Origin: Escherichia coli
GTDB lineage: Bacteria > Pseudomonadota > Gammaproteobacteria > Enterobacterales > Enterobacteriaceae
Reading direction: 5' to 3' (one strand)
Length of the DNA stretch: 64,000 nt
Assembly (NCBI RefSeq): GCF_011045215.1
Contig: NZ_CP049201.1
Shown: one piece after another, positions 1 through 64,000 of the stretch
Layout of the letters: every line of letters starts with the position of its first letter
How positions within the stretch are numbered: position 1 is the stretch's first letter
Notes under the pieces: generated by a model
Seen by the model: the letters and a program-made list of their open reading frames with translations, nothing else
What the model was told of the DNA's origin: nothing
Database searches by the model: none
Position numbers and translations under genes: made by a program

Positions 1-196
1 TGGAACGGAAAATGTTCACAATCGCAGAAACGGTACGATACAGCTTCGCGTTAGCAATAATTTGCCCCGGACGCGTGACATAAAGCAGGACGCCAACCGG
101 CAGACCAATCACAAACCCAAAAAATCCGGATACGAAGGTCATTGCCAGCGTTTCCCATACGCCACGAACCAGCAGCCACATCATCGGCTCAGACAT
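1..196 (-). CDS. metI: Methionine ABC transporter permease MetI, 5' part only (gene runs off the window start)
   Basis: Reverse-strand translation from the ATG at 194-196 gives [21 protein letters not shown]..., matching the MetI N-terminus; sits immediately downstream of metN on the minus strand as in the metNIQ operon. Confidence 0.85.
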
Positions 197-1220
197 AACC
201 CAGTACCTCTACTTTTACATGGTGTTCCTGCAGCCAGGCAATGGCGGCTTGCGTATCTTGTTGTGTGCCGTGCATTTCAGTCAGCATGATGCCGAATTTA
301 ACGCCACCAGCGTAGTCCATCTGCGCGCTAATAATGTTGTTGTTGACGTTGAAACGACGCGCGGTTTCAGAAAGCAGTGGGGCATCGACCGATTGACCGG
401 TAAACTCCAGACGCAGCATCGGCACGCAGTCAGTGAATGGCTCCGCTTGCAGACGTTCCTGGTAATCTTCCGGGATATCCAGATGCAGGGTTGACTGAAT
501 AAACTTCTGCGCCAGCGGCGTTTTCGGATGTGAGAACACTTCACTTACCGTGTCCTGCTCGATTAGTTCGCCATTGCTGATGACCGCCACGCAATCACAA
601 ATACGCTTCACAACGTCCATTTCGTGGGTGATCAACAGAATCGTCAAACCCAGACGGCGGTTGATGTCTTTCAGCAGTTCGAGAATAGAACGTGTCGTTG
701 CCGGGTCCAGCGCGCTGGTGGCTTCATCACACAGCAATACTTTGGGATTGCTGGCTAATGCACGGGCAATCGCCACACGTTGTTTCTGCCCACCGGAAAG
801 ATTCGACGGGTAGCTATCATGCTTATCGCCAAGACCAACCAATGACAGCAATTCCGTCACGCGACGTTTGATCTCGTCTTTCGGTGTATTGTCCAGCTCC
901 AGCGGCAGAGCCACGTTGCCAAAAACAGTACGCGAAGAGAGCAGGTTAAAATGCTGGAAAATCATACCAATCTGGCGACGAGCTTTGGTCAACTCGGATT
1001 CTGACAGCGTGGTCAGTTCCTGGCCATCGACCAGCACGCTACCCTCGGTTGGGCGCTCCAGCAGGTTTACACAACGTATAAGCGTACTCTTACCCGCGCC
1101 TGAGGCACCGATAACGCCATAAATTTGTCCAGCTGGCACATGCAGGCTGACGTTGTTCAACGCCTGGATGATGCGGGTGCCCTGGTGGAACACTTTGGTG
1201 ATATTCGAAAGTTTTATCAT
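189..1220 (-). CDS. metN: Methionine ABC transporter ATP-binding protein MetN
   Basis: 343-aa ORF with Walker A (GASGAGKST), ABC signature (LSGGQKQR) and a C-terminal NIL-type regulatory domain; conserved position upstream of metI. Confidence 0.92.
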
Positions 1221-1407
1221 TGATTATTTATTATCGTCATTAAGTTAGTCGTGGCATCTCGAATGCCTGAAACGGGCAACGCCGTCAATGAAATGGATGT
1301 TAAGGCATCCAGACGTCTAAATCAATCAGGTTTATGCGAAGAGCACTTTCTTGCAGGTCGAAACATGCGATACTAGCGTCACATGCCTTATTAAGGAGCT
1401 ATAAAAG

Positions 1408-1983
1408 GTGGCGAAGAGCGTACCCGCAATTTTTCTTGACCGTGACGGCACTATTAATGTCGATCACGGCTATGTCCATGAGATCGACAACTTTGAATTT
1501 ATCGACGGTGTTATTGACGCCATGCGCGAGCTAAAAAAAATGGGCTTTGCGCTGGTGGTAGTAACCAACCAGTCTGGCATTGCTCGCGGTAAATTTACCG
1601 AAGCACAGTTTGAAACGCTGACCGAGTGGATGGACTGGTCGCTGGCGGACCGAGATGTCGATCTGGATGGTATATATTATTGCCCGCATCATCCGCAGGG
1701 TAGTGTTGAAGAGTTTCGCCAGGTCTGCGATTGCCGCAAACCACATCCGGGGATGCTTTTGTCAGCACGCGATTATTTGCATATTGATATGGCCGCTTCT
1801 TATATGGTGGGCGATAAATTAGAAGATATGCAGGCAGCGGTTGCGGCGAACGTGGGAACAAAAGTGCTGGTGCGTACGGGTAAACCTATTACACCTGAAG
1901 CAGAAAACGCGGCAGATTGGGTGTTAAATAGCCTGGCAGACCTGCCGCAAGCGATAAAAAAGCAGCAAAAACCGGCGCAATGA
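1408..1983 (+). CDS. gmhB: D-glycero-beta-D-manno-heptose-1,7-bisphosphate 7-phosphatase (HAD family)
   Basis: 191-aa ORF with HAD motif FLDRDGTIN; conserved position between metN and the rrnH operon. Confidence 0.9.
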
Positions 1984-2019
1984 TTAAAAGATGAGCGATT
2001 GAAATAAAAATGCATTTTT

Positions 2020-2165
2020 CCGCTTGTCTTCCTGAGCCGACTCCCTATAATGCGCCTCCATCGACACGGCGGATGTGAATCACTTCACACAAACAGCCGG
2101 TTCGGTTGAAGAGAAAAATCCTGAAATTCAGGGTTGACTCTGAAAGAGGAAAGCGTAATATACGC
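2020..2165 (+). promoter_or_regulatory. rrn tandem promoters P1 and P2 with AT-rich upstream region
   Basis: TTGTCT (2025-2030) with TATAAT (2046-2051), and TTGACT (2134-2139) with TAATAT (2156-2161, 16-bp spacer), both upstream of the 16S gene; AT-rich tract upstream of P1. Confidence 0.6.
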
Positions 2166-2201
2166 CACCTCGCGACAGTGAGCTGAAAGCCGCGTCGCAA
2201 C

Positions 2202-2214
2202 TGCTCTTTAACAA
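2202..2214 (+). promoter_or_regulatory. boxA antitermination element in the rrn leader
   Basis: TGCTCTTTAACAA matches the rrn boxA consensus in the leader upstream of the 16S gene. Confidence 0.7.
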
Positions 2215-2345
2215 TTTATCAGACAATCTGTGTGGGCACTCGAAGATACGGATTCTTAACGTCGCAAGACGAAAAATGAATACCAAGTCTCAAGAGTGAA
2301 CACGTAATTCATTACGAAGTTTAATTCTTTGAGCATCAAACTTTT

Positions 2346-3887
<1,542 letters not shown>

Positions 3888-3955
3888 CCTTAAAGAAGCG
3901 TTCTTTGTAGTGCTCACACAGATTGTCTGATGAAAATGAGCAGTAAAACCTCTAC

Positions 3956-4032
<77 letters not shown>

Positions 4033-4074
4033 AATTTGCACGGCAAATTTGAAGAGGTTTTAACTACATGTTAT

Positions 4075-4150
4075 GGGGCTATAGCTCAGCTGGGAGAGCG
4101 CCTGCTTTGCACGCAGGAGGTCTGCGGTTCGATCCCGCATAGCTCCACCA
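4075..4150 (+). tRNA. alaV: tRNA-Ala (TGC anticodon) in the 16S-23S spacer
   Basis: GGGGCTATAGCTCAGCTGGGAGAGCGCCTGCTTTGCACGCAGGAGGTCTGCGGTTCGATCCCGCATAGCTCCACCA, 76 nt. Confidence 0.95.
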
Positions 4151-4334
4151 TCTCTGTAGTGATTAAATAAAAAATACTTCAGAGTGTACCTGCAAAGGTT
4201 CACTGCGAAGTTTTGCTCTTTAAAAATCTGGATCAAGCTGAAAATTGAAACACTGAACAACGAAAGTTGTTCGTGAGTCTCTCAAATTTTCGCAACACGA
4301 TGATGAATCGCAAGAAACATCTTCGGGTTGTGAG

Positions 4335-7236
<2,902 letters not shown>

Positions 7237-7329
7237 ACAACGCCGAAGCTGTTTTGGCGGATTGAGAGAAGATTTTCAGCCTGATACAGATTAAATCAGA
7301 ACGCAGAAGCGGTCTGATAAAACAGAATT

Positions 7330-7449
7330 TGCCTGGCGGCCGTAGCGCGGTGGTCCCACCTGACCCCATGCCGAACTCAGAAGTGAAACGCCGTAGCGCC
7401 GATGGTAGTGTGGGGTCTCCCCATGCGAGAGTAGGGAACTGCCAGGCAT
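7330..7449 (+). rRNA. rrfH: 5S ribosomal RNA
   Basis: TGCCTGGCGGCCGTAGCGCGGTGG...GGAACTGCCAGGCAT, 120 nt. Confidence 0.96.
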
Positions 7450-7501
7450 CAAATTAAGCAGTAAGCCGGTCATAAAACCGGTGGTTGTAAAAGAATTCGG
7501 T

Positions 7502-7578
7502 GGAGCGGTAGTTCAGTCGGTTAGAATACCTGCCTGTCACGCAGGGGGTCGCGGGTTCGAGTCCCGTCCGTTCCGCCA
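7502..7578 (+). tRNA. aspU: tRNA-Asp (GTC anticodon) distal to the rrn operon
   Basis: GGAGCGGTAGTTCAGTCGGTTAGAATACCTGCCTGTCACGCAGGGGGTCGCGGGTTCGAGTCCCGTCCGTTCCGCCA, 77 nt. Confidence 0.95.
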
Positions 7579-7588
7579 CTTATTAAGA

Positions 7589-7618
7589 AGCCTCGAGTTA
7601 TCGCTCGAGGTTTTTTTT
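7589..7618 (+). terminator. Rho-independent terminator of the rrn operon
   Basis: Inverted repeat CCTCGAG-N-CTCGAGG followed by a run of T residues directly after the tRNA-Asp. Confidence 0.7.
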
Positions 7619-7740
7619 CGTCTACATTTCTATTATTGCTAAAATCGCAAAAATCCTCTGCATTTTACGCTCTTTTTCCGCAACAGTCTGAAGCCCATAA
7701 TCACCTCAGTTAACGAAAATAGCATTAAAAGAGGCATATT

Positions 7741-8544
7741 ATGGCTATCCCTGCATTTGGTTTAGGTACTTTCCGTCTGAAAGACGACGTTGTTATTTCA
7801 TCTGTGAAAACGGCGCTTGAACTTGGTTATCGCGCAATTGATACCGCACAAATCTATGATAACGAAGCCGCAGTAGGTCAGGCGATTGCAGAAAGTGGCG
7901 TGCCACGTCATGAACTCTACATCACCACTAAAATCTGGATTGAAAATCTCAGCAAAGACAAATTGATCCCAAGTCTGAAAGAGAGCCTGCAAAAATTGCG
8001 TACTGATTATGTTGATCTGACGCTAATCCACTGGCCGTCACCAAACGATGAAGTCTCTGTTGAAGAGTTTATGCAGGCGCTGCTGGAAGCCAAAAAACAA
8101 GGGCTGACGCGTGAGATCGGTATTTCCAACTTCACGATCCCATTGATGGAAAAGGCGATTGCTGCTGTTGGCGCTGAAAACATCGCTACTAACCAGATTG
8201 AACTCTCTCCTTATCTGCAAAACCGTAAAGTGGTTGCCTGGGCTAAACAGCACGGCATCCATATTACTTCCTATATGACGCTGGCGTATGGTAAGGCCCT
8301 GAAAGATGAGGTTATTGCTCGTATCGCAGCTAAACACAATGCGACTCCGGCACAAGTGATTCTGGCGTGGGCTATGGGGGAAGGTTACTCAGTAATTCCT
8401 TCTTCTACTAAACGTAAAAACCTGGAAAGTAATCTTAAGGCACAAAATTTACAGCTTGATGCCGAAGATAAAAAAGCGATCGCCGCACTGGATTGCAACG
8501 ACCGCCTGGTTAGCCCGGAAGGTCTGGCTCCTGAATGGGATTAA
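7741..8544 (+). CDS. dkgB: 2,5-diketo-D-gluconate reductase B (aldo-keto reductase)
   Basis: 267-aa ORF with aldo-keto reductase character ([15 protein letters not shown]); conserved position after rrnH. Confidence 0.9.
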
Positions 8545-9455
8545 GCCTCTCTGACAGCTCCTCCGGGAGCTGTTTTTACATGCTCGCTAAGGAAATCGAT
8601 AAAAGCCCGGATGCGCGTACTTACCGCACGGTCGCTGTAATAGACTGCACTGAATGGCATTTCCACTGGCAACACTTTATCTGCCATTAACTCCACCAAT
8701 TCTCCGCGAGCGATTTCTCTGTCGATCATATAGTCGGACAAACACGCAATCCCGTTGCCACTCAGGCAAAGCTGTTTCAGTGTTTCCCCACTATTGGATG
8801 ACAAACCGTACTTCACCTCATGTAATTGTCCATCGCTACAGGCTATCGGCCAGGTATTGAGGGAAGCGGGTTCAGTGAATCCCAGGCAAACATGTTGCTT
8901 TAAATCGTCGATCGTTTCTGGCTTCCCGTAGCGGGAAATATAATCGGGGGAGGCGATAATTTTTCGATAACTGTTAAATAACGGCCTGGCACGTAAGCTG
9001 GAATCCGTTAACGTACCAGCGCGTATCGCGACATCCACTTTTCTTTCGATCAAATTAATAATCGTTTCGGAGGAGACTAGCGACAAAGTGACTTCCGGAT
9101 AGCGTTCACGGAAAGGCTTAATTAACGGCATCAGAAAGTGCAGCACCACTGGAGTTGCGGCATCGATCCGTAACAGTCCACGCGGTGTATTACGCGTCTC
9201 CATAATTTCTGATTCTGCCGCTGCCATCTCCTGCAAAATTGACTGTACGCGACGGAAATAACGCTCGCCTTCTTCCGTCAGGCTAAGTTGTCGCGTGGTC
9301 CGATTAAGCAGGCTAACGCCAAGTTTCATCTCCAGCTTTTTCACCGCCCGGCTTACCGCTGAGTTTGCTTGCCCTAATTGTTCCGCTGCCCGGCTAAAGC
9401 TGCCGCTTTCTACGACCGAAACAAAAATGGCGAGTTCTTCCGAAGTGGCTTTCAT
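8541..9455 (-). CDS. yafC: LysR-family transcriptional regulator
   Basis: 304-aa ORF with N-terminal LysR-type HTH ([36 protein letters not shown]) and a LysR substrate-binding domain; divergent or convergent neighbours as in K-12. Confidence 0.88.
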
Positions 9456-9644
9456 TTTTGCTCCTGTTGCAAAATAGAAGAGATATTTTGAATTTATTTG
9501 TCATTAAACCATCAGGATGCGTGATATGTCATCCGATTTAATGTTCTCAATAATGAGCAAAATTCTGACCGGTGTAAGCACTTGCTTACATAACAATATA
9601 CAATTGCTCGTTGAAAGAGTGAGCTAAAATCCCTATAACAGTAG

Positions 9645-10496
<852 letters not shown>

Positions 10497-10573
10497 GGTA
10501 TGTCAGGTCTGCCACAGGGCAGACCAACGTTTGGCGCTGCCCTTTTATACTCAAATAACAAAAGGACAGCGCA

Positions 10574-11344
10574 ATGACAATACAATCCCACCATGACCAT
10601 GTAGAAAAGCAGTTTAGCTCTCAAGCCAGCGAATATCTGACCAGTACCGTACATGCATCCGGACGAGATTTACAGCGCCTGGCGGTGTGTCTGGCTGATT
10701 ATCCTGATGCAAGTGTACTTGATATGGGCTGCGGAGCAGGGCATGCCAGCTTTGTCGCTGCGCAAAACGTGAGCACGGTGGTGGCGTATGACTTATCTGC
10801 CCAAATGCTGGATGTCGTGGCACAAGCTGCCGAAGTCCGGCAACTGAAAAATATCACCACCCGCCAGGGTTATGCCGAAAGTCAGCCATTTGCCGATAAC
10901 GCATTTGATATTGTTATCAGCCGTTATTCTGCCCATCACTGGCATGATGTTGGTGCAGCACTGCGTGAAGTGAACCGGATATTGAAACCTGGCGGTAGGC
11001 TGATTGTGATGGACGTAATGTCTCCGGGCCACCCAGTGCGCGACATCTGGTTACAGACGGTAGAAGCATTACGCGATACCTCTCACGTACGAAACTACGC
11101 CAGCGGTGAGTGGTTGAGGTTAATCAATGAAGCCAATCTGATAGTTGATAATTTAATTACAGATAAGTTACCGCTGGAATTTTCTTCATGGGTCGCGAGA
11201 ATGCGTACGCCAGAAGCGTTAGTAGACGCTATTCGCATTTACCAACAGAGCGCATCGACAGAGGTGAGAACGTATTTTGCCTTGCAGAATGATGGCTCTT
11301 TCACCAGTGATATCATCATGGTAGATGCACATAAAGCGGCATAA
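10574..11344 (+). CDS. yafE: SAM-dependent methyltransferase
   Basis: 256-aa ORF with methyltransferase motif I (VLDMGCGAGH); conserved position. Confidence 0.85.
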   Translation: MTIQSHHDHVEKQFSSQASEYLTSTVHASGRDLQRLAVCLADYPDASVLDMGCGAGHASFVAAQNVSTVVAYDLSAQMLDVVAQAAEVRQLKNITTRQGYAESQPFADNAFDIVISRYSAHHWHDVGAALREVNRILKPGGRLIVMDVMSPGHPVRDIWLQTVEALRDTSHVRNYASGEWLRLINEANLIVDNLITDKLPLEFSSWVARMRTPEALVDAIRIYQQSASTEVRTYFALQNDGSFTSDIIMVDAHKAA

Positions 11345-11352
11345 ATAAAAAA

Positions 11353-11380
11353 GGCACCGGGGGAATCGGTGCCTTTTTAT
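11353..11380. terminator. Bidirectional rho-independent terminator between yafE and mltD
   Basis: GGCACCGGGGGAATCGGTGCC hairpin flanked by an A-run upstream and a T-run downstream, between convergent genes. Confidence 0.7.
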
Positions 11381-11391
11381 TATCTGGTTTG

Positions 11392-12750
11392 TCAGGAATC
11401 TGGCATGTTGTTGTTTTTCACAAACAACGTCAGCTTATCGCCTGGTTGCAGATTCGCAGTGTCGCTGTTCCAGCGCATCACATCTTTGATGTTCACGCCG
11501 TGGCGTTTAGCAATGCTTGAAAGCGAATCGCCTTTGCGCACACGATACGTAATGCTATCGCTGTTGTTTGCCAGTCGCTGTGCGCTACTGCCTGCACCAA
11601 TCGTCAAACTTTGGCCTGGCTTCAGCTTAGATCCGCGCAGTTTGTTCCACTGCTGCAAATCTTTGGTGCTTACGCCGAGACGTGAAGCGATGCTTGAAAG
11701 CGTGTCGCCAGAGCGTACGGTGTAAACACGGCTGTTAAGCGGCGTATTGTCGACAACCAGCGTCGACTGTACAGCAGCAATCTCGCCTGAAGCGAGAGAT
11801 TCACGCAGTTGATCTGCATGCTTCTTTGGCACCATCACGTACTGCGGACCACTTGCGCCCAGCGTGGAGCCTTTCACGCCAGCGTTGAATGTCTTCAGCT
11901 TGCTGACGGAAATCCCCGCCATATCTGCAACCTTCGCCATTTCAACCGGGCTGCTCAGGTGCACACGCGCCAGAGCACGGCTTTCATCGGTCGTTGGCAG
12001 ACGTACGCCATAACGCTTGCTGTTTTTGAGAATATCACTCAATGCCAGCATTTTAGGCACGTACTGCTTCGTTTCCTGCGGCAACGGTAACGACCAGAAG
12101 TCCGTGGATTTCCCACGCGCTTTGTTCGTTTTAATTGCCTTCATGACCCGACCTTCGCCGCTGTTATAAGCCGCTACGGTCAGAAGCCAGTCGCCGTCAA
12201 ACATTTTGTTCAGACGCTGCATCATGTTCAGCGCGGCAGTTGTTGAAGCAACAACATCGCGACGCGCGTCATAATTGCGGGTCTGTTTCAAACCATAATT
12301 GCGCCCCGTGCTCGGAATGATCTGCCAGATGCCTGCGGCATTGGCGCCAGACGTTGCGTGAGGATCAAAAGCGCTCTCCACTATGGGTAGTAGTACCAGT
12401 TCCATAGGCATGTTACGTTTTTTAACTTGCCCGGCTATCCAGTACATATACGGCTCTGCCCGTAAAGTTACATCGTGGAGATAGCTCTTATTGCGTAAAT
12501 ATTTCTGTTTCTGTTCGCGAATCCGGTCATTTTCCGGAATTCCCATCTTTAGCTCGTCGCCAATGAAAGCCCACAAGTCACCATCTGGCGCGATAGACGT
12601 CCCATCGTCCATCCATCGTGCCTGACTTGTAAACTTTGCTGCTTCCCCTTGACCAGCTGCAGAAAGGCTCTGTGCGTGCTGTTGTACGTTGCCGGTACTC
12701 TGGCAACCCACGAGCAGGACAGAGGCGAGTAATATCGCTTTTGCCTTCAT
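11392..12750 (-). CDS. mltD: Membrane-bound lytic murein transglycosylase D (lipoprotein with LysM repeats)
   Basis: 452-aa ORF with signal peptide and lipobox (LVGCQS), a transglycosylase core and two C-terminal LysM repeats (YTVRSGDTLSSIA..., YRVRKGDSLSSIA...). Confidence 0.9.
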   Translation of the reverse strand: MKAKAILLASVLLVGCQSTGNVQQHAQSLSAAGQGEAAKFTSQARWMDDGTSIAPDGDLWAFIGDELKMGIPENDRIREQKQKYLRNKSYLHDVTLRAEPYMYWIAGQVKKRNMPMELVLLPIVESAFDPHATSGANAAGIWQIIPSTGRNYGLKQTRNYDARRDVVASTTAALNMMQRLNKMFDGDWLLTVAAYNSGEGRVMKAIKTNKARGKSTDFWSLPLPQETKQYVPKMLALSDILKNSKRYGVRLPTTDESRALARVHLSSPVEMAKVADMAGISVSKLKTFNAGVKGSTLGASGPQYVMVPKKHADQLRESLASGEIAAVQSTLVVDNTPLNSRVYTVRSGDTLSSIASRLGVSTKDLQQWNKLRGSKLKPGQSLTIGAGSSAQRLANNSDSITYRVRKGDSLSSIAKRHGVNIKDVMRWNSDTANLQPGDKLTLFVKNNNMPDS

Positions 12751-12821
12751 GTGTGTGTCAATAGTTGCTTAAAAGACGACCGATCATAACGGCGAACGGA
12801 GCCGATGACAAGAAAGTTTTA

Positions 12822-13580
<759 letters not shown>

Positions 13581-13592
13581 TTACCTCTCAGT

Positions 13593-14333
13593 GTGAAACG
13601 GAAGGTTGTGATGAAACCGGCAAGAGTCCCTCAAACTGTCGTGGCTCCTGATTGCTGGGGCGATTTGCCCTGGGGAGAGCTTTATCGCAAGGCGCTGGAG
13701 CGCCAGCTCAACCCGTGGTTCACTAAAATGTATGGTTTTCATCTGCTTAAGATTGGCAATTTAAGCGCAGAAATCAATTGCGAAGCGTGCGCGGTTTCTC
13801 ATCAAGTGAATGTTTCTGCGCAAGGAATGCCCGTCCAGGTGCAGGCGGACCCACTTCATCTTCCTTTTGCCGATAAATCCGTTGATGTTTGTCTACTGGC
13901 ACATACATTGCCGTGGTGCACAGATCCGCATCGTTTATTGCGTGAAGCCGATCGGGTATTGATTGATGATGGCTGGCTGGTCATTAGTGGCTTCAATCCC
14001 ATCAGTTTAATGGGATTACGCAAACTTGTGCCGGTATTGCGAAAAAACTCGCCCTATAACAGCCGGATGTTTACTCTGATGCGGCAGCTGGACTGGCTCT
14101 CTTTGTTGAATTTTGAAGTGCTACACGCCAGCCGTTTCCACGTTCTCCCGTGGAACAAACACGGAGGAAAACTATTGAATGCGCATATTCCTGCGCTTGG
14201 TTGCTTACAACTTATTGTTGCCCGGAAACGGACTATTCCTTTAACGCTAAATCCGATGAAACAGAGTAAAAACAAGCCACGAATTCGCCAGGCGGTTGGT
14301 GCCACCCGGCAATGCCGTAAACCACAGGCTTAA
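13593..14333 (+). CDS. yafS: Methyltransferase-like protein
   Basis: 246-aa ORF in the conserved position between gloB and rnhA; the true start may be the internal Met (MKPARV...). Confidence 0.8.
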
Positions 14334-14797
14334 GCTTCGACTTGATAGCCCGTATCTTCCAGTGTGGGATTCATCGCTGCGGCACGAGCCAGTTCATCGC
14401 AACGTTCGTTTTCCGGGTGTCCTGCATGGCCTTTAACCCATTCCCATTTGATTTGATGCTGCCCCAATGCAGCATCAAGACGTTGCCAGAGATCGACATT
14501 TTTTACTGGTTTTTTGTCTGCGGTTTTCCAGCCACGTTTTTTCCAGTTATGGATCCACTGGGTGATACCCTGGCGGACATACTGGCTGTCGGTACTCAAA
14601 ATGACTTCGCAATGTTCTTTTAACGCCTCCAGCGCGACAATAGCGGCCATCAACTCCATGCGGTTGTTGGTGGTGCGGGTGTAGCCAGCGCTAAAAGTTT
14701 TCTCGCGTCCGCGATAGCGTAAAATAGCGCCGTAGCCCCCAGGTCCAGGATTACCCAGACACGAACCATCGGTGAAAATTTCTACCTGTTTAAGCAT
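14330..14797 (-). CDS. rnhA: Ribonuclease HI
   Basis: The ORF 14330..14908 contains [26 protein letters not shown]... beginning at an internal Met; trimmed to the 155-aa RNase HI length. Confidence 0.92.
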
Positions 14798-14861
14798 CTC
14801 TGGTAGACTTCCTGTAATTGAATCGAACTGTAAAACGACAAGTCTGACATAAATGACCGCT

Positions 14862-15593
14862 ATGAGCACTGCAATTACACGCCAGATCGTTCTCGATACC
14901 GAAACCACCGGTATGAACCAGATTGGTGCGCACTATGAAGGCCACAAGATCATTGAGATTGGTGCCGTTGAAGTGGTGAACCGTCGCCTGACGGGCAATA
15001 ACTTCCATGTTTATCTCAAACCCGATCGGCTGGTGGATCCGGAAGCCTTTGGCGTACATGGTATTGCCGATGAATTTTTGCTCGATAAGCCCACGTTTGC
15101 CGAAGTAGCCGATGAGTTCATGGACTATATTCGCGGCGCGGAGTTGGTGATCCATAACGCAGCGTTCGATATCGGCTTTATGGACTACGAGTTTTCGTTG
15201 CTTAAGCGCGATATTCCGAAGACCAACACCTTCTGTAAGGTCACCGATAGCCTTGCGGTGGCGAGGAAAATGTTTCCCGGTAAGCGCAACAGCCTCGATG
15301 CGTTATGTGCCCGCTACGAAATAGATAACAGTAAACGAACGCTGCACGGGGCATTACTCGATGCCCAGATCCTTGCGGAAGTTTATCTGGCGATGACTGG
15401 TGGTCAAACGTCGATGGCTTTTGCGATGGAAGGAGAGACACAACAGCAACAAGGTGAAGCGACAATTCAGCGCATTGTGCGTCAGGCAAGTAAGTTACGC
15501 ATTGTTTTTGCGACAGATGAAGAGCTTGCAGCACATGAGGCCCGTCTTGATCTGGTGCAGAAGAAGGGCGGAAGCTGCCTCTGGCGGGCATAA
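14862..15593 (+). CDS. dnaQ: DNA polymerase III epsilon subunit (3'-5' proofreading exonuclease)
   Basis: [19 protein letters not shown]... with Exo motifs; divergent from rnhA as in E. coli; start placed at the internal Met of the ORF. Confidence 0.92.
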
Positions 15594-15725
15594 TTACCTG
15601 TAAAAGGCGCTAAAAATAGCGAGTTGGGCGATTTTTGCAGCAAACGATTCAAAAGATGAGAAAAACCGTTGACGAAGGCCGAGTCAATTCGTAATATTCG
15701 CCTCGTTCCCAACGGAACACAACGC

Positions 15726-15802
15726 GGAGCGGTAGTTCAGTCGGTTAGAATACCTGCCTGTCACGCAGGGGGTCGCGGGTTCGAGTCCCGTCCGTTCCGC
15801 CA
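15726..15802 (+). tRNA. aspV: tRNA-Asp (GTC anticodon); island integration hotspot
   Basis: Sequence identical to the aspU copy at 7502..7578; followed by a terminator hairpin; foreign DNA begins immediately downstream. Confidence 0.95.
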
Positions 15803-15810
15803 CTATTCGA

Positions 15811-15842
15811 GGCCATGCTATTGATTAGCATGGCCTTTTTTA
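15811..15842 (+). terminator. Rho-independent terminator after aspV
   Basis: GGCCATGCTAAT-CAATAGCATGGCC hairpin followed by TTTTTTAT. Confidence 0.7.
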
Positions 15843-15934
15843 TGCTTGTTTTTTTCGGTATGCCATCCAGTATGCCATTGCCGTCTGGCTTGCACTGGCT
15901 CACCTGAGATAGCTTCGGACAACTCACTCACCTC

Positions 15935-16803
15935 TCATCTCGCTGGCAGTGCTCCCGGATAGTGTCGGGCGATGATGTTGTTCAGCTTATCAATCAACTC
16001 AGGTCGCTTGAATACGATGTGTGCAGTTCCCTTCTGAAAATACTTAATCACAAACATCTCATCCTCGTAACGGTTACTGTGCCTGTTCTCATGGATATGA
16101 TCGCTGAGACGACGGGTAACGTCAGCGCGGTTGTAGGGAACCGGTTTGCCATCAAGAAGCATCAGCATACGCTCAAGGTCAGCTAACCGGTCACGCTGCC
16201 AGCCCCAGTTAAGCCCAAATCCCCACCGATCGAACTTGACTAGTCCGGTAACGATAATTTTCGCCCCAAACTTGCAGGGGAATTTGTCTTAAAATTCCAG
16301 CTTAAACCTTTGAACACATTTATCACTCCGCGCTCAAACACCTCGCCCTTGTTCAGATGCAGTTGCTCAAACGTGCTGAGAATATTCTCTTCGCTGACGG
16401 CAGGAATGTCATCCTTTTCCAGACTGTTGTACCACTGGTCACGAGCCTGAGCATCCATGAGCGAAATCATGCCCGACTTCTTCATCAGGTCTCGCCATAT
16501 GCTGCGATCGAGATTACGGGTAATAGCTTTCATCGCCGCTTCTGGTTTCTCCATCAACCAGCAGCCGCAACGGAAATCCTGCTTCATAGCCCAGTCCAGC
16601 GCGGTTTTTCCCCCGATACTGCGGGTCAGCATCGAAACATCGTCCAGTTGTTGCATGAGCACTTCAATCTGCGCCAGCGCGGCATTACGTCCCGTGACAA
16701 TACGCTCAATGCTGGTGGAGCAAATCACGTCGGTGTGGCCGGTTAATACTTCGGGTTTGGTGAGAGTAAGCTCTGACATTATTTCGTTCCTTATATAAAG
16801 CAA
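15935..16803 (-). pseudogene. Island gene split into two ORFs (187 aa and 77 aa), probably one disrupted CP4-type hypothetical protein
   Basis: Two same-strand ORFs (16240..16803 and 15935..16168) separated by a short gap at the end of a CP4-like gene block; family not recognised with certainty. Confidence 0.4.
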
Positions 16804-16859
16804 AGCGCCAGCCGGTGAGGGCTGGCGATTATGAGTAAGTGATGAGTACTGTTCGGTGG

Positions 16860-17063
16860 TTAATCTGTACTGGTCTGTCGCAGAAGTTGAAGATGACGGA
16901 GATCGCGAACGTCCTGACGCGCACGTTCAATCCAGGGCAACAGCACTGCTGAATCGATGTTGTCTTCGTCGTTGTCGAAAATAATCATGTTCCCACAATC
17001 GATGTTGTCCTGCAGCCAGTCAATCAGAACGTTGAGAGCCACTTCGGTGGTTAATTTCTCCAT
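16860..17063 (-). CDS. Hypothetical small acidic protein (67 aa)
   Basis: ORF in operon-like array downstream of the toxin gene; no recognised motif. Confidence 0.4.
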   Translation of the reverse strand: MEKLTTEVALNVLIDWLQDNIDCGNMIIFDNDEDNIDSAVLLPWIERARQDVRDLRHLQLLRQTSTD

Positions 17064-17094
17064 GAGAATATCCTGTGCTTATTGGTGAGAAGAT

Positions 17095-17586
17095 TTACCA
17101 GTCGAAAATGTCAAATCCCGGCAGCACTTCGCCAAAGGCATCCAGATGAACAATGCCAACGGCGTAGCGACGGATAAGCGTCACTACTAACCGACGGCAG
17201 GCTTTCGACAGACCGAGACGTTTGAGGCGTAAGACCGGAAATGACCAGGCACCCAGGTGGAGCAGATAACCCGACCCGGTGTAACTAATCCATTCCGACT
17301 CACCAAAGTCTTCATTCTGGTGTGAAAGAGTAAACAGCAGAGCGTTGTCTTTCTCCGTAATATGCGCGGTACTGCACTGGATGCCATTAACGCGGGCGAC
17401 GGGTGGAAGCGGATCTTCAACGACCAGCTTTCCGGGGGAGTCAGCAACGCGAAGGGAATAACCGTTATCACAGACCACATCGATCAGCGCAGCCAGTTCA
17501 ATGCCGTCAATATCCACAGCGATCCGGCCCGCATTCAGGGCCAGAACGTTGATGGCGTCGGCTTCTACCGTCAGGGATAACTTCAT
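17095..17586 (-). CDS. Hypothetical protein (163 aa) encoded immediately downstream of the CbtA-like toxin
   Basis: ORF whose start overlaps the toxin gene stop by 4 nt (ATGA); no recognised motif. Confidence 0.45.
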
Positions 17587-17960
17587 CGATGCCCCCCACG
17601 GTATTTACCGGTGGTGATGTCGGTCACCGTTCTGTAATCGTTGCGAGCCATCAACCCGGTGGCTTTGCGGGCGCGGAGAATATCGATACTGGTGAGACGC
17701 GGCAACTGTGTTTCTGTACTGAAACCGTGACGATCGATGCGCACCAGATCGTACTTCTCCACAATAAAATTCACGGCGTCGCACAGTGATATACCGGCGT
17801 CGATATGCTCCTGAATCACACCGTCGTTGCCAAACGGCGTGTCGTTAAGCGTCAGACCGTAGTGACGATCCAACAGGTGGCTCAGAAGCCGTTGCCAGAT
17901 CTCCACCGGTGACGGGCGTGATGTAGCCTCCTGCGTTGAGGATAGTGGTTGGGTTTGCAT
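17583..17960 (-). CDS. CbtA/YkfI/YpjF/YeeV-family toxin (type IV toxin-antitoxin toxin targeting cytoskeletal proteins)
   Basis: 125-aa protein with [30 protein letters not shown]...[12 protein letters not shown]...[12 protein letters not shown], closely resembling K-12 CbtA-family toxins. Confidence 0.85.
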
Positions 17961-18010
17961 AGTGGGATCTCTTTGTTGATGGGTAAAACGAGGGTAAGTA
18001 GTAAGAAGCT

Positions 18011-18370
18011 TTACGCGGTTGCCGCTGGTGTCGGATAAATCGCCAGGTATACGTAACCATGCGAGCCGAGGGAGTCGGCCTCGCAGGTCAGCCCTTTTGC
18101 ATAGAGCGTGACACAGTGCTGATGGCGGGGAGTGAGTTCACCGCTGGTGAGCATCAGTTCAAGCTGTTTGAGCAGCAGTGGAAATGCCTGGTCGAGATGC
18201 CGTAAATCCCCGTCGCTGAACTGTCCGGTGATGCTGGCCCGGTCAGCGAGATAATGCAGACAGTTGCCCGACTGCACCAGCCGTGCGCCAAAACAGGGCG
18301 TGATACTGCGTTTAAGCCCCCACCAGGGTTCAGTGATATCGTGGTTTACTGTCGGTATTTTATTCGACAA
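18011..18370 (-). CDS. CbeA/YafW/YfjZ/YeeU-family antitoxin
   Basis: 119-aa protein with PWWGL...[22 protein letters not shown]...[21 protein letters not shown]...[15 protein letters not shown]...[10 protein letters not shown], a near-match to the K-12 YeeU family; located directly upstream of the toxin gene. Confidence 0.88.
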
Positions 18371-18393
18371 TTTTAGCCTTCCTTAAACGTGTG

Positions 18394-18615
18394 TTAATTC
18401 AGCGTGACGCTGCGTAATACGACATAGGGGCCGTTGCGGTTCTGACGGCGTTCAGCGAAGACCGCGAGCACACCGCTGATATCCTGAACCTCCTGCCCAG
18501 CGTAGTGGCAGATGCTGCCAGACCATTTGTATTTACCCGTGCAGAAGGGAAACAACCGGGACTGCGGATGTTGGCGGTATATCGCCATAGCCTGACGTTT
18601 ACTGATAATTTTCAT
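18394..18615 (-). CDS. YeeT/YkfH-like small protein (DUF987-type)
   Basis: 73-aa ORF in the conserved position between the RadC-like gene and the antitoxin gene in CP4-type islands. Confidence 0.6.
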   Translation of the reverse strand: MKIISKRQAMAIYRQHPQSRLFPFCTGKYKWSGSICHYAGQEVQDISGVLAVFAERRQNRNGPYVVLRSVTLN

Positions 18616-18635
18616 TGGGTTATTCTCCTGTTGTG

Positions 18636-19115
18636 CTACAGCCAGCCACGATCTGCAAACGAGGTGATCTCCATGCCGCCGACCACCAGGTGGTCCAGCA
18701 AGCGGATATCAACCAGGTCCAGAGCCTGCTGAATACGCGTAGTGACCTGACGGTCTGCCTTGCTGGGTTCAGCCTCCCCGGAGGGATGGCTATGGGCGAC
18801 AATGACAGCGGCGCAGTTATGCTTCAGACCTGCCTTCACCACTTCGCGGGGATGGACCTGCGTATGGTTGATGGTGCCGGTAAATAGCGTTTCGTGGGCT
18901 ATCAGGCGATGCTGGTTATCGAGAAAGAGCGCGGTAAACTCTTCCCGCTCCAGTGACGCGAGCTGCAGGCGCAGCCAGTCGCGGACGGCATGGCTGGAAG
19001 TAAATGACGCGCCGGTTTCACGTAGCTGGCACTCCAGCAGAGATAAGGCTTTCCTGACTGTCTGCTGGTCGGCAGGGGCTAATTCACGGGCAAACAACGG
19101 TAACTGTTGCTCCAT
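18636..19115 (-). CDS. RadC-like JAB/MPN-domain protein (YeeS/YkfG family)
   Basis: Contains [16 protein letters not shown] (JAMM-like HxHPSG motif); start placed at the internal Met (MEQQLPLF...) of the 193-aa ORF. Confidence 0.75.
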
Positions 19116-19126
19116 AGCGGCTGACC

Positions 19127-19597
19127 TCAGTCGATGATGTGCATGATGGCGTTGCATTCCGCGTGGTTGAGCGCGTAGTCCCGCAGGCGGTAGTAGTGCT
19201 CCGTCATGGCGTCGCATTCGGTACGGCAGGCATGGTGGCTGAAAGCCATCAGACAGACCGCAATCCCTGCAGCTTCGGCACTCATGTCACCGCCGTTGCC
19301 GTTCATCGTGTTAAACAGCGACCAGAGTTCATCGTTCTCCACTTCCGGGGCCATAAACGCGCCGCCGTTGCTCAGCGTGTAAAAATTCCAGATGCCGCCG
19401 CTGTAGTCCGTGCAGAAGCGGTCCATCCACGCGAAGATGGTCGGCTCAAGGATTATCCACTGCGGAATGCTGCCAAAGTGCTGCGGCCAGAAGCTGATGC
19501 GGTTCTCATCGGTTACCGGTATAGCGATAATCTGATGCTGAGCCGCAGCAGGAGCATCTGCTGCGGGTGTGAACAGTGGCAGAGTGTTATCGGTCAT
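19127..19597 (-). CDS. Antirestriction protein (KlcA/ArdB-like; YfjX/YafX family)
   Basis: 156-aa ORF with family-typical residues ([50 protein letters not shown]) in the conserved CP4 gene order. Confidence 0.75.
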
Positions 19598-19864
19598 GTT
19601 GTTTTTCCTCTTTCATTCATTGTGTTGGGGATACCGGTTCAATCGGAGTGACGGACAGGACTGCGCATAGCCGTCTTCATCACAGTGTGAGGGCCAGTGG
19701 CCGTCAGCGAGACTTAACCGGCAGAAACTGAGTTCACCGGGACGATAAAGAAGGTGTGAGCACAGGCGCACAGGTCGTCATCGGAGATGGGGCGGCTGCC
19801 GGGGTTGTTCTCCAGGGGGCAGGATTAATGGCGGCCGGGTGGGCGTTATCAGGCAGTGGTGGCA

Positions 19865-20683
19865 TCAGCTCAGCGCCTGCTGCAGTTTTTCCGCCATCAC
19901 CCAGAGTGCCCGGTTGAGCTTAACGTCGCCGTCGATGCCTTTCACCGCGCGGGTATGGCTGCGTTTGCCTTTGGCAGTACGTCCTGGCAGCCCCCCTTTG
20001 AGCAGGTTCTCCTGGCACCGATTAAAAACTGACCACAGGTCATCCTGACGGTCTTCATAGCGGCGGGGTGTCAGTATCTGCGCTTCCGTCACCGGCTGTT
20101 GCTCTTCCCCGAAGCGGTACGTCAGCGCGGCTCTGGCAAAAGCCTGTTGTGCCGGTGGCGGGAGTAAAAGCGACTGCATCGCATCACGCTTCTCTTCCAC
20201 CCGGTCGAACACACCGAGGACTTCGTAAGCGCCTTCAATCACTTTCTCCACGACATTTCCCCGGTGTGGCACTCGCACCTCGCCAAATGACTGCCCGCAG
20301 ACGAGACCGTTGGTACAGATGGCACGGAAATACCCCGGCAACATCTGGTAACTGGACGAACCGTCATGCGAATTGAGCAGGATAATTTCCGGCACCTGCT
20401 GACCGGTTATCTGCCCGGAGCGACGCAGGCGCAGCATATGTTTCGTATGCTCACGGCGGCTCTGGTCCCTGACGCGGGTCTGGCAGGCAAAGAACGGCTG
20501 GAATCCTTCACGCTGCAGGTTCTCCAGCAGGGTAATGGTCGGTATGTAGCTGTAATGGTCTGAACGGGACACGTGCTTACCTTCCCCGAAGACGCTGGGA
20601 ACAACCTGCATTAATTCTTCATGGGTTAAGGGACGGTCGCGGCGGATCTGATTGATACGGCCAAAGCGGCTGGCGAGTCGCAT
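19865..20683 (-). CDS. DUF932-family protein (YfjQ/YafZ-like)
   Basis: 272-aa ORF with the length and sequence character of CP4-island DUF932 proteins; conserved position upstream of the antirestriction gene. Confidence 0.65.
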   Translation of the reverse strand: MRLASRFGRINQIRRDRPLTHEELMQVVPSVFGEGKHVSRSDHYSYIPTITLLENLQREGFQPFFACQTRVRDQSRREHTKHMLRLRRSGQITGQQVPEIILLNSHDGSSSYQMLPGYFRAICTNGLVCGQSFGEVRVPHRGNVVEKVIEGAYEVLGVFDRVEEKRDAMQSLLLPPPAQQAFARAALTYRFGEEQQPVTEAQILTPRRYEDRQDDLWSVFNRCQENLLKGGLPGRTAKGKRSHTRAVKGIDGDVKLNRALWVMAEKLQQALS

Positions 20684-20802
20684 GGATAACTCCTTATTCT
20701 CTCGATAAAAATACGAAAGGCCACACTTCCCGAAGGAGGTGTGGCCTAGCTCTGTTTATAACATCGTTGCGGGTGGTATGCTGAAGGTAACGGTAGTATG
20801 TA

Positions 20803-21171
20803 TTACGTTGTGGCTCTGCGAATGCCATCGCTGGTGAGATAGCGGTTCAGCCAGTAACCCGCCTCCGGCTCAAAGTTCCTGGCCCGCCAGTGCATCCTGC
20901 CGTCGGTATCTCGGACCACCAGGCGAAAATGTGTGTTCTGGTCATCCTCTGTAGCAACGTTGGTGTATTGTGACGCCACAGCCGCTGACTGCTGGCGGGT
21001 AAACGGACCATCAGGCAGTACAGTAAGTTCTGGCATACAGATTGTTTCCTTAATAACAAAAAGCCCCTGTTGCATAAGCGACAGGGGCTGGAACAGCCGG
21101 ATAATGATGGCATCAGGATGCCTTACCCCCGGCAACCGACACCGGTAGTGGACGATAATACTGCGGGTCAA
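20803..21171 (-). CDS. Hypothetical protein (122 aa)
   Basis: ORF in the CP4-like block; no recognised motif. Confidence 0.4.
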
Positions 21172-21565
21172 ACACGGACAGCGGCAGGTCAGTCTGATAA
21201 CCCTCAGAGGCTTCCGTCGCCTTCATGATTTCGACGGAACTGACGTTTTCCACACATTCATGTTCCAGTGAGGCATCCTGAGTTCGGGAGGCATCGCTGT
21301 CGCCAAACGGCTCAACGCCCATCTCCCCCACAGCCAGTGTATTACCCTGTTTGTCTTTCAGGCGCAGGGAAAGGGTCAGTGGCCCGAAGCCTTCCCCGCT
21401 GCCGCCGTTGTCAAGGCGGAACCGGTAAACACAGATATTACCAGGCACCCACACAGTGTCCGTATTGCGGATACTGATATAACGTTGCTCTTCTGCATGA
21501 GCGGGTGTCAGCAGACACAGACTCAGGGTCGCAGCGGAAATAACACTTTTCAGCATGTTGTTCAT
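21113..21565 (-). CDS. Putative lipoprotein/secreted protein (150 aa)
   Basis: N-terminal signal peptide ([24 protein letters not shown]); resembles CP4-island small lipoproteins (YfjS/YafY-like). Confidence 0.5.
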
Positions 21566-21624
21566 TGATATTGTTCCTTGATTTAACTTGCCTGCTCATC
21601 CGGGCCGGACAGCGCTGATGCCGG

Positions 21625-22134
21625 TTATCCTGCGCCCAGGACTGTCACTGTCAGCGTGACCAGCCAGACCCAGAAGTAAGCCGGTTTCTGTCCGAGGGCT
21701 TTTGCCCGACGCCACAGATAAAACGGAACCAGCCAGGCCAGCCAGCCAAAGGCGGCGGTATCAACGCCGGATTTACGGAGCCGTCGTTCATCCAGATACC
21801 CCAGCGCAATATTCAGTATCAGTGTGATAAACCAGTATTGCCCCTCCGTCACGGCGGCATACGCCTCTTCAAATTCCATTCCGCTCAGCCCGGCCGTCCA
21901 CATCTCCAAGGCATACCCAATCAGGGGCGCAAAGGCCAGCGTCCAGACCACGCTTCCGGGGATACGATTGCCGGGCAGCGCGGGGGGAACCGCACATTGT
22001 TTCAGGACATCTGCCAGCAGCGTGGCTGACAGCGGCTGCCATTCCGTTAGCGGACGTTGAAGGAGCATACCGGAGTACAACAAACAATGGTTAGTGAAGC
22101 CATTGCTATTCAGAATTACTTTATACTCATGCAT
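21625..22134 (-). CDS. Integral membrane protein (169 aa)
   Basis: Several hydrophobic helices (WTLAFAPLIGYALEMW, WFITLILNIALGYL, FGWLAWLVPFYLW, FWVWLVTLTVTVLGAG). Confidence 0.5.
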   Translation of the reverse strand: MHEYKVILNSNGFTNHCLLYSGMLLQRPLTEWQPLSATLLADVLKQCAVPPALPGNRIPGSVVWTLAFAPLIGYALEMWTAGLSGMEFEEAYAAVTEGQYWFITLILNIALGYLDERRLRKSGVDTAAFGWLAWLVPFYLWRRAKALGQKPAYFWVWLVTLTVTVLGAG

Positions 22135-22700
22135 TTTTCCCTGAACATTTGGCCCATCAGCGAACCGGCACTCCGGAGTTCGTTGATCTCATTATTGAAA
22201 TCAAAGCCGCCTTCCGATGGGTGGGCCCGGCGTTCGACAGGAACCTTACTGGTACGCATCCCCGTAACCACAATATGCTGCAGCGTTACTTTTTCCAGTA
22301 CCTGTGCTTCATCAGGCAGAAGATAAGGGAGTAAACCAAACACTTTATGTTCCAGCTCTATTTGTTCTTCTTCTATTTTTTCATCAGAAACCCGCTTTGC
22401 AGGCATTTCCCCTCCATAATTTAGATCAGCTAGAGTCACTGTGTTGGGGTACCCCCTGTCAGCACGGAAAACAATCTCAGTTGCAAGAGAAGCACTTTGC
22501 TCAAGCTTCGTACAGTGCAACTCAGTCGCACGCCGTCTGGCATCTGCAAGTCGATTGTCCTCAGTTTCCTGCTTTTTTACGTCAAGCATGAAGAATGCAG
22601 ACAAAACGTTACCTAGCCCAGTAGCTATAGTTATCAATAAGGTAAATATTACTCCCTGAAGAAGCTTTTTCTTCGAAAATTCCTCAGTCATATTATGCAT
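22116..22700 (-). CDS. Membrane-anchored protein (194 aa) with one N-terminal transmembrane helix
   Basis: TM segment LLQGVIFTLLITIATGLGNVLSAFFML followed by a charged soluble domain; its 3' end overlaps the downstream membrane-protein gene by 19 nt. Confidence 0.45.
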   Translation of the reverse strand: MHNMTEEFSKKKLLQGVIFTLLITIATGLGNVLSAFFMLDVKKQETEDNRLADARRRATELHCTKLEQSASLATEIVFRADRGYPNTVTLADLNYGGEMPAKRVSDEKIEEEQIELEHKVFGLLPYLLPDEAQVLEKVTLQHIVVTGMRTSKVPVERRAHPSEGGFDFNNEINELRSAGSLMGQMFREKCMSIK

Positions 22701-23017
22701 TCCTTTATCTGATTTGATTTATCAACTAAACCGCACGCTTCTCGCTCACAGCGGACCTTTAGCTCGTTCGCTTCGTGCCAGAAACCTTGGCAAAGCCATG
22801 GCTGATGTTATTCAGCTCCAGAAATTGGCTGCGTATAACAGCCCGCTTGCCGTTTGGCTTTTCAGGGCGATTTCAGTAATTGTAACTGCTGCGATGTTCC
22901 CCGAACACGTGGCAGAGTGTGACCACAGGATACTGCGCTTTGAGTTTCCCGATTAATGAGAATTGTTCGGGGAGTCTGGCATCAGGATCGTGGCAGCCTT
23001 CCTGAGAAACTCCCGGT

Positions 23018-24376
23018 TCAAACACATAATTTAGGATCCTGCTGGAGAGAGTAACCCAGTGATTTTGCTCTTCGCTTAAGCCCATCGAGTACGCGACTAC
23101 GGTAGCGTTCTTCATAATAATCTGCGCCAGGATCGGCATATTTTTGACCATACTTCAGGGCATTGTAGAACAGTATTGCCAGTTTTCTTGCTGTTGCAGT
23201 GACTGCTTATGCTTTCCCGATACGTGATGATAATCGACGATAAAAAGCACCCAACGCGGTATCGCTCCGGCCAATTGTTGTAGCTGCCAGCCTGAGTGCC
23301 GCAGCAATTCGACTGGATGAACGCCGTGTTTTCGAGGACAGCACTTTTCCACCGGAGATCTTATTTCCCGGGGACAAACATAGCCACGAGGTAAAATGGC
23401 TCGCATCCGGCCAGCGGTTCATGTCAGTACCGCATTCTGCAATGAATTTTAGTGCCATATAAGGTCCGAACCCATGTATCTGTGTCAGATCTGCCCCCGT
23501 AATTTTCCAGAGTAATGGTCTGACATCAAAGGAAAGCTGATTGGGTTGCTTTGTACGATGTCTGGCGGAGGGCAATACCCCTTCCGGCTCTTCAATTCCG
23601 GTACTGAGCTGCAATAATGAGGTTTCGATTTGAGCATCACATTCGCGGATCTTTTCCTGGTAAAAATCGAAAAATGCAACCGACTGTTCAAGTGCAAAAA
23701 GATGCTCAGGCTGCCAGTTTCCTGTCAGTGCCTGCCGAAGTACTTCTGGCGTCTTTTTACATCTCACATCACGATACTGGATCAACATTGAAGGATCGCG
23801 CTCACCACTGACGATAGCTCTGACGATTGAAAGACCGGTAACGCCAGTGATATCCGATACTGCATGATGTAGTTGCACATTCATCTGCATCAGCGCCTTC
23901 TGCATATGTTGAATATGCGCAGCCCGGTATTCAGTCAGGCGTTCCCGTTGCCTCAGATAAGACCTGAGTACAGAAATATCGTGTTCAGGTCTGAAACTGG
24001 CACGGAGAAGACCAAATGAATGCAACTTCTGCAACCACTGGGCATCGTTGACATCGGTCTTGTGACCGGGAATATTTTTTGCGTCTCTTGCATTAACTAG
24101 GATCACCTTGAAACCAGCTGCTTCAAGGATTTCAAAAGCAGGCAACCAGTAAACGCCGGTAGACTCCATGGCAATGGTCGTAATGTGACAGGTTTTGAGC
24201 CAGTCAGACATCCGCTGAAGATCGCCAGTAAAACTTTGAAAAGTCCTGACAGGCCCGGTGTCAGCATCAGGCGGTACGGCGACAACGTGGAACTCAGCGC
24301 CAATATCAACGCCCGCAGCATGAGGATGGACAATAGACATTCGGGAGGATTTTTTCATGGAAATTTCCTTGCTCAT
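23018..24376 (-). mobile_element. IS110-family transposase gene (about 452 codons) interrupted by an in-frame TAA at 23207..23209; the uninterrupted ORF is 23207..24376
   Basis: Translation shows IS110-type features: VDIGAEFHVVAV near the N-terminus and ...HFTSWLCLSPGNKISGGKVLSSKTRRSSSRIAAALRLAATTIGRSDTALGAFYRRLSSRIGKA, then a stop, then in the same frame AVTATARKLAILFYNALKYGQKY... continuing to 23018. Element boundaries not determined. Confidence 0.7.
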
Positions 24377-25242
24377 TTTCGATGAACGAAGGAGGGGACG
24401 ACGGAGAAATTACCTTCCTGAACGGGATCAAAGTCACCACTGTCGGATCCGCCACAGTCCCTGAACCATGTTTTTTTACGGGGTCATACCACCAAAAGGC
24501 CGACGGCTGCTTCCTTCGCTAAATTATCCTGCCAACTTTTCCGGGGAGTTTCTGAGATTCAGGACGGGGTTTCATCCATGGACAGTTTTTTAATATTTCT
24601 ATTTCAATATGTTGTGGTTTTTTCTTAAGCTCGCGTATTTCGAACTGTTCCGGGTTATGGGGGAGACTTTTGGCATTTTTCCTGTCGTTCATTTCGCAAC
24701 TGCTTTACCCATCGCGTCATGGTAGAAAGACCAACATCCATAGCACTGACCGCAGCCGCAACGGTGTATAGTTCTGGTCAATGACCAGTTGAGCGGATTC
24801 GCGTTTAAACTCTAAGCTGAAATTTCTTCTTTTCATTGAGACATCTGTATCGTTCTGAGGTGAGCATATCACTTCTATGCAGTTGGCCAAATTCAGTGTA
24901 CCACCGCAGATTAATTGATTGTTTTTAAAGTTTTTTAAGGGAAATGCATCCTTTATTCAGTAATGAATTGCTGATTCAGAACAAAGTGAGCATTTTATAA
25001 GTAAGTGATAACTTGACATCATAGTCAGTTAACAAATCGATTTAACCTAAGGCAAACCTGTCAGTAGTTATTGTTCTGTTTCGATTTTTATTAAATTTAC
25101 GATCAGGAAATAACCAAGAGGCTAAAAGTAATAATATCAATACTATCCAACCGATACTTTTTCCTGATTGTATGTCCATTTAGAATACAACTTCGCAATA
25201 TAATGCTAATAGCTTTTCTGCCATGGATGATTGGCCAGATAG

Positions 25243-26790
25243 CTAACATTTAGAATTGTTTAGCATTTCGTTTTTTACAGCAGTTTCAGCAAGCCAGACC
25301 ATAAAATCAATCGCACTCATCGGTTTTGCATAAAGATACCCCTGAATAAATCCAACATCCTTACCAAGAATATATCGAAGCTGCTGTTGGGTACTGACAC
25401 CTTCGGCGATAACATCCAAACCAAGTTTCTGGCATAGTGAGATAATCGTATCCAGAATAGGTACATTGATACCGCTGGTGTCAATCGTATCAACAAAGGT
25501 ACGGTCAATCTTTAAATAATTAGCTGGCAACTGTTGTAGATAAGCAAGTGAACAATAACCAGTACCGAAATCGTCTATTGCTATTAATACACCTTTTTCG
25601 CGCAAAATGGTGAGTTTCTCAGCCACTAGCTCTGGCTGGGTAATCAAGATGCGTTCCGTAACTTCCAACATAAGCTGAATAGTACCGATAGCTGCCATCA
25701 GTGCTTCTACATCCGAAATAAAGTCGTCATGAATCAAATGCTGAGGTGAAATATTAACGCTGATGTAAAAACTTTTGGGCAGTTGCCACTGCTTTACATC
25801 TTGGGCAATAAGTTGAAACAGATGACGTGAGAGCGGAACGATCATACCCTCACTTTCTGCCGCAGTGATGAAAATATCAGGTGTAATAAAGTTTCCTTCA
25901 GGTTGAGGCCAGCGCATTAAAGCCTCAACGCCACCACAACATTTGTGATTGACATTCAATACTGGTTGGTAATGAACAATAAATTGATCGTTTTTCATTC
26001 CTTTTGTTATTTCTCGCGCTAAAGAAAATCTTATCCGGTACCATCGCCGATAAAGCATGATTGTCAGAAAAGATAAACAGATGGATAACGGGATAAAAAA
26101 AAGTAAATTCTGCATCCATCGTGATGTTAACGTTGTGATCGGCGTTGCAACGGCTAGAGAGATTTGCTGATTCGGCAAAGAGTAGTGCTGAGTCATAAAT
26201 ATTCTGGCACCTTCTTTAGGTTGGCTTACAAGTAAATCACCAGTACCAAATCGCAGAGTGAATTTTGCTGATCTTTCTGTAGCCAAGACGTCCATCAGTT
26301 CTTGGATGTACCTTGAGTCAACAATGACAAATGCAGTTTTATTGCCTGTTATCTTTTCTGCGTAGATCACGACTGGTCTTTCGGGACCGCCTGACATACG
26401 AATAAAAGAAGAGACCCATTTCTCAGATAATGGTGTGGGGATTGTTTTGCCTTCAGGCAAAGGAAAAAGCAGTTTCTTCGCACCCGTGACAAAAGAGCAA
26501 GTAATATAACCATTTTCCAACAGTCCAATATCACGAATATAGGGAGTGAAGGCTCGAGTGTGGTTGAGTTCCGCCAGCATACTAGGGCAAGTGACACTGT
26601 CAAGTTGCTTTGCTTTTGAAGTTACGCGCCATGAAGCAACAGACAAATCTTCGCCATAACGAAGCAGGGTATTGGCACTAAAATTAATATCCTGTTTTAG
26701 TTGCATAACACTGGCAAGCAGCGCCAAGAGAGTCATAGCAACCAACGGAATGAATATGGAACCAAGTACAAAAGACCGCTTTACTTTCAT
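25243..26790 (-). CDS. Membrane-anchored cyclic-di-GMP phosphodiesterase (periplasmic sensor domain plus EAL domain)
   Basis: 515-aa ORF with an N-terminal TM helix, a periplasmic domain with cysteines (CSS-motif-like), a second TM helix, and an EAL domain (QPVLNVN...GVEALMRWPQPEG ... IDDFGTGYCSLAYL). Confidence 0.8.
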   Translation of the reverse strand: MKVKRSFVLGSIFIPLVAMTLLALLASVMQLKQDINFSANTLLRYGEDLSVASWRVTSKAKQLDSVTCPSMLAELNHTRAFTPYIRDIGLLENGYITCSFVTGAKKLLFPLPEGKTIPTPLSEKWVSSFIRMSGGPERPVVIYAEKITGNKTAFVIVDSRYIQELMDVLATERSAKFTLRFGTGDLLVSQPKEGARIFMTQHYSLPNQQISLAVATPITTLTSRWMQNLLFFIPLSICLSFLTIMLYRRWYRIRFSLAREITKGMKNDQFIVHYQPVLNVNHKCCGGVEALMRWPQPEGNFITPDIFITAAESEGMIVPLSRHLFQLIAQDVKQWQLPKSFYISVNISPQHLIHDDFISDVEALMAAIGTIQLMLEVTERILITQPELVAEKLTILREKGVLIAIDDFGTGYCSLAYLQQLPANYLKIDRTFVDTIDTSGINVPILDTIISLCQKLGLDVIAEGVSTQQQLRYILGKDVGFIQGYLYAKPMSAIDFMVWLAETAVKNEMLNNSKC

Positions 26791-27344
26791 TATATTAGGC
26801 TCATTATCAATGCAGCTAATCGCTTAATATATATTGGTATCATCATAACAACATTTTTCTTCCATCGGACAGGTAGAATTATATAACCGTCCCTTAAGAG
26901 AAAACAGGTTAGCATACAGCCTCCGGCTTCCCTACCTTAAAAGAGTTACAGTCGAAACTGAAATCTTCGGTTTTTCTTACATCCACAGAGAGGCGCATCA
27001 CCGTAAAAAGAACAATTATATAGAAGTACAGATCGCTATGCATGCAGACAAGCATCCCTGAGCTAATTATTACAGTCGGAAGAAGCATTATACCTGTCTG
27101 GGTATAACAGAATTGTGGGGTCAGCCCAACTATAGGGTAGGATCGTCTACCGTGGTGGGGTCAGTCTAATTGACGACTCGATGCAAGGCTCATTGAGTCG
27201 CATGAAAAACAAGGCGGGGCACAAAAAGTCGCATTTTTAAAGATAATAAAGGGAAATATGTATATTTATCAATGGATATATGGGTTTGTTTCTCCGCATT
27301 TAATACGCGGCGACGTCACTAATCAAACGCCCCTTGCATGACAG

Positions 27345-30300
27345 TCAAAAAGTCACCCTTATCCCCAGCACGGCAGCTGTATCACTGTAGCCCTTATCAC
27401 CAACCTGCTGACCGATGGTACCCCACAGGGAGACATACTTCGACAGTTGGCCTTCAACGCCCGCTTTCAGCTCGCCCACATCGCGGGTGCCCGCCAGATT
27501 GATGTTGTCACCGTTCATCGATACGCCAAACTCTTTACTGTTGTGAAGCCAGTTCGCTTCGATGAACGGTTGGAAGGTACGAGCCATACCCTCGTCAAGC
27601 TGGCTATGCCCCTTGCCAAACAGACGCACGCCGATGCGGGTCTGCACGTTGCCATCACCCTGGCCTTTCACGCGGGTACCATTCGCTTCCTGATGATCGT
27701 CGGCTCTGACGCCCATCCACGTTATTTGCGCTTGCGGTTGGATGTACAGCGCATTACGCTCGCCGGTCCGCGCCAGTTTCCAGGTGTAGCCGGATTCCAG
27801 TGATGCAGTGAAGCCCTTTGATTCATACGCCTCCACGCCAACGCCACGACCGGAAACGGTGTTGTCAAACCAGTTGTACTGCGCCCAGGTATCGACGTAG
27901 GCGCCTTCTGGCGTTTGCAGCCAGGTGCCGTACAGGCCAATGCTGTAACCACTGATGCGGCTGTCGGCGCGGTAGCCGTTAAGCTGGTTTTCGGCCCGAG
28001 TTTTCTGGTTGGCATAGCCTGCCATCAGACCGAGACGGAAACGATCTGCGCTGTCAGATGACCACTCAAAAATGTCGCCGCCGAGCTGCGTCACATTACG
28101 GTTAGCCTGCATTCCCAACAGGCCGCTGCTGTCTTGCTGATGGGTGTGACCGCCAGCATTACGCAGCCAAAGGCTGGTGATGGCTTCCTTGCCCGTCAGC
28201 GTGTCGATATAGTGTGTTTCGCCCTGGCGATCGCGTAAGCGAGTCACAAACAGCGTGTTTGCCGCCGCAAGGTTTGCGATGTAGCTTCCCGCTTCCGGAC
28301 GCAGATCGTCATGCCTGTCTGGAGTAGGGGCCGGGTCTGGATTAGTCTTACCACTGGTCAGATACCAGTTGCCGCTGTTCTCCCCCTGACCGCGGCCAAG
28401 GCTGTAATCGTAAGCGCCTGCCACAATACGGCCAGCCTGGATAAATTCGCCGTCAGAGTGCCCATCAACATGGATCACTTCAATGCCGTTCAGCGTTTGC
28501 GCACCTGTGCCGCCCGCATTGACTACGCTCACAGTGGTTTCACCATGGGTATCCCCTTTTACCACCAGTTCATCGGTAACGGAATGGTCATCACCCAGTG
28601 CGGTATTTATCGTGAGATACCCCTTTCTGCCGGTATAATTACCATTAATAACCAGTTGGTTACCGGCCTGATGACCTTTGAACCCGGTGGCCAGCAAACC
28701 GCTGTTGATAAGGTCTCCGCCCACCGTAAACCGATGATTCTCCTCATGGTGGGCACCCACCTGTAGCGTCCCGGCATTATTGATATTGCCAGCTACACCG
28801 CCAATACCGGCGAGCATTCCCGGCTGAGCGATATCCACCTGCGAGCTGGCAAGCGTCGCCGGTGACGCGTTGTTACCCAGCAACAGGCCACCTTGCTTGA
28901 TGTCCGTCTGGCCCGTCCAGGCGGCGTTGTCGCCCAGCGCGATCGTCCCGGTCCCCAGCTTGATTACGCGACCGGAACCATAAACGGTATTATCCAGTCG
29001 CCAGTTGTTGTCGCCGTTCAGCACCAGAGATCCGCTGTTATGAACTTCCGCCGCGCCGAGGCTGTCAGCCGTTAACGCCGTCATTTGTGAACCCGTATTA
29101 ACGGTGAACTGCCCCGAGAATGCCCGATTAGTCCCTGCCAGCACGACATCGCTGTCGATTAACTCAACCTGTCCGGCATCGCTAAGGCTATTGTAGAGAC
29201 GGCCTGCGGCATATCTGACGGACAGCGTTCCCGCGGCCACGATATTGCCTGTACCCGCCCCCAGTGTATGATCCAGTACTACCTTCGCGCCCTGCATTAT
29301 CGCGGTCGTTGCTTGCAGCTCGGGATTGTTACCAGAGATAGATAAGGTTCCGCCCGCAACGTTGAGCTGCCCGTTACCCGCCAGTACGCCTGATGCCTTA
29401 CCGCCGTTGGTCAACGTGAGTTGGCCGCCATTCAAATGGGTTAGAGAGCCGTTTTCTGCCGTGAGCGTGGCGATGGTTTGCGAATGGCCGCGCATATCAA
29501 ACCCGGTGTCGCCAGCCAGCTTCAGCTCGCGGGTATTCCCGAGCACGTTATCGTTCAGCATCGCCAGATTACCGCTGCGCACGTTGGTGACGCCGCGATA
29601 GTCATTATTCAGATTCGACAGCGTTACCGTCTGGCCTTTCTGGCTGTCAATCGCCAGATCGCCGTCGCCGGTGAGTGTTGCGCTGAGATCGGCCGCATTA
29701 CCGCCTTTTCCGTTCGCATTGAGGATAAGCGCATCAGCTTCTTTGTCCATCAAATCGACATTGGTCAGAGCATAGTTGACGTACAGTCCGTCATCACGGT
29801 CACCGCGGGTAAGACGATAGTCGTAAGTTGCATTCGCAACCACGGCGCCATGCTGGGTAATGTCGGCTTCAGCTGTATCACTGATCACATGGGCGTTCTG
29901 GTCAGTTAACGTTAAGTTACCACCGTGACCGATAACGCCGCCGTCACTGGATACCAGTCGCACAAGAATATTACTCTCATCCTGTTCCAGTAAGGGGATA
30001 AGGGTATCAGGCATTGGCCTGTCATTACTGAAGGTGGTTCCTCTCGTTACCTGTACGGTTCCCTGACCCGAAATATCCAGCTGGCCGGTGGTATGTACCG
30101 TAGCAGGGGAGGTTTTTTGACCCGGGTTAACTTCACCAACAAGCAATGTTCCCCCCTCAAACGTGAGCCCGCCCAGGGTTTGCCGACCCTCGCCAACCTT
30201 CACCAAACTTCCCGATCCCATTTTCATCGACAGGTCTTTTAACGCTGCCGCATTCGTTTCGGCCAGCGAAAACGCCGTATCCTGAAGCGCCACCGTTCCC

Positions 30301-31556
30301 CGGAAGTTATCGGTCAAACGAGATGAGTCAAAAACAAAATCGTTGCCGTTTGTGTTAACGGAAAGCACGCCGTCTCCGGTTAATTTGTTCAGAAAACGCC
30401 AGCGCTGAGATGTCTCTATGGACAGCGTGCCGCCGTTAAGCAATACCGTGTTGGCGCCAATATTTTTTGGGTCCGTTATTAAGAGGCGGGCCGGAGAGTC
30501 GATAGAAAAATAGCCATGAAAATTCGAGTTATCACCGGCAAGCGCGGATAGGCCGTTCAACATATTGACGCGGCCCTTGCCACTCAAATTCGCCGACAGA
30601 GAAAATAAAGCGCTGGCATGATTAAATGTCAGAACGCCTTCCCTGAAGCCGAAAATAATCTCTTTGGTATTAATATTTCCGGCGGCGACAGCCTGCTCGC
30701 CGGCCCTTGCTCCAACGGCAAGCTCTCCTTTCCTGCCTCCTTTGGAAATGATAATTTCTCTGGCGCTTAGCAGGCCATTATCGGAGGCGATCGCTGTGGC
30801 TGTTCCATCCCAACCTACAATAAGCGTCGCGTCCGTCGAGATGACAGAGCCGGCCCCGGCTACCTGAAGCAGATTATCATAGCCGGCAGTTTCCAGCTGA
30901 TTCCCGACCTGAATATTCGCGTCAGCATGCGTCTTACCGCCATTAGTGGTTATCAGCGTGCCTGACCCATAGGTCCCGACTATAATTCTGCTTGCGGTTG
31001 CTAACTCACTTCCCGGACCATCAACATAGATACGTCCTGAGGTCGTAGATGACGGCGTTCTTCGGCTACCTATCCATATCCCGCTCCAGGTATTGTCCGA
31101 GCCGTGATGAAATAACTTTCCTCCCTGAGTAATATTTACCACGCCGCTTCCGTTTCCCATACCAACCTGTAAAGAACGATTTTTTTTGTCAATCGTAACT
31201 ATACTTCCTGGTCCGCTAATATTCAGTACCCCATAGCCATCAGGATTTTTTGAATCTGACTTACCGCCAACCAGTAAAGGATCGGTGTAAGTAGATTTGA
31301 TAATGTTCAGTCTGCCACCATCCGTTATATTGACGGTGCCTGTGGAGCCGTGTATCCCTATTTGAAAAAGCTCAGCTTGAACATAACCACCATTAGAAAT
31401 ATTAAGGGTGCCGTCAGTCTCATCACCAATAAAAATCCACGGTTCTTCCCATAATGAATCTATCTTTAACGCTTGGTTATCATTAATGGTTGCAGCTGGT
31501 GCACCGGTTGCACACATTGATGTGATAATAGCGATGAATAATTTACTTACTTTCAT
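27345..31556 (-). CDS. Type Va autotransporter (AIDA-I-like adhesin family, 1403 aa)
   Basis: N-terminal signal peptide, long Gly/Thr/Asn-rich beta-helical repeat passenger (repeated ...GG.L...G... units), C-terminal beta-barrel translocator ending ...VLGIRVTF with a terminal aromatic residue. Confidence 0.85.
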   Translation of the reverse strand: MKVSKLFIAIITSMCATGAPAATINDNQALKIDSLWEEPWIFIGDETDGTLNISNGGYVQAELFQIGIHGSTGTVNITDGGRLNIIKSTYTDPLLVGGKSDSKNPDGYGVLNISGPGSIVTIDKKNRSLQVGMGNGSGVVNITQGGKLFHHGSDNTWSGIWIGSRRTPSSTTSGRIYVDGPGSELATASRIIVGTYGSGTLITTNGGKTHADANIQVGNQLETAGYDNLLQVAGAGSVISTDATLIVGWDGTATAIASDNGLLSAREIIISKGGRKGELAVGARAGEQAVAAGNINTKEIIFGFREGVLTFNHASALFSLSANLSGKGRVNMLNGLSALAGDNSNFHGYFSIDSPARLLITDPKNIGANTVLLNGGTLSIETSQRWRFLNKLTGDGVLSVNTNGNDFVFDSSRLTDNFRGTVALQDTAFSLAETNAAALKDLSMKMGSGSLVKVGEGRQTLGGLTFEGGTLLVGEVNPGQKTSPATVHTTGQLDISGQGTVQVTRGTTFSNDRPMPDTLIPLLEQDESNILVRLVSSDGGVIGHGGNLTLTDQNAHVISDTAEADITQHGAVVANATYDYRLTRGDRDDGLYVNYALTNVDLMDKEADALILNANGKGGNAADLSATLTGDGDLAIDSQKGQTVTLSNLNNDYRGVTNVRSGNLAMLNDNVLGNTRELKLAGDTGFDMRGHSQTIATLTAENGSLTHLNGGQLTLTNGGKASGVLAGNGQLNVAGGTLSISGNNPELQATTAIMQGAKVVLDHTLGAGTGNIVAAGTLSVRYAAGRLYNSLSDAGQVELIDSDVVLAGTNRAFSGQFTVNTGSQMTALTADSLGAAEVHNSGSLVLNGDNNWRLDNTVYGSGRVIKLGTGTIALGDNAAWTGQTDIKQGGLLLGNNASPATLASSQVDIAQPGMLAGIGGVAGNINNAGTLQVGAHHEENHRFTVGGDLINSGLLATGFKGHQAGNQLVINGNYTGRKGYLTINTALGDDHSVTDELVVKGDTHGETTVSVVNAGGTGAQTLNGIEVIHVDGHSDGEFIQAGRIVAGAYDYSLGRGQGENSGNWYLTSGKTNPDPAPTPDRHDDLRPEAGSYIANLAAANTLFVTRLRDRQGETHYIDTLTGKEAITSLWLRNAGGHTHQQDSSGLLGMQANRNVTQLGGDIFEWSSDSADRFRLGLMAGYANQKTRAENQLNGYRADSRISGYSIGLYGTWLQTPEGAYVDTWAQYNWFDNTVSGRGVGVEAYESKGFTASLESGYTWKLARTGERNALYIQPQAQITWMGVRADDHQEANGTRVKGQGDGNVQTRIGVRLFGKGHSQLDEGMARTFQPFIEANWLHNSKEFGVSMNGDNINLAGTRDVGELKAGVEGQLSKYVSLWGTIGQQVGDKGYSDTAAVLGIRVTF

Positions 31557-31963
31557 AAAAAGCTCGGCGAATAATATGGATTGCCCCGTTGAGGAAAATT
31601 GACAGACGAGTCAGACCTGACAATGCTGCCGGTTCTGTGTGCTTTGAGCTGAAATCCTTATCTGGCAACGTATTAACAAGGTCTTTGTGCTAAGGAAAAG
31701 TTTATGGAAAAAGATCTGAAAAGTGCTTACTGCAAACTGAATAAATCTTACTTTTTTCTTACTTGTTTGACTTCTTTTTAGACTGAACGTAGGGTGCATT
31801 TGAATGAGAGGATAGTGCTGTTTGATTGATCAATAATAAAAATTCAGTACAGTGACGGAATATCTTATTTTATTATTGTCATACACTTCAGCGCGCCGGG
31901 CCGATCATTAGCAGAGAGAGATTATTCATAGAGATAACGAAGAAACCCTATCGTTAAAGTAGA

Positions 31964-32719
31964 GTGATAATGAATGCTACCAAATTTTTGTTAGACGGCA
32001 GAGTGCTATTTGATAGCGCCAGAATGACATTAAGTCGACAAGAGAAAATAGTCAGGCTCTCCGAGTCAGAGTGCCATTTACTGCTGGCTTTTTGGCTTGG
32101 ATTGTATAAAAAAGAAGAGATAATCAATTATGTCTGGAAAAATCGCAGCGGATGCGTTTCTGAATCGAGCTATTACAAACTTATCAATCAACTGCGAAAT
32201 AACTTCAATCGGGTGGGGCTTCACGCATCAGATATTGTTACACATCCCCGGGTGGGAATATCGTTATCGATAACGCTGACTTCCGCTGATGAAATGTGCG
32301 ACCTTCAGCAACAAAACGATGATGGGGCGCAGAAAATAAAATTCCGTGCCCTTTTGTCGCACCGGTTTATGGTTAAATGTAAAAACATGCGAGTACTTTG
32401 TTGCACCAGCGGTGTGGTATTGCTGATAGGTATTATCCTCATTTTTAGTTTTCCCAGCGATACAACATGGAATAAATCTGATAAGGAGTTCACCTCGCTT
32501 GGCGAGTTTGATGGTTATATTTTCTTTAAAATGAAGACGGATAAATTGACATTCAAGCAAGTCATCGCCGCATATACATCGATGACATTAAAACCTGACC
32601 CGCAAAATGGTCATTATCTTTATTACATCAGGGAGCCTGATATCAATCTTTTATTTCAGTGTTTAAATCCGATTGAAAACGTGGTGCCAAAATGTTTAAC
32701 CATAAAAGAACAGTACTGA
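31964..32719 (+). CDS. ToxR/CadC-like membrane-bound transcriptional regulator (N-terminal winged helix, one TM helix, periplasmic domain)
   Basis: N-terminal region FLLDGRVLFDSARMTL...ESECHLLLAFWL...EEIINYVWKNR..VSESSYYKLINQLRNNF...THPRVGISL follows the OmpR/ToxR winged-helix pattern; TM segment VLCCTSGVVLLIGIILIFSF; AT-rich gene. Confidence 0.7.
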   Translation: MIMNATKFLLDGRVLFDSARMTLSRQEKIVRLSESECHLLLAFWLGLYKKEEIINYVWKNRSGCVSESSYYKLINQLRNNFNRVGLHASDIVTHPRVGISLSITLTSADEMCDLQQQNDDGAQKIKFRALLSHRFMVKCKNMRVLCCTSGVVLLIGIILIFSFPSDTTWNKSDKEFTSLGEFDGYIFFKMKTDKLTFKQVIAAYTSMTLKPDPQNGHYLYYIREPDINLLFQCLNPIENVVPKCLTIKEQY

Positions 32720-33198
32720 TTACGATGACGGTCATTGCGCTGGTGCTGATCGTGATATTTGGCAGAAACGGGTGGAGTGTTCAGCGAAATGTTATGAATG
32801 TGGATAATTTTATTTGTACATCTAAATCAATAGTTTATATTGAACCTATGAAGATGAAACTGCGTGGTACGTTTGTGCTGGATCTTGAGTCAGACCGAAT
32901 CGCCATTCATTATGAAGTTGAACAGGCGGATCATAAGGAAAAACTTTTTTTCCAGGATGTTCATATCAGTAAATTACTCCGAACAGGTATCAGAACGTTC
33001 ACATTTAAAGTCAGCTCAGTAAATAAATTTTCTGCTGATTCAACCGGAGATATGTTTTCCTGGTTACGTCTCCTTCAACCCGGTACGGTGAATGAGTTGA
33101 ATATTGTCCAGATCGGTCAAAATGCATATCTGTATTCGTTGAACAGGCATTTATATAATATTTGTACGACAAGCACCAACGCGGTGAATACGCACTAA
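32692..33198 (+). CDS. ToxS/TcpH-like bitopic partner protein of the upstream regulator
   Basis: 168-aa ORF overlapping the upstream gene by 28 nt; N-terminal TM helix (VLITMTVIALVLIVIF) followed by a soluble, presumably periplasmic, domain. Confidence 0.55.
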   Translation: MFNHKRTVLITMTVIALVLIVIFGRNGWSVQRNVMNVDNFICTSKSIVYIEPMKMKLRGTFVLDLESDRIAIHYEVEQADHKEKLFFQDVHISKLLRTGIRTFTFKVSSVNKFSADSTGDMFSWLRLLQPGTVNELNIVQIGQNAYLYSLNRHLYNICTTSTNAVNTH

Positions 33199-33396
33199 TA
33201 GCTGTGTAATGGCCGGTCTATATGGGCATTGTGGCGGGTGTTGATAACGGAAGGGACTATTACATGTCCAATTTCGTCTGGAGCTGGCCTGTGTTAATAT
33301 GAACGCTGAAGGTTCCGTAAGGCTCTTAACTCAGTGCCTGGCAAGGCTGTACAACGGCAGAATCGGATACTCAATGAATAAATTGCAGAAGAAACC

Positions 33397-34137
33397 ATGA
33401 GCGAGCAAAAGTATCTTATCGACAATCGCGTGATATTTGATTCTGAGCGTATGTCATTGACTCACTCAGACAAAACGGTGAGCATTTCAGAATCCGAAAC
33501 GAATTTGCTGCTTGCTTTCTATAAGGGGTTATTCAAAAAGGATGATTTAATCGGCTGGGTCTGGGGGCGTAAGGGAGTCGTAGTTTCTGATGCCAGCTAT
33601 TATAAGCTCATCAATCAGTTACGTAATACTTTCGACAAAATAGGTCTACCGCCCTCATCTGTGGTGACGCGGCCCAAAGTCGGCGTTGAGCTGGTTTTAT
33701 CCATCACGCTCATTAAGCCTGCGACTCCCCGACAACCTGCTGCTGAACCGGTAGAACACTCAGCCGAATCCTTCAGCGAAACCCCGACAATACATGAACA
33801 CAATAAAACCGCTGTAGCAGGCCAGAGAGACTGGCTTTTTCTGGTATTGGCCGCGCTGTTGATGATCGCAGGATTTGGCGCCAGTCTGTGGGAGAGCCAT
33901 CCCTACTTTTCAGTGCCCGTTACCCATGACGGTTACTATTTTTATAAAGTAAGTAACGATAAAACGTCCTTCGAGGATGTGGCTGCGGCCTATGCAGAAT
34001 TGACAATTCCGGTGATTAAGCAGAATGGACGTCATATTTACTATATCAGAGTGCCGGATACCCATATTTTCGTCCAGTGCCTCAACCCACTCACCGTAGC
34101 GGAGCCAAAATGTATTACCCTAAAAGAACGTTATTAA
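33397..34137 (+). CDS. ToxR/CadC-like membrane-bound transcriptional regulator, paralogue of 31964..32719
   Basis: YLIDNRVIFDSERMSL...ESETNLLLAFYKGLFKKDDLIGWVWG...VSDASYYKLINQLRNTF...TRPKVGVEL is a clear paralogue of the first regulator; TM segment LFLVLAALLMIAGFGASLW. Confidence 0.7.
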   Translation: MSEQKYLIDNRVIFDSERMSLTHSDKTVSISESETNLLLAFYKGLFKKDDLIGWVWGRKGVVVSDASYYKLINQLRNTFDKIGLPPSSVVTRPKVGVELVLSITLIKPATPRQPAAEPVEHSAESFSETPTIHEHNKTAVAGQRDWLFLVLAALLMIAGFGASLWESHPYFSVPVTHDGYYFYKVSNDKTSFEDVAAAYAELTIPVIKQNGRHIYYIRVPDTHIFVQCLNPLTVAEPKCITLKERY

Positions 34138-34598
34138 GAATATTCACCGTGTTCTTTATTCTCGTCTCCGTGATGTTATGGGTACAGGTAATAAAGAAGC
34201 ACGCGGTCAGTCACCCCTCCGCGGGCAATTTTTTCTGTGCCACCAAAACGATAAGCAACATACAGGCGAAGGGGATAACCGTTGCGGGGGATATTGTCAT
34301 CGACTTCAAAACGCAACGTATTACGTTACAGCATGATGTGAAACAGCATAATAATGCGCATAGCCTGTTATATCGGGATGTTTACATGAAAAATCTGCGG
34401 CGCGTCACTGACGATCTTTTTACGTTTGAGATTGATTCTGTAAAGATATTTCCTGATGACAATGTCGGGAATTTTTTCTCCTATTTTCGCCTGCTCCATC
34501 CGGGGGGCCGCAACGAATTGCGAATTCAACGCATTGGCGAGAAAACCTATCTTTTTTCGCTTAATCGTCAGATTTATAACGTCTGTACAGCAAGTTGA
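34110..34598 (+). CDS. ToxS/TcpH-like bitopic partner protein, paralogue of 32692..33198
   Basis: Start placed at the internal Met (MYYPKRTLLRIFTVFFILVSVMLW) so that it overlaps the upstream gene by 28 nt exactly as in the first pair; C-terminal region paralogous (..YLFSLNRQIYNVCTAS versus ..YLYSLNRHLYNICTTS). Confidence 0.55.
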   Translation: MYYPKRTLLRIFTVFFILVSVMLWVQVIKKHAVSHPSAGNFFCATKTISNIQAKGITVAGDIVIDFKTQRITLQHDVKQHNNAHSLLYRDVYMKNLRRVTDDLFTFEIDSVKIFPDDNVGNFFSYFRLLHPGGRNELRIQRIGEKTYLFSLNRQIYNVCTAS

Positions 34599-34878
34599 AC
34601 TGCACAGGAATGCCCCGAGAGATTCTCTGAGGCCGTATGATAAGAGAGCGGTAAGCGGTAAGGTAACTGAAAGCTCATTACTTATTTAAATACATGGGTT
34701 TATATCAATCGTTCTGATTCTGTTCAACAGTGACAGAGTGAGATTATGATTTTTGTAAGATCTTCTTCCAGACTTTATCTGCCCTGATTAGCTATATTTT
34801 CGCCGCTGTAAACGGACATCAGAATACGTTTAAGTAGTCGTAATTAATGCTTTTTTCAATAAGATAAAGAGGGAGTAT

Positions 34879-35424
34879 TTGTCCATGTCTACGCGACTTC
34901 GTGGCGCTGCAATAATTTGTTTTTGTCTGCTAGCCTCATCTCAGAGTATGGCTAGTGGCACACATACGGTATCAATGGGGTATGCTCAAACACATCTGAG
35001 CGCATTAAAAAGCTCGAACAGCAAAGATCTTCATGGCTTTAATATAAAATATCGCTACGAGTTTGACGAACGCTGGGGCTTTATTGGTGCGTTAACGGCG
35101 ACTCGCCACGAAGTTGAGCATTATAGCTGGCAATCAGCAAAATTAAAAAAAGAGGGTACCGATACCATTGATTATAGTTCGGTAATGTTTGGCCCAACTT
35201 ATCGCTTTAATGATTACATCAGCCTGTATGGCAATGCAGGTATGGCGAGAATGAAAATGAAAAATACTCACTCAAACGAATCAACGGATGATTCGTTTGC
35301 ATACGGGGCCGGGGTAATATTTAACCCGTTAACCAACCTATCGCTTGATCTTTCCTGGGAAGCGTCAAAATTCTATTCTGTCGATGCCAATACGTTTGGC
35401 GTAAGCGTTGGCTATCGCTTTTAA
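34879..35424 (+). CDS. Ail/Lom/OmpX/PagC-family eight-stranded outer membrane beta-barrel protein
   Basis: Signal peptide, alternating amphipathic beta-strands, C-terminal ...FGVSVGYRF ending in Phe; family pattern GYAQT...FNIKYRYEF. Confidence 0.75.
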   Translation: MSMSTRLRGAAIICFCLLASSQSMASGTHTVSMGYAQTHLSALKSSNSKDLHGFNIKYRYEFDERWGFIGALTATRHEVEHYSWQSAKLKKEGTDTIDYSSVMFGPTYRFNDYISLYGNAGMARMKMKNTHSNESTDDSFAYGAGVIFNPLTNLSLDLSWEASKFYSVDANTFGVSVGYRF

Positions 35425-35485
35425 AAATTGTACTCCCAGGGAGTGGGGATAAGTAAAATCATATTAAAGAAATTAAGGTTTATCC

Positions 35486-35842
35486 ATGAAATATATATTA
35501 CCAGCTCTTTTTACGGTGTTTTTAACCGCCTGTAGCGCTAACTCATTACATTCGGGGGCGGAACGGGTTCGTGTGACTCATAACGAGCCTGGAAAAGAGT
35601 GTTCGTGGTTAGGCGACATCACTGGCAGCCAGGGCAACTTTTTTACCGGAGGTTGGACCTCGAACAGTAACCTCGAAACAGGCGCGCGGAATGATATGAA
35701 AAATCAGGCCTGGAAAATGGGTGGAAATGTTGTTGTGCTGCTAACGCAACGCGCAGGGCAAACAGGCAGTTCGTACAATGGCAGTGGTTCAAGTCAGCAA
35801 ACTAACGTGACGCTAAGCGGATCGGTCTACCGTTGCCCATAG
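35486..35842 (+). CDS. Small lipoprotein (118 aa)
   Basis: Signal peptide with lipobox (FLTACSAN), Gly/Ser-rich mature part. Confidence 0.6.
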   Translation: MKYILPALFTVFLTACSANSLHSGAERVRVTHNEPGKECSWLGDITGSQGNFFTGGWTSNSNLETGARNDMKNQAWKMGGNVVVLLTQRAGQTGSSYNGSGSSQQTNVTLSGSVYRCP

Positions 35843-36018
35843 TCTACTATATTTCATTGATGAACAGAGAGCAGATATCAACATTGACGATTGCGGTCTG
35901 CTCTGATTCATAAATGTCATAAAGGAATGATATTTCATTTTTTTGAAGGTTATTATGATAATTTCTTTTATGCCGGAAAATATATCTTATATTACTTGTG
36001 GGTATGTTGTTGTAAGGT

Positions 36019-36594
36019 ATGGATATACATTTTAAAGCACAATCTCCTGAGGCAGTAACGCTCGCCGTGTGGCCAGATAATAATCCTCTGTTCACTGACT
36101 CTCTTGCCCATTTGATCACCGAAATAAACGTAATAAATCGCGTAGAAGATTTTCTTTTCGTCAATTTTTGCATCGATAACTTTATATACTTTATTCATGA
36201 TGAGTGGCTTGAAAAGTTGAACAAGTCAGGCCTGAGGGGGGTGCTGGTTATTGACCGTTTTATGCATTCGCTGGCGAATTATTGGCGTGAAAAACAACAG
36301 GATATTATCTTGTTATCGGTTGGCGATCGGGACCTGACGTCATTTGTATCGGCCCTGAATAGCCTGTCTTATGGACAAAGCAGGGTGCTAGAAGATGTCA
36401 TGCCGATAACAGAAAAAGAAATTTTTGTGTTACGTAAACGCCTCTCCGGTATGTCCGTAAGAAATATCGCACTCACCCTTAATTGCTCGGTTAAAAGTAT
36501 TTATTATTGCCAGTATTCTTTATTAAAAAAATTGAGGCGTTCGTCACGAATAGGCGAGATTTATATCCATCACTCTCACGTGCATGAGACTTAG
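36019..36594 (+). CDS. LuxR/FixJ-type HTH transcriptional regulator (191 aa)
   Basis: C-terminal HTH EKEIFVLRKRLSGMSVRNIALTLNCSVKSIYYCQYSLLKKL fits the LuxR-type pattern; no receiver-domain motifs recognised in the N-terminal part. Confidence 0.6.
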   Translation: MDIHFKAQSPEAVTLAVWPDNNPLFTDSLAHLITEINVINRVEDFLFVNFCIDNFIYFIHDEWLEKLNKSGLRGVLVIDRFMHSLANYWREKQQDIILLSVGDRDLTSFVSALNSLSYGQSRVLEDVMPITEKEIFVLRKRLSGMSVRNIALTLNCSVKSIYYCQYSLLKKLRRSSRIGEIYIHHSHVHET

Positions 36595-36798
36595 TCGTTA
36601 GCCTGTTTTTTCTGGCGGAATGACGGCATAACCCGGAAGGGATATGCCGCCTGCTTCAGCCTATCACGCCATCAACGCAAAAACTCCCCAGCCAAAATAC
36701 TCCCGGCTGTAGGTAACATTACGCATCGGCGCCGCGCTTAACTCTGCCCGAACCTCAAGCGCGAAACCTGATCCTACCCACGTAATATGGACACAGGC

Positions 36799-37665
36799 CT
36801 AAGCGAGGTTCTGGTTTTCAAATTGTTCCGGACTGAGGCCGCCACACCAACTGTGCCGCCGCCACCGATTGTAATCACATTCGATATAATTAAACACCGT
36901 TGCCCGCATTATTTCCCGGCTGATAAAGTGTTCTCCATGGATACATTCCACTTTCAGCGAATGAAAGAAGCTTTCCACGCAGGCATTATCGTAGCAGCAA
37001 CCTTTTGCGCTCATACTTCCACGCAGATTATGCCGCTTCAGTTGCGCCTGATAATCTGCTGAACAGTACTGGCCTCCACGGTCCGTGTGAACGATAACGT
37101 TCCGGGGCCTCTTACGCCGCCACAGCGCCATCTGCAGGGCATCGCAGGCCAGTTGCGCCGTCATGCGTGGCGACATTGACCAGCCAATAACGGCACGTGA
37201 CCACAGGTCAATGACCACTGCCAGATACAGCCAGCCTTCATCTGTACGTAAGTACGTGATGTCTCCTGCCCACTTCTGGTTCGGGCCACTGGCGTAAAAA
37301 TCCTGCTCCAACAGATTTTCTGACACAGGCAGGCCGTGTGCGCGGTAGCTGACCGGGCTGAACTTCCGGGAGGCCTTTGCCCTCAGTCCCTGACGGCGCA
37401 GGCTTGCCGCCACGGTTTTTACGTTAAAGGGGTAACCCTGAGCACGCAGTTCATCCGTCAGGCGTGGGGCACCGTAACGCTGTTTTGACCGGGTAAAAGC
37501 CGCGAGGACAACGCTGTCGCAGTGTTGGCGGAACTGCTGACGCGTGCTTATCCTTGTCCGCCGCTGACACCACGTATACCAGCCGCTGCGGGCCACCCGG
37601 AGCACGCGGCACATTGCTTTGATGCTGAACTCAGCCTGATGTTTTTCAATAAAGACATACTTCAT
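36799..37665 (-). CDS. insF: IS3 transposase OrfB (DDE integrase-type catalytic domain)
   Basis: 288-aa ORF with DDE-domain residues (...WAGDITYL..., ...[10 protein letters not shown]...) inside the IS3 element. Confidence 0.9.
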
Positions 37666-37970
37666 TTCAGGCGCTTCGCGAAGTATGTCGCGGCCTTTTG
37701 GAGGATAGCCAGCTCTTCATCCCGTTCTGCCAGCTGGCGTTTGAGACGTGCAATCTCGGTAGACATCTCCAGTTCACGTTCAGAAGACGTCTGCTGATTT
37801 TGCTGTTTACTGCGCCAGTTGTAGAGCTGTGATTCATACAGGCTGAGTTCACGGGCTGCGGCAGTAACACCGATGCGTTCAGCAAGCTTCAGGGCTTCAC
37901 TGCGAAATTCAGGCGAATGCTGTTTACGGGGTTTTTTACTGGTTGATACTGTTTTTGTCATGTGAGTCAC
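37662..37970 (-). CDS. insE: IS3 transposase OrfA (HTH protein)
   Basis: 102-aa [55 protein letters not shown]... inside the IS3 element. Confidence 0.9.
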
Positions 37971-38042
37971 CTCTGACTGAGAGTTTACTCACTTAGCCGC
38001 GTGTCCACTATTGCTGGGTAAGATCACATCGCTATTAATATT

Positions 38043-38150
38043 TTGACGAATGATAAGGTATTCAAGGCAGGGTTAAGACGTAAGATGCGAAAAGCAGCCA
38101 TGGACAGAAACTATCTCGCGTCAGTACTTGCGGGGAACTGGCTTTCGTAA
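38043..38150 (+). pseudogene. 3'-terminal fragment of an ISAs1-family (H-repeat-associated) transposase gene
   Basis: Translates to [35 protein letters not shown], matching the conserved C-terminus of ISAs1/H-repeat transposases; truncated right next to the IS3 end. Confidence 0.75.
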
Positions 38151-38337
38151 TCTTGCCCTGATCCCGATAGCGGTCTAATTATTTATAGCACAAGTGGTTT
38201 TTCAATGAATGGGGAAGATCAAGTGAAAAATAATATTCATTAAAAATTGAATAAAATTGAGAGAAGTATATCTCTTTTTAAAAAAGATCCTATTACTTGA
38301 TAGAAGTAATGGTAATTTATGATATGTTCTTATTACA

Positions 38338-38589
38338 TTGAAGAGTATAACTCTTTCCAAAACAGAATTAACATCATCCGTTCTTAAGCAATATCGATTG
38401 GAACTTCTGAAGTATCATGTTGAACTTGTTGAGTTATTTAATAAATATTATATTGTGAATTATAATCCTCAAAGACCCTATCGTATGCATATGTTTCCTC
38501 CTGTGGATGCGGTAGATGGACTTGTGTTTGGTGAAGTGGACCTGAGTAGAATTAGAGATAATATGAATCAGATCTCAAGGAGAATATAA
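38338..38589 (+). CDS. Hypothetical small protein (83 aa), AT-rich, upstream of the PAAR gene
   Basis: ORF only; no recognised motif. Confidence 0.3.
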   Translation: MKSITLSKTELTSSVLKQYRLELLKYHVELVELFNKYYIVNYNPQRPYRMHMFPPVDAVDGLVFGEVDLSRIRDNMNQISRRI

Positions 38590-38906
38590 GAATTGGAAAG
38601 GAGCTTTCCTTTCAGGCTGCTTTAACTTCGGTAAAATACGTTCTTGAAGCACCAGATAATAAAGTCGGTAATATTGCCACTATTGAGTTTTTCATCAAGG
38701 TTAATTACGAGAATAACCCTTCTGATAAAGCTGAAGTTGAGAAGGTGCTTAATGAATCAGAACTGAAGAATGCTCTTAAGTCCAGAATTCTTGATGATAC
38801 TGTCAGGCAACACAGATGATTAAATCATCTGGATGTATTTAATGCATAAACATTTCTGAATGATACATAAAAATTGTATTTAATGTTTCCCTCCTGGAGA
38901 ATCTCT

Positions 38907-39191
38907 ATGCCCACAGCAGCCAGACTCAGCGATAAAGGCACCCAGCATGACGGTTATTATGAGACCACCATTATTGCAGGCTCCTCCACCGTCTTTATTG
39001 ATGGTATGCCCGCCGCCCGTCAGGGCGATCCGCTGACACCGCATTCCAAACCTGACCATCCCCCTCACCCCCGTAAAATCGCAGGCGGCTCTGCCACTGT
39101 CTTTATTGACGGTAAACCTGCCGCCAGAACCGGCGATGCCATTGACTGTGGCGGCGTGGTTATCGGTGGCGGCACGGTAAATATAGGCTGA
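38907..39191 (+). CDS. PAAR-domain protein (T6SS spike tip)
   Basis: 94-aa protein with PAAR repeats (DGMPAARQGDP, DGKPAARTGDAIDCGG); start placed at the internal Met preceded by GGAGA; immediately upstream of vgrG. Confidence 0.85.
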   Translation: MPTAARLSDKGTQHDGYYETTIIAGSSTVFIDGMPAARQGDPLTPHSKPDHPPHPRKIAGGSATVFIDGKPAARTGDAIDCGGVVIGGGTVNIG

Positions 39192-39211
39192 TTAATTATC
39201 AGGGAGGCTGT

Positions 39212-41611
39212 ATGCCCTCAGAAGGATTACGTTTCACGCTGTCGGTGGACGGTATCGTGGAGATGGCGACGGCGGTGGTGAGCTTCCGTCTGTACCAGCA
39301 CCACTGCACGCCGTTCATCCTGGATGTGGATATCGCCAGCGGGCTGTCTGACCTGACGGCGGAGGATTTTCTGGAGAAGAGCGCGGTGCTGACGGTCTGG
39401 CAGGGTGATATCCCGCAGCGTTACGTCAGCGGTATCGTGACGGAGGTGCAACTGGGGGAGAACAACGACTGGCAGATGCGTTATTCCCTGAGCATCAGCC
39501 CGCCGCTGTGGCGGGCAGGGTTACGGCAGAACTTCCGTATCTTCCAGCAGCAGGACATCCAGACGATATCAGCACAGCTTCTGAGAGAGAACGGAGTGAC
39601 GGCATGGATGCCGCTGTTTTATGAAGACCATCCGGCGCGGGAGTTCTGTGTGCAGTACGGGGAAAGCGACCTGGCGTTTCTGGCGCGGCTGTGGGCGGAG
39701 GAGGGGATTTTCTTCTTTGAGCGGTTTGCGGCGGACAGTCCGGAGCAGAAGCTGACGCTGTGCGACGATGTGGCGGGGCTGTCACAGGCGGGAGAGCTTC
39801 CGTTTAACCCGGACACATCGGCAGGAGCGGAGACGGAGTGTCTCAGTACGTTCCGTTATGAGGCGCATGTCCGCCCGTCGTCGGTGCAGAGTCAGGATTA
39901 CACGTTTAAGGTGCCGGACTGGCCGGGGATGTATGAGCAGCAGGGTGAGAACCTGAACGGACAGCTGGCGCAGTACGAGATATTTGATTATCCGGGAAGG
40001 TTCAAGGATGAGCAGCACGGCAAGGATTTCACGCTGTACCAGATGGACAGCCTGCGCAGTGATGCGGAAAAGGCCACAGGGCAGAGTAATTCACCGAAGC
40101 TGTGGCCGGGAACGCGGTTTACGCTGACGGGGCATCCGCAGAAGATGCTGAACCGTGAATGGCAGGTGGTACAGAGCATACTGTCAGGAAGCCAGCCGCA
40201 GGCGCTGCACGGCAGCCAGGGGAGGGGAACCACGCTGGGAAATCAGTTAGAGGTGATACCGGCAGACCGGACGTGGCGTCCACGGCTGCAAAGCAAACCG
40301 AAGGTGGACGGGCCGCAGAGTGCCATTGTGACCGGGCCGAAGGGTGAGGAGATATTCTGCGACGAACATGGCCGGGTACGGGTGAAGTTCCACTGGGACC
40401 GTTATCACGGGATGACGGAGGCGAGTTCATGCTGGGTGCGGGTATCGCAGGCGTGGGCGGGGCCGGGGTTCGGTAACCTGGCGATACCGCGGGTGGGCCA
40501 GGAGGTGATTGTTGACTTCCTGAACGGCGACCCGGACCAGCCCATCGTCACGGGACGGACCTACCATGAAGATAACCGCTCCCCGGGCGACCTGCCGGGA
40601 ACGAAGACGCAGATGACGATACGGTCGAAGACCTATAAAGAAAGCGGATTTAACGAGTTGCGGTTTGAAGACGCCACCAGTAATGAGCAGGTGTATATCC
40701 ACGCGCAGAAGAACATGGATACGGAGGTGCTCAACGACCGGACAACGGATGTGAAGCATGACCATACGGAGACCATTGGTAACGACCAGAAGATAACGGT
40801 GGTGAAGGGGCAGACGGTTGAGGTCGGGACCAGAAAAGAAGGAGGCCACGACCAGAGTATCACGGTGGCGAACGACCGGAGCATAACGGTACGTAACGAC
40901 CAGACGCTGAAGGTGACAAATGACCGGACGGTGAGCGTGAGTCACGATGACGGTCTGTACGTCAGAAATGACCGTAGGGTGACGGTGAAAGGGAAGCAGG
41001 AGCATAAGACGACGGGTAACCACATCAGCCTGGTGGAGGGGAAGCACAGCCTGGAGGTGAAGGGGGACCTGGCGGAGAAGGTGAGTGGCGCGCTGGGGAT
41101 AGAAGTGGACGGGGATATCGTGCTGGAGAGCAGCAGCCGGATAAGCCTGAAGGTGGGTGGCTCGTTTATCGTCATTCAGCCGGGCGGAGTGGATATTGCC
41201 GGGCCGAAGATAAACCTGAACGGTGGGGGCAGTGCGGGGACACCGGTGGGGACGATGCAGCCGGCGGTGCTGGAGGCTCCGGAGGATGAGAGCAGTGATG
41301 ATGGCAGTGATGACTCCGGAGAGGATAGTGGCAATCCCGCAGGGAGTGACGGAGGAGGTGATGGCGGTGACGATGAAGATGATCCTGAAAAATATACCCT
41401 CCAGTTCCATTTTACGGACGATGACGGGATACCGTATTCAGAGACGCAGTATATTGCCTTTTTTGAGGATGGCACACAGACGCGTGGTGAAACAGACAGA
41501 GAGGGATATACAGAAATATTTTATACAGATACAGCACAGGAAATTAAAGTCCAATTGTTATTTTCGGATGCTTTTTATATTGAGCCGGAGGGGCATTATG
41601 GCAGGGAATAA
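39212..41611 (+). CDS. vgrG: Type VI secretion spike protein VgrG (799 aa) with an acidic linker and a small C-terminal extension domain
   Basis: Gp27-like N-terminal region, gp5-like OB-fold and beta-helix (WAGPGFGNLAIPRVGQEVIVDFLNGDPDQPIVTGRTYHEDNR; repeated ...NDRT/ITV... units), then an Asp/Glu/Gly/Ser-rich linker and a roughly 70-aa C-terminal domain. Confidence 0.92.
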   Translation: MPSEGLRFTLSVDGIVEMATAVVSFRLYQHHCTPFILDVDIASGLSDLTAEDFLEKSAVLTVWQGDIPQRYVSGIVTEVQLGENNDWQMRYSLSISPPLWRAGLRQNFRIFQQQDIQTISAQLLRENGVTAWMPLFYEDHPAREFCVQYGESDLAFLARLWAEEGIFFFERFAADSPEQKLTLCDDVAGLSQAGELPFNPDTSAGAETECLSTFRYEAHVRPSSVQSQDYTFKVPDWPGMYEQQGENLNGQLAQYEIFDYPGRFKDEQHGKDFTLYQMDSLRSDAEKATGQSNSPKLWPGTRFTLTGHPQKMLNREWQVVQSILSGSQPQALHGSQGRGTTLGNQLEVIPADRTWRPRLQSKPKVDGPQSAIVTGPKGEEIFCDEHGRVRVKFHWDRYHGMTEASSCWVRVSQAWAGPGFGNLAIPRVGQEVIVDFLNGDPDQPIVTGRTYHEDNRSPGDLPGTKTQMTIRSKTYKESGFNELRFEDATSNEQVYIHAQKNMDTEVLNDRTTDVKHDHTETIGNDQKITVVKGQTVEVGTRKEGGHDQSITVANDRSITVRNDQTLKVTNDRTVSVSHDDGLYVRNDRRVTVKGKQEHKTTGNHISLVEGKHSLEVKGDLAEKVSGALGIEVDGDIVLESSSRISLKVGGSFIVIQPGGVDIAGPKINLNGGGSAGTPVGTMQPAVLEAPEDESSDDGSDDSGEDSGNPAGSDGGGDGGDDEDDPEKYTLQFHFTDDDGIPYSETQYIAFFEDGTQTRGETDREGYTEIFYTDTAQEIKVQLLFSDAFYIEPEGHYGRE

Positions 41612-42401
41612 TAATACTAGTGGGACTTCACAACCCGAGTCGCAAGTATGTGTAGTACCGCAAAAAATTACAAATAAATTTAAAATAATGATGAGTAAGG
41701 CTTGTAAAGCACAGAAAATGGTTTTATTGAAAAGAGCAGATGATATTATGTCATGGGAGGGGGAACAACAACGAGATTTTATTAAAGTTTTTGGCCTTAA
41801 AGGCGAGGACATTATAAAAATCAGAAAGGTTGGGGAAGATACTGGGAAACGAATGCAAGCGAGACTATTCATAATGGATGGCATCAGACAAATAATGACG
41901 ATTGCAAATGGTTTGACGATCGAAAGCTATAAAGATTATACGAACTGCAATGAATTTGCTGCTTTTATTAGTCCACATCTTGATCCTCCTTACATTGTAA
42001 ATATCGGAGCGCATTTTGAATACAGACATGGTATAAAACAGTCGGTTACAGGTAGAGACTCTCATGTAAGTACACTTTGCCATGAAATGTCCCATATATT
42101 TTGGTATTGGGGTGACAATCAAAAAGGTGGTATGTGGACTCAGGATTATACGGGTATTAATAAGTTCGCAACAAGTAATAAGGATGAAGTTAGCTATGAG
42201 AAACATGTTTCAGTGGCTAATGATCTGGTTACATTGCGTAAAGATCAGTTATTTGAGAATGCATATAATGTTGAAAGATATTTTTATATAAAATTAAATG
42301 ATGAAGATATTGAAGCTCAAGATGAGAATATGTTAGCAAAAAAAGTAGAGGATAAAATAAAAGAGATAGAAAAATGTTTTGATGAGTTGATGGGGAAATA
42401 A
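41598..42401 (+). CDS. Putative T6SS effector: uncharacterised protein with an HExxH zinc-metallopeptidase-like motif (267 aa)
   Basis: Start ATG lies within the last 14 nt of vgrG (translational coupling); contains CHEMSHIFWYWGDNQKGGMWTQDYTG (HExxH followed by conserved Asp residues); abrupt drop in GC content relative to vgrG; followed by a secreted-protein gene. Confidence 0.6.
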   Translation: MAGNNNTSGTSQPESQVCVVPQKITNKFKIMMSKACKAQKMVLLKRADDIMSWEGEQQRDFIKVFGLKGEDIIKIRKVGEDTGKRMQARLFIMDGIRQIMTIANGLTIESYKDYTNCNEFAAFISPHLDPPYIVNIGAHFEYRHGIKQSVTGRDSHVSTLCHEMSHIFWYWGDNQKGGMWTQDYTGINKFATSNKDEVSYEKHVSVANDLVTLRKDQLFENAYNVERYFYIKLNDEDIEAQDENMLAKKVEDKIKEIEKCFDELMGK

Positions 42402-42402
42402 G

Positions 42403-43242
42403 ATGAAGAGGTTGGCTTTCTATAATCTAAATTATGTTGTACTGATGGTTTTTTTTCTTTGTTTTTTGCCATTATCTATTGCAATTGCAATAGATAATGA
42501 GAATCTTTTTGTAAAAAAATACAGATTCGGTTTTGAACGAAGAAATGACAATGGGAAACCAATTATTTATCTTAGCCATAATTTAGCGCCAGAGGAAAAT
42601 ATAAGTAATGAATTAACAAATGATGTTGTTGTTAAATTGGTGGTTAAGCCACATGCTGAAAATATTTTAGCTACTATAACTTTTTATAACAGTAGTACTA
42701 AATCGTATTTTCTCCCCAGAATATATTATCCAAAGAACTTCCAAAAAGGAAATGGAGATGTATTTGATGCTTTGTGTGATGACGAATTCTTGATTACATC
42801 AGGAAATATTAGCTTAGACTATCTAGGAGGCTTTTGTCCCTTTGAGCTTGATTTGAATTTGAGCCGATGGGTGGAAATTACGGCAGGTAAAAAAATATCT
42901 TTTGATGTAAAATTGAATGATATGCATTCATTTCTCCCCAGTTTAAATAATTATCATATAAAAACATTAAACTACAAACTTGTTAGGAGAAAATGGTTTG
43001 TATTAAAATCAATTAATGAAACATTCCTCTCTATTTTGATGAAAAGATACTCATGTAATGAATATGATTTTAGAGCTATATCATTTAGTGGAGAGGGATG
43101 TGATAATTATGAATTTGATAAAAATACGTTTTTTTTTGTTAATCAAATATTAGATAAAGATGATGAGCAACATTCTGTTCATATTAGGTCTAATGAATTT
43201 TCCATCAATATCGATGGAAGCTTGGTAAAGCAACCTTATTGA
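42403..43242 (+). CDS. Putative cognate immunity protein (279 aa, N-terminal signal peptide or membrane anchor)
   Basis: Begins 1 nt after the effector stop; hydrophobic N-terminus (VVLMVFFLCFLPLSIAIAI) suggests periplasmic localisation; AT-rich like the effector gene. Confidence 0.5.
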   Translation: MKRLAFYNLNYVVLMVFFLCFLPLSIAIAIDNENLFVKKYRFGFERRNDNGKPIIYLSHNLAPEENISNELTNDVVVKLVVKPHAENILATITFYNSSTKSYFLPRIYYPKNFQKGNGDVFDALCDDEFLITSGNISLDYLGGFCPFELDLNLSRWVEITAGKKISFDVKLNDMHSFLPSLNNYHIKTLNYKLVRRKWFVLKSINETFLSILMKRYSCNEYDFRAISFSGEGCDNYEFDKNTFFFVNQILDKDDEQHSVHIRSNEFSINIDGSLVKQPY

Positions 43243-43304
43243 TTAAAATGTATCGCAGGTTTTATTTTCTGTAATGCTGGTGCATGTGCGTAAATATTTC
43301 TTAA

Positions 43305-43730
43305 GAGCCGGAAACACCTCTTCCGCCTTTATCGACGATAAACCTACCGCCAGAACCGGTGATGCCATTGACTGCGGTGGCGTGGTTAAAGGTGGAGGGC
43401 GATGTGGTGCTGGAGAGCAGCAGCCGGATAAGCCTGAAGGTGGGCGGCTCGTTTGTGGTCATCCATTCAGGGGGCGTGGACATCGTCGGGCCGAAAATCA
43501 ATCTCAATAGCGGCGGTAGTCCGGGAACGCCGGTGCCGACGCTGCAACCGGCGGTTCTGAAAGCGCTGGCAGATGATAAAAGTTTAGCGGCTGAGCAAAA
43601 TGATAGTAATGCATCGTCCGATCAGAATGATAACAACGATGAGGGTGAGGAAGCGCCAGAAAAATCGGTGTGTAAGGAGTGCCTGAAAAGGGCGCAAGAA
43701 GCCGCCGCCGTTTTTGCGCCTCGTGGATAA
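43305..43730 (+). pseudogene. PAAR-vgrG deletion-fusion remnant (3' end of a PAAR gene joined to the 3' end of a second vgrG)
   Basis: 43309..43392 closely matches the PAAR 3' end at 39092..39175 (...FIDDKPTARTGDAIDCGGVV...); from about 43393 the sequence matches vgrG at about 41110..41245 (VLESSSRISLKVGGSF.V.....GGVDI.GPKINLN.GG) and then continues into a different C-terminal tail. Confidence 0.8.
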
Positions 43731-43736
43731 GGGAGA

Positions 43737-44506
43737 ATGACAATGATAACAGTATCGCCACACGCTACCGATCAAGACAAATATATTATCTGGCTGAAGC
43801 AAGCTGAATCATTCTGTTCTGCCGCTGGTTTGGATTACATAGATGTGCTTGTTGACCAGGCTGGAACCGACCAACCTTTGCAAAATGATATGCTTCATCT
43901 GTCGCCAGCCATTCACTGGTATGCCCTGTTTGAAGGAACGCCTGAAGCTGAGACGATGGAGTATTCCCCTGTAGTGTTACGCCTGTACTTTGCGCTCAGT
44001 AGCCATCGCAAATTTCTGGCACAACTGATGGCGTCATTTGCTGATACGCCGCGTCTTACTTTGTTGATATCCCCTCTTACATTCGACCTGCTGGGCGGCA
44101 TCTTCAGGTATTGTCACAGGTTCAGTGGGAAGAACAGACCGGATTGCTGCGTTACTATGATAATCGGGTGTTCCCTTTACTGTTCACACATGTTTTGACT
44201 AACGAGCAGCAGGCGACATTTACTGATATTGCGTTGTTCTGGAGCTGGTTAGACCGTGATGGTGAGATTAACTGGAAATCAGGAAGTTTTTCACCAGAAC
44301 GCAGGCTTACTGACAACCCGGAGATGAATCGGGTGGATGATGTACAGGTGGGATTGATGGGCTGTATCTGCGACGCTGAAGTCCTGATGAAGGAGAAAGC
44401 AGTCAGTGAACTCAGTCAGGAAAGCTATTTTGCCCACTGTCTTGATATTGCTTTCAGGGCCAATGACGCGAAATATTTCGGAGCTTTGCGGGACTTCGAA
44501 GGATAA
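43737..44506 (+). pseudogene. T6SS adaptor/chaperone-like gene (DUF4123-type, Tap/Tec family), split across two overlapping reading frames
   Basis: Two overlapping ORFs (43737..44198 and 44111..44506) together span about 256 codons, in the adaptor position between a vgrG 3' end and a DUF2235 effector gene; family assignment is by position and recalled sequence character. Confidence 0.5.
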
Positions 44507-44819
44507 TATTGTGGTGATGTACGGGGAGATTTATCTGTTTAAAAGTCCGTAGCTGTTAATATCAAGAGATAATCGTGAAATAAACGGAAAATCAAGCTCG
44601 ACATGTAATGGTAGTATCCATCATGTTGCATTTGTGTTCGATCGTAATGTCAGTTCACTTGGCTGCAATATATTTTGCGTAATATCATCAATGCTCTGTC
44701 GATATTCCAATGTGTGACAATCGAAAGATATGCATTTTATTTGCTTCTATGTCAAAACTTTATTGTCGTAGAAACAATACCCATCAATTAAAATCTCTCA
44801 AAGTAAAAGAACCAGCAAC

Positions 44820-45362
44820 ATGTCCAGCAAAATAAGAAATGGAATGAATATAACAAAAGTAGTTAAAGGCTGTCTGGTATTAATTTTGATGGTGATTTCT
44901 GGTTGCTCAGCAGATAATTACGACGATTATACTGCAGGTGATCTCCGGGCAATAAATCATATTAAAGGTATCAGTATTAATTGGTTCACCGTAAATGGTT
45001 ATCGGGTCCATGGTTTGGGCGGTGGATATTGCTGCATAATGTTACCAAAGAAGTGGCATTCTGGATTAAAAGCCCGGATCGAGTGGGAAGTAGACCCGAC
45101 CCCCCTTGAACCTATTGCAATGAAAAAAGAAGGTTTTGGCTATGAAGAAGATGCTTATGCTAAACATGCTGCAAATTATCAAAAATATAAAGTAATTGTT
45201 GACATCCCGGAATACGGCGCTGAACGTTGTGGCCTGACCGTTCATTTTCTGCCGTGTAATCAGATTAAAGTGACAACCGTCTGCGAGGGCTATGGCACAC
45301 CGAATTATCCTATCAAAGAACCCCGCGAGATGAAGGAACCTGCAACATGTCCAGCAAAATAA
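44820..45362 (+). CDS. Lipoprotein (180 aa), candidate Tle1-associated immunity or accessory protein (DUF3304-like)
   Basis: Signal peptide with lipobox (LILMVISGCSADN); directly upstream of and overlapping the Tle1-like gene. Confidence 0.55.
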   Translation: MSSKIRNGMNITKVVKGCLVLILMVISGCSADNYDDYTAGDLRAINHIKGISINWFTVNGYRVHGLGGGYCCIMLPKKWHSGLKARIEWEVDPTPLEPIAMKKEGFGYEEDAYAKHAANYQKYKVIVDIPEYGAERCGLTVHFLPCNQIKVTTVCEGYGTPNYPIKEPREMKEPATCPAK

Positions 45363-47440
45363 GTGGTCTGGCTTTTCCGTGTTATGCCCCCCCGGTGTTC
45401 CCTGAAGATGGGCGATTAATATTATCTGAAGCGCAGGTAAACGCGAACTACCTAAAACAAATCAATAAAACAGAAGAGCACAAAACCAACTGTAGTAAAC
45501 AGGCTGGATTTAGAATTGGCTTTACGTGTAATCAAAGTATGCATATTAGTCTGTTTTTTGATGGTACAAATAATAATGAATATAATGACACTCCTGGACA
45601 CCCAACCAATATTGCCAAACTGTTTCATACGACCTATCAGAACGCAGAAGAACAGGGATATTTTAACTACTATATACCGGGTGTAGGCACACCATTTCCC
45701 AAGATAGGTGAAATGGATTACAGCAACAGCGGGCTGGAGTTCGCTACTGGTGGTGAAGATCGAATTAATTGGGCATTATTACGCCTCGTGGATGCCCTGA
45801 GCTATTCCATTGACCCTTCCCATAAGCGACTGGATGATAATGTGGCAAAAGAGCACATTCCTCTTATGCGCGCTCCCTGGCCTATGACTGGTGAAGTGAA
45901 TCGTCGCAATGTGATTAACCCCTACCTGGAAAAATTACAGGGACTGTTAGAGCAAGCCAGTCCGCGCCTGCTAAACGTAAAGCTGTTTATCTACGGATTT
46001 TCCCGTGGCGCAGCGGAAGCACGAACTTTTGTTAACTGGTTGACTCAGTTAGCTTGCCCGCAGGAGCAACAGGTGATGCTGGCCGGGTTAGCTGTCAGTA
46101 TTGAGTTTTTGGGGCTGCTGGATACCGTAGCTTCTGTGGGGGCGGCGCATGTTTTACCGGGCGCTGCCGGTCATATGGGATGGGCCGATAGTACTCAGCA
46201 ACTCCCTGATGAGAGGCAGTTTCCCGGCCTGATTAAATGCTGCCGCCACTTCGTTGCCGCGCATGAGCAGCGGCTGTGCTTTCCGCTGGATTCAATCCGT
46301 CGTCCAGACGGAAATTATCCTTTAAATGCAGAGGAAATTATCTATCCGGGGATGCACTCTGATGTCGGTGGTGGCTATCCCGTTCGCGATCAGGGGAAGT
46401 CCTGTGGTGACTCAGGCGAAATTCTTTCTCAGATAGCACTGCATGATATGTATCTTGCTGCATTTGATTCAGGAGCACCACTTGCTGTTTATTCTAAATT
46501 TGTTACTCCATTAATAAAAGGTGTGTCGCCTCTGCGAATTATGAGTCCTTCTAGCGTAAAGGAATTTACGATTGCTAATTCATTAACAAAACGCTTCAAC
46601 ATCTGGCGACAAACGCTGCTGAACACCACCTTGCAGGGTACAGAAGAAATGATTGATACGAGGGAAGGTTATCACTCCTATCAACTTGCCCAGGTTCTTG
46701 AAAGCGCAATTAGCGATCAGATCGGCTGGATCACCGCCTGGCGTATCGGTCGCTATGCGAATAACAGCCTTCTTGTGCAACCTTTTTATATTAAGGCGCC
46801 ACAGCTGGATAAAGATGGACTTGATAAAGAGGCTAAAGCGCGTAAAGAACAAATGGAAAATATTGAAAAAGAGCGGGCGAACAAGCAGAAAGGGAATGGC
46901 ACACTTGATGAAAGTAATCAGGGCATTCCTATCCTTGACCCAACCAATGCTCAGTATCAGTTGCGAGAGGCAGCCCGAGAATTTCAGAGCGATTATAAAG
47001 GATGGACGCGCGATATTAACGGCAGCGTCATGGAGAAAGCCATTCAGATTCTTGTGGATGTCATTCCTAAATATCCGGTGTATCTGATTAATGGCGATGA
47101 TGAAGCAAAAGAATATCAGCAAATTAAGGCTATGGGAGACGGACTCTATCCACAATTTTTTATTGATTCACTGGGAACGGGAACGCGTACTCAGCCATGC
47201 GCTGAATTACTGGCCCTCTATGATGACCAGGTTCACGACTCCCGCGCCTGGTTTATGCAAAGTTCGCTGGGTGGACGTGAACCCTGGGGCGGTTATTTTC
47301 GCTACCGCATGATTTACTTCGGTGATGAGGCTAATAAAGAGCTGAAGCTAATCTCTGCAGATGGCAAAGTTGTTGGCGATCAGCCCACATCCAACCGGGT
47401 CATTTATTGGATGGAATCGAAAACGGTGAGCCGAGGTTAA
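45347..47440 (+). CDS. Tle1-family T6SS phospholipase effector (DUF2235 alpha/beta-hydrolase, 697 aa)
   Basis: DUF2235 hallmark ISLFFDGTNNNEYND...; nucleophile elbow GxSxG (IYGFSRGAAEAR); vgrG-adaptor-effector gene order. Confidence 0.75.
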   Translation: MSSKISGLAFPCYAPPVFPEDGRLILSEAQVNANYLKQINKTEEHKTNCSKQAGFRIGFTCNQSMHISLFFDGTNNNEYNDTPGHPTNIAKLFHTTYQNAEEQGYFNYYIPGVGTPFPKIGEMDYSNSGLEFATGGEDRINWALLRLVDALSYSIDPSHKRLDDNVAKEHIPLMRAPWPMTGEVNRRNVINPYLEKLQGLLEQASPRLLNVKLFIYGFSRGAAEARTFVNWLTQLACPQEQQVMLAGLAVSIEFLGLLDTVASVGAAHVLPGAAGHMGWADSTQQLPDERQFPGLIKCCRHFVAAHEQRLCFPLDSIRRPDGNYPLNAEEIIYPGMHSDVGGGYPVRDQGKSCGDSGEILSQIALHDMYLAAFDSGAPLAVYSKFVTPLIKGVSPLRIMSPSSVKEFTIANSLTKRFNIWRQTLLNTTLQGTEEMIDTREGYHSYQLAQVLESAISDQIGWITAWRIGRYANNSLLVQPFYIKAPQLDKDGLDKEAKARKEQMENIEKERANKQKGNGTLDESNQGIPILDPTNAQYQLREAAREFQSDYKGWTRDINGSVMEKAIQILVDVIPKYPVYLINGDDEAKEYQQIKAMGDGLYPQFFIDSLGTGTRTQPCAELLALYDDQVHDSRAWFMQSSLGGREPWGGYFRYRMIYFGDEANKELKLISADGKVVGDQPTSNRVIYWMESKTVSRG

Positions 47441-47697
47441 GTTCATAAGATTGAGGGGTTGGTGACCGGGAAAATGTAGACATGTAGTGCCTATTCACCC
47501 CAGTTCAAACCCATCCGCATCCCGCCATGCCGGAAACTTCACACTGTACTCCCAGGGAAAAATCACGTAATGCTGTTTTTTTTGTACTAAATAATTCGCA
47601 TTTTATGTTCAATAATTGAGGTGTTCCTTATTACCTAAAGCTGTTTTTCATTGCTTATACATGATCAAATACTCATTGCATAATTAAGGGGGACAAA

Positions 47698-50480
<2,783 letters not shown>

Positions 50481-50648
50481 CTTACTCTGCAAGGGATGAT
50501 GAAAAGTGCAACTTTATTCCACGCAGCTATTTAGACAGCGTACAGTAAACAAACGAAAGTTGTTATTTCAATGGTCAGGGCAAGAGCATAAAGTGTTTAC
50601 TACACACTATGCTCTTGTCCTGGAGTCAGGTCTTGTTTGGAGGGATAA

Positions 50649-51152
50649 ATGGTAGATATTGTCGAGGCCGATAAAACGGATATTTATTTCATTCAGGAGA
50701 GTGTTTATGGCAAAATCGGGTTGCCAGCTTTTGGTAATACAATAGGACCATCCGCACAGCAGGTTGTTAAAAAGGTATTCGCTGTCGTTAAAGAACGAGA
50801 TAAAACACATGCAAAACAGAGATTATTGTTGGAATATAATGGTAACAAACTCTGGATGAATGCTATTGATGGCAGTGAAGCTATCCTACCAATAGAATTT
50901 TCTAAGCGATACGAACTTTCATTATTCAATACTACTAATTTTGGAGAAGATCCTTTTCCTGATGTTAATTTATATAATAATATGAAATCAAGTTTTTTTG
51001 TAAGGTTTGGTGGAACATCCCATCCCGAGGCTTGGGCTATTTATAATGCAAGTACGAAAGAGGTTAAATATATAGAAACTGCAAGAGAAATTGATAAAAT
51101 ATTCAGTGATTTTAACTTGAGTGGTGCATTGCCAATTCACATTGGTCAATGA
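50649..51152 (+). CDS. Hypothetical protein (167 aa), AT-rich
   Basis: ORF only; no recognised motif. Confidence 0.35.
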   Translation: MVDIVEADKTDIYFIQESVYGKIGLPAFGNTIGPSAQQVVKKVFAVVKERDKTHAKQRLLLEYNGNKLWMNAIDGSEAILPIEFSKRYELSLFNTTNFGEDPFPDVNLYNNMKSSFFVRFGGTSHPEAWAIYNASTKEVKYIETAREIDKIFSDFNLSGALPIHIGQ

Positions 51153-51218
51153 TTTTTTAAATTGTGTGATTAAATAATTGAACATTAATGATGATTTATA
51201 GCATCATTATTCTATAAC

Positions 51219-51731
51219 ATGAATAAACGGATTGAATGTGTTATGTTAAAAATGAGTTTATACGTAATAATATTGTTATTTTCCTTTCAGATTAGTGCAG
51301 CCATTACTAGCAAGGAAAGTGAGGTTGTTTCACCATTATTAATGGATGTTAATTCTTCACTAACAATGGAAAATATTTCTGAATTATCCACATCATCGGA
51401 ACCATCGCAACAGGGGGTATTTCCTGTAATATGTACTCGACTTCATCCTGGTTCCGTAATGAAACGCCAGTTATTAACCGGCTGGGGGCCTGTTTTTATA
51501 ATTGGTGATGATCCTTTTTCTCTGCGCTGGATGAGTGAACATCTGGAGATCCTTAAATCGCTAAATGCCCTTGGTTTGGTTGTTAATGTTGAATCAGTAG
51601 AACGAATGGAGGTATTACAGCAGCGGGCTGATGGGTTATTGTTATTGCCAGTTATCTGCGATAATTTCGTGCAAACTCTGCAATTAAATGCTTATCCGGT
51701 ATTAATCACAGAGATGGAAATATCACAATGA
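51219..51731 (+). CDS. Hypothetical protein (170 aa) with a probable N-terminal signal peptide, AT-rich
   Basis: Hydrophobic N-terminus (LKMSLYVIILLFSFQISAA); no recognised motif. Confidence 0.35.
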   Translation: MNKRIECVMLKMSLYVIILLFSFQISAAITSKESEVVSPLLMDVNSSLTMENISELSTSSEPSQQGVFPVICTRLHPGSVMKRQLLTGWGPVFIIGDDPFSLRWMSEHLEILKSLNALGLVVNVESVERMEVLQQRADGLLLLPVICDNFVQTLQLNAYPVLITEMEISQ

Positions 51732-51754
51732 TTAATAACATAATTACTGCAAAT

Positions 51755-51945
51755 AATATTGTAATTTTGAAAATGGTAATCCTGTTCACGACACCATAAT
51801 TAGAGTTATGTCTTGTATCCGTTCAGTATAATTTCACGAGTGCTTTATTAACTGGATGCGTGACTGCCATTCATCAAATGACAAAGACGTCATCGCGATT
51901 GATGGAAAAGCACTTCCACACTCCTATGATAAAAGTGGTCGCAGG
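51755..51945 (+). pseudogene. Internal fragment of an ISAs1-family (H-repeat) transposase gene (yafF-like remnant)
   Basis: Translates to FENGNPVHDTIIRVMSCI...[39 protein letters not shown], matching ISAs1 transposase codons about 55-118; lies next to yafV, where K-12 carries an H-repeat pseudogene. Confidence 0.7.
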
Positions 51946-52004
51946 AGAGCGGGCTTTCGTAGTCTTCCCCGACTCTCCCCAGCCCTAAACACAACCCCCA
52001 CTCA

Positions 52005-52781
52005 CTACAACCTAAACTCATCCGCATCCCGCCATGCCGGAAACTTATCGCGATATTCCCTTAACACCGCCATCGACAGCTCCGCATCAATGCGCGTTGC
52101 CTGATGCGCGTCGGCAGTAGCGATAATCTCGCCTTGCGGATTAATCACCCGGCTGTCACCGCGATAATGGCAGCCGTTGCCATCGCTGCCGACGCGATTG
52201 CATCCCGCCACATACGCCTGATTCTCAATCGCGCGGGCCGTCAGCAATGCCTGCCAGTGCAGAGAGCGCGGAGCAGGCCAGTTGGCGACGTACAGGGCGA
52301 GGTCATAATCGTTGAGATTGCGCGACCACACAGGAAAACGTAAGTCGTAGCACACCAGCGGCAAAATACGCCAGCCGCGCCATTCCACAATCACTCGCGC
52401 ATTGCCCGATTTATAATGTAGATGCTCATCTGCCATGCGGAACAGATGACGCTTATCATAAAAATGTACCGTGCCGCCCGGCTCAACCAGCAAAAAGCGG
52501 TTAACCGAACCAGACTCCGTTTGTAATGCAACACTGCCTGCAATCAGCGCATTGCACTGCTGCGCTTTAGCTGTCATCCAGTTCACTACGTCATTTTGTG
52601 CTAGCGACGAAGCTGCCGCTTCCATGGCAAAGCCGCTGGTAAACATCTCCGGTAGAACGATCACATCGCGCCCGGTAATACCTTCCAGTTGACGATCAAA
52701 ATGACGCAGGTTGGCAGGACCATCCATCCACACCAGTGGTTGCTGCAAAAGCGTAATCTTCAAACCAGGCACGGTGTACAA
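52005..52781 (-). CDS. yafV: Carbon-nitrogen hydrolase family protein (omega-amidase)
   Basis: 258-aa ORF with nitrilase-superfamily features (..VIVLPEMF.., ..LVCYDLRFP..) in the conserved position upstream of ivy. Confidence 0.88.
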
Positions 52782-52925
52782 CTCCTTTATGCGAAGGGTT
52801 TTATAACTTTAACACCTTATCAGGCAGTTGCCTTAGCGCAGAATAAATTGATAACAAATGCTGATATTGGAAATATCTGATTTGCAAATTATCGTGTTAT
52901 CGCCAGGCTTTAGGAGGTTAATAAC

Positions 52926-53399
52926 ATGGGCAGGATAAGCTCGGGAGGAATGATGTTTAAGGCAATAACGACAGTCGCCGCACTGGTCATCGCCACCAGT
53001 GCAATGGCGCAGGATGATTTAACCATTAGCAGCCTTGCAAAGGGCGAAACCACCAAAGCTGCATTTAATCAGATGGTGCAAGGGCATAAGCTGCCTGCCT
53101 GGGTGATGAAAGGCGGTACTTATACCCCTGCACAAACCGTAACGTTGGGAGATGAGACGTATCAGGTGATGAGCGCGTGCAAACCGCATGACTGTGGCTC
53201 GCAACGTATCGCTGTGATGTGGTCCGAGAAATCTAATCAGATGACGGGGCTGTTCTCGACTATTGATGAGAAAACGTCGCAAGAGAAACTCACCTGGTTG
53301 AATGTGAACGATGCGCTTTCGATTGATGGTAAAACGGTGCTGTTCGCGGCGTTGACCGGCAGCCTGGAAAACCATCCGGATGGCTTTAATTTTAAATAA
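52926..53399 (+). CDS. ivy: Inhibitor of vertebrate lysozyme (periplasmic)
   Basis: 157-aa ORF with signal peptide and the CKPHDC loop motif characteristic of Ivy. Confidence 0.9.
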   Translation: MGRISSGGMMFKAITTVAALVIATSAMAQDDLTISSLAKGETTKAAFNQMVQGHKLPAWVMKGGTYTPAQTVTLGDETYQVMSACKPHDCGSQRIAVMWSEKSNQMTGLFSTIDEKTSQEKLTWLNVNDALSIDGKTVLFAALTGSLENHPDGFNFK

Positions 53400-53441
53400 T
53401 TAGCGGATAAAGAAACGGAGCCTTTCGGCTCCGTTATTCAA

Positions 53442-55886
53442 TTACGCGGCTTCAACTTTCCGCACTTTCTCCGGCAACTTTACCGGCTTCGTCGCCAGCT
53501 CTTCCGGATCAAAGTCATCAACGTTAATACTGCGCAGACGGCTTTCTTCCGCTTTCACCAGAATAGCGGCTTCATCTTTATCAATCAGCCCCTTCGCCAG
53601 CGCGTTGTGCGCCAGTTCATCCAGACGGGTAAATGGCAGATTTTTACCCAGCTCTTTACAGATCCGCTGATGAATCGGGTCGGCGGCAATCACATCCACC
53701 AGCGCCTCTTCCAGTAAACCAACCGGGTTATGCTCGCTCGGCGTCAGGTACTGACCGCGACCAATACGTGAACGAGTGGCGTTCGGCACTTGTAAAATCT
53801 TCGCCACTTTATGATCCAGCTTGTCAGACGGTGCCAGATAATGACGTCCGGTCGGGAAGATCACCACATTCAGCAGCCCGGCAACCACGCGGTTCGGGAA
53901 GTTTTGCAGTAAATCGTCCATCGCCTGTTCTGCCTGATACAGCGCATCCTGTACGCCCCAGTGCACCAGCGGCAGATCGGCTTCATTACGGCCTTCGTCG
54001 TCATAACGCTTCAGAACGGCAGAGGCGAGGTAAAGCTGGCTTAAAATATCCCCCAGACGTGCCGAGATACGCTCACGACGTTTCAGGCTGCCGCCCAGCA
54101 CCGCCATCGAGACATCAGAAAGCAGGGCGAGGTTGGCGCTCAGGCGGTTCAGGTGTTGATAGTAGCGTTTAGTGGCATCGCCGGTTGGCGTGCTGCTGGT
54201 TAAACCGCGCGTCAGGCCCAGCCAGAAGCTGCGAACTTTGTTGCTACCGACGTGACCGATATGTTTGAACAACAGTTTATCGAACGCGTTAACGTCATTG
54301 TTCTTCGCTGCTTCCATCTCTTCCAGCACGTACGGATGGCAACGAATCGCCCCCTGGCCGAAGATCATCATGCTGCGGGTCAGAATGTTAGCCCCTTCAA
54401 CGGTGATGGCAATCGGTGCGCCCTGGTAAGCACGCGCCAGGAAGTTGCTTTGCCCGAGCATAATGCCTTTGCCACCAGTGATATCCATCGCATCAATAAT
54501 CGACTGCTGCCCGCGGTGGGTACAGTGATACTTAACGATAGCCGACAGCACGGCAGGTTTTTCGCCGAGCATAATGCCGTAGGTAATCAGCGATGCCGCA
54601 GCATCCATTACATAAGCGTTCCCGGCAATACGCGCCAGCGGCTCTTCAATCCCTTCCATCTTACCAATAGAAATTTTGAACTGACGACGAATGTGCGCAT
54701 ACGCACCCGTTGCCAGCGCTACTGATTTCACGCCGCCGGTTGAGTTGGAAGGCAGGGTGATGCCGCGGCCTACCGAGAGGCACTCCACCAGCATCCGCCA
54801 GCCTTGCCCGGCCATTTTCGGCCCACCGATGATGTAATCGATCGGTACGAAGACATCTTTACCGCGCGTCGGTCCGTTCTGGAACGGTACGTTCAGCGGG
54901 AAGTGGCGACGACCAATTTCCACGCCCGGCGTGGTGGTCGGGATCAGCGCACAGGTAATACCTAAATCTTCTGTGCCACCCAGCAGCTTTTCCGGGTCGG
55001 AGAGTTTAAACGCCAGCCCAAGCACGGTCGCAATCGGTGCCAGCGTAATGTAGCGTTTGTTCCAGGTCAGTCGCATGCCCAGCACCTGCTGGCCCTGCCA
55101 TTCACCCATGCAGACAATCCCGGTATCCGGAATCGCGCCCGCATCGGAACCCGCTTCCGGGCTGGTTAGTGCAAAGCAAGGGATTTCCTGACCACGCGCC
55201 AGACGCGGCAGATAGTGATCTTTCTGCTCGTCAGTGCCGTAATGTTGCAGCAGCTCGCCCGGGCCTAATGAGTTCGGCACGCCGACGGTAATCGCCAGGA
55301 TCCCGCTCACGCCGGAGAGTTTTTGCAGCACGCGAGACTGGGCATAAGCCGAGAACTCCAGCCCGCCGTACTCTTTTTTGATAATCATCGCGAAGAAACG
55401 ATGCTCTTTAAGGTACGCCCACAACTCCGGCGGCAAATCAGCCAGCTCATGGGTGATCTGGAAATCATTCGCCATCCGGCAGGCTTCTTCTACCGGACCG
55501 TCGAGAAACGCTTGCTCTTCTGCGGTCAGGCGCGGCTGCGGATAGTTATGCAGCTTTTTCCAGTCCGGCTTGCCCTGGAACAAGTCGCCCTCCCACCAGG
55601 TGGTGCCCGCATCAATCGCTTCTTTCTCAGTGCGCGACATCGGCGGCATCACCTTACGGAAACCGCGAAATACCGGCGCGGAAATCATCGACTTACGCAT
55701 AGGCGCAAAGTTAAATGGCACGAGGATAATGGCCAGAGGCACCAGTACCCACGCCGACCACAGACCAGCAACGCCGAGGGCGGCTGTCCAGGCGAGCAAA
55801 ATCAGACTGCTGATAAATAAGCTCACGCGGTGATAGAACAACGCGCCGAGCAGGAGAACCGTAGCGAGAATACTCAAAATCATCAT
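53442..55886 (-). CDS. fadE: Acyl-CoA dehydrogenase FadE
   Basis: The 840-aa ORF contains the FadE sequence from the internal Met ([21 protein letters not shown]...); trimmed to 814 aa. Confidence 0.9.
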
Positions 55887-56125
55887 AACGAAAAGCCCCT
55901 TACTTGTAGGAGGTCTGACCACTTGTGATGATATGGTTGTAGTGGATGTAAAAACATTTAGCAATGTGTTTACAATATAATTACAACAAAGCTCACATTG
56001 TTGCTGTTTTTATCCGCACTTCAGGTCAAAAAGTCCTGGTCATAGCACCTGCCCGTACTTCTCGCTTTTGGCGGTATCCGGTACACTGCATTTTGTCTAT
56101 TACATTTATGCTGAAGGATATCCTC

Positions 56126-56704
56126 ATGTACCAGGATCTTATTCGTAACGAACTGAACGAAGCGGCGGAAACGCTGGCTAACTTTTTAAAAGATGACGCC
56201 AATATTCACGCCATTCAGCGCGCGGCGGTCCTGTTAGCAGACAGCTTTAAAGCCGGTGGCAAAGTGCTTTCCTGCGGCAACGGCGGTTCCCATTGCGACG
56301 CCATGCACTTTGCCGAAGAGTTGACCGGTCGCTACCGTGAAAACCGTCCGGGCTACCCGGCGATTGCCATTTCTGACGTTAGTCATATTTCCTGCGTCGG
56401 TAATGATTTCGGTTTCAATGATATTTTCTCCCGCTACGTTGAAGCGGTAGGCCGCGAAGGCGATGTACTGCTGGGGATCTCCACATCTGGTAACTCTGCA
56501 AACGTGATCAAAGCGATCGCAGCGGCGCGTGAGAAGGGGATGAAAGTGATCACCCTGACCGGTAAAGACGGCGGCAAAATGGCTGGCACGGCGGATATCG
56601 AAATTCGCGTTCCGCACTTTGGTTATGCCGACCGCATTCAGGAGATTCACATTAAAGTGATCCATATCCTGATCCAGTTGATTGAAAAAGAGATGGTTAA
56701 GTAA
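56126..56704 (+). CDS. gmhA: Phosphoheptose isomerase (sedoheptulose-7-phosphate isomerase)
   Basis: [21 protein letters not shown]... with SIS-domain motifs; start taken at the internal Met of ORF 55964..56704 (192 aa). Confidence 0.92.
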
Positions 56705-56709
56705 GTCTG

Positions 56710-56850
56710 GCGTAGGCCGGATAAGACGTTTACGCCGCATCCGGCATTTGTGCGCTGATGCCTGATGCGACGCTGACGCGTCTTATCATGCCTACAAATC
56801 TGTACGCGAACCGTAGGCCGAATAATGCGTTCACGCCGCATCCGACCTGA
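56710..56850. repeat. REP/BIME palindromic repeats (intergenic)
   Basis: Repeated GCCGGATGCGGCGTAAACG..CTTATCCGGCCTAC-type imperfect palindromes. Confidence 0.8.
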
Positions 56851-56909
56851 AAATTCTTAAATCAATCTTCGCCGGGGGCCATGCGCTCCCGCTGTTGTGG
56901 AGGTTACCC

Positions 56910-57677
56910 ATGTGCGAATTGCTCGGGATGAGCGCCAACGTCCCTACCGATATCTGCTTTAGTTTCACCGGTCTGGTGCAGCGTGGTGGTGGAACCGGGC
57001 CACATAAAGATGGCTGGGGCATTACCTTTTACGAAGGTAAAGGCTGTCGCACATTTAAAGATCCGCAACCCAGCTTTAACTCACCTATCGCCAAACTGGT
57101 CCAGGACTACCCGATAAAATCCTGTTCGGTGGTGGCTCATATTCGCCAGGCTAATCGGGGCGAGGTGGCGCTGGAAAATACTCACCCGTTTACCCGCGAG
57201 TTATGGGGGCGTAACTGGACTTATGCCCATAACGGGCAACTGACGGGCTACAAATCACTGGAAACCGGCAACTTCCGCCCGGTAGGCGAAACCGACAGCG
57301 AAAAAGCCTTCTGCTGGCTCCTGCATAAATTAACGCAGCGTTACCCGCGCACACCGGGCAACATGGCGGCGGTATTTAAATATATCGCCTCACTGGCGGA
57401 TGAACTGCGGCTGAAGGGCGTTTTCAACATGCTGCTTTCTGACGGGCGCTATGTGATGGCATATTGCTCGACTAATTTACACTGGATCACCCGCCGCGCG
57501 CCGTTTGGCGTGGCAACGTTGCTGGATCAGGATGTGGAAATCGACTTCAGCTCGCAGACCACACCGAATGATGTGGTCACGGTGATTGCAACACAGCCGC
57601 TGACGGGCAATGAAACCTGGCAAAAGATTATGCCAGGCGAATGGCGCTTATTTTGCCTCGGGGAGCGTGTAGTTTGA
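56910..57677 (+). CDS. yafJ: Class II glutamine amidotransferase-like protein
   Basis: [10 protein letters not shown]... with N-terminal Cys nucleophile after the initiator Met; 255 aa; conserved position. Confidence 0.88.
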
Positions 57678-58388
57678 TGCCAGCTGTGGTTGCACAACTT
57701 CGTGGCTTAACGGCTTGCTGACCACGTAACGACCATTGACCACAGAAACGGTCGGTGGCTTACGGGTTTGCTCAAAGTAGTCGTAACCCGGCTTCAGTTG
57801 CTCCCAGAAGTCCTTAAAGTCGGAATATTTATGGCGCTTCATATTAGCGTCGGTCATGCGGAACGGGTAAATACTCACTTGCACGCTCGGCTGACCAAAC
57901 ACCAGCGCACCAGTAACGAACTGGAAGATCTCATCAATACCCTGATTGGTCATCGCGTAGCAGCCGATGGAAACACAATCGCCGTGGATCATCAGGTATT
58001 TCCCTTCATAACCATGCGCACGGTCATAGGCATTGGGGAAACCAATATTAATCGCTTTGTAGTAACGGCTGTCTGGTTTTAACTGATTACGCTGGACGCT
58101 ATAAAACCCTTCCGGGCTTTTGAAATCGCCCTGACGCTGTTTTGGCCCTAAGCCGCCGGAATATTTACAGATTTTATAACTGTCGAGCAGCTGATATTGC
58201 TCGCCCATTTTGACGTAGAGATCGAGCGTACGTTCTTCCTTGAAGATCTGGATGTAGACAGGGGATCCCATCAACTGCTGCTTATACTCTTTGCTCACTG
58301 GCGTGGTCGAGCTACTGCTGCCCAGCAAACCGGCAAACGAAACGCACGGGATCAACAACATCGCAAGAATTAATGCGATTTTACGCAT
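57648..58388 (-). CDS. yafK: L,D-transpeptidase-like periplasmic protein
   Basis: 246-aa ORF with signal peptide and YkuD-type catalytic motif ([12 protein letters not shown]). Confidence 0.88.
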
Positions 58389-58543
58389 ACTGCTTATTCC
58401 TTGATAAAACGGTTACACACGCCAGGACGGCAAAATGGATCCCAAATCGGAATAGTCTGGATTTGGAAGGCTCACATTATCACCAAAAGAGTTTTACGCA
58501 AGCCTGTCGGCGCAGGGTTTACAAATTTCATCGGAAGCGGGCT

Positions 58544-58822
58544 TTACCCAAAGAGCGCCGCGTGAGTTCCAGTTCTCTCAAATCGTAAAAGTTTATCGGT
58601 AAGTTTGTAAATCAGGATCCAGTCCGGTTCGACATGAGCATCGCGATAACCTTTCCATGAACCTTGCAGCGGGTGGTCTTTATAAACAGCTGGAAGCGGT
58701 AAAGTATTATTGATAAGAAGCGTCATAAGATATTTCAATTTATTCATATCCATATGACGCTTTTGTGCAAGTTTTACATCCTTTGAAAATTGTCCCGAGT
58801 ATTCAATATCCCTTTGAAACAT
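58544..58822 (-). CDS. yafQ: YafQ toxin (RelE/ParE-fold mRNA interferase)
   Basis: 92-aa ORF immediately downstream of dinJ in the conserved dinJ-yafQ operon. Confidence 0.9.
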   Translation of the reverse strand: MFQRDIEYSGQFSKDVKLAQKRHMDMNKLKYLMTLLINNTLPLPAVYKDHPLQGSWKGYRDAHVEPDWILIYKLTDKLLRFERTGTHAALFG

Positions 58823-58824
58823 AT

Positions 58825-59085
58825 TTAAATTCCTAATTTATCAAATAAATCATCGGCGTCTTTGGCCTTATGAACATCAACGCCAGCTTCGCTGTTTTTG
58901 ATTGATTGAATAGTTAATTGATTAGGCTCGCGTAAATCAAACGGCAATGCCTTTTCACGCGCGACCTTTGTGAGGGTTATGCGAACCAGGTCAGAGATGG
59001 TCAGCCCCATCCCGGCCAGTACGTCCGCCGCCTGATTCTTCAGATCTTCATCGATTCGTGCGCGAACAAACGCGTTAGCAGCCAT
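58825..59085 (-). CDS. dinJ: DinJ antitoxin
   Basis: 86-aa ORF MAANAFVRARIDEDLKNQAADVLAGMGLTISDLVRITLTKVAREKALPFDL...; LexA box upstream. Confidence 0.9.
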   Translation of the reverse strand: MAANAFVRARIDEDLKNQAADVLAGMGLTISDLVRITLTKVAREKALPFDLREPNQLTIQSIKNSEAGVDVHKAKDADDLFDKLGI

Positions 59086-59101
59086 TGGGGTATCTCCTGT
59101 G

Positions 59102-59117
59102 CTGTATATTTATTCAG
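59102..59117. promoter_or_regulatory. LexA box (SOS operator) in the dinJ promoter region
   Basis: CTGTATATTTATTCAG fits the CTGT-N8-ACAG-type LexA consensus. Confidence 0.7.
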
Positions 59118-59294
59118 CTTGAATTGTAGCTCAAATGAGCAACAGCGGCAATTCATGAGCAATTCAATAAACTGATGTATTTACATAATTCACTGAAATA
59201 TATATGTTAATTTTATAATAATGGTTTATTAAGTTTGTTCAGAAACGATCCGGGATACACTGCAACATTAAAGCATGACCAGCCATTATTGAGT

Positions 59295-60044
59295 ATGTCC
59301 TTGCCGTCGATTCCATCCTTTGTATTGTCGGGATTACTGTTGATTTGTTTGCCGTTTTCTTCATTTGCCAGCGCCACCACATCACATATCTCTTTCAGCT
59401 ACGCCGCCCGCCAGCGGATGCAAAACCGTGCGCGTTTATTAAAACAGTACCAAACCCATCTGAAAAAACAGGCCAGCTATATTGTGGAAGGCAATGCCGA
59501 AAGCAGAAGGGCGCTACGCCAGCACAACCGGGAGCAGATAAAACAGCATCCAGAATGGTTTCCTGCACCGCTCAAGGCGAGTGACAGACGCTGGCAGGCG
59601 CTGGCGGAAAACAACCACTTTCTAAGCAGTGACCATCTGCATAACATCACCGAAGTGGCGATTCACCGCCTGGAACAGCAACTTGGCAAGCCTTACGTCT
59701 GGGGCGGCACGCGGCCCGATAAAGGCTTCGACTGTAGCGGGTTGGTTTTTTATGCCTACAACAAGATCCTTGAGGCTAAGCTCCCGCGCACAGCCAATGA
59801 GATGTATCACTACCATCGGGCAACGATTGTGGCGAACAACGACCTGCGCCGGGGAGATTTGCTGTTTTTCCATATTCACAGTCGTGAGATTGCCGACCAT
59901 ATGGGGGTGTATCTGGGCGACGGTCAGTTTATTGAGTCAACGCGCACCGGGGAAACCATTCGGGTATGTCGGTTAGCTGAACCTTTCTGGCAGGATCATT
60001 TTTTAGGCGCGCGGCGGATTTTGACGGAGGAGACGATTTTGTAG
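59295..60044 (+). CDS. yafL: NlpC/P60-family peptidase lipoprotein
   Basis: Start taken at the internal Met (MSLPSIPSFVLSGLLLICL...); NlpC/P60 catalytic Cys context (GFDCSGLVFYAY) and His (HMGVYLG). Confidence 0.85.
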   Translation: MSLPSIPSFVLSGLLLICLPFSSFASATTSHISFSYAARQRMQNRARLLKQYQTHLKKQASYIVEGNAESRRALRQHNREQIKQHPEWFPAPLKASDRRWQALAENNHFLSSDHLHNITEVAIHRLEQQLGKPYVWGGTRPDKGFDCSGLVFYAYNKILEAKLPRTANEMYHYHRATIVANNDLRRGDLLFFHIHSREIADHMGVYLGDGQFIESTRTGETIRVCRLAEPFWQDHFLGARRILTEETIL

Positions 60045-60125
60045 GACGGATAAGGCGTTTACGCCGCATCCGGCAATTGTGCGCGGATGCCTGATGCGAC
60101 GCTGACGCGTCTTATCAGTATCTAC
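60045..60125. repeat. REP palindromic repeats upstream of rayT
   Basis: GGCGTTTACGCCGCATCCGGCA..TGCCTGATGCGACGCTGACGCGTCTTATC REP-type units. Confidence 0.8.
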
Positions 60126-60220
60126 AAATTTGTGCGTTTTTGCGAGCTGCTTTCCCGTTATTCCATCACCTCATTGTCGACCTTTCCTTTTCCTCTTACC
60201 GTTGAGAAAAAGGAGTCGCT

Positions 60221-60718
60221 ATGTCGGAATATCGTCGTTATTACATCAAGGGGGGAACATGGTTTTTCACGGTAAATTTACGGAATCGTCGAAGCCATCT
60301 TCTGACCACCCAGTTCCAGACGCTCCGTAACGCCATTATTAACGTTAGGCGAGACAGACCTTTTGAAATTAACGCCTGGGTCGTTTTGCCGGAGCATATG
60401 CATTGCATATGGACATTACCCGAAAGCGATGATGATTTTTCCTCTCGCTGGCGGGAGATTAAAAAGCAATTCACCCATGCTTGTGGATTGAAAAATATCT
60501 GGCAACCGCGTTTTTGGGAGCATGCCATTCGTAATACAAAAGACTATCGCCATCATGTTGATTATATTTATATAAATCCAGTGAAACATGGTTGGGTAAA
60601 GCAGGTGAGTGATTGGCCATTCTCAACGTTCCATCGCGATGTAGCGCGAGGGTTATATCCCATCAATTGGGCGGGAGACGTTACGGATTTGAGTGCCGGG
60701 GAGCGTATTATTTTATAA
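60221..60718 (+). CDS. rayT: REP-associated tyrosine transposase (RAYT, HUH superfamily)
   Basis: 165-aa ORF with the HUH motif (PEHMHCIW) and conserved Tyr region; flanked by REP arrays on both sides. Confidence 0.88.
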   Translation: MSEYRRYYIKGGTWFFTVNLRNRRSHLLTTQFQTLRNAIINVRRDRPFEINAWVVLPEHMHCIWTLPESDDDFSSRWREIKKQFTHACGLKNIWQPRFWEHAIRNTKDYRHHVDYIYINPVKHGWVKQVSDWPFSTFHRDVARGLYPINWAGDVTDLSAGERIIL

Positions 60719-60721
60719 TTG

Positions 60722-61135
<414 letters not shown>

Positions 61136-61137
61136 TC

Positions 61138-62865
61138 TTACATCAACGCCCCCATAATCTTCAACTCCAGCTCGTCCGGCACTTCATTATACGACAGCAC
61201 ATGCAGTCCCGGCGCAAACAATCTCGCATAGCGCGCCAGCAAAGGGCGAAGCTGCGGCGGCACCAGCAGCACCGGGTCTTTCCCCGCCGCTTTCATCTGC
61301 TCTTTTACCTGCGGCATCGTGTTCTGGAACTGGTTGAGCATATTCGGGTCGACCGGCACGCTGTCGAGCATCACTTTCCCGCCCTGTTGCGCCTGATTCA
61401 CCACGTTGGTCAGCAGATTTTCCAGCTCATTATTCAGCGTATACACCGTCAGCTCCTGCTTGCGAACAAACGGATGGGTAATGCTGCGCCGCAGCGCCAG
61501 GCGCACATCGGCTGCCAGCAGAATATGATCTTTGGTCACCGCGCTACTGGCGACCAGCACGGTGGCGATGGTGACGATATCGCGCAGGGAAACGCCTTCA
61601 GTCAGCAGCGCCCGGTACACTTTCAGCAACTGGCTGTAATTGAGCGCCGCGCTTAAATCCTCCGCCAGGCGCGGTGCCATCGACGACAAACGATTATGCA
61701 ACTGCGTAATATCATCATAGTTAAACAAATCAGGAATATAGCTACGCACAATCTTATTCACATGGGTGGCAATCACGCTGGCGCTGTCGATCACCTGATA
61801 CCCCATATTCAGCGCCTTCGCTTTCTGCGCGGGCTGGATCCAGGTCACCGGCATCCCATACGCCGGGTCGTTCCCCAGCACGCCGTCTATCTCGCCGTAG
61901 GTTTCGCTGGAGGGCAGGGCCATCAGTTTATCCGCCGGAATATCCGCTTCATCAGCCTTTATGCCGTTGATGAAAATGGCGTACTGGCTGGGCTTAAGGC
62001 GGAAGTTTTCCCGAATGCGGATCTCCGGCAGCAGCACGCCGTTGCCGTCGGATATCACCTGCCGCACGCCGCGAATCCGCTGGGTGAGCGGGTTGCCCTG
62101 TGCTTTATCGACCAGCGCCACCAGCTTGTAACCGAGGCTTAAACTGATAGGCTCAATCAGCGGTATCGTTTCCCAACTGACCTGCTGCTCGCTGGTTTCG
62201 GTGATGGTGCGGGTCAGCGTTTCGAGGCTTTTCTCTTCCGCCTCCGCCGCCTGCGGGCGTTTGCTCATCCGCCAGCCGGTAAAGCCAAGCAGGGCGCTGA
62301 ACAGCAAAAATGGCAGGTGCGGCATTCCCGGCACCACCGCCAGCACGAACATAATTCCGGTGGCGGTGTAGAGCACCGACGGGCTCGCCAGCAACTGGTG
62401 GCGCACGTCATGGGCGATATCGCCGTTGTCGCTGACGCGGGTAACGATAATCGCCGCCGCGGTGGAAAGCAGCAGGGAAGGGATCTGCGCCACCAGCCCG
62501 TCGCCGATGGTCATCAGCACATACTGCTGGAAGGCGGCATCGGCGCTCAGGTTGTATTTAAATATCCCGATACAGACGCCGCCGATCAGGTTGATGGCCA
62601 GAATCATCATCCCGGCGATGGCATCCCCGCGCACAAACTTCGATGCCCCGTCCATCGCGCCGTAGAAATCGGCCTCGCTGGCGACATCTTTACGCCGGGT
62701 TTGCGCCTGCGCCTGGTTGATCAACCCGGCGTTAAGATCGGCGTCAATCGCCATCTGCTTGCCGGGCATCGCGTCCAGGGTGAAGCGGGCAGAAACCTCG
62801 GAAATACGCTCGGCCCCTTTGGTGACGACGATAAAGTTGATTGTAAACAGCGTCAGTAAATCCGA
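61138..62865 (-). pseudogene. lfhA: lfhA: N-terminally truncated FlhA-family (lateral flagellar export apparatus) gene, Flag-2 remnant
   Basis: Reverse-strand translation matches FlhA from about residue 95 (NFIVVTKGAERISEVSARFTLDAMPGKQMAIDADLNAGLI...FVRGDAIAG...) to the C-terminus; no N-terminal membrane region; the ORF continues upstream as antisense lafU. Confidence 0.8.
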
Positions 62866-63607
62866 GCGTGAAAGCATTATCGCCGCGCTGCACGGGCAGT
62901 CGATTTTCAACGGTGGCGGGCTGTCGCCGTTAAATAAAATCAGTCCGACGCATCCGCCGAAACCTGCCACCGTGGCGGTGCCGGAAGAGACGGAGAAAAA
63001 AGTGCGCGACGTCAACGAGAAAACGGCGCTGCTGAAGAAGAAATCCGCCACCGAGCTTGGCGAGCTGGCAACCAGTATCAACACCATCGCCCGTGATGCG
63101 CATATGGAAGCGAATCTGGAGATGGAGATTGTCCCGCAGGGATTACGCGTGCTGATTAAAGACGACCAGAACCGCAATATGTTTGAACGCGGCAGCGCGA
63201 AGATTATGCCGTTCTTTAAAACGCTGCTGGTGGAGTTAGCGCCAGTGTTCGACTCGCTCGATAACAAAATTATTATTACCGGGCATACCGATGCGATGGC
63301 CTACAAAAACAATATCTACAACAACTGGAACCTTTCGGGTGACCGCGCGCTTTCGGCTCGTCGGGTGCTGGAAGAGGCCGGAATGCCGGAAGATAAAGTG
63401 ATGCAGGTAAGCGCAATGGCGGATCAGATGCTGCTGGACGCCAAAAATCCGCAAAGCGCGGGCAACCGGCGCATTGAGATTATGGTGCTGACTAAAAGCG
63501 CGTCCGATACGCTGTATCAATACTTTGGTCAGCATGGAGATAAAGTGGTGCAGCCGCTGGTGCAAAAGCTGGATAAGCAGCAGGTGCTTTCACAACGAAC
63601 GCGCTAA
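62866..63607 (+). pseudogene. lafU: lafU: truncated MotB-like (lateral flagellar stator) gene retaining the OmpA-like C-terminal domain, Flag-2 remnant
   Basis: ORF 62717..63607 carries a MotB/OmpA-like peptidoglycan-binding domain (ITGHTDAMAY...NWNLSGDRALSARRVL...NRRIEIMV), but its first 50 or so codons are antisense lfhA sequence, so there is no genuine N-terminus. Confidence 0.75.
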
Positions 63608-63645
63608 ATGCTGAATCTTTACGCATTTCTCAAACCCTGAAATCA

Positions 63646-63661
63646 CTGTATACTTTACCAG
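63646..63661. promoter_or_regulatory. LexA box (SOS operator) of dinB
   Basis: CTGTATACTTTACCAG located about 17 nt upstream of the dinB start codon. Confidence 0.8.
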
Positions 63662-63677
63662 TGTTGAGAGGTGAGCA

Positions 63678-64000
63678 ATGCGTAAAATCATTCATGTGGA
63701 TATGGACTGCTTTTTCGCAGCGGTGGAGATGCGCGACAATCCCGCCCTGCGCGATATCCCTATTGCTATTGGCGGCAGCCGCGAACGTCGGGGGGTGATC
63801 AGCACCGCCAATTATCCCGCGCGTAAATTTGGCGTACGTAGCGCTATGCCGACAGGGATGGCGCTCAAATTATGCCCGCATCTCACCTTGCTTCCGGGGC
63901 GCTTTGACGCCTACAAAGAAGCCTCAAATCATATCCGTGAAATCTTCTCGCGCTACACCTCGCGCATTGAACCGTTGTCACTGGATGAAGCTTATCTCGA
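63678..64000 (+). CDS. dinB: DNA polymerase IV (Y-family), 5' part only (gene runs off the window end)
   Basis: [34 protein letters not shown]... (Y-family polymerase N-terminus with the DMDCFFA motif). Confidence 0.92.

What the first reader, a model, noticed from the sequence alone, without database searches (positions are those of the whole stretch)
44815..45363. Identical 22-bp direct repeats frame the lipoprotein gene; the Tle1-like gene reuses the same MSSKI start
GCAACATGTCCAGCAAAATAAG occurs at 44815..44836 and at 45342..45363, 527 bp apart. The first copy contains the lipoprotein start codon. The second contains both the lipoprotein stop (overlapping frame) and the Tle1-like start, so both proteins begin MSSKI. 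This is what unequal crossing-over or cassette duplication of lipoprotein genes upstream of a DUF2235 effector would leave, and it raises the question whether the annotated Tle1 N-terminus is native or acquired from a lipoprotein gene start.
Basis: seen in the sequence. Interest (0 to 1): 0.45.

Follow-up and report, generated by a model that had tools for sequence, protein, structure and literature searches.

The report
Immunity-gene tail repeat carrying toxin start
The two identical 22-bp repeats are the tail of a type VI secretion immunity gene, which contains the ribosome-binding site and start codon of the next gene; copying and losing this immunity gene through the repeat is ordinary tandem-gene evolution, seen here as 0 to 3 copies among E. 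coli strains.

Summary
GCAACATGTCCAGCAAAATAAG occurs exactly twice in the window (44815 and 45342), with none expected by chance.

The repeat is the last seven codons plus stop of a Tli1a-family (DUF3304) lipoprotein immunity gene. The start codon and first five codons of the next gene, the phospholipase toxin tle1, lie inside it in another frame.

Copy 2 is the real tli-to-tle1 junction. Copy 1 sits in a 12-codon relic of a lost upstream tli copy (KVKEPATCPAK*) and now heads the surviving tli gene.

Related E. coli genomes carry 0, 1, 2 or 3 tli cassettes, always bounded by this motif. One strain, 99.7% identical in both flanks, lacks exactly the 527 bp between the repeats. Another carries a chimeric cassette.

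In 74 loci from other genera the tle1 ATG almost always lies 1-13 nt before the tli stop. Internal tli genes there reuse the tle1 start, echoing 10 to about 290 nt of the tle1 5' end.

This is a new example of a known process, of modest interest.

The parts
43737..44506 (+). tla1 (DUF4123 adaptor/chaperone of Tle1), disrupted by a 1-nt frameshift near 44092
   Evidence: Both ORF halves (43737-44198 and 44111-44506) hit NCBIfam NF053803 Tla1, at profile positions 1-110 and 109-232. The window lacks one G of a GGGG run that is intact in L001.
44507..44799 (+). AT-rich spacer U between tla1 and the tli array
   Evidence: Homologous in all E. coli arrays: 99.7% identical to L001 and about 77% to the U' lineage (L002/L003/L008). 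The promoter-like hits here are no more frequent than in shuffled sequence.
44800..44835 (+). Relic of the 3' end of a lost upstream tli cassette (reads KVKEPATCPAK*)
   Evidence: The sequence reads this way directly, compared with the true tli tail EMKEPATCPAK*. Similarity decays upstream of the 22-mer. A more diverged version of the relic (KVKEPAICPSK*, start MPVEI) sits in the U' lineage. No such relic is found at the array head in most other genera.
44815..44836 (+). Junction module, copy 1: holds the ATG (44820) that opens the tli ORF
   Evidence: Exact repeat. The Shine-Dalgarno context is degraded here (AAAAGA, -0.9 kcal/mol).
44820..45362 (+). tli: Tli1a-family DUF3304 lipoprotein immunity gene, cassette type C. 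Alternative start Met9 at 44844. Lipobox VISG-C, with Cys29 at 44904-44906
   Evidence: NCBIfam NF053804 Tli1a_fam scores 199 bits against a cut-off of 110. Pfam DUF3304, E = 2e-24. The signal peptide and lipobox are read from the translation. No SignalP was run.
45188..45362 (+). Conserved 3' block of the cassette, the homology used for unequal crossing-over between paralogues
   Evidence: The last 175 nt are 87-100% identical between cassette types, while the 5' two-thirds are 53-56% identical between types B and C. The L002 cassette is B at its 5' end and C at its 3' end.
45332..45337 (+). Shine-Dalgarno sequence of tle1 (GAAGGA), encoded by the Met-Lys-Glu codons of tli
   Evidence: Anti-SD duplex energy is -5.7 kcal/mol, about the best 10% of ATGs in the window. 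The GGAG/GGAA core is kept at nucleotide level across 47 junctions even where the amino acid changes.
45342..45363 (+). Junction module, copy 2: last codons and stop of tli (…PATCPAK*) overlapping the tle1 ATG (45347) and its codons 1-5
   Evidence: The same motif sits at every tli-tli and tli-tle1 boundary in E. coli arrays.
45347..47440 (+). tle1: T6SS phospholipase effector (DUF2235), 697 aa, intact here. GFSRG motif at residues 217-221
   Evidence: Pfam PF09994 and PF22137. E = 2e-117 to the P. aeruginosa Tle1 structure 4O5P over residues 11-677. The motif is invariant in alignment A2.
45387..45393 (+). C7 homopolymer in tle1 codons 14-16 (Ala-Pro-Pro), whose length decides whether the ORF from the ATG stays open
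   Evidence: C7 in 8 of 11 E. coli loci. C6 in L001, L004 and L006, where the ORF stops after 23 aa.

Best explanation
The 22-bp repeat is the tail of a Tli1a-family (DUF3304) immunity gene. That tail is dual-coding. In one frame it encodes the conserved Tli C-terminus (…M-K-E-P-A-T-C-P-A-K-stop). In another frame it supplies the Shine-Dalgarno sequence (aaGGAa), the ATG (inside aCA TGT CCn, the Thr-Cys-Pro codons) and the first five codons of whatever gene follows.

Copy 2 (45342) is the genuine tli-to-tle1 junction. Copy 1 (44815) is what remains of an upstream tli cassette that was lost. Only about 12 codons of its tail survive, and the surviving tli gene is read from the tle1-type ATG inside that relic. 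This is why both proteins begin MSSKI.

The array grows by tandem duplication of a unit spanning the junction. It shrinks by recombination between the conserved cassette 3' blocks (about 60-175 bp) or between the short junction copies themselves (22-31 bp). The result is 0-3 cassettes in E. coli strains.

Shown here: the repeat; the copy-number series; the exact deletion product; a chimeric cassette; the family-wide start/stop overlap; and the echo of the tle1 5' end at internal tli starts.

Inferred, not shown: the recombination pathway; which ATG is used for tli in this window; translational coupling of the toxin to the immunity gene; and whether the different cassettes neutralise different Tle1 alleles.
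For: The repeat is exact and unique in the window.

Family assignments: Tli1a_fam at 199 bits against a cut-off of 110, and the Tla1 halves; DUF3304 and both Tle1 domains; Tle1 to PDB 4O5P at E = 2e-117.

E. coli copy number. 69 of 5,426 genomes carry the locus. 68 carry 1-3 cassette 3' ends, median 3, 180 in all.

Architectures U-J-tle1, U-J|C|J, U-J|B'|J, U-J|B|J|C|J, A|J|B|J|C|J, A|J|B/C|J and U-J|B|J|B''|J|B'''|J all break at the motif.

L001 is 99.7% identical to the window on both sides and lacks exactly one repeat unit. It has the upstream flank, one 22-mer, then the tle1 body.

The L002 cassette is 100% type B in its 5' part. In its 3' part it is 98% type C and 91% type B.

The Tle1 N-terminus is conserved to Pseudomonas. 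The Tli C-terminus …KEPAxCPxK* is conserved family-wide, and many paralogues have Tle1-like N-terminal extensions.

Across the other genera, 52 of 55 tli-tle1 junctions place the tle1 ATG 1, 7, 10 or 13 nt before the tli stop. 51 of 62 internal junctions keep a start codon at the echoed position, and 33 of these are in frame with the next tli. Echo lengths range from 10 to about 290 nt.

The SD core is kept at nucleotide level while the amino acid varies: AAG, CCG, GAG or CAG precedes GAG/GAA.

Precedent for the mechanism: T7SS esaG and tipC immunity strings recombine through conserved blocks (PMC9484751). Tandem tli genes next to tle1 are described in P. aeruginosa and EAEC (PMC13133936).
Against: The direction of the L001/window difference (deletion versus cassette insertion) is inferred, not observed. 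The inference rests on the expectation that an active toxin needs its immunity gene.

The start codon used by tli in this window is unknown. Neither candidate ATG has a good SD: -0.9 kcal/mol at 44820 and -1.5 at 44844.

Between the two E. coli spacer lineages the relic junction is no better conserved (17 of 22) than the surrounding spacer (about 77%). The exact identity of the two copies in this window therefore reflects recent recombination or gene conversion rather than long-term selection. The history of that event cannot be reconstructed from 11 loci.

18 of 51 internal junctions in other genera have the echoed ATG out of frame with the next tli. Use of that ATG by tli is therefore common but not universal.
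Confidence: 0.85

Rival explanations
1. The Tle1 N-terminus (MSSKI) was captured from a lipoprotein gene start, so the annotated Tle1 start is not native.
For: Both ORFs share the same 17 nt from the ATG onwards.
Against: Tle1 homologues from E. coli to Pseudomonas (46% identity) start MS-x-E/K-I/M/V and then run into the conserved APPxFP motif. The first tli of arrays in other genera has ordinary, unrelated lipoprotein starts such as MKKIAVSC… and MRKWMLF…. Internal tli genes carry longer stretches of Tle1-specific sequence, up to about 290 nt.
Confidence: 0.03
2. The two copies are identical only because both are under the same selection as translation-initiation signals. They are parallel conservation, not a duplication footprint, and play no part in recombination.
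For: The tail does encode an SD and an ATG kept at nucleotide level across genera. The region is unstructured, like a good initiation site.
Against: Copy 1 has lost the SD (AAAAGA, -0.9 kcal/mol) yet keeps 22 of 22 identity, including the tli-frame stop codon, which has no role there. The equivalent relic in the U' lineage differs at 5 of 22 positions and still heads an ORF. L001 is the exact product of recombination between the two copies.
Confidence: 0.07
3. The motif is a site for a dedicated (site-specific, integron-like) recombinase that inserts and excises immunity cassettes.
For: Cassettes have sharp, motif-bounded ends, and arrays differ by whole cassettes.
Against: No integrase or recombinase gene is annotated within the stretches fetched around the E. 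coli loci; only IS remnants lie downstream. In other genera the duplicated unit ends at very different points inside tle1, 10 to about 290 nt, as expected from random duplication breakpoints rather than a fixed site. The L002 crossover lies inside the conserved coding block, not at the motif. The motif is simply the conserved end of the coding sequence.
Confidence: 0.03
4. It is a chance repeat or an assembly artefact.
For: None found.
Against: Zero matches in 100 shuffles. The same arrangement occurs in independent complete genomes.
Confidence: 0.01

Closest known systems
vgrG-tla1-tli1b-tli1a-tle1 locus of Pseudomonas aeruginosa PAO1 (PA3294-PA3290) and the EAEC tle1 locus (PMC13133936)
   Same: Same gene order and the same families: VgrG, the DUF4123 adaptor Tla1, one or more DUF3304 outer-membrane lipoprotein immunity genes upstream of the DUF2235 phospholipase Tle1. 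Extra tli copies are often defective.
   Different: That paper does not describe the start/stop overlap module, the reuse of the tle1 start by tli paralogues, or strain-to-strain copy-number change. In this window tla1 is frameshifted and only one tli cassette remains, preceded by a 12-codon relic.
Tandem T7SS immunity paralogues esaG (Staphylococcus aureus) and tipC (Streptococcus), which evolve by homologous recombination through conserved sequence blocks (Garrett et al. 2022, PMC9484751)
   Same: Strings of non-identical immunity genes next to a polymorphic toxin. Conserved blocks inside otherwise divergent paralogues. Gene loss, gain and chimeras through recombination between the blocks (compared).
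   Different: Different secretion system, protein family and phylum. Here the main conserved block is the 3' third of the gene, and it ends in a dual-coding tail that carries the next gene's ribosome-binding site and start codon. Each copy therefore exports the toxin's start to its downstream neighbour.
T6SS orphan immunity arrays, for example the Vibrio cholerae auxiliary clusters (PMC5361080) and Ralstonia aux clusters with DUF3304 genes (PMC11481896)
   Same: Arrays of immunity genes beside an effector that differ between strains.
   Different: The V. cholerae paper's title and abstract attribute those arrays to sequential displacement of effector-immunity modules. Here the arrays are paralogues of one family, expanded and contracted in place.

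Membership tests
Tli1a-family (DUF3304) Tle1 immunity lipoprotein | Sequence match to the curated family model above its cut-off | tested here: met
   NCBIfam NF053804 scores 199.1 bits against a cut-off of 110, covering residues 26-178. Pfam PF11745 DUF3304 scores 86 bits against a cut-off of 22.
Tli1a-family (DUF3304) Tle1 immunity lipoprotein | Lipoprotein signal peptide with a lipobox cysteine, and no Asp at +2 (outer-membrane sorting) | tested here: inconclusive
   Read from the translation: …LILMVISG-C29-S30. No signal-peptide predictor was available, and the true start (Met1 or Met9) is unknown.
Tli1a-family (DUF3304) Tle1 immunity lipoprotein | Encoded next to a tle1 gene | tested here: met
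   It overlaps tle1 by 16 nt. The same adjacency is seen at 57 of 71 tle1 genes in other genera.
Tli1a-family (DUF3304) Tle1 immunity lipoprotein | Binds and neutralises the cognate Tle1 | not testable with these tools
   Needs competition, co-expression or binding assays.
Tle1 (DUF2235) T6SS phospholipase effector | Catalytic and C-terminal Tle1 domains, and homology to a solved Tle1 structure | tested here: met
   PF09994 and PF22137. PDB 4O5P, E = 2e-117, residues 11-677.
Tle1 (DUF2235) T6SS phospholipase effector | GxSxG nucleophile motif | tested here: met
   G217-F-S219-R-G221 is invariant in the 28-sequence alignment A2 and aligns to YGFSRGA of 4O5P.
Tle1 (DUF2235) T6SS phospholipase effector | Genetic linkage to VgrG and a DUF4123 adaptor | tested here: met
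   VgrG at 39212-41611, a VgrG C-terminal fragment at 43359-43730, and tla1 at 43737-44506, which is frameshifted.
Tandem immunity-paralogue arrays evolving by homologous recombination (esaG/tipC type) | Conserved blocks within otherwise divergent tandem paralogues | tested here: met
   3' 175 nt are 87-100% identical; the 5' part is 53-56% identical between types B and C.
Tandem immunity-paralogue arrays evolving by homologous recombination (esaG/tipC type) | Copy-number differences between related strains, with breakpoints in the conserved blocks, and chimeric genes | tested here: met
   0-3 copies. Exact one-unit deletion in L001. B/C chimera in L002.
Tandem immunity-paralogue arrays evolving by homologous recombination (esaG/tipC type) | Recombination observed as a process (rate, recA dependence) | not testable with these tools
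   Needs experiments or population sequencing.
Integron-like or site-specific cassette system | Dedicated recombinase gene and a fixed recombination site | tested here: not met
   No recombinase is annotated within the stretches fetched around the E. coli loci. Duplication end-points vary from 10 to about 290 nt into tle1.

The most novel reading that the evidence does not exclude
The dual-coding Tli tail is a selected, portable module rather than a by-product. It would make toxin translation depend on translation of the immunity gene just upstream, give every immunity paralogue the toxin's own initiation signals so that their outputs are matched, and supply the homology that lets strains rapidly gain, lose and shuffle immunity cassettes against rival Tle1 alleles without any recombinase. 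The C7 tract 40 nt into tle1 would add a reversible toxin on/off switch, which would allow the immunity gene to be lost, as in strain 2018-05-2CC.
Probability: 0.2. Interest if true: 0.5.

Novelty: new member of a known kind. Interest (0 to 1): 0.3.

Why it matters
It explains a recurring annotation puzzle. DUF3304 immunity genes in arrays are annotated with inconsistent starts, and many appear to share their first residues with the toxin.

It also gives a simple rule. The tle1 ribosome-binding site and start codon sit inside the conserved C-terminal codons of tli, so every complete tli copy carries them along.

It shows that in E. coli the number of Tle1 immunity genes changes between close relatives by recombination at defined points, including complete loss. 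That bears on predicting which strains resist which T6SS attackers.

It extends to a T6SS lipase-immunity family the recombination-driven evolution already shown for T7SS immunity strings.

It does not reveal a new kind of system.

Tried and rejected
- **Chance repeat.** Rejected: 0 of 100 shuffles gave a match.
- **RNA hairpin hiding the tle1 start, as a coupling mechanism.** Rejected. Four windows around both copies fold no better than shuffled sequence, with z-scores of +0.4 to +1.6.
- **Promoter or terminator signals around the repeats.** 12 promoter-like sites found against 8.4 ± 3.3 expected, so the scan is not informative.
- **Link between proximal cassette type and Tle1 allele.** None is evident. 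L007 has the same type C cassette as the window, yet its Tle1 differs at 65 residues in patches (83-103, 154-165, 375-414). L010, with a B-type cassette, differs at only 19. Seven full-length alleles are too few to settle this.
- **Relic junction at the head of the first tli as a general feature.** Rejected. It is found in all E. coli loci but not in most other genera.
- **Choosing between Met1 and Met9 as the tli start from Shine-Dalgarno strength.** Both are weak, so this is unresolved.
- **Solved structure for Tli by sequence search.** None found.
- **First Pfam call.** Failed because one coordinate range was in the wrong frame; it was repeated.
Full report
**Observation.** GCAACATGTCCAGCAAAATAAG occurs at 44815-44836 and 45342-45363 on the + strand. 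It occurs nowhere else in the window, even with three mismatches allowed, and none of 100 dinucleotide-preserving shuffles gave a match. The similarity continues 9 nt upstream: 44806-44836 matches 45333-45363 at 29 of 31 positions. A 180-aa ORF runs 44820-45362 and a 697-aa ORF runs 45347-47440. They overlap by 16 nt and both begin MSSKI.

**What the genes are.** The 180-aa protein is a Tli1a-family immunity lipoprotein. It scores 199 bits on NCBIfam NF053804 against a cut-off of 110, and it matches Pfam DUF3304. Its translation shows a lipobox (…VISG-C29).

The 697-aa protein is a Tle1 phospholipase effector. It has both Pfam Tle1 domains and matches the P. aeruginosa Tle1 crystal structure 4O5P at E = 2e-117. 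Its GFSRG motif is invariant in a 28-sequence alignment.

Upstream lie a full VgrG (39212-41611), a VgrG C-terminal fragment (43359-43730) and the DUF4123 adaptor gene tla1 (43737-44506). In this window tla1 is split by a missing G near 44092.

The order vgrG-tla1-tli(n)-tle1 is the one described for P. aeruginosa PA3294-PA3290, where Tli1a is an outer-membrane lipoprotein that binds Tle1. EAEC has a similar locus with a second, defective tli copy (PMC13133936).

**What the repeat is.** Copy 2 is the last seven codons and stop of tli (P-A-T-C-P-A-K-stop). In another frame it holds the ATG and first five codons of tle1. Copy 1 is not preceded by a tli gene. In the tli frame the sequence ending in it reads K-V-K-E-P-A-T-C-P-A-K-stop, compared with E-M-K-E-P-A-T-C-P-A-K-stop for the true gene end. 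Similarity fades further upstream. Copy 1 is therefore a short relic of the 3' end of another tli copy, and the surviving tli ORF opens at the tle1-type ATG inside that relic.

**Evidence from E. coli.** 69 of 5,426 complete E. coli genomes carry this locus. 68 of them have one to three cassette 3' ends, median three, 180 in total.

In eleven loci read in detail, every boundary between tli genes, and between tli and tle1, is the same motif with zero to two changes. The architectures are:
- no cassette (L001);
- one type C cassette (the window, L005, L006);
- one B-type cassette (L004, L010);
- B then C (L007);
- A, B, C (L003, L008);
- A then a B/C chimera (L002);
- three B-type cassettes (L009).

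L001 (strain 2018-05-2CC) is 99.7% identical to the window on both sides and differs by exactly one unit. It has the upstream flank, one 22-mer, then the tle1 body. That is the product expected from recombination between the two repeats in the window.

Cassettes are only 53-56% identical between types B and C in their 5' two-thirds, but 87-100% identical in their last 175 nt. The L002 cassette is 100% type B in its 5' part. In its 3' part it is 98% type C and 91% type B. That is the signature of an unequal crossover inside the conserved block.

**Direction of borrowing.** Tle1 homologues down to 46% identity (Pseudomonas) begin MS-x-E/K-I/M/V and continue into the conserved (W/Y/F)APPxFP motif. 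The Tle1 start is therefore native.

The Tli C-terminus …KEPAxCPxK-stop is likewise conserved throughout the family. Many Tli paralogues carry an N-terminal extension that mimics their local Tle1, followed by an internal Met and a normal lipoprotein signal peptide. Examples are MSSEIGSGSN-MSTVFK… in Kluyvera and MSKMNTKYNVWAPPDF-… in a metagenomic protein.

I fetched 74 loci from other genera using a Tle1 alignment and located tli and tle1 with HMMs built from the homologue sets.
- 57 of 71 tle1 genes have tli directly upstream, and 30 have two to six copies.
- In 52 of 55 junctions the tle1 ATG lies 1, 7, 10 or 13 nt before the tli stop.
- At 51 of 62 internal tli-tli junctions a start codon sits at the equivalent position, and in 33 of those it is in frame with the next tli.
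- The copied piece of the tle1 5' end ranges from about 10 nt to 39 nt (Rahnella), 46 nt (P. helleri), 150 nt (Pseudomonas sp. M47T1, three times), and 287-288 nt (P. laurylsulfativorans, Pantoea sp. Mb-10).

The duplication unit therefore spans the junction and ends at a different place inside tle1 in each lineage. The E. coli case ends 1 nt after the tli stop and is the shortest version.

The first tli of an array in other genera usually has its own unrelated start. The relic at the head of the array is an E. coli-lineage feature.

**Dual coding.** The tle1 start has a real Shine-Dalgarno sequence (GAAGGA, -5.7 kcal/mol, about the best tenth of ATGs in the window). Copy 1 has lost it (AAAAGA, -0.9), and Met9 is also weak (-1.5).

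Across 47 overlapping junctions the codon before Glu-Pro is AAG, CCG, GAG or CAG: four different amino acids, and 40 of 41 codons end in G. Glu is GAG in 34 cases and GAA in 7. The GGAG/GGAA core is therefore maintained at nucleotide level. The conserved Tli tail is at least partly conserved because it is the ribosome-binding site and start of the next gene. The junction is not folded into RNA structure (z-scores +0.4 to +1.6), as expected for an open initiation region.

**How it most likely works.**
- Shown: the tail module, its repetition at every boundary, copy-number change at those boundaries, a chimera, and the family-wide overlap.
- Inferred: arrays expand by tandem duplication across the junction. 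They contract by recombination between cassette 3' blocks or, as between the window's state and L001, between the 22-31-bp junction copies. The upstream position and the overlap make toxin translation follow immunity translation. Divergent cassettes may protect against different Tle1 alleles.

The exact identity of the two copies in this window is recent rather than anciently maintained. The equivalent relic in the other E. coli spacer lineage differs at 5 of 22 positions, about as much as the surrounding spacer.

**Comparison with what is known.** Tandem DUF3304 genes beside tle1 are already described (PMC13133936). Loss, gain and chimeras of tandem immunity paralogues through conserved blocks are established for the T7SS genes esaG and tipC (PMC9484751). 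Strain-variable T6SS immunity arrays are known in Vibrio and Ralstonia. What I did not find described in my literature searches, which were not exhaustive, is the dual-coding tail that exports the toxin's start to each downstream paralogue, and the 0-3 copy series in E. coli. This is a new example of a known process.

**Limits.**
- The direction of the L001/window difference is inferred.
- The tli start used in this window is unknown.
- Whether the C6 alleles of tle1 are real or are homopolymer assembly errors is unknown.
- No simple relation between cassette type and Tle1 allele emerged from seven full-length alleles.

Noticed in passing
window 45387-45393: A C7 run in tle1 codons 14-16 (Ala-Pro-Pro of the conserved APPxFP motif). 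Three of 11 E. coli loci (L001, L004, L006) have C6, which stops the ORF from the native ATG after 23 aa. RefSeq then calls tle1 frameshifted or restarts it at a downstream GTG that has no SD. The one strain without any tli (L001) has the C6 allele. This could be slipped-strand on/off variation or a homopolymer assembly error.
   Followed up: partly
window 43737-44506 (indel near 44092): The adaptor gene tla1 (DUF4123) is split into two overlapping ORFs because one G of a GGGG run is missing relative to L001. This window therefore has an intact toxin and immunity gene but a broken adaptor, unless the missing G is a sequencing error.
   Followed up: partly
window 39212-43730: A full vgrG (39212-41611) is followed by an HExxH protein (within 41223-42401; homologous loci are annotated as M35 metallopeptidase, but Pfam gave no hit here). 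Next comes a 279-aa ORF with no family match (42403-43242), then a VgrG C-terminal fragment (43359-43730) that repeats the end of the full VgrG. It looks as if a vgrG-effector-immunity module was inserted into, or recombined with, an older vgrG upstream of tla1.
   Followed up: no
window 47700-50143: Downstream of tle1 there is an ISAs1-family transposase remnant (annotated as a frameshifted pseudogene in homologous loci). In this window only, there is also an IS21-type pair on the minus strand (istB-like 48342-49124, istA-like 49121-50143).
   Followed up: no
L016 2324-8307; L017 2984-8313; L027 238-5285: In some Pseudomonas and Pantoea loci the tandem unit includes a large truncated piece of tle1 (about 63, 205 or 320 codons), leaving strings of tli plus tle1 N-terminal fragments ahead of the full tle1.
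   Followed up: partly
L019 5962-14046; L037, L042: Some lineages place the tli array downstream of tle1. Enterobacter sp. BIGb0383 (L019) has six tli genes between two tle1 genes, and those junctions do not carry the overlap module.
   Followed up: no
L007, L009, L010 compared with window 45347-47440: E. coli Tle1 alleles are mosaic. Differences cluster in patches (residues 83-103, 154-165, 375-414) that are shared in different combinations between strains, which suggests recombination within tle1 as well.
   Followed up: partly
L005 3658-6794: In strain EC2641 the same tli(C)-tle1 unit has tle1 interrupted by IS903B, and no tla1 or vgrG is annotated upstream. This is another route to toxin inactivation with the immunity gene retained.
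   Followed up: no

Follow-up and report, generated by a model that had tools for sequence, protein, structure and literature searches.

The gene at the centre of this analysis, tle1, lies within a window of 64,000 nucleotides of Escherichia coli DNA, the whole stretch that was analysed. Directly upstream of it are the remnant of a vgrG spike gene, the adaptor gene tla1 and the lipoprotein gene tli1, and further upstream is a younger spike/effector module. Downstream, a spacer leads to the remnant of an ISAs1-family transposase gene, which is interrupted by an IS21-family element (Table 1).

Table 1. Features in and around the tli1-tle1 locus (positions in the window).
Feature	Position	Strand	Remarks
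Younger spike/effector module	38907..43242	+	Upstream of the older remnant; Pfam, PGAP names in homologous loci
PAAR	38907-39191	+	Younger module
vgrG, full length	39212-41611	+	Younger module
M35-like metallopeptidase effector	41598-42401	+	Younger module
Candidate immunity gene, 279 aa	42403-43242	+	Younger module
Older spike module remnant	43276..43730	+	PAAR 3' fragment fused to the last ~115 vgrG codons
tla1 (DUF4123 adaptor/chaperone for Tle1)	43737..44506	+	1-nt deletion divides the gene into two ORFs
17-nt junction repeat, copy 1	44820..44836	+	ATGTCCAGCAAAATAAG; at tli1 start
tli1 (c-type paralogue)	44820..45362	+	180-aa DUF3304 lipoprotein; predicted cognate immunity; Pfam, NCBIfam, sequence, synteny
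17-nt junction repeat, copy 2	45347..45363	+	ATGTCCAGCAAAATAAG; at tli1 stop / tle1 start overlap
tle1 (DUF2235, PA3290 type)	45347..47440	+	697 aa, intact T6SS phospholipase effector; Pfam, 4o5p match, alignment, dN/dS
Spacer	47441..47697	+	257 bp; first ~39 nt are decayed tle1 3' end
ISAs1-family transposase pseudogene, left part	47698..48275	+	Frameshifted; ATG at 47698
IS21-family (IS100-like) element, istA + istB	48276..50229	-	1954 bp; inserted in the ISAs1 remnant
ISAs1-family transposase pseudogene, right part	50230..50534	+	PGAP coordinates of L002

The product of tle1 matched the Pfam models of the DUF2235 catalytic domain (PF09994, E = 1.4e-25) and of the Tle1-like C-terminal domain (PF22137, E = 6.7e-59), both above the gathering score, and a sequence search of solved structures aligned its residues 11-677 with P. 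aeruginosa Tle1 (4o5p, E = 2e-117). Among the NCBIfam models, none matched Tle1. The sequence-only reading had called the protein a DUF2235 member from its motifs LFFDGTNNN and GFSRGA, and this agrees with Pfam, with 4o5p and with the motif positions (residues 69-77 and 217-222). Two further motifs are DTVAS (D259) and HSDVGGGY (H337), and all four fall in invariant columns of an alignment of 13 homologues. S219 (GFSRG), D259 and H337 are the predicted catalytic residues, a triad assigned from motif and homology; in the alignment with 4o5p each is paired with the identical residue. No signal peptide is present in Tle1. A Klebsiella homologue (P0078) shares 49% identity with the window Tle1, and the 697-aa form represents an E. 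coli cluster of 662 sequences. Comparison with other E. coli alleles gave dN/dS values of 0.18-0.28, which indicates that tle1 is under purifying selection in E. coli.

The gene whose last 16 nucleotides overlap the start of tle1 in the same orientation encodes a lipoprotein, as the sequence-only reading had noticed. By eye, its signal peptide has Lys in the n-region, an h-region CLVLILMV and a lipobox ISGC (Cys29) with Ser at position +2, and the E. coli +2 rule would place Tli1 at the periplasmic side of the outer membrane. Tli1 matched Pfam DUF3304 (E = 2e-24) and the whole of NCBIfam NF053804, 'Tli1a family immunity protein' (Tli1a_fam; profile positions 1-155 of 155), with 199.1 bits against a curated cut-off of 110 bits; RefSeq names for the homologous genes are tla1 and tli1a. 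Solved structures returned only chance matches to Tli1 (RAF Ras-binding domain, E = 0.012 or worse), with no single stretch significant and no structural homologue of DUF3304 that could be named. A scan of positions 43200-47800 found 13 promoter-like sites (8.6 +/- 2.9 expected) and 2 terminator-like sites (4.2 expected), both at chance level. The gap between tla1 and tli1 is 313 bp, and we claim no internal tli1-tle1 promoter there.

To see the locus in context, 76 genome loci from other species were compared; 69 tle1 genes in them had flanks of 700 bp or more on each side. A DUF3304 gene was found upstream only in 50 of these 69, on both sides in 13, downstream only in 4 and on neither side in 2; it is upstream in 63. 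The nearest upstream ORF matched Pfam DUF3304 in all 59 cases tested, and the upstream gene overlapped tle1 in 48 of 66. The usual order is vgrG, tla1 (encoding a DUF4123 adaptor), one to six copies of the DUF3304 gene tli1, and tle1. The linkage of tle1 to vgrG and the DUF4123 adaptor, common to most of these 76 loci, is also present in the window, where the vgrG remnant and tla1 lie directly upstream of tli1-tle1. Across the 76 loci there was no conserved family of candidate immunity genes downstream of tle1, such as the sequence-only reading had named as a possible refutation; the commonest downstream genes were a small PAAR-like ORF and a gene of ~384 aa. Among 5426 complete E. coli genomes, tle1 is found in 70 and a tli1-like sequence in 68.

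Taken together, these results make it very probable that the window encodes a canonical Tle1 of the PA3290 type, and that immunity to it is encoded by tli1, the DUF3304 lipoprotein gene that lies upstream and overlaps its start. The suggestion that immunity might be encoded upstream is strongly supported by the DUF3304 and NF053804 matches, by the upstream rule in the subfamily and by the papers on Klebsiella and Pseudomonas discussed below. On the other hand, it was wrong to regard the missing downstream gene as an anomaly, since an upstream DUF3304 gene is the rule in the PA3290-type subfamily. Tle1 is a toxin of an already described kind, an upstream immunity gene is normal for its subfamily and its biology is known, so that the significance of the locus is small beyond correct annotation. 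That the immunity gene follows its effector is an unsafe rule, and both sides should be scanned before a toxin is called an orphan.

What does stand out in the window is that the genes that would deliver Tle1 are degraded. In tla1, a run of four G in other genomes is reduced to GGG at 44093-44095, and the Tla1 model of NCBIfam (NF053803) is split between two matches, one to profile positions 1-110 and the other to 109-232. This 1-nt deletion is absent in all 68 other E. coli genomes, and tla1 could be a pseudogene or could carry a homopolymer sequencing error. The older spike remnant retains a PAAR motif (E = 4e-4) and a vgrG stub, which is labelled 'VgrG, missing N-terminus' by PGAP at homologous loci and has a full-length counterpart in strain 2017-02-2CC. 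The stub keeps the C-terminal tail (...KSVCKECLKRAQEAAAVFAPRG) without the spike body, and this tail is expected to be the part that recruits Tla1-Tle1. The T6SS core genes and hcp, which are directly upstream in other E. coli, are missing from the window, with an IS3 adjacent; no T6SS core gene lies within its 64 kb, and a T6SS elsewhere in the genome is possible. It is likely that the strain has lost delivery and that its Tle1 module is stranded. With its vgrG stub, frameshifted adaptor gene, lost T6SS core and change of tli1 copy number at junction repeats, the locus is an example of how effector modules stack and decay.

Family assignments, gene order, synteny statistics and lesions were observed directly, and from them we infer how the module may work. 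Tli1 would be exported, lipidated and, having Ser at +2, sorted to the outer membrane, where on the periplasmic face it could bind Tle1 injected by sister cells, and the stop/start overlap of 16 nt would couple the translation of tle1 to that of tli1. As Tle1 has no signal peptide, it would be harmless in the cytoplasm of its producer. The normal role of Tla1 would be to load Tle1 on its cognate VgrG, at the C-terminal tail; in the window, that vgrG has been reduced to a 3' stub, its place taken by the newer PAAR-vgrG-M35 module. Given the vgrG stub, the tla1 frameshift and the lack of T6SS core genes and hcp in the window, Tli1 probably now serves mainly in defence against Tle1-armed competitors. 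It had been expected that an effector without downstream immunity would be deleterious. This overlooks the degraded delivery genes and the periplasm-only toxicity of such Tle1 proteins; P. aeruginosa Tle1 is toxic only when directed to the periplasm (PMC13133936).

Could an immunity gene nevertheless have been lost downstream, as the sequence-only reading proposed? In this scenario ISAs1, IS21 or both removed it, and the upstream lipoprotein is unrelated to immunity. The ISAs1 remnant does follow tle1, as described, but the roughly 250 bp taken for non-coding sequence are a 257-bp spacer that begins with the decayed end of tle1 itself. IS21 (IstB, Pfam E = 7.7e-112; IstA with an rve domain) begins 835 bp downstream of tle1. 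A target duplication of 5 bp borders it, and the sequences on either side are colinear with, and contiguous in, E. coli locus L002; for these reasons a deletion by IS21 was rejected, and the element is a simple secondary insertion that deleted nothing. The ISAs1 remnant, labelled an ISAs1 pseudogene by PGAP in other E. coli, was found without exception, and at an unchanged position, in the E. coli carrier loci examined, many of which have an intact T6SS. Its insertion is ancient, and the sequence formerly at that site is beyond reconstruction. DUF3304 genes are downstream in 17 of the 69 loci from other species, mostly Pseudomonas, but Superficieibacter, Hafnia, Rahnella and Mangrovibacter, the nearest relatives beyond E. 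coli, have DUF3304 upstream and lack it downstream, and the window's upstream gene scores above the cut-off of the curated Tli1a model. We consider such a loss highly improbable; on the reading we favour, no gene was lost there. Two ORFs beyond the insertions, at 50649-51152 (no family, no signal peptide) and 51219-51731 (DUF2859/ICE PFL_4695), were rejected as immunity genes; both are absent near tle1 in the 76 loci from other species. It is also conceivable that Tle1 is an inactive relic for which immunity is irrelevant, its shortened C-terminus abolishing membrane targeting or activity. E. coli Tle1 stops 25-70 residues short of its homologues in Kluyvera, Salmonella, Enterobacter and Pantoea and covers only positions 1-265 of the 353 in PF22137. 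Its stop codon TAA (47438-47440) aligns to GAA in Superficieibacter, and an in-frame TAG 13 codons further on (47477-47479) aligns to CAG. Decay of the surrounding delivery genes would fit such a relic. However, the motifs carrying the catalytic Ser, Asp and His are all preserved and invariant, the gene is under purifying selection within E. coli in a form shared by the 662-sequence cluster, it adjoins complete T6SS clusters in other strains, and homologues of 720-728 aa likewise lack the distal tail. An inactive relic is thus unlikely.

A different doubt concerns which Tli1 protects against which Tle1. The junction repeat closes each tli1 and opens the gene that follows it. E. coli has three Tli1 paralogues, a, b and c, that are 60-79% identical in protein sequence (60% between a-type and c-type), and the window has one tli1 copy, of the c-type only, whose product is the predicted cognate of the window Tle1. 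It may be argued that the a-type, not the retained c-type, is the cognate immunity protein, and that recombination between junction repeats left a mismatched pair, tolerated only since the T6SS is gone. The repeats account for the loss of tli1 copies, and in strain 2018-05-2CC tli1 is precisely deleted between them (tle1 is annotated as frameshifted there). Locus L080, with the a-type alone, has a Tle1 99.1% identical to that of the window, and among the strains compared just one combines c-type Tli1 alone with a complete T6SS (L003), and its Tle1 is divergent in the N-terminal region (residues 64-208). Against a mismatch, the full a-b-c array is found in L002, where the copy that adjoins and overlaps tle1 is the c-type and Tle1 is 98% identical to that of the window; moreover, tandem Tli1 arrays are common, and a single tli1 restored protection in Klebsiella (PMC5649205). 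We therefore find a mismatch doubtful and favour the overlapping tli1 as the immunity gene. A more general idea, which we hold to be rather unlikely, is that the a, b and c proteins are allele-specific instead of redundant, and that junction-repeat recombination shuffles which copy is retained. If this were true, natural mismatches of effector and immunity would be represented by the window, which pairs a main-allele Tle1 with the c-type alone, or by the strains that keep just the a-type; they could be tolerable only where delivery has failed, and the loss of immunity copies would be a driver or a marker of T6SS decay.

The expectation of a downstream immunity gene arose because the gene order of another subfamily was carried over, and its source is probably the Tle1-Tli1 pair of enteroaggregative E. 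coli (EAEC). Like the window Tle1, Tle1 of EAEC 042 Sci-1 (6sjl/6ski) is a DUF2235 phospholipase, a cargo effector bound to the VgrG C-terminus, and its immunity protein is an outer-membrane lipoprotein. The two effectors are distant (30.8 bits to 6sjl, residues 208-345 only). EAEC Tli1 belongs to DUF2931 and is encoded downstream, whereas the window Tli1 belongs to DUF3304 and is encoded upstream; the two ORFs downstream of the window tle1 are of no family and of DUF2859, not DUF2931. In EAEC, VgrG takes up its cargo through a TTR domain, and a DUF4123 adaptor plays no part.

K. pneumoniae HS11286 (Tle1KP and four Tli1KP, KPHS_23060-23090) resembles the window in having a DUF2235 Tle1 with immunity encoded upstream, and its four tandem upstream tli1 genes protect prey, as shown in competition assays (PMC5649205). 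Its paralogues are 94% identical in nucleotide sequence, compared with 60-79% in protein sequence for E. coli a, b and c, and its T6SS is active, while the T6SS core is absent from the window.

In the vgrG4a island of P. aeruginosa PAO1, the genes encode VgrG4a (PA3294), Tla1 (PA3293), Tli1b (PA3292), Tli1a (PA3291) and Tle1 (PA3290; 4o5p), an order taken from the PA numbers and an operon statement (PMC13133936); P. alcaligenes (L041), with an 883-aa Tle1, has the order vgrG-tla1-tli1-tli1-tle1. Unlike PAO1, E. coli has a Tle1 of 697 aa, not 884 aa, that lacks the distal C-terminus, and the window has a frameshifted tla1, no more than a stub of the cognate vgrG and a single tli1. In P. aeruginosa, co-produced Tli1a did not rescue E. 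coli from periplasmic Tle1 (PMC13133936), so the evidence for neutralisation by DUF3304 proteins is mixed. Tle1 and Tli1a, an outer-membrane lipoprotein, co-purify, and Tla1 and the final 20 residues of VgrG4a jointly recruit Tle1 (PMC13133936). The window shares with PAO1, where tli1 is in tandem, the Tle1 subfamily, the DUF4123 adaptor and the DUF3304 outer-membrane lipoprotein as immunity protein.

The gene that a sequence-only reading had described as a DUF2235 phospholipase effector gene, tle1, is real. Both PF09994 (T6SS Tle1-like catalytic domain, formerly DUF2235) and PF22137 (Tle1-like C-terminal domain) match its product in Pfam, and the sequence of the crystal structure of Pseudomonas aeruginosa Tle1/PA3290 (4o5p) aligns with residues 11-677 (E 2e-117). 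The motifs LFFDGTNNN and GFSRGA noticed in that reading, together with an Asp motif, LLDTVAS (D259), and a His motif, MHSDVGGGY (H337), occupy columns that are invariant when the protein is aligned with 12 Enterobacterales and Pseudomonas homologues. Outside E. coli, the closest relatives are those of Superficieibacter (71%), Hafnia (67%), Rahnella and Mangrovibacter. The Tle1 module is rare in E. coli, being present in 70 of 5426 complete genomes, with tli1-like sequence in 68; within the species, the dN/dS of tle1 is 0.18-0.28, which indicates purifying selection.

As the reading saw no immunity gene downstream, it proposed that immunity is either encoded by the upstream lipoprotein gene, tli1, or was lost through the insertion of ISAs1 and IS21. 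The 3' end of tli1 overlaps the start codon of tle1 by 16 nt. Its product belongs to the DUF3304 family (Pfam, E 2e-24) and matches NCBIfam NF053804, "Tli1a family immunity protein", over the full length with 199 bits, where the curated cut-off is 110 bits. In E. coli 23CRST027 the RefSeq names of the homologous genes are tla1 and tli1a, and a Tle1-like effector comes next. With its canonical gene order, the locus in the window is an instance of the known Tle1/Tla1/Tli1(DUF3304) system, for which RefSeq names already exist.

That the upstream position is the usual one came from a comparison of 76 loci, which were found through Tle1 homologue alignment in one-genome-per-species contigs; ORFs were called, and iterative HMMs for Tli1, Tla1, VgrG and Tle1 were built from the E. 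coli genes. Among the 69 tle1 genes flanked on both sides by 700 bp or more, DUF3304 genes were upstream only in 50, on both sides in 13, downstream only in 4 and absent in 2. The commonest order was vgrG, DUF4123, DUF3304 (1-6 copies) and tle1, and the nearest tli1 overlapped tle1 in 48/66 cases, with ORF starts taken as the longest possible. As a control on the HMM, all of the nearest-upstream ORFs submitted to Pfam matched DUF3304 (59/59, best E 1.2e-38). A downstream immunity gene is thus not the expected arrangement, since DUF3304 lies upstream in 63/69 cases and solely downstream in 4/69. Superficieibacter, Hafnia, Rahnella and Mangrovibacter have DUF3304 upstream of tle1 and none downstream, and no conserved candidate immunity family was found downstream of tle1 in the surveyed loci.

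Nor is there support for the removal of such a gene by the insertion elements. The ATG at 47698 begins a frameshifted ISAs1 transposase remnant, and PGAP annotates its counterparts in other E. coli as an ISAs1 pseudogene. All E. coli carrier loci examined have this remnant, always at one and the same position, and some of these strains have complete T6SS clusters. The IS21 element lies within the remnant, 835 bp downstream of tle1, and was not seen in the other E. coli loci compared. Because its flanks are colinear with strain 2017-02-2CC and it carries a 5-bp target duplication, the insertion was clean and deleted nothing. Further on, between two ISAs1 fragments, are a 167-aa ORF without a family match and a 170-aa DUF2859/ICE PFL_4695-family protein with a signal peptide (50649-51731); the pair is kept in E. 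coli carriers and was not found near tle1 in other species.

The order of about 250 bp of non-coding sequence and then degraded ISAs1 was described correctly, with the correction that the spacer measures 257 bp and starts with the decayed tail of tle1 itself, as in-frame homology with the 3' end of Superficieibacter tle1 persists over its first ~39 nt. At 47438-47479, the E. coli stop TAA corresponds to GAA in Superficieibacter, and an in-frame TAG 13 codons on corresponds to CAG. As a result of these stop codons, E. coli Tle1 is without 25 C-terminal residues of the Kluyvera and Salmonella homologues and ~70 of those of Enterobacter and Pantoea, and covers only positions 1-265 of 353 of the Pfam C-terminal model. 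The truncation is species-wide: a cluster of 662 E. coli sequences has a representative of 697 aa as well. With this length shared across the species and purifying selection on the gene, the truncation probably does not mean inactivation.

Features of the Tle1 locus and its surroundings (window coordinates unless a locus is named)
Feature	Position	Strand	Description
IS3-family transposase	36799-37665		precedes PAAR
PAAR-vgrG-M35 peptidase-immunity module	38907-43242		younger module, stacked before the Tle1 module
PAAR 3' fragment fused to vgrG 3' remnant	43276-43730		last ~115 vgrG codons
tla1, split ORFs	43737-44198 and 44111-44506		match two halves of NF053803 "toxin Tle1 chaperone Tla1", DUF4123 adaptor
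tli1	44820-45362		upstream of tle1; 180 aa, lipoprotein signal …CLVLILMVISG-C29-S
tle1	45347-47440	+	697 aa
17-nt junction repeat	44820-44836 and 45347-45363		at both gene starts
17-nt junction repeat	4931, 5470, 6012, 6539 of L002 (strain 2017-02-2CC)		four copies in three-copy tli1 array
IS21-family (IS100-like) element	48276-50229		1954 bp; IstB (E 7.7e-112), IstA with rve domain

The delivery side of the module is degraded in the window. The PAAR-vgrG stub, which is shared with several other E. coli, is what the cognate, older spike module left behind when the upstream PAAR-vgrG-M35 module displaced it; the C-terminal tail by which Tla1-Tle1 would be recruited is still encoded there. In strain 2017-02-2CC the vgrG is full length (743 aa), and DUF4123, three DUF3304 genes and tle1 come after it. 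In the window, tla1 is split because a G run has lost 1 nt (GGG at 44093-44095 vs GGGG). This deletion occurs in 0/68 other E. coli genomes carrying the sequence; either tla1 is a real pseudogene specific to the strain, or the missing base is a homopolymer error of sequencing. In other E. coli strains, T6SS core and hcp genes lie directly upstream of the vgrG modules; no nucleotide or translated match to tssJ, tagH, tssG, tssF, tssE, tssC, tssB or hcp was found within the 64-kb window, where PAAR is preceded by unrelated island genes (a LuxR-type regulator, an Ail/Lom protein, a 1403-aa autotransporter and an EAL protein). Among the complete E. coli genomes of the collection, none covers 80% or more of 36500-43400. 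Unless a T6SS elsewhere in the genome adopts it, this strain has probably ceased to deliver Tle1, and Tli1 would still be useful as defence.

The younger module contains, within 41598-43242, an M35-like metallopeptidase effector gene of low GC (30-36%) that overlaps the vgrG stop and encodes a HEMSH motif; its weak Pfam match (E 7e-4) does not reach the gathering score. The 279-aa ORF after it has an N-terminal hydrophobic segment and no family match, and is presumably its immunity protein.

The number of tli1 copies in E. coli varies from 0 to 3. Strain 2017-02-2CC keeps the tandem paralogues a, b and c, two other loci (L001 and L080) keep a only, the window and L003 keep c only, and strain 2018-05-2CC keeps none. 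At each boundary, the 17-nt motif ATGTCCAGCAAAATAAG is both the last part of tli1 (…CPAK*) and the first part of the gene that follows (MSSKI…); the copy differences are consistent with recombination at this motif. The deletion of tli1 in strain 2018-05-2CC is precise (region 8935-9100 of its locus, L081); its tle1 is 99.8% identical to that of the window and annotated as frameshifted, and IS3 and IS600 disrupt its T6SS. Paralogues a and c are only 60% identical, yet the Tle1 of the window, where c alone is kept, shares 99.1% identity with the Tle1 of an a-only strain. Two curiosities of the locus are left: the module is probably stranded in this strain, and its Tli1 paralogues may differ in specificity.

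Outside E. coli, the commonest genes 3' of tle1 are a PAAR-like ORF of 87 aa (22 loci) and then a ~384-aa gene (21 loci), which is followed by a ~1110-aa protein in three inspected loci (L005, L006 and L025). The presence of these genes in non-E. coli loci (L005-L046) suggests that the module is part of a larger cluster there. In Pseudomonas laurylsulfativorans (L008, 2863-8307), two truncated 347-aa tle1 fragments alternate with tli1 copies before a full-length tle1, and in Enterobacter sp. BIGb0383 (L010) two tle1 genes flank six tli1; both illustrate how the module is duplicated in tandem and shuffled.

In the vgrG4a island of P. aeruginosa (2026 JBC), Tli1a was shown to be a lipoprotein of the outer membrane and to co-purify with Tle1; Tle1 is toxic only if sent to the periplasm, and it is recruited by Tla1 and the last 20 residues of VgrG4a; DUF3304 proteins are stated there to be the Tle1 immunity proteins of B. 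thailandensis and K. pneumoniae (PMC13133936). In K. pneumoniae HS11286, Tli1KP comes from four tandem genes upstream of tle1, and complementation protected competing prey (PMC5649205). This precedent, together with the DUF3304 and NF053804 assignments and the upstream DUF3304 genes of most tle1 loci, strongly supports the proposal that immunity is encoded upstream. The expectation of a downstream gene fits the arrangement of EAEC 042 Tle1, whose DUF2931 Tli1 is encoded downstream, but that Tle1 is only distantly related to the one in the window (30.8 bits to 6sjl). The puzzle of the missing immunity gene therefore dissolves, though the effector gene itself had been described correctly.

What the first reader, a model, noticed from the sequence alone, without database searches (positions are those of the whole stretch)
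50649..51731. Two AT-rich hypothetical genes caught between IS fragments
ORFs of 167 aa and 170 aa (the second with a probable signal peptide) have much lower GC content than the flanking sequence and lie between ISAs1 remnants. They may be IS-delivered cargo; I could not assign a function.
Basis: seen in the sequence. Interest (0 to 1): 0.35.

Follow-up and report, generated by a model that had tools for sequence, protein, structure and literature searches.

The report
Candidate T6SS toxin pair, not IS cargo
Two real, conserved E. coli genes at the far end of a type VI secretion cargo island look like an undescribed small-toxin family member paired with a periplasmic protein borrowed from conjugative elements; the insertion sequences around them are bystanders.

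Summary
ORF1 (50649-51152, 167 aa) and ORF2 (51219-51731; likely true start 51243, 162 aa, signal peptide) lie in a 35% GC block between an ISAs1 copy, itself split by IS100, and a 220-bp ISAs1 fragment beside yafV.

The "IS-delivered cargo" reading is not supported. The pair sits at one fixed chromosomal site in about 550 of 5,426 complete E. coli genomes, while the ISAs1 copies vary in position.

Both genes are under purifying selection (dN/dS 0.13-0.59) across three alleles.

ORF1 belongs to a sparse, unannotated ~190-aa family with no Pfam, NCBIfam or PDB match. In three other lineages its relatives sit next to hcp or tssBC or inside a T6SS cluster. Elsewhere they form orphan modules with an overlapping 4-TM protein. 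This is the signature of a small T6SS effector with a membrane immunity protein.

ORF2 is a bona fide DUF2859/TIGR03765 protein, a redox-inactive thioredoxin fold normally found in MPF_G conjugation systems. Here it stands alone.

Best reading (about 0.4): a T6SS effector-family protein plus a co-opted periplasmic immunity or partner.

Caveats: E. coli ORF1 lacks about 30 family residues, nothing is tested experimentally, and this strain has lost the adjacent T6SS-1 core.

The parts
50649..51152 (+). ORF1, 167 aa, soluble, no signal peptide. Short-form member of an unannotated ~190-aa family linked to T6SS genes; candidate small cargo effector. GGAGGG Shine-Dalgarno lies 4 nt upstream of the ATG.
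51243..51731 (+). ORF2, 162 aa from the conserved start (the longest ORF starts at 51219, 170 aa). Sec-type signal peptide, a disordered Ser/Glu-rich linker of about 40 aa, then a DUF2859/TIGR03765 domain (residues 59-170 of the 170-aa form, about nt 51393-51728). The domain has a thioredoxin-like fold without CxxC.
50484..50648 (+). Spacer between the right end of ISAs1 copy A and ORF1. Contains a strong hairpin at 50576-50622 (21-nt arms, centroid -30.7 kcal/mol, z = -4.1), 26 nt before the ORF1 ATG. Role unknown.
47579..48275 (+). ISAs1-family element copy A, left part (transposase pseudogene; 312-bp internal deletion relative to an intact copy).
48276..50229 (-). IS100 (IS21 family; istA 49121-50143, istB 48342-49124) inserted into ISAs1 copy A, with a 5-bp target duplication. 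Specific to this strain lineage: absent from L001, L021 and L031.
50230..50483 (+). ISAs1 copy A, right part, ending in GCGGGCTTTCGTAATCTT.
51755..51975 (+). ISAs1 fragment B: an internal ~200 bp joined to the IS terminus. Equivalent to the K-12 yafF pseudogene position.
38874..47440 (+). Upstream T6SS cargo genes. PAAR 38874-39191; VgrG 39212-41611; M35-like 41598-42401; hypothetical 42403-43242; VgrG C-terminal fragment 43359-43730; Tla1 chaperone, frameshifted, 43737-44506; Tli1a immunity 44820-45362; Tle1 phospholipase 45347-47440.
52005..52781 (-). yafV, the core gene that marks the fixed right-hand boundary of the island. A degenerate 64-nt copy of its 3' end lies at 47490-47553.

Best explanation
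ORF1 and ORF2 form a resident two-gene module at the yafV-proximal end of the E. coli aspV-yafV type VI secretion (T6SS-1) cargo region.

ORF1 is a short-form member of an undescribed family of small, soluble proteins of about 19-22 kDa. I infer these are T6SS cargo effectors, small enough to travel in the Hcp tube. Their biochemical activity is unknown. In the rest of the family the gene is followed, usually with overlapping stop and start codons, by a fast-evolving 4-TM inner-membrane protein and often a DUF805-like membrane protein. I read these as the immunity components.

In Escherichia that membrane partner is absent. ORF1 is paired instead with ORF2, a Sec-exported, redox-inactive thioredoxin-fold protein of the DUF2859/TIGR03765 family. 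This family is otherwise a periplasmic component of MPF_G conjugation systems. I infer that ORF2 was co-opted as the periplasmic partner of ORF1, most likely its immunity protein.

The ISAs1 copies and the IS100 are later insertions and recombination anchors, not the vehicle.

Shown: the coding status of both genes, the family assignments, the T6SS linkage of the ORF1 family, the pair's fixed location, and co-retention of the pair across deep allelic divergence.

Inferred: secretion, toxicity, and the immunity role of ORF2.

In this particular strain the adjacent T6SS-1 structural genes are missing. Here the pair can act only through another T6SS, or ORF2 can act only defensively.
For: T6SS linkage of the ORF1 family:
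- The homolog P0029 (40% identity) starts 15 bp after an orphan hcp.
- P0038 follows tssB-tssC directly, inside a T6SS cluster. It heads an array of signal-peptide proteins plus a small protein I judged amidase-like by eye only.
- The Rahnella homolog lies between hcp genes at the edge of a T6SS cluster.
- In E. coli the pair always follows VgrG-linked effector modules: Tle1/Tli1, Cpe1/Cpi1, or PAAR-like toxins.

Module anatomy typical of effector-immunity pairs:
- In 7 lineages the ORF1-like gene is followed by a 135-157-aa protein, in 5 of them with overlapping stop and start. Most of these proteins have 4 predicted TM segments.
- These partners are only 20-28% identical to one another, whereas the ORF1-like proteins are 24-43% identical.

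Horizontal-transfer signature:
- The genes are 10-18 GC points below their host locus in 9 of 9 lineages.
- The dS of the pair is discordant with that of neighbouring yafV.

The pair behaves as a unit:
- Three alleles keep the short ORF1 plus DUF2859 arrangement at dS 0.4-0.56, with dN/dS 0.32 and 0.34.
- In the lineage of about 200 genomes where the sampled member (L019) has no T6SS genes in the flanks examined, ORF1 is deleted. ORF2 there carries a frameshift and two stop codons.

ORF2 properties:
- It has a signal peptide and a confident thioredoxin-like domain (pLDDT above 90).
- It has GDDPFS in the position where I expect the CxxC motif.
- No other ICE gene is nearby.
Against: - No experiment shows secretion, toxicity or neutralisation.
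- E. coli ORF1 lacks a stretch of about 30 residues conserved in all other family members, and it lacks the canonical 4-TM partner. It may be an inactivated or repurposed derivative.
- ORF1 and ORF2 are separated by 66-90 bp rather than translationally coupled.
- No DUF2859 protein is known to be an immunity protein, and I found no literature on the function of this family.
- ORF2 decays where ORF1 and the T6SS are lost, instead of persisting as an orphan immunity gene. This is one evolutionary event only.
- Most ORF1-family loci (8 of 12 lineages) have no T6SS gene within the fetched flanks.
- In the window strain the T6SS-1 core is absent and the Tla1 gene is frameshifted.
Confidence: 0.4

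Rival explanations
1. Decaying leftovers. ORF1 is a truncated remnant of an effector that has lost its membrane immunity gene. ORF2 is a stray fragment of a long-gone conjugative element. Neither has a function, and they persist by hitch-hiking in an IS-ridden island end.
For: - ORF1 lacks about 30 family residues and the 4-TM partner.
- The neighbourhood is full of pseudogenes and IS elements: ISAs1 twice, IS100, and a frameshifted Tla1.
- The pair is deleted or pseudogenised in about 200 genomes.
- K-12 lacks it altogether.
- ORF2 dN/dS reaches 0.5-0.6 within allele 1/3.
Against: - Both ORFs stay open across three alleles that differ by dS 0.4-0.56. dN/dS is 0.32 and 0.34, and 0.13-0.26 for ORF1 among closer alleles.
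- The main clusters hold 762 and 899 full-length member sequences.
- ORF2 keeps all 21 family-invariant residues.
- True decay is visible for comparison in the L019 lineage.
Confidence: 0.22
2. A functional pair that is not toxin and immunity. ORF2 would be a periplasmic thioredoxin-fold chaperone or assembly factor, as TraF is in F-type conjugation (from my own knowledge). ORF1 would be a cytoplasmic accessory or regulator serving the T6SS or envelope biology.
For: - ORF2 has a thioredoxin-like fold without CxxC, and in its native context it sits within a T4SS assembly operon.
- ORF1 has no recognisable toxin motif or fold.
- Both genes are under purifying selection.
Against: - Elsewhere the ORF1 family is paired with fast-evolving membrane proteins in orphan two- or three-gene modules scattered among housekeeping genes. 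This is the pattern of effector-immunity cassettes, not of machine accessories.
- ORF2 has lost the N-terminal LNVIADLGG...FEAINRQ motif conserved in the ICE proteins.
Confidence: 0.18
3. One reading: passenger genes moved and delivered by ISAs1, acting as a composite transposon or IS cargo.
For: - ISAs1 sequences in direct orientation lie on both sides of the pair.
- An intact ISAs1 sits upstream in L031 and downstream in L012.
- The block is AT-rich relative to its flanks.
Against: - The pair occupies a single chromosomal site next to yafV in 758 genomes. Of 3 'plasmid' places, the one examined (in the separate PLSDB collection) is a 4.9-Mb mislabelled chromosome.
- The position of ISAs1 relative to the pair differs between alleles.
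- Copy B is a 220-bp fragment.
- ORF1-family modules in nine other lineages are equally AT-rich and not flanked by ISAs1.
- The block is instead bracketed by a degenerate duplicate of the yafV 3' end. This points to recombination at the island boundary.
Confidence: 0.05

Closest known systems
Small Hcp-linked T6SS cargo effector with membrane immunity, e.g. Ssp6-Sip6 of Serratia marcescens (PMC6889166)
   Same: - A small soluble protein encoded with an overlapping downstream membrane-protein gene.
- Found either as orphan cassettes among housekeeping genes, or next to orphan hcp, or between tssC and hcp inside clusters.
- Mostly enterobacterial.
- No predictable activity from sequence.
   Different: - Ssp6-like genes are about 650-690 bp (216-228 aa) with a 67-aa, 2-TM immunity protein. 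ORF1 relatives are 163-217 aa (ORF1 itself 167 aa) with a 135-157-aa 4-TM partner, with or without DUF805.
- The Ssp6 homologue list contains no Morganella and no E. coli entry.
- Direct sequence comparison was not possible, because no Ssp6 sequence was available here.
- In E. coli the partner is a soluble periplasmic protein, not a membrane protein.
PFL_4695 / TIGR03765 / DUF2859 proteins of MPF_G conjugative elements (e.g. pEB102, WP_013199777)
   Same: - ORF2 scores far above both curated cut-offs.
- It has the same signal-peptide, linker and 105-aa domain architecture.
- It keeps all invariant residues.
- It is 30-44% identical over the domain.
   Different: - ORF2 stands alone. There is no TIGR03759, lytic transglycosylase, TraD or TIGR03747 neighbour.
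- It lacks the conserved N-terminal ADLGG...FEAINRQ motif.
- It has two lineage-specific cysteines (C72 and C147 in the 170-aa numbering).
- It is 37% GC.
- It is paired with a T6SS-linked gene.
Tle1-Tli1-Tla1 module of E. coli T6SS-1 (encoded just upstream)
   Same: - Same island.
- The same logic of a cargo effector plus a periplasm-facing immunity protein.
- Shuffled as a module between strains.
   Different: - Tle1 is a 697-aa VgrG-dependent phospholipase with a dedicated chaperone.
- ORF1 is a 167-aa protein with no recognisable domain and no adaptor.
H-repeat/ISAs1 elements at Rhs and O-antigen loci of E. coli (own knowledge)
   Same: ISAs1-family copies sit at the distal ends of polymorphic-toxin loci and appear to serve as recombination anchors.
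   Different: Here they flank, but do not carry, the gene pair.

Membership tests
DUF2859 / TIGR03765 (PFL_4695 family ICE protein), tested for ORF2 | Profile score above the curated cut-off | tested here: met
   Pfam PF11072: 99.5 bits against a cut-off of 25, E = 2e-28. NCBIfam TIGR03765: 120.6 bits against 59.75, full-length match to profile positions 1-105.
DUF2859 / TIGR03765 (PFL_4695 family ICE protein), tested for ORF2 | Architecture (signal peptide plus C-terminal domain of about 105 aa) and the family-invariant residues | tested here: met
   Alignment with 30 relatives: 21 invariant columns are all kept in ORF2. A single N-terminal hydrophobic segment is present.
DUF2859 / TIGR03765 (PFL_4695 family ICE protein), tested for ORF2 | Encoded within an MPF_G conjugation or ICE gene set (TIGR03759, lytic transglycosylase, TraD, TIGR03747 as neighbours) | tested here: not met
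   The canonical context is seen in pEB102. No such gene lies near ORF2 in the window or in L001, L012, L021 or L031.
T6SS effector-immunity pair | Genetic linkage to T6SS genes (vgrG, hcp, PAAR or core genes) | tested here: met
   The pair follows VgrG cargo modules in all E. coli loci examined. ORF1 homologs lie next to hcp, next to tssBC, and within a Rahnella T6SS cluster. In the window strain itself only PAAR, VgrG and cargo genes remain; there are no core genes.
T6SS effector-immunity pair | Same-strand bicistronic arrangement, with the immunity protein addressed to the compartment where the effector acts | tested here: inconclusive
   The genes are on the same strand with a 66-90-bp gap, and ORF2 has a signal peptide. 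The compartment where ORF1 acts is unknown, and the canonical family partner is a 4-TM protein, not ORF2.
T6SS effector-immunity pair | T6SS-dependent secretion of the effector, and toxicity neutralised by the cognate immunity protein | not testable with these tools
   This requires secretome analysis, toxicity assays and competition assays.
Ssp6-like pore-forming effector family | Protein of about 216-228 aa followed by an overlapping 2-TM immunity ORF of about 67 aa | tested here: not met
   Gene sizes come from Supplementary Data 1 and the text of PMC6889166. They contrast with 163-217 aa and 135-157-aa 4-TM partners here.
Ssp6-like pore-forming effector family | Detectable sequence homology to Ssp6 (SMDB11_4673) | not tested
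ISAs1 composite transposon / IS passenger genes | Two functional IS copies bracketing the cargo, and presence at more than one genomic site | tested here: not met
   Copy A is a pseudogene (additionally split by IS100 in this window) and copy B is a 220-bp fragment. There is one site per genome, always beside yafV.
Known anti-phage defence systems | Match to a PADLOC model | tested here: not met
   There were no hits for ORF1, ORF2, two relatives, or the membrane partners at E <= 0.1.

The most novel reading that the evidence does not exclude
The ORF1 family is a new T6SS antibacterial effector family with a fold not represented in the PDB. In Escherichia its membrane immunity protein has been replaced by a periplasmic thioredoxin-fold protein captured from a conjugation apparatus. 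This would be the first assigned role for a DUF2859 protein and an example of cross-system recruitment of an immunity protein. It would also hint that DUF2859 proteins in ICEs act by binding or neutralising a periplasmic partner.
Probability: 0.3. Interest if true: 0.65.

Novelty: new variant of a known kind. Interest (0 to 1): 0.45.

Why it matters
If the reading is right, about 10% of sequenced E. coli carry an unrecognised interbacterial toxin-immunity pair at the end of T6SS-1. These include ExPEC lineages such as S88. The wider family, found in Serratia, Morganella, Rahnella and soil metagenomes, would add an effector class with a new fold and unknown target.

It would also give the first functional handle on DUF2859/TIGR03765. 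This is a conserved but uncharacterised component of the MPF_G conjugation systems carried by ICEs and plasmids of this family.

If the reading is wrong, the result still corrects the annotation. 'Integrating conjugative element protein' is misleading here, because no ICE is present.

Tried and rejected
- Pfam, NCBIfam, PADLOC, PHROGs and PDB sequence searches with ORF1 and with 17 family members gave no meaningful hit.
- The genome-contig scan failed with the 18-sequence alignment because no block was conserved enough. With a 6-sequence alignment it returned only 4 loci, from Morganella and Serratia. Context statistics therefore rest on about 12 lineages.
- A tblastn search of plasmids with ORF1 found only a mislabelled chromosome and a Salmonella chromosomal fragment. 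ORF1 is therefore not an ICE or plasmid gene.
- Literature searches for DUF2859, TIGR03765, PFL_4695, DUF805 with T6SS, and the RefSeq protein accessions found no functional study.
- I considered whether the thioredoxin-domain, TIGR02270-like and WD40-like genes upstream of allele 2 form one module with the pair. I rejected this because the same trio occurs elsewhere without the pair (L013).
- The promoter and terminator consensus scan was no better than shuffled sequence.
- I considered a lytic-transglycosylase and inhibitor analogy, since DUF2859 follows a lytic transglycosylase in ICEs. There is no structural support for ORF1 being such an enzyme.
Full report
**1. Observation**

The block between the IS sequences (50496-51765) is 35.0% GC. 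The window is 49.1%, vgrG 57.8% and yafV 54.6%.

ORF1 has a GGAGGG Shine-Dalgarno four bases before its ATG.

ORF2 has one N-terminal hydrophobic segment ending in ISA/A. The first eight codons of the 170-aa ORF are not conserved in a second allele, and RefSeq starts the gene at the internal Met. The likely product is therefore 162 aa, starting at 51243.

**2. The IS frame**

I compared the window with three related loci.
- ISAs1 copy A is 47579-48275 plus 50230-50483.
- It is interrupted by a 1,954-bp element that is 99.9% identical to IS100, with 29-nt terminal inverted repeats and a 5-bp target duplication.
- It carries a 312-bp internal deletion relative to an intact ISAs1.
- Fragment B (51755-51975) is an internal ~200 bp joined to the IS terminus. 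It corresponds to the position of the K-12 yafF pseudogene.

So 'between ISAs1 remnants' is correct.

**3. Where this is**

- aspV lies at 15726-15802.
- yafV, ivy and fadE follow the pair.
- Upstream lie PAAR, VgrG, an M35-like protein, a VgrG C-terminal fragment, Tla1, Tli1a and the phospholipase Tle1.

This is the cargo end of the E. coli aspV-yafV island that carries T6SS-1 in many strains: tssB, tssC and hcp precede vgrG in L001, L012 and L021.

In the window strain the T6SS-1 structural genes are not present. The interval between aspV and PAAR holds a CP4-like element remnant (cbtA/yeeU, radC, an antirestriction gene), an EAL protein, a 1,403-aa autotransporter, regulators and an IS3. 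Tla1 is frameshifted.

**4. Are the genes real?**

Three alleles exist.
- Allele 1: the window, L001 and S88.
- Allele 3: L031. ORF1 is 95% and ORF2 90% identical in amino acids to the window.
- Allele 2: L003 and L012. ORF1 is 67-68% and ORF2 75-76% identical; nucleotide identity is about 80%.

Nei-Gojobori estimates for allele 1 against allele 2 give dS 0.56 and dN/dS 0.32 for ORF1, and dS 0.39 and dN/dS 0.34 for ORF2. Among closer alleles, ORF1 gives 0.13-0.26 and ORF2 0.48-0.59, on small counts. Both genes are therefore under purifying selection, ORF1 more strongly.

The full pair is present in 541 of 5,426 complete genomes, and 12 more carry allele 2.

For contrast, about 200 genomes share one haplotype that shows real decay. 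In the sampled member (L019) an IS630 remnant abuts the locus and no T6SS-1 genes lie nearby. In it ORF1 is deleted, and ORF2 has a 1-bp deletion and two TGG-to-TAG changes.

**5. Not IS cargo**

- The pair has one location per genome, always next to yafV.
- The ISAs1 copies move relative to it. Allele 2 has only a complete copy downstream. Alleles 1 and 3 have a copy upstream, intact in L031, plus the downstream fragment.
- The upstream effector module is exchanged independently: Tle1/Tli1 (window, L001), Cpe1/Cpi1 (S88, L020), or PAAR-like toxins with WD40-like, TIGR02270-like and thioredoxin genes (L012, L031).
- A degenerate 64-nt copy of the yafV 3' end lies just before ISAs1 copy A (47490-47553, against 51997-52060). 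This is a scar of such module exchange.
- Divergence of the pair is decoupled from that of yafV. Between the window and L031, yafV dS is 0.39 but pair dS is about 0.10. Between the window and L012, yafV dS is 0.09 but pair dS is 0.39-0.56.

**6. ORF1**

- The word-indexed search found only Escherichia sequences.
- The exhaustive HMMER search found 30 cluster representatives. They include a set of 163-217-aa proteins at 29-41% identity.
- The alignment has invariant E17, G99, D101, P102, L108 and Y109. It shows that both E. coli alleles lack about 30 residues present in all other members.
- No member hits Pfam, NCBIfam, PADLOC, PHROGs or PDB sequences.
- The AF2 model (pLDDT 83, pTM 0.78) has three long antiparallel strands, a well-ordered loop region carrying the GxDPxP...LY motif, and a C-terminal helix.

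Genomic contexts of the relatives:

| Context | Locus |
|---|---|
| Directly after an orphan hcp (15-bp gap) | L004 |
| Directly after tssB-tssC inside a T6SS cluster; heads a run of signal-peptide proteins plus a small protein I judged amidase-like by eye only | L015 |
| Between hcp genes at the edge of a Rahnella T6SS cluster | L026 |
| Orphan modules among housekeeping genes | L005 (Serratia), L006 (Morganella), L009, L014, L016, L027, L028 |

In the orphan modules the ORF1-like gene is followed, with overlap in five of the seven, by a 135-157-aa protein. Most of these have four predicted TM segments, and a DUF805-like membrane protein often comes next.

The membrane partners are only 20-28% identical to each other. 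The ORF1-like proteins are 24-43% identical.

All nine ORF1-like genes are 10-18 GC points below their host locus.

This combination is the standard signature of a small T6SS cargo effector with a membrane immunity protein. The inference is from context only.

The closest described analogue is the Ssp6-Sip6 family (PMC6889166). Those genes are longer (about 650-690 bp) and have a 67-aa, 2-TM immunity protein. Their homologue list contains no E. coli or Morganella entry. I could not compare sequences directly.

**7. ORF2**

- ORF2 is a clear member of PF11072 (DUF2859) and TIGR03765 (PFL_4695 family).
- Outside Escherichia its relatives are 30-44% identical and sit in MPF_G conjugation gene sets. 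In pEB102 the order is PilL, DUF2275, TIGR03759, lytic transglycosylase, DUF2859, an endonuclease-like gene, TraD, TIGR03747.
- ORF2 keeps all 21 invariant residues of a 31-sequence alignment. It has lost the N-terminal LNVIADLGG...FEAINRQ motif and gained two cysteines conserved in the Escherichia lineage.
- The AF2 model is disordered to residue 65 and confident (pLDDT above 90) for residues 66-170.
- Where I expect the CxxC motif to lie, at the start of the first helix, ORF2 and the whole family have GDDxxS. The domain is therefore presumably redox-inactive.
- No ICE gene accompanies ORF2 in any E. coli locus examined. The RefSeq name 'integrating conjugative element protein' describes ancestry, not context.
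- I found no paper on the function of this family.

**8. Synthesis**

The short ORF1 and the DUF2859 gene have stayed together, intact, at the same island end through allelic divergence deeper than that of the flanking core gene. They decay together where the island is lost.

The ORF1 family is T6SS-linked and cassette-like. The E. coli version has swapped the family's membrane partner for an exported soluble protein.

The most economical reading is a T6SS effector-family protein with a co-opted periplasmic immunity or partner (confidence about 0.4). The rivals are:
- inert remnants (0.22);
- a functional pair that is not toxin and immunity (0.18);
- IS-borne cargo (0.05).

The residual is unassigned.

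The main weaknesses are the 30-residue deletion in E. coli ORF1, the lack of any precedent for DUF2859 as an immunity protein, the absence of experimental data, and the small number of independent contexts. In this particular strain the T6SS-1 core is gone. Here the pair is at best an orphan cargo or immunity locus.

**9. Novelty and score**

T6SS effector-immunity cassettes are a well-known kind. The ORF1 family, if confirmed, would be a new family with a new fold. The DUF2859 partner would be an unusual recruitment. I rate this a new variant of a known kind, interest 0.45. It is a concrete, cheaply testable lead rather than a demonstrated discovery.

Noticed in passing
window 15803-39200: In this strain the T6SS-1 structural genes normally found between aspV and vgrG are absent. 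The interval holds a CP4-like element remnant (cbtA/yeeU, radC, antirestriction, DUF932, IrmA), an EAL protein, a 1,403-aa autotransporter (27345-31556, - strand), wHTH and LuxR regulators, and IS3 (36799-37970). A PAAR gene (38874-39191) then lies directly before vgrG. Homology to T6SS-1-positive strains begins only inside vgrG, at 39325.
   Followed up: partly
window 43737-44506: The Tla1 (DUF4123) chaperone gene for Tle1 is split into two overlapping ORFs (43737-44198 and 44111-44506). In strain A30 it is a single 254-aa gene, so a frameshift is likely here. The Tli1a region 44840-45193 is not alignable with A30 at megablast level.
   Followed up: partly
window 48276-50229: A complete IS100 (IS21 family, 99.9% identical to plasmid copies) is inserted in ISAs1 copy A with a 5-bp target duplication. 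It is absent from all other carriers examined, so it is a recent, strain-specific event.
   Followed up: yes
window 47490-47553 and 51997-52060: A 64-nt direct repeat at 77% identity, with a 33-nt core at about 97%. The second copy is the 3' end of yafV. The first sits between tle1 and ISAs1 copy A, and only in Tle1-type islands. It looks like a scar of module exchange anchored at the island boundary.
   Followed up: partly
window 50576-50622: A unique, strong hairpin with 21-nt arms (centroid -30.7 kcal/mol; z = -4.1 against shuffles) lies 26 nt upstream of the ORF1 start codon. It is conserved in L031. There is no clear U-tract and its role is unknown.
   Followed up: partly
L019 (E. coli M8) 8990-9545, and about 200 similar genomes: A lineage lacking T6SS-1 at this site has a T1SS and a large repeat adhesin plus an IS630 remnant instead. 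It retains only ORF2, with a frameshift and two premature stops. RefSeq annotates the 66-aa tail as a 'PFL_4695 family' protein.
   Followed up: yes
L015 8001-13100 (JGI metagenome contig): Between tssC and impE lies an array. It comprises an ORF1-like gene, a 4-TM gene, several signal-peptide proteins, a 126-aa protein that I judged by eye to resemble a Tae-type amidase (no search was run), and further small ORFs. It resembles an effector-immunity hotspot.
   Followed up: no
L017 5959-6318 (Salmonella Senftenberg NCTC10384 'plasmid 4'): A 119-aa fragment of an ORF1-family gene lies between sseK1 and rpoC. The record is labelled a plasmid but carries thiCEFSGH and rpoBC, so it is probably chromosomal sequence.
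   Followed up: no
L012 11907-14597 and L013 7907-10603: A recurrent trio follows PAAR-like/Tox-GHH2 toxins at two different E. coli loci: a WD40/YVTN-like protein (about 340 aa), a TIGR02270-like HEAT protein (411 aa) and a cytoplasmic CxxC thioredoxin-domain protein (137 aa). This is presumably an immunity or accessory set, and it is independent of the ORF1-ORF2 pair.
   Followed up: partly
L002 (K-12) 1336-3379: K-12 retains only yafT, ykfM, the yafU pseudogene and yafF (the ISAs1 3' end) between aspV and yafV. This is a fully eroded version of the island, without ORF1 or ORF2.
   Followed up: partly

What the first reader, a model, noticed from the sequence alone, without database searches (positions are those of the whole stretch)
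61138..63607. Flag-2 lateral flagellar locus deletion scar: lfhA' and lafU' fragments fused in opposite orientation
A 709-codon minus-strand ORF is a chimera: its C-terminal 570 or so residues are FlhA-like (lacking the N-terminal membrane region) and its N-terminal part is antisense to a MotB-like gene on the plus strand. The junction lies at about 62860..62880, consistent with the known deletion of the Flag-2 cluster that leaves only end fragments. It is flanked by a dense REP array and rayT.
Basis: partly seen in the sequence, partly recalled or inferred. Interest (0 to 1): 0.3.

Follow-up and report, generated by a model that had tools for sequence, protein, structure and literature searches.

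The report
Flag-2 lateral flagella deletion scar
This is the well-known scar left in most E. coli when the ~35-38 kb second (lateral) flagellar gene cluster was deleted; the only surprise is that the same breakpoint occurs in several other genera and the two leftover gene halves show almost no decay.

Summary
Window 61138-63607 is the K-12-type Flag-2 deletion scar. It consists of the 3' 1,704 nt of lfhA (codons 131-697, minus strand) joined head-to-head to the 3' 766 nt of lafU (from codon 53, plus strand). rayT and a 101-bp-period REP array lie on one side and dinB on the other. The missing segment is 38.0 kb in strain REF2 and 35.3 kb in ST540. About 75% of 5,426 complete E. coli genomes carry this scar. 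It is already known (Ren et al. 2005; De Maayer et al. 2020).

One thing was not stated in the papers I could read. The same nucleotide junction occurs in eight lineages (Escherichia, Citrobacter, Kluyvera, Atlantibacter, a Cedecea-like Enterobacter sp., others). Flanking bases are lineage-specific, both remnant frames are open, and dN/dS is 0.02-0.09. My best explanation is a single old "empty-site" allele. It is swapped with the full locus by homologous recombination through the two remnants, so the remnants are repeatedly renewed from functional genes. Direct selection on the remnants is not excluded.

The parts
60041..60117 (.). REP pair upstream of rayT
   Evidence: It is the reference copy of the 77-nt repeat family D2, which is 92-96% identical to the copies in the array.
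60221..60718 (+). rayT (REP-associated tyrosine transposase, 165 aa)
   Evidence: ORF listed. NCBIfam NF047646 scores 176.7 bits against a cutoff of 80. PGAP calls the homologous gene rayT.
60747..61135 (.). REP/BIME-like array with a 101-nt period, lying between the rayT stop and the lfhA' stop
   Evidence: the repeat finder family D1 has 3 copies of 187 nt at 101-nt spacing. Family D2 has 77-nt units at 60778, 60879, 60980 and 61081.
61138..62841 (-). lfhA' remnant: codons 131-697 of the lateral-flagellar FlhA homologue plus its stop (1,704 nt). It has no native promoter or start codon.
   Evidence: Collinear with intact lfhA of REF2 up to L003 4475. FHIPEP match. TIGR01398 FlhA model positions 118-677, scoring 591 bits, below the full-length cutoff of 772. 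The frame is open.
62836..62841 (.). Deletion junction: exact microhomology GAT at 62839-62841, within the imperfect repeat GT(T/G)GAT
   Evidence: Three-way alignment of the window with both ends of the intact locus. The same nucleotide position is used in seven other lineages.
62842..63607 (+). lafU' remnant: from the third base of codon 53 to the stop of the MotB-like lateral stator gene. The TM helix with its conserved Asp is deleted.
   Evidence: Collinear with intact lafU from L003 42489. OmpA domain present, MotB_plug absent. NCBIfam LafU NF005273, model positions 42-297. The intact N-terminus is shown.
61138..63267 (-). Mechanical 709-codon chimeric ORF: 142 codons antisense to lafU' followed by 567 lfhA' codons
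   Evidence: Listed. The upstream extension is not conserved: Citrobacter has a stop just upstream of the junction, and Kluyvera extends 107 codons.
62822..63607 (+). The 261-aa 'LafU' CDS as PGAP calls it in homologous loci (GTG start). Its first ~7 codons are antisense lfhA.
   Evidence: Coordinates transferred from L001 5625-6410. The longest ORF starts at TTG 62717.
63678..64000 (+). 5' part of dinB (DNA polymerase IV), 70 nt downstream of lafU'
   Evidence: Translation begins [20 protein letters not shown]. Collinear with REF2 dinB.

Best explanation
Window 61138-63607 is the K-12-type 'empty-site' allele of the Flag-2 (lateral flagellar) locus. One illegitimate deletion joined codon 131 of lfhA to codon 53 of lafU at a 2-3 nt microhomology. 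These are the two outward-facing terminal genes of the cluster. The deletion removed about 35-38 kb and left two promoterless, head-to-head 3' fragments. Up to here the account is shown by the alignments. The rest is inferred. This single junction has persisted as a presence/absence polymorphism alongside the full locus. Homologous recombination through the 1.7-kb lfhA' and 0.77-kb lafU' remnants, acting as homology arms, converts scar to full locus and back, and short-tract conversion shuffles variants between the two allele classes. The remnant sequences therefore spend most of their history inside functional genes. That would explain why they look constrained and rarely carry frameshifts although they are non-functional in scar-bearing cells.
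For: Identity and breakpoints. Known description: PMC6993521 and PMC3032704.

Single junction: the same nucleotide position is used in E. coli, E. albertii, Citrobacter sp. MGH106, Kluyvera ascorbata, Atlantibacter subterranea, Enterobacter sp. Ap-916 and two further lineages. The microhomology is only 2-3 nt.

Exchange with intact alleles:
- Scar and intact alleles interleave in the dS matrix.
- The K-12 scar is identical to the ST540 intact allele for 380 nt (lfhA side) and 65 nt (lafU side) next to the breakpoint. Beyond that they differ in blocks at about 4.6%.
- Diversity among scars does not fall near the junction (pi about 0.03 on both sides).
- Atlantibacter scar and intact alleles are 99.1% identical, and 30/30 at the breakpoint.
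- ST131's ancestral subclade has the scar and later subclades have a 'Flag-2 insertion' (PMC5369007).
- Scars occur mainly in taxa that also hold intact loci. About 25% of genomes are intact in both E. coli and E. albertii.

Mild recent relaxation: singleton counts on scars are 74 S: 12 N (lfhA') and 19 S: 9 N (lafU'). On intact alleles they are 19:1 and 8:1, and in dinB 15:2.

Decay does occur: E. albertii has a 22-nt deletion with the first stop at codon 336, and Shigella and E. coli have truncated forms.

No signs of expression: no conserved start codon, no promoter enrichment (5 sites against 3.9 expected), LafU' lacks its TM helix and Asp, and lafU is reported as not detectably expressed (PMC8824477).
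Against: A back-of-envelope estimate using typical E. coli recombination (r/m about 1; my own knowledge, not a tool result) predicts far more neutral time on the scar background than is observed. Excess non-synonymous change allows only about 0.0005-0.001 substitutions per site per lineage. The sampling also found 0 of 10 E. coli-type scars with a broken frame, and 16 of the 17 complete lfhA' scar remnants examined open across eight lineages.

Sharing one junction across genera, with lineage-specific bases right up to the breakpoint, requires one of two things. Either the polymorphism is older than the genus splits, or the scar was transferred between genera and the donor flanks were then completely erased.

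Some 'intact' loci are themselves decaying: ST540 has internal stops in fliK and a regulator. This weakens the supposed source of constraint.
Confidence: 0.65

Rival explanations
1. The remnants are not dead. Truncated LfhA (cytoplasmic FHIPEP loop, four TM segments and the C-terminal domain) and/or anchorless LafU are translated from starts near the junction. They are kept by direct purifying selection in scar-bearing cells, so the 'scar' is a conserved two-gene arrangement.
For: - Both frames are open in 10/10 E. coli-type scars and in Citrobacter, Kluyvera, Atlantibacter (2), Ap-916, L025 and L026.
- dN/dS is 0.02-0.05 for lfhA' and 0.03-0.09 for lafU', even scar against scar. The two Atlantibacter scars differ by 15 S and 0 N.
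- Segregating sites are 209 S: 20 N, the same ratio as functional dinB.
- There are no indels in 1.7 kb at about 20% divergence.
- Both breakpoints fall at the ends of TM helices, so each remnant is a whole set of domains.
- PGAP's LafU model scores the remnant above its cutoff.
Against: - No start codon is conserved upstream of either remnant. The ATG/GTG/TTG options vary with synonymous choices on the other strand.
- The lfhA' upstream extension is interrupted in Citrobacter.
- Promoter-like sites are not enriched.
- LafU' lacks the TM helix and any export signal, so its peptidoglycan-binding domain would stay in the cytoplasm.
- lafU is reported as not detectably expressed and has no synthetic phenotype.
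- Equal constraint on both fragments is more simply explained by a shared population-genetic cause.
- Frameshifted scars exist.
- Scar alleles are mosaics of intact alleles.
Confidence: 0.12
2. The same deletion arises again and again, independently, from intact loci in each lineage through some site-specific or strongly favoured mechanism. On this view every scar is young and simply mirrors its parental intact allele.
For: - Flanking bases are lineage-specific up to the junction on both sides.
- Scars cluster with the intact alleles of their own genus or phylogroup.
- The scar occurs in different chromosomal contexts: Ap-916/Cedecea next to LacI-PTS-folD, and Atlantibacter without dinB.
- There is no detectable relaxation of constraint.
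Against: - The breakpoints share only 2-3 nt (GAT or AT), with no extended similarity between the two sites.
- No recombinase site, REP hairpin or mobile-element end lies at either breakpoint.
- rayT and REPs are absent from the Citrobacter, Atlantibacter and Ap-916 loci.
- Illegitimate deletion across about 38 kb would be expected to use many different endpoints, yet every truncated form I checked breaks before INF.
- The one documented recent change runs from scar to full locus, not the reverse.
Confidence: 0.08
3. The arrangement results from an inversion or a more complex rearrangement rather than a simple deletion, or the ORF is a chance product.
For: The two fragments lie on opposite strands.
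Against: In intact loci lfhA is on the minus strand at the left end and lafU on the plus strand at the right end. Both flanks of the window are collinear with them in the same orientation. The FHIPEP match has E = 5.7e-189.
Confidence: 0.01

Closest known systems
Flag-2 deletion scar of E. coli K-12/B: lfhA (fhiA, b0229) and lafU (mbhA, b0230) pseudogene fragments (Ren et al. 2005, as cited in PMC6993521 and PMC3032704)
   Same: The same two fragments of the same lengths (1,704 and 766 nt), the same junction nucleotide, and the same yafL-rayT...dinB context. The window aligns end to end at 96.0% with K-12.
   Different: The window's allele is about 4% diverged from every one of 5,426 complete E. 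coli genomes (best 96.7%). It has 13 private variants in each remnant. Three of those in lafU' are non-synonymous.
Intact Flag-2 locus (lfhAB-lfiRQPNM ... lafTU) of E. coli 042, REF2 and ST540
   Same: The remnants are collinear with the outer 3' parts of its two terminal genes.
   Different: The interior 35.3-38.0 kb (about 40 genes), lfhA codons 1-130 and lafU codons 1-52 are absent.
Replacement of whole gene clusters by homologous recombination through conserved flanks (for example O-antigen or capsule locus switching). This comparison is to the mechanism only and comes from my own knowledge.
   Same: Presence/absence or type switching without a dedicated recombinase. It produces mosaic flanks, and alleles are decoupled from the clonal frame.
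   Different: Here the homology arms are the truncated halves of the cluster's own terminal genes. The 'empty' allele has one fixed junction shared across genera.

Membership tests
K-12-type Flag-2 deletion scar | The 3' fragment of lfhA (about 1.7 kb) is present and the N-terminal coding part is missing. | tested here: met
   1,704 nt are collinear with intact lfhA codons 131-697. PGAP notes 'missing N-terminus' in homologues.
K-12-type Flag-2 deletion scar | The 3' fragment of lafU (about 0.77 kb) directly abuts lfhA', head-to-head, with no interior Flag-2 genes between them. | tested here: met
   The two alignments meet and overlap at window 62836-62841.
K-12-type Flag-2 deletion scar | The junction is at the same nucleotide as in K-12. 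| tested here: met
   K-12 DHB4 (L016) and eight other E. coli scars give remnants of identical length and frame. The junction sequence is identical except for window 62845 A versus C.
K-12-type Flag-2 deletion scar | The chromosomal context is yafL / rayT-REP on one side and dinB on the other. | tested here: met
FlhA / FHIPEP export-gate protein (functional member) | Full-length protein of about 690 aa with the complete N-terminal membrane domain. | tested here: not met
   The match starts at FHIPEP profile position 99 and at TIGR01398 position 118. The score of 591 is below the cutoff of 772. Residues 1-130, including hydrophobic segments 7-66 and 108-143, are deleted.
MotB/LafU stator subunit (functional member) | N-terminal TM helix with the conserved Asp, plus the plug segment. 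| tested here: not met
   MotB_plug (residues 19-70 in intact LafU) is not detected in the remnant. The intact N-terminus ...WKVAFADFTLAMMALFMTLW|IVNS is cut after W52.
MotB/LafU stator subunit (functional member) | C-terminal OmpA-like peptidoglycan-binding domain. | tested here: met
   PF00691, E = 3e-14. NF005273 LafU, 474 bits against a cutoff of 383.
Expressed, selected gene (as opposed to pseudogene) | Open frame with dN/dS well below 1. | tested here: inconclusive
   This is met numerically. However, it is confounded by recombination with intact alleles.
Expressed, selected gene (as opposed to pseudogene) | Conserved start codon, RBS and promoter, and evidence of expression. | tested here: not met
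   There is no conserved start across lineages and no promoter enrichment. The literature reports no detectable expression. Direct expression data cannot be tested with these tools.

The most novel reading that the evidence does not exclude
The K-12-type 'scar' may not be a pair of dead fragments. It could be a conserved arrangement under direct purifying selection: a truncated FlhA-like protein and/or an anchorless LafU, kept with one invariant junction across at least six enterobacterial genera. A less radical version is that it is a single-origin empty-site allele older than the genus splits, held as a balanced presence/absence polymorphism. I give that weaker version a probability of about 0.35.
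Probability: 0.12. Interest if true: 0.65.

Novelty: already known. Interest (0 to 1): 0.3.

Why it matters
The scar itself is a textbook annotation item (b0229/b0230), so finding it here adds nothing. What may be worth a short follow-up is the population genetics. One deletion junction is shared from Escherichia to Cedecea-like bacteria, and it sits on lineage-specific flanks. Two 'pseudogenes' keep 567- and 254-codon frames open with dN/dS equal to that of the functional neighbour dinB. If this reflects allelic exchange, it is a clean natural example of gene remnants acting as landing pads that allow a 38-kb organelle locus to be lost and regained. It would also be a warning that low dN/dS and intact frames do not prove function. 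If it instead reflects direct selection, two long-standing K-12 pseudogenes would need re-annotation.

Tried and rejected
- I tried to read Ren et al. 2005 (PMC545627), but it is not held. Its content is cited only through later papers and, where marked, from memory.
- I looked for a recent inter-genus transfer of the scar. Identity next to the junction (0.85-0.87) is no higher than elsewhere, so this was rejected.
- I looked for a collapse of diversity among E. coli scars near the junction, as expected for a recent single origin with linked flanks. None was found.
- I looked for extended homology, a REP hairpin or a recombinase-like site at the breakpoints. Only GAT/AT microhomology is present.
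- I looked for a conserved start codon or N-terminal extension for either remnant. None exists.
- The promoter scan gave no enrichment.
- Literature searches for expression or function of lafU, lfhA, mbhA and fhiA found only 'not detectably expressed' and one 5-residue crosslinked peptide.
- The GTDB junction scan used a pattern fixed on GTTGATTGT. It therefore missed Atlantibacter-type junctions (GTTAATCGT), and its six hits are a lower bound.
- Nei-Gojobori dS values above 1 are saturated and should be read only qualitatively.
Full report
**What is there**

The window from 57.6 kb to its end matches the E. coli neighbourhood dpaA / yafQ-dinJ / yafL / rayT / REP array / partial FlhA / lafU / dinB. 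Inside the finding's span, the ORF listing gives the 709-codon minus-strand ORF at 61138..63267 and a plus-strand ORF at 62717..63607.

Pfam places FHIPEP on residues 139-700 of the 709-aa ORF, starting at profile position 99 of 657. It finds an OmpA-type domain in the plus-strand ORF. Intact LfhA matches FHIPEP from position 1. Intact LafU carries an extra MotB_plug domain at residues 19-70 that the remnant lacks.

NCBIfam gives the same picture:
- The FlhA model matches from position 118 and scores 591 bits, below the full-length cutoff of 772.
- The LafU model matches from position 42 and scores 474 bits, above its cutoff of 383. This is why PGAP annotates lafU as an ordinary CDS in scar genomes.
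- RayT scores 176.7 bits against a cutoff of 80.

The REP array has a 101-nt period and runs from 60747 to 61135, with one more REP pair at 60041-60117. dinB starts at 63678.

**Mapping the deletion**

I aligned the window to the intact Flag-2 locus of E. coli REF2 (L003). There lfhA is a 697-aa gene on the minus strand at the left end and lafU a 307-aa gene on the plus strand at the right end.
- The window is collinear with the lfhA end up to 62841 and with the lafU end from 62836.
- The three-way alignment shows an exact GAT (62839-62841) shared by both ends, within an imperfect GT(T/G)GAT.
- The missing interior is 38,019 bp in REF2 and 35,315 bp in ST540.
- lfhA' keeps codons 131-697 (567 codons plus the stop). 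lafU' starts inside codon 53.

The opposite orientation is the native outward orientation of the two terminal genes, so no inversion is involved.

Hydropathy and the intact sequences show what was lost:
- LfhA loses residues 1-130, including hydrophobic segments 7-66 and 108-143. It keeps the segments at 202-314 and the C-terminal domain.
- LafU loses its whole TM helix and conserved Asp (...WKVAFADFTLAMMALFMTLW|IVNS...).

**How common it is, and whether it is known**

Of 5,426 complete E. coli genomes, 4,071 carry the whole span. About 1,350 match only the lfhA part there and hold lafU elsewhere, which means they have an intact locus. De Maayer et al. 2020 report 24% intact in E. coli, with all the remaining strains carrying the truncated pair. 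[quoted passage not shown] 2005. Archer et al. 2011 name the K-12 and B remnants fhiA and mbhA.

**What I did not expect**

A wobble-tolerant junction pattern, scanned over one genome per GTDB species, hit several taxa:
- E. albertii
- a second E. coli-labelled species representative
- Citrobacter sp. MGH106
- Kluyvera ascorbata
- two MAG contigs that look like E. coli contamination

Citrobacter and Kluyvera align contiguously across the junction at only 79-80% identity.

A protein search with LfhA' returned truncated forms at 70-85% identity. All of them switch to FlhA sequence at exactly ...|INF(I/V)VVTKGAER. At the DNA level the junction is at the same nucleotide in Atlantibacter subterranea (two genomes), Enterobacter sp. 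Ap-916 and two further lineages. That position is after the AT of the LafU Trp-Ile codon and before LfhA Ile131. Eight lineages share it.

The chromosomal context differs in some of them. Ap-916 and its intact relative Cedecea neteri have LacI, PTS and folD genes beside lfhA.

The bases flanking the junction are lineage-specific on both sides. The Atlantibacter scar equals the Atlantibacter intact allele at 30 of 30 positions next to the breakpoint. Identity near the junction between genera is not elevated.

**The remnants do not look like old pseudogenes**

- lfhA' is open and free of indels in the window, nine E. coli scars, one MAG contig (L007), Citrobacter, Kluyvera, two Atlantibacter genomes, Ap-916, L025 and L026. 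lafU' is likewise open wherever it could be examined; its only indels are multiples of three confined to the linker.
- Nei-Gojobori dN/dS is 0.02-0.05 for lfhA' and 0.03-0.09 for lafU', including scar-against-scar comparisons. Window versus E. coli L001 gives 59 S and 4 N. The two Atlantibacter scars give 15 S and 0 N. Citrobacter versus Kluyvera gives 0.018.
- Among ten E. coli-type scars there are 209 synonymous and 20 non-synonymous segregating sites in lfhA' (ratio 0.031) and 54:12 in lafU' (0.066). Functional dinB in the same genomes gives 87:7 (0.025).
- The probability of so few non-synonymous sites under neutrality is 4e-103 for lfhA' and 5e-24 for lafU'.
- Mean pairwise dS is high, at 0.20.

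**Discriminating the explanations**

First, recent spread of one haplotype is rejected. Diversity among scars next to the junction is about 0.03 on both sides, as high as further away.

Second, scars and intact alleles are interleaved:
- The K-12 scar is closest to ST540 intact (dS 0.094).
- A36 and GU2018 are closest to REF2 intact (0.13-0.14).
- K-12 and ST540 are identical for 380 nt (lfhA side) and 65 nt (lafU side) from the breakpoint. They then differ in blocks at about 4.6%, which is a short-tract recombination mosaic.

Third, exchange between the two states is documented. In ST131 the ancestral subclade B1 has the ~1,700-bp and 769-bp fragments, and later subclades have a 'Flag-2 locus insertion'.

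Fourth, scars are found mainly where intact loci also circulate. Intact frequencies are Kluyvera 44%, Cedecea 75%, Citrobacter clade A 58%, Escherichia 24% and E. albertii about 25%.

Fifth, the youngest variants hint at mild relaxation on scars. Singletons are 74 S: 12 N and 19 S: 9 N on scars, against 19:1 and 8:1 on intact alleles and 15:2 in dinB. The excess corresponds to roughly 0.0005-0.001 substitutions per site of neutral time per scar lineage. That would predict about 0.3 disrupting mutations per lineage. Observing none in ten lineages is marginally compatible with this (P about 0.06; this is my own arithmetic and assumes that about 15% of mutations are disrupting).

Sixth, decay does occur:
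- E. albertii's type strain has a 22-nt deletion with its first stop at codon 336.
- A cluster of truncated forms includes Shigella.
- In-frame internal deletions and duplications occur in both allele classes.

Seventh, nothing points to expression:
- No start codon is conserved.
- The upstream extension is not conserved.
- Promoter-like sites are not enriched.
- LafU' has no membrane anchor.
- lafU is reported as undetectable under laboratory conditions.

**Best explanation and rivals**

I conclude, with confidence about 0.65 for the whole statement and near certainty for the identity of the scar, that this is a single old empty-site allele. It is exchanged with the full locus by homologous recombination through the two remnants.

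Direct selection on the remnants (0.12) remains possible. The degree of constraint is striking, and a rough estimate with ordinary E. coli recombination rates predicts more decay than is seen.

Recurrent precise deletion (0.08) would explain the lineage-specific flanks. However, it has no mechanism: the breakpoints share only 2-3 nt of microhomology, and no REP hairpin or recombinase site is present.

**Limits**

- Ren et al. 2005 could not be read.
- The E. coli sample was ten scars and two intact loci.
- dS values above 1 are saturated.
- The junction scan pattern misses some variants, so the taxonomic range is a lower bound.
- The source organism of the window was not identified beyond 'Escherichia coli-like, about 96-98% identical to the nearest complete genomes'.

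Noticed in passing
window 61138-63607 and 40000-60000: No complete E. coli genome out of 5,426 exceeds 96.7% identity over the scar, or about 98% over the 20 kb upstream. The window therefore comes from a lineage or haplotype not represented in that collection. The source organism was not identified.
   Followed up: partly
window 61138-64000; loci L001, L016-L023: Synonymous diversity at this locus is unusually high within E. coli. Mean pairwise dS is 0.20 in lfhA', 0.12 in lafU' and 0.16 in dinB (up to 0.30), with a block-wise mosaic structure. This suggests a recombination hot region or long-lived alleles.
   Followed up: partly
L024 (E. coli ST540, NZ_CP007390.1) 11706-12767 and 16463-17305: This otherwise complete Flag-2 locus carries internal stops in fliK and in a winged-helix regulator gene. 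'Intact' loci in E. coli are therefore not necessarily functional.
   Followed up: no
window 58544-59085 (minus strand): The yafQ-dinJ toxin-antitoxin pair lies between dpaA and yafL in the window and in L001. It is absent from the two intact-locus genomes examined (L002, L003).
   Followed up: no
loci L017, L020, L022 (equivalent to window 60221-61137): The rayT/REP segment next to lfhA' is variable. rayT has an internal stop in O157:H7 AC-3, is replaced by a hicAB toxin-antitoxin pair in STEC17-190, and is absent in strain A36. The Citrobacter, Atlantibacter and Ap-916 scars have no rayT at all.
   Followed up: no
summary (E. coli collection): Seventeen of the matches to the scar span lie on plasmids rather than chromosomes. 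I did not examine what these are.
   Followed up: no
L007 (MAG 'Clostridiales bacterium' SFGJ01000062.1) and L008 (MAG 'Collinsella sp.' JAIJJM010000815.1): Two short contigs binned into Gram-positive MAGs carry an E. coli-type scar at about 96% identity to the window. This is almost certainly contamination or mis-binning.
   Followed up: partly
window 61138-62841 versus the whole window: G+C content is 58.6% in lfhA' and 53.4% in lafU', against 49.1% for the window. This agrees with the positive G+C deviation of Escherichia Flag-2 loci reported by De Maayer et al.
   Followed up: no
window 40000-53000: Homologous E. coli regions are annotated there with a type VI secretion VgrG, a Tle1-like phospholipase effector, an M35 metalloendopeptidase and ISAs1 transposases. 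Only 2 of 5,426 genomes cover at least 80% of this 20-kb stretch.
   Followed up: no
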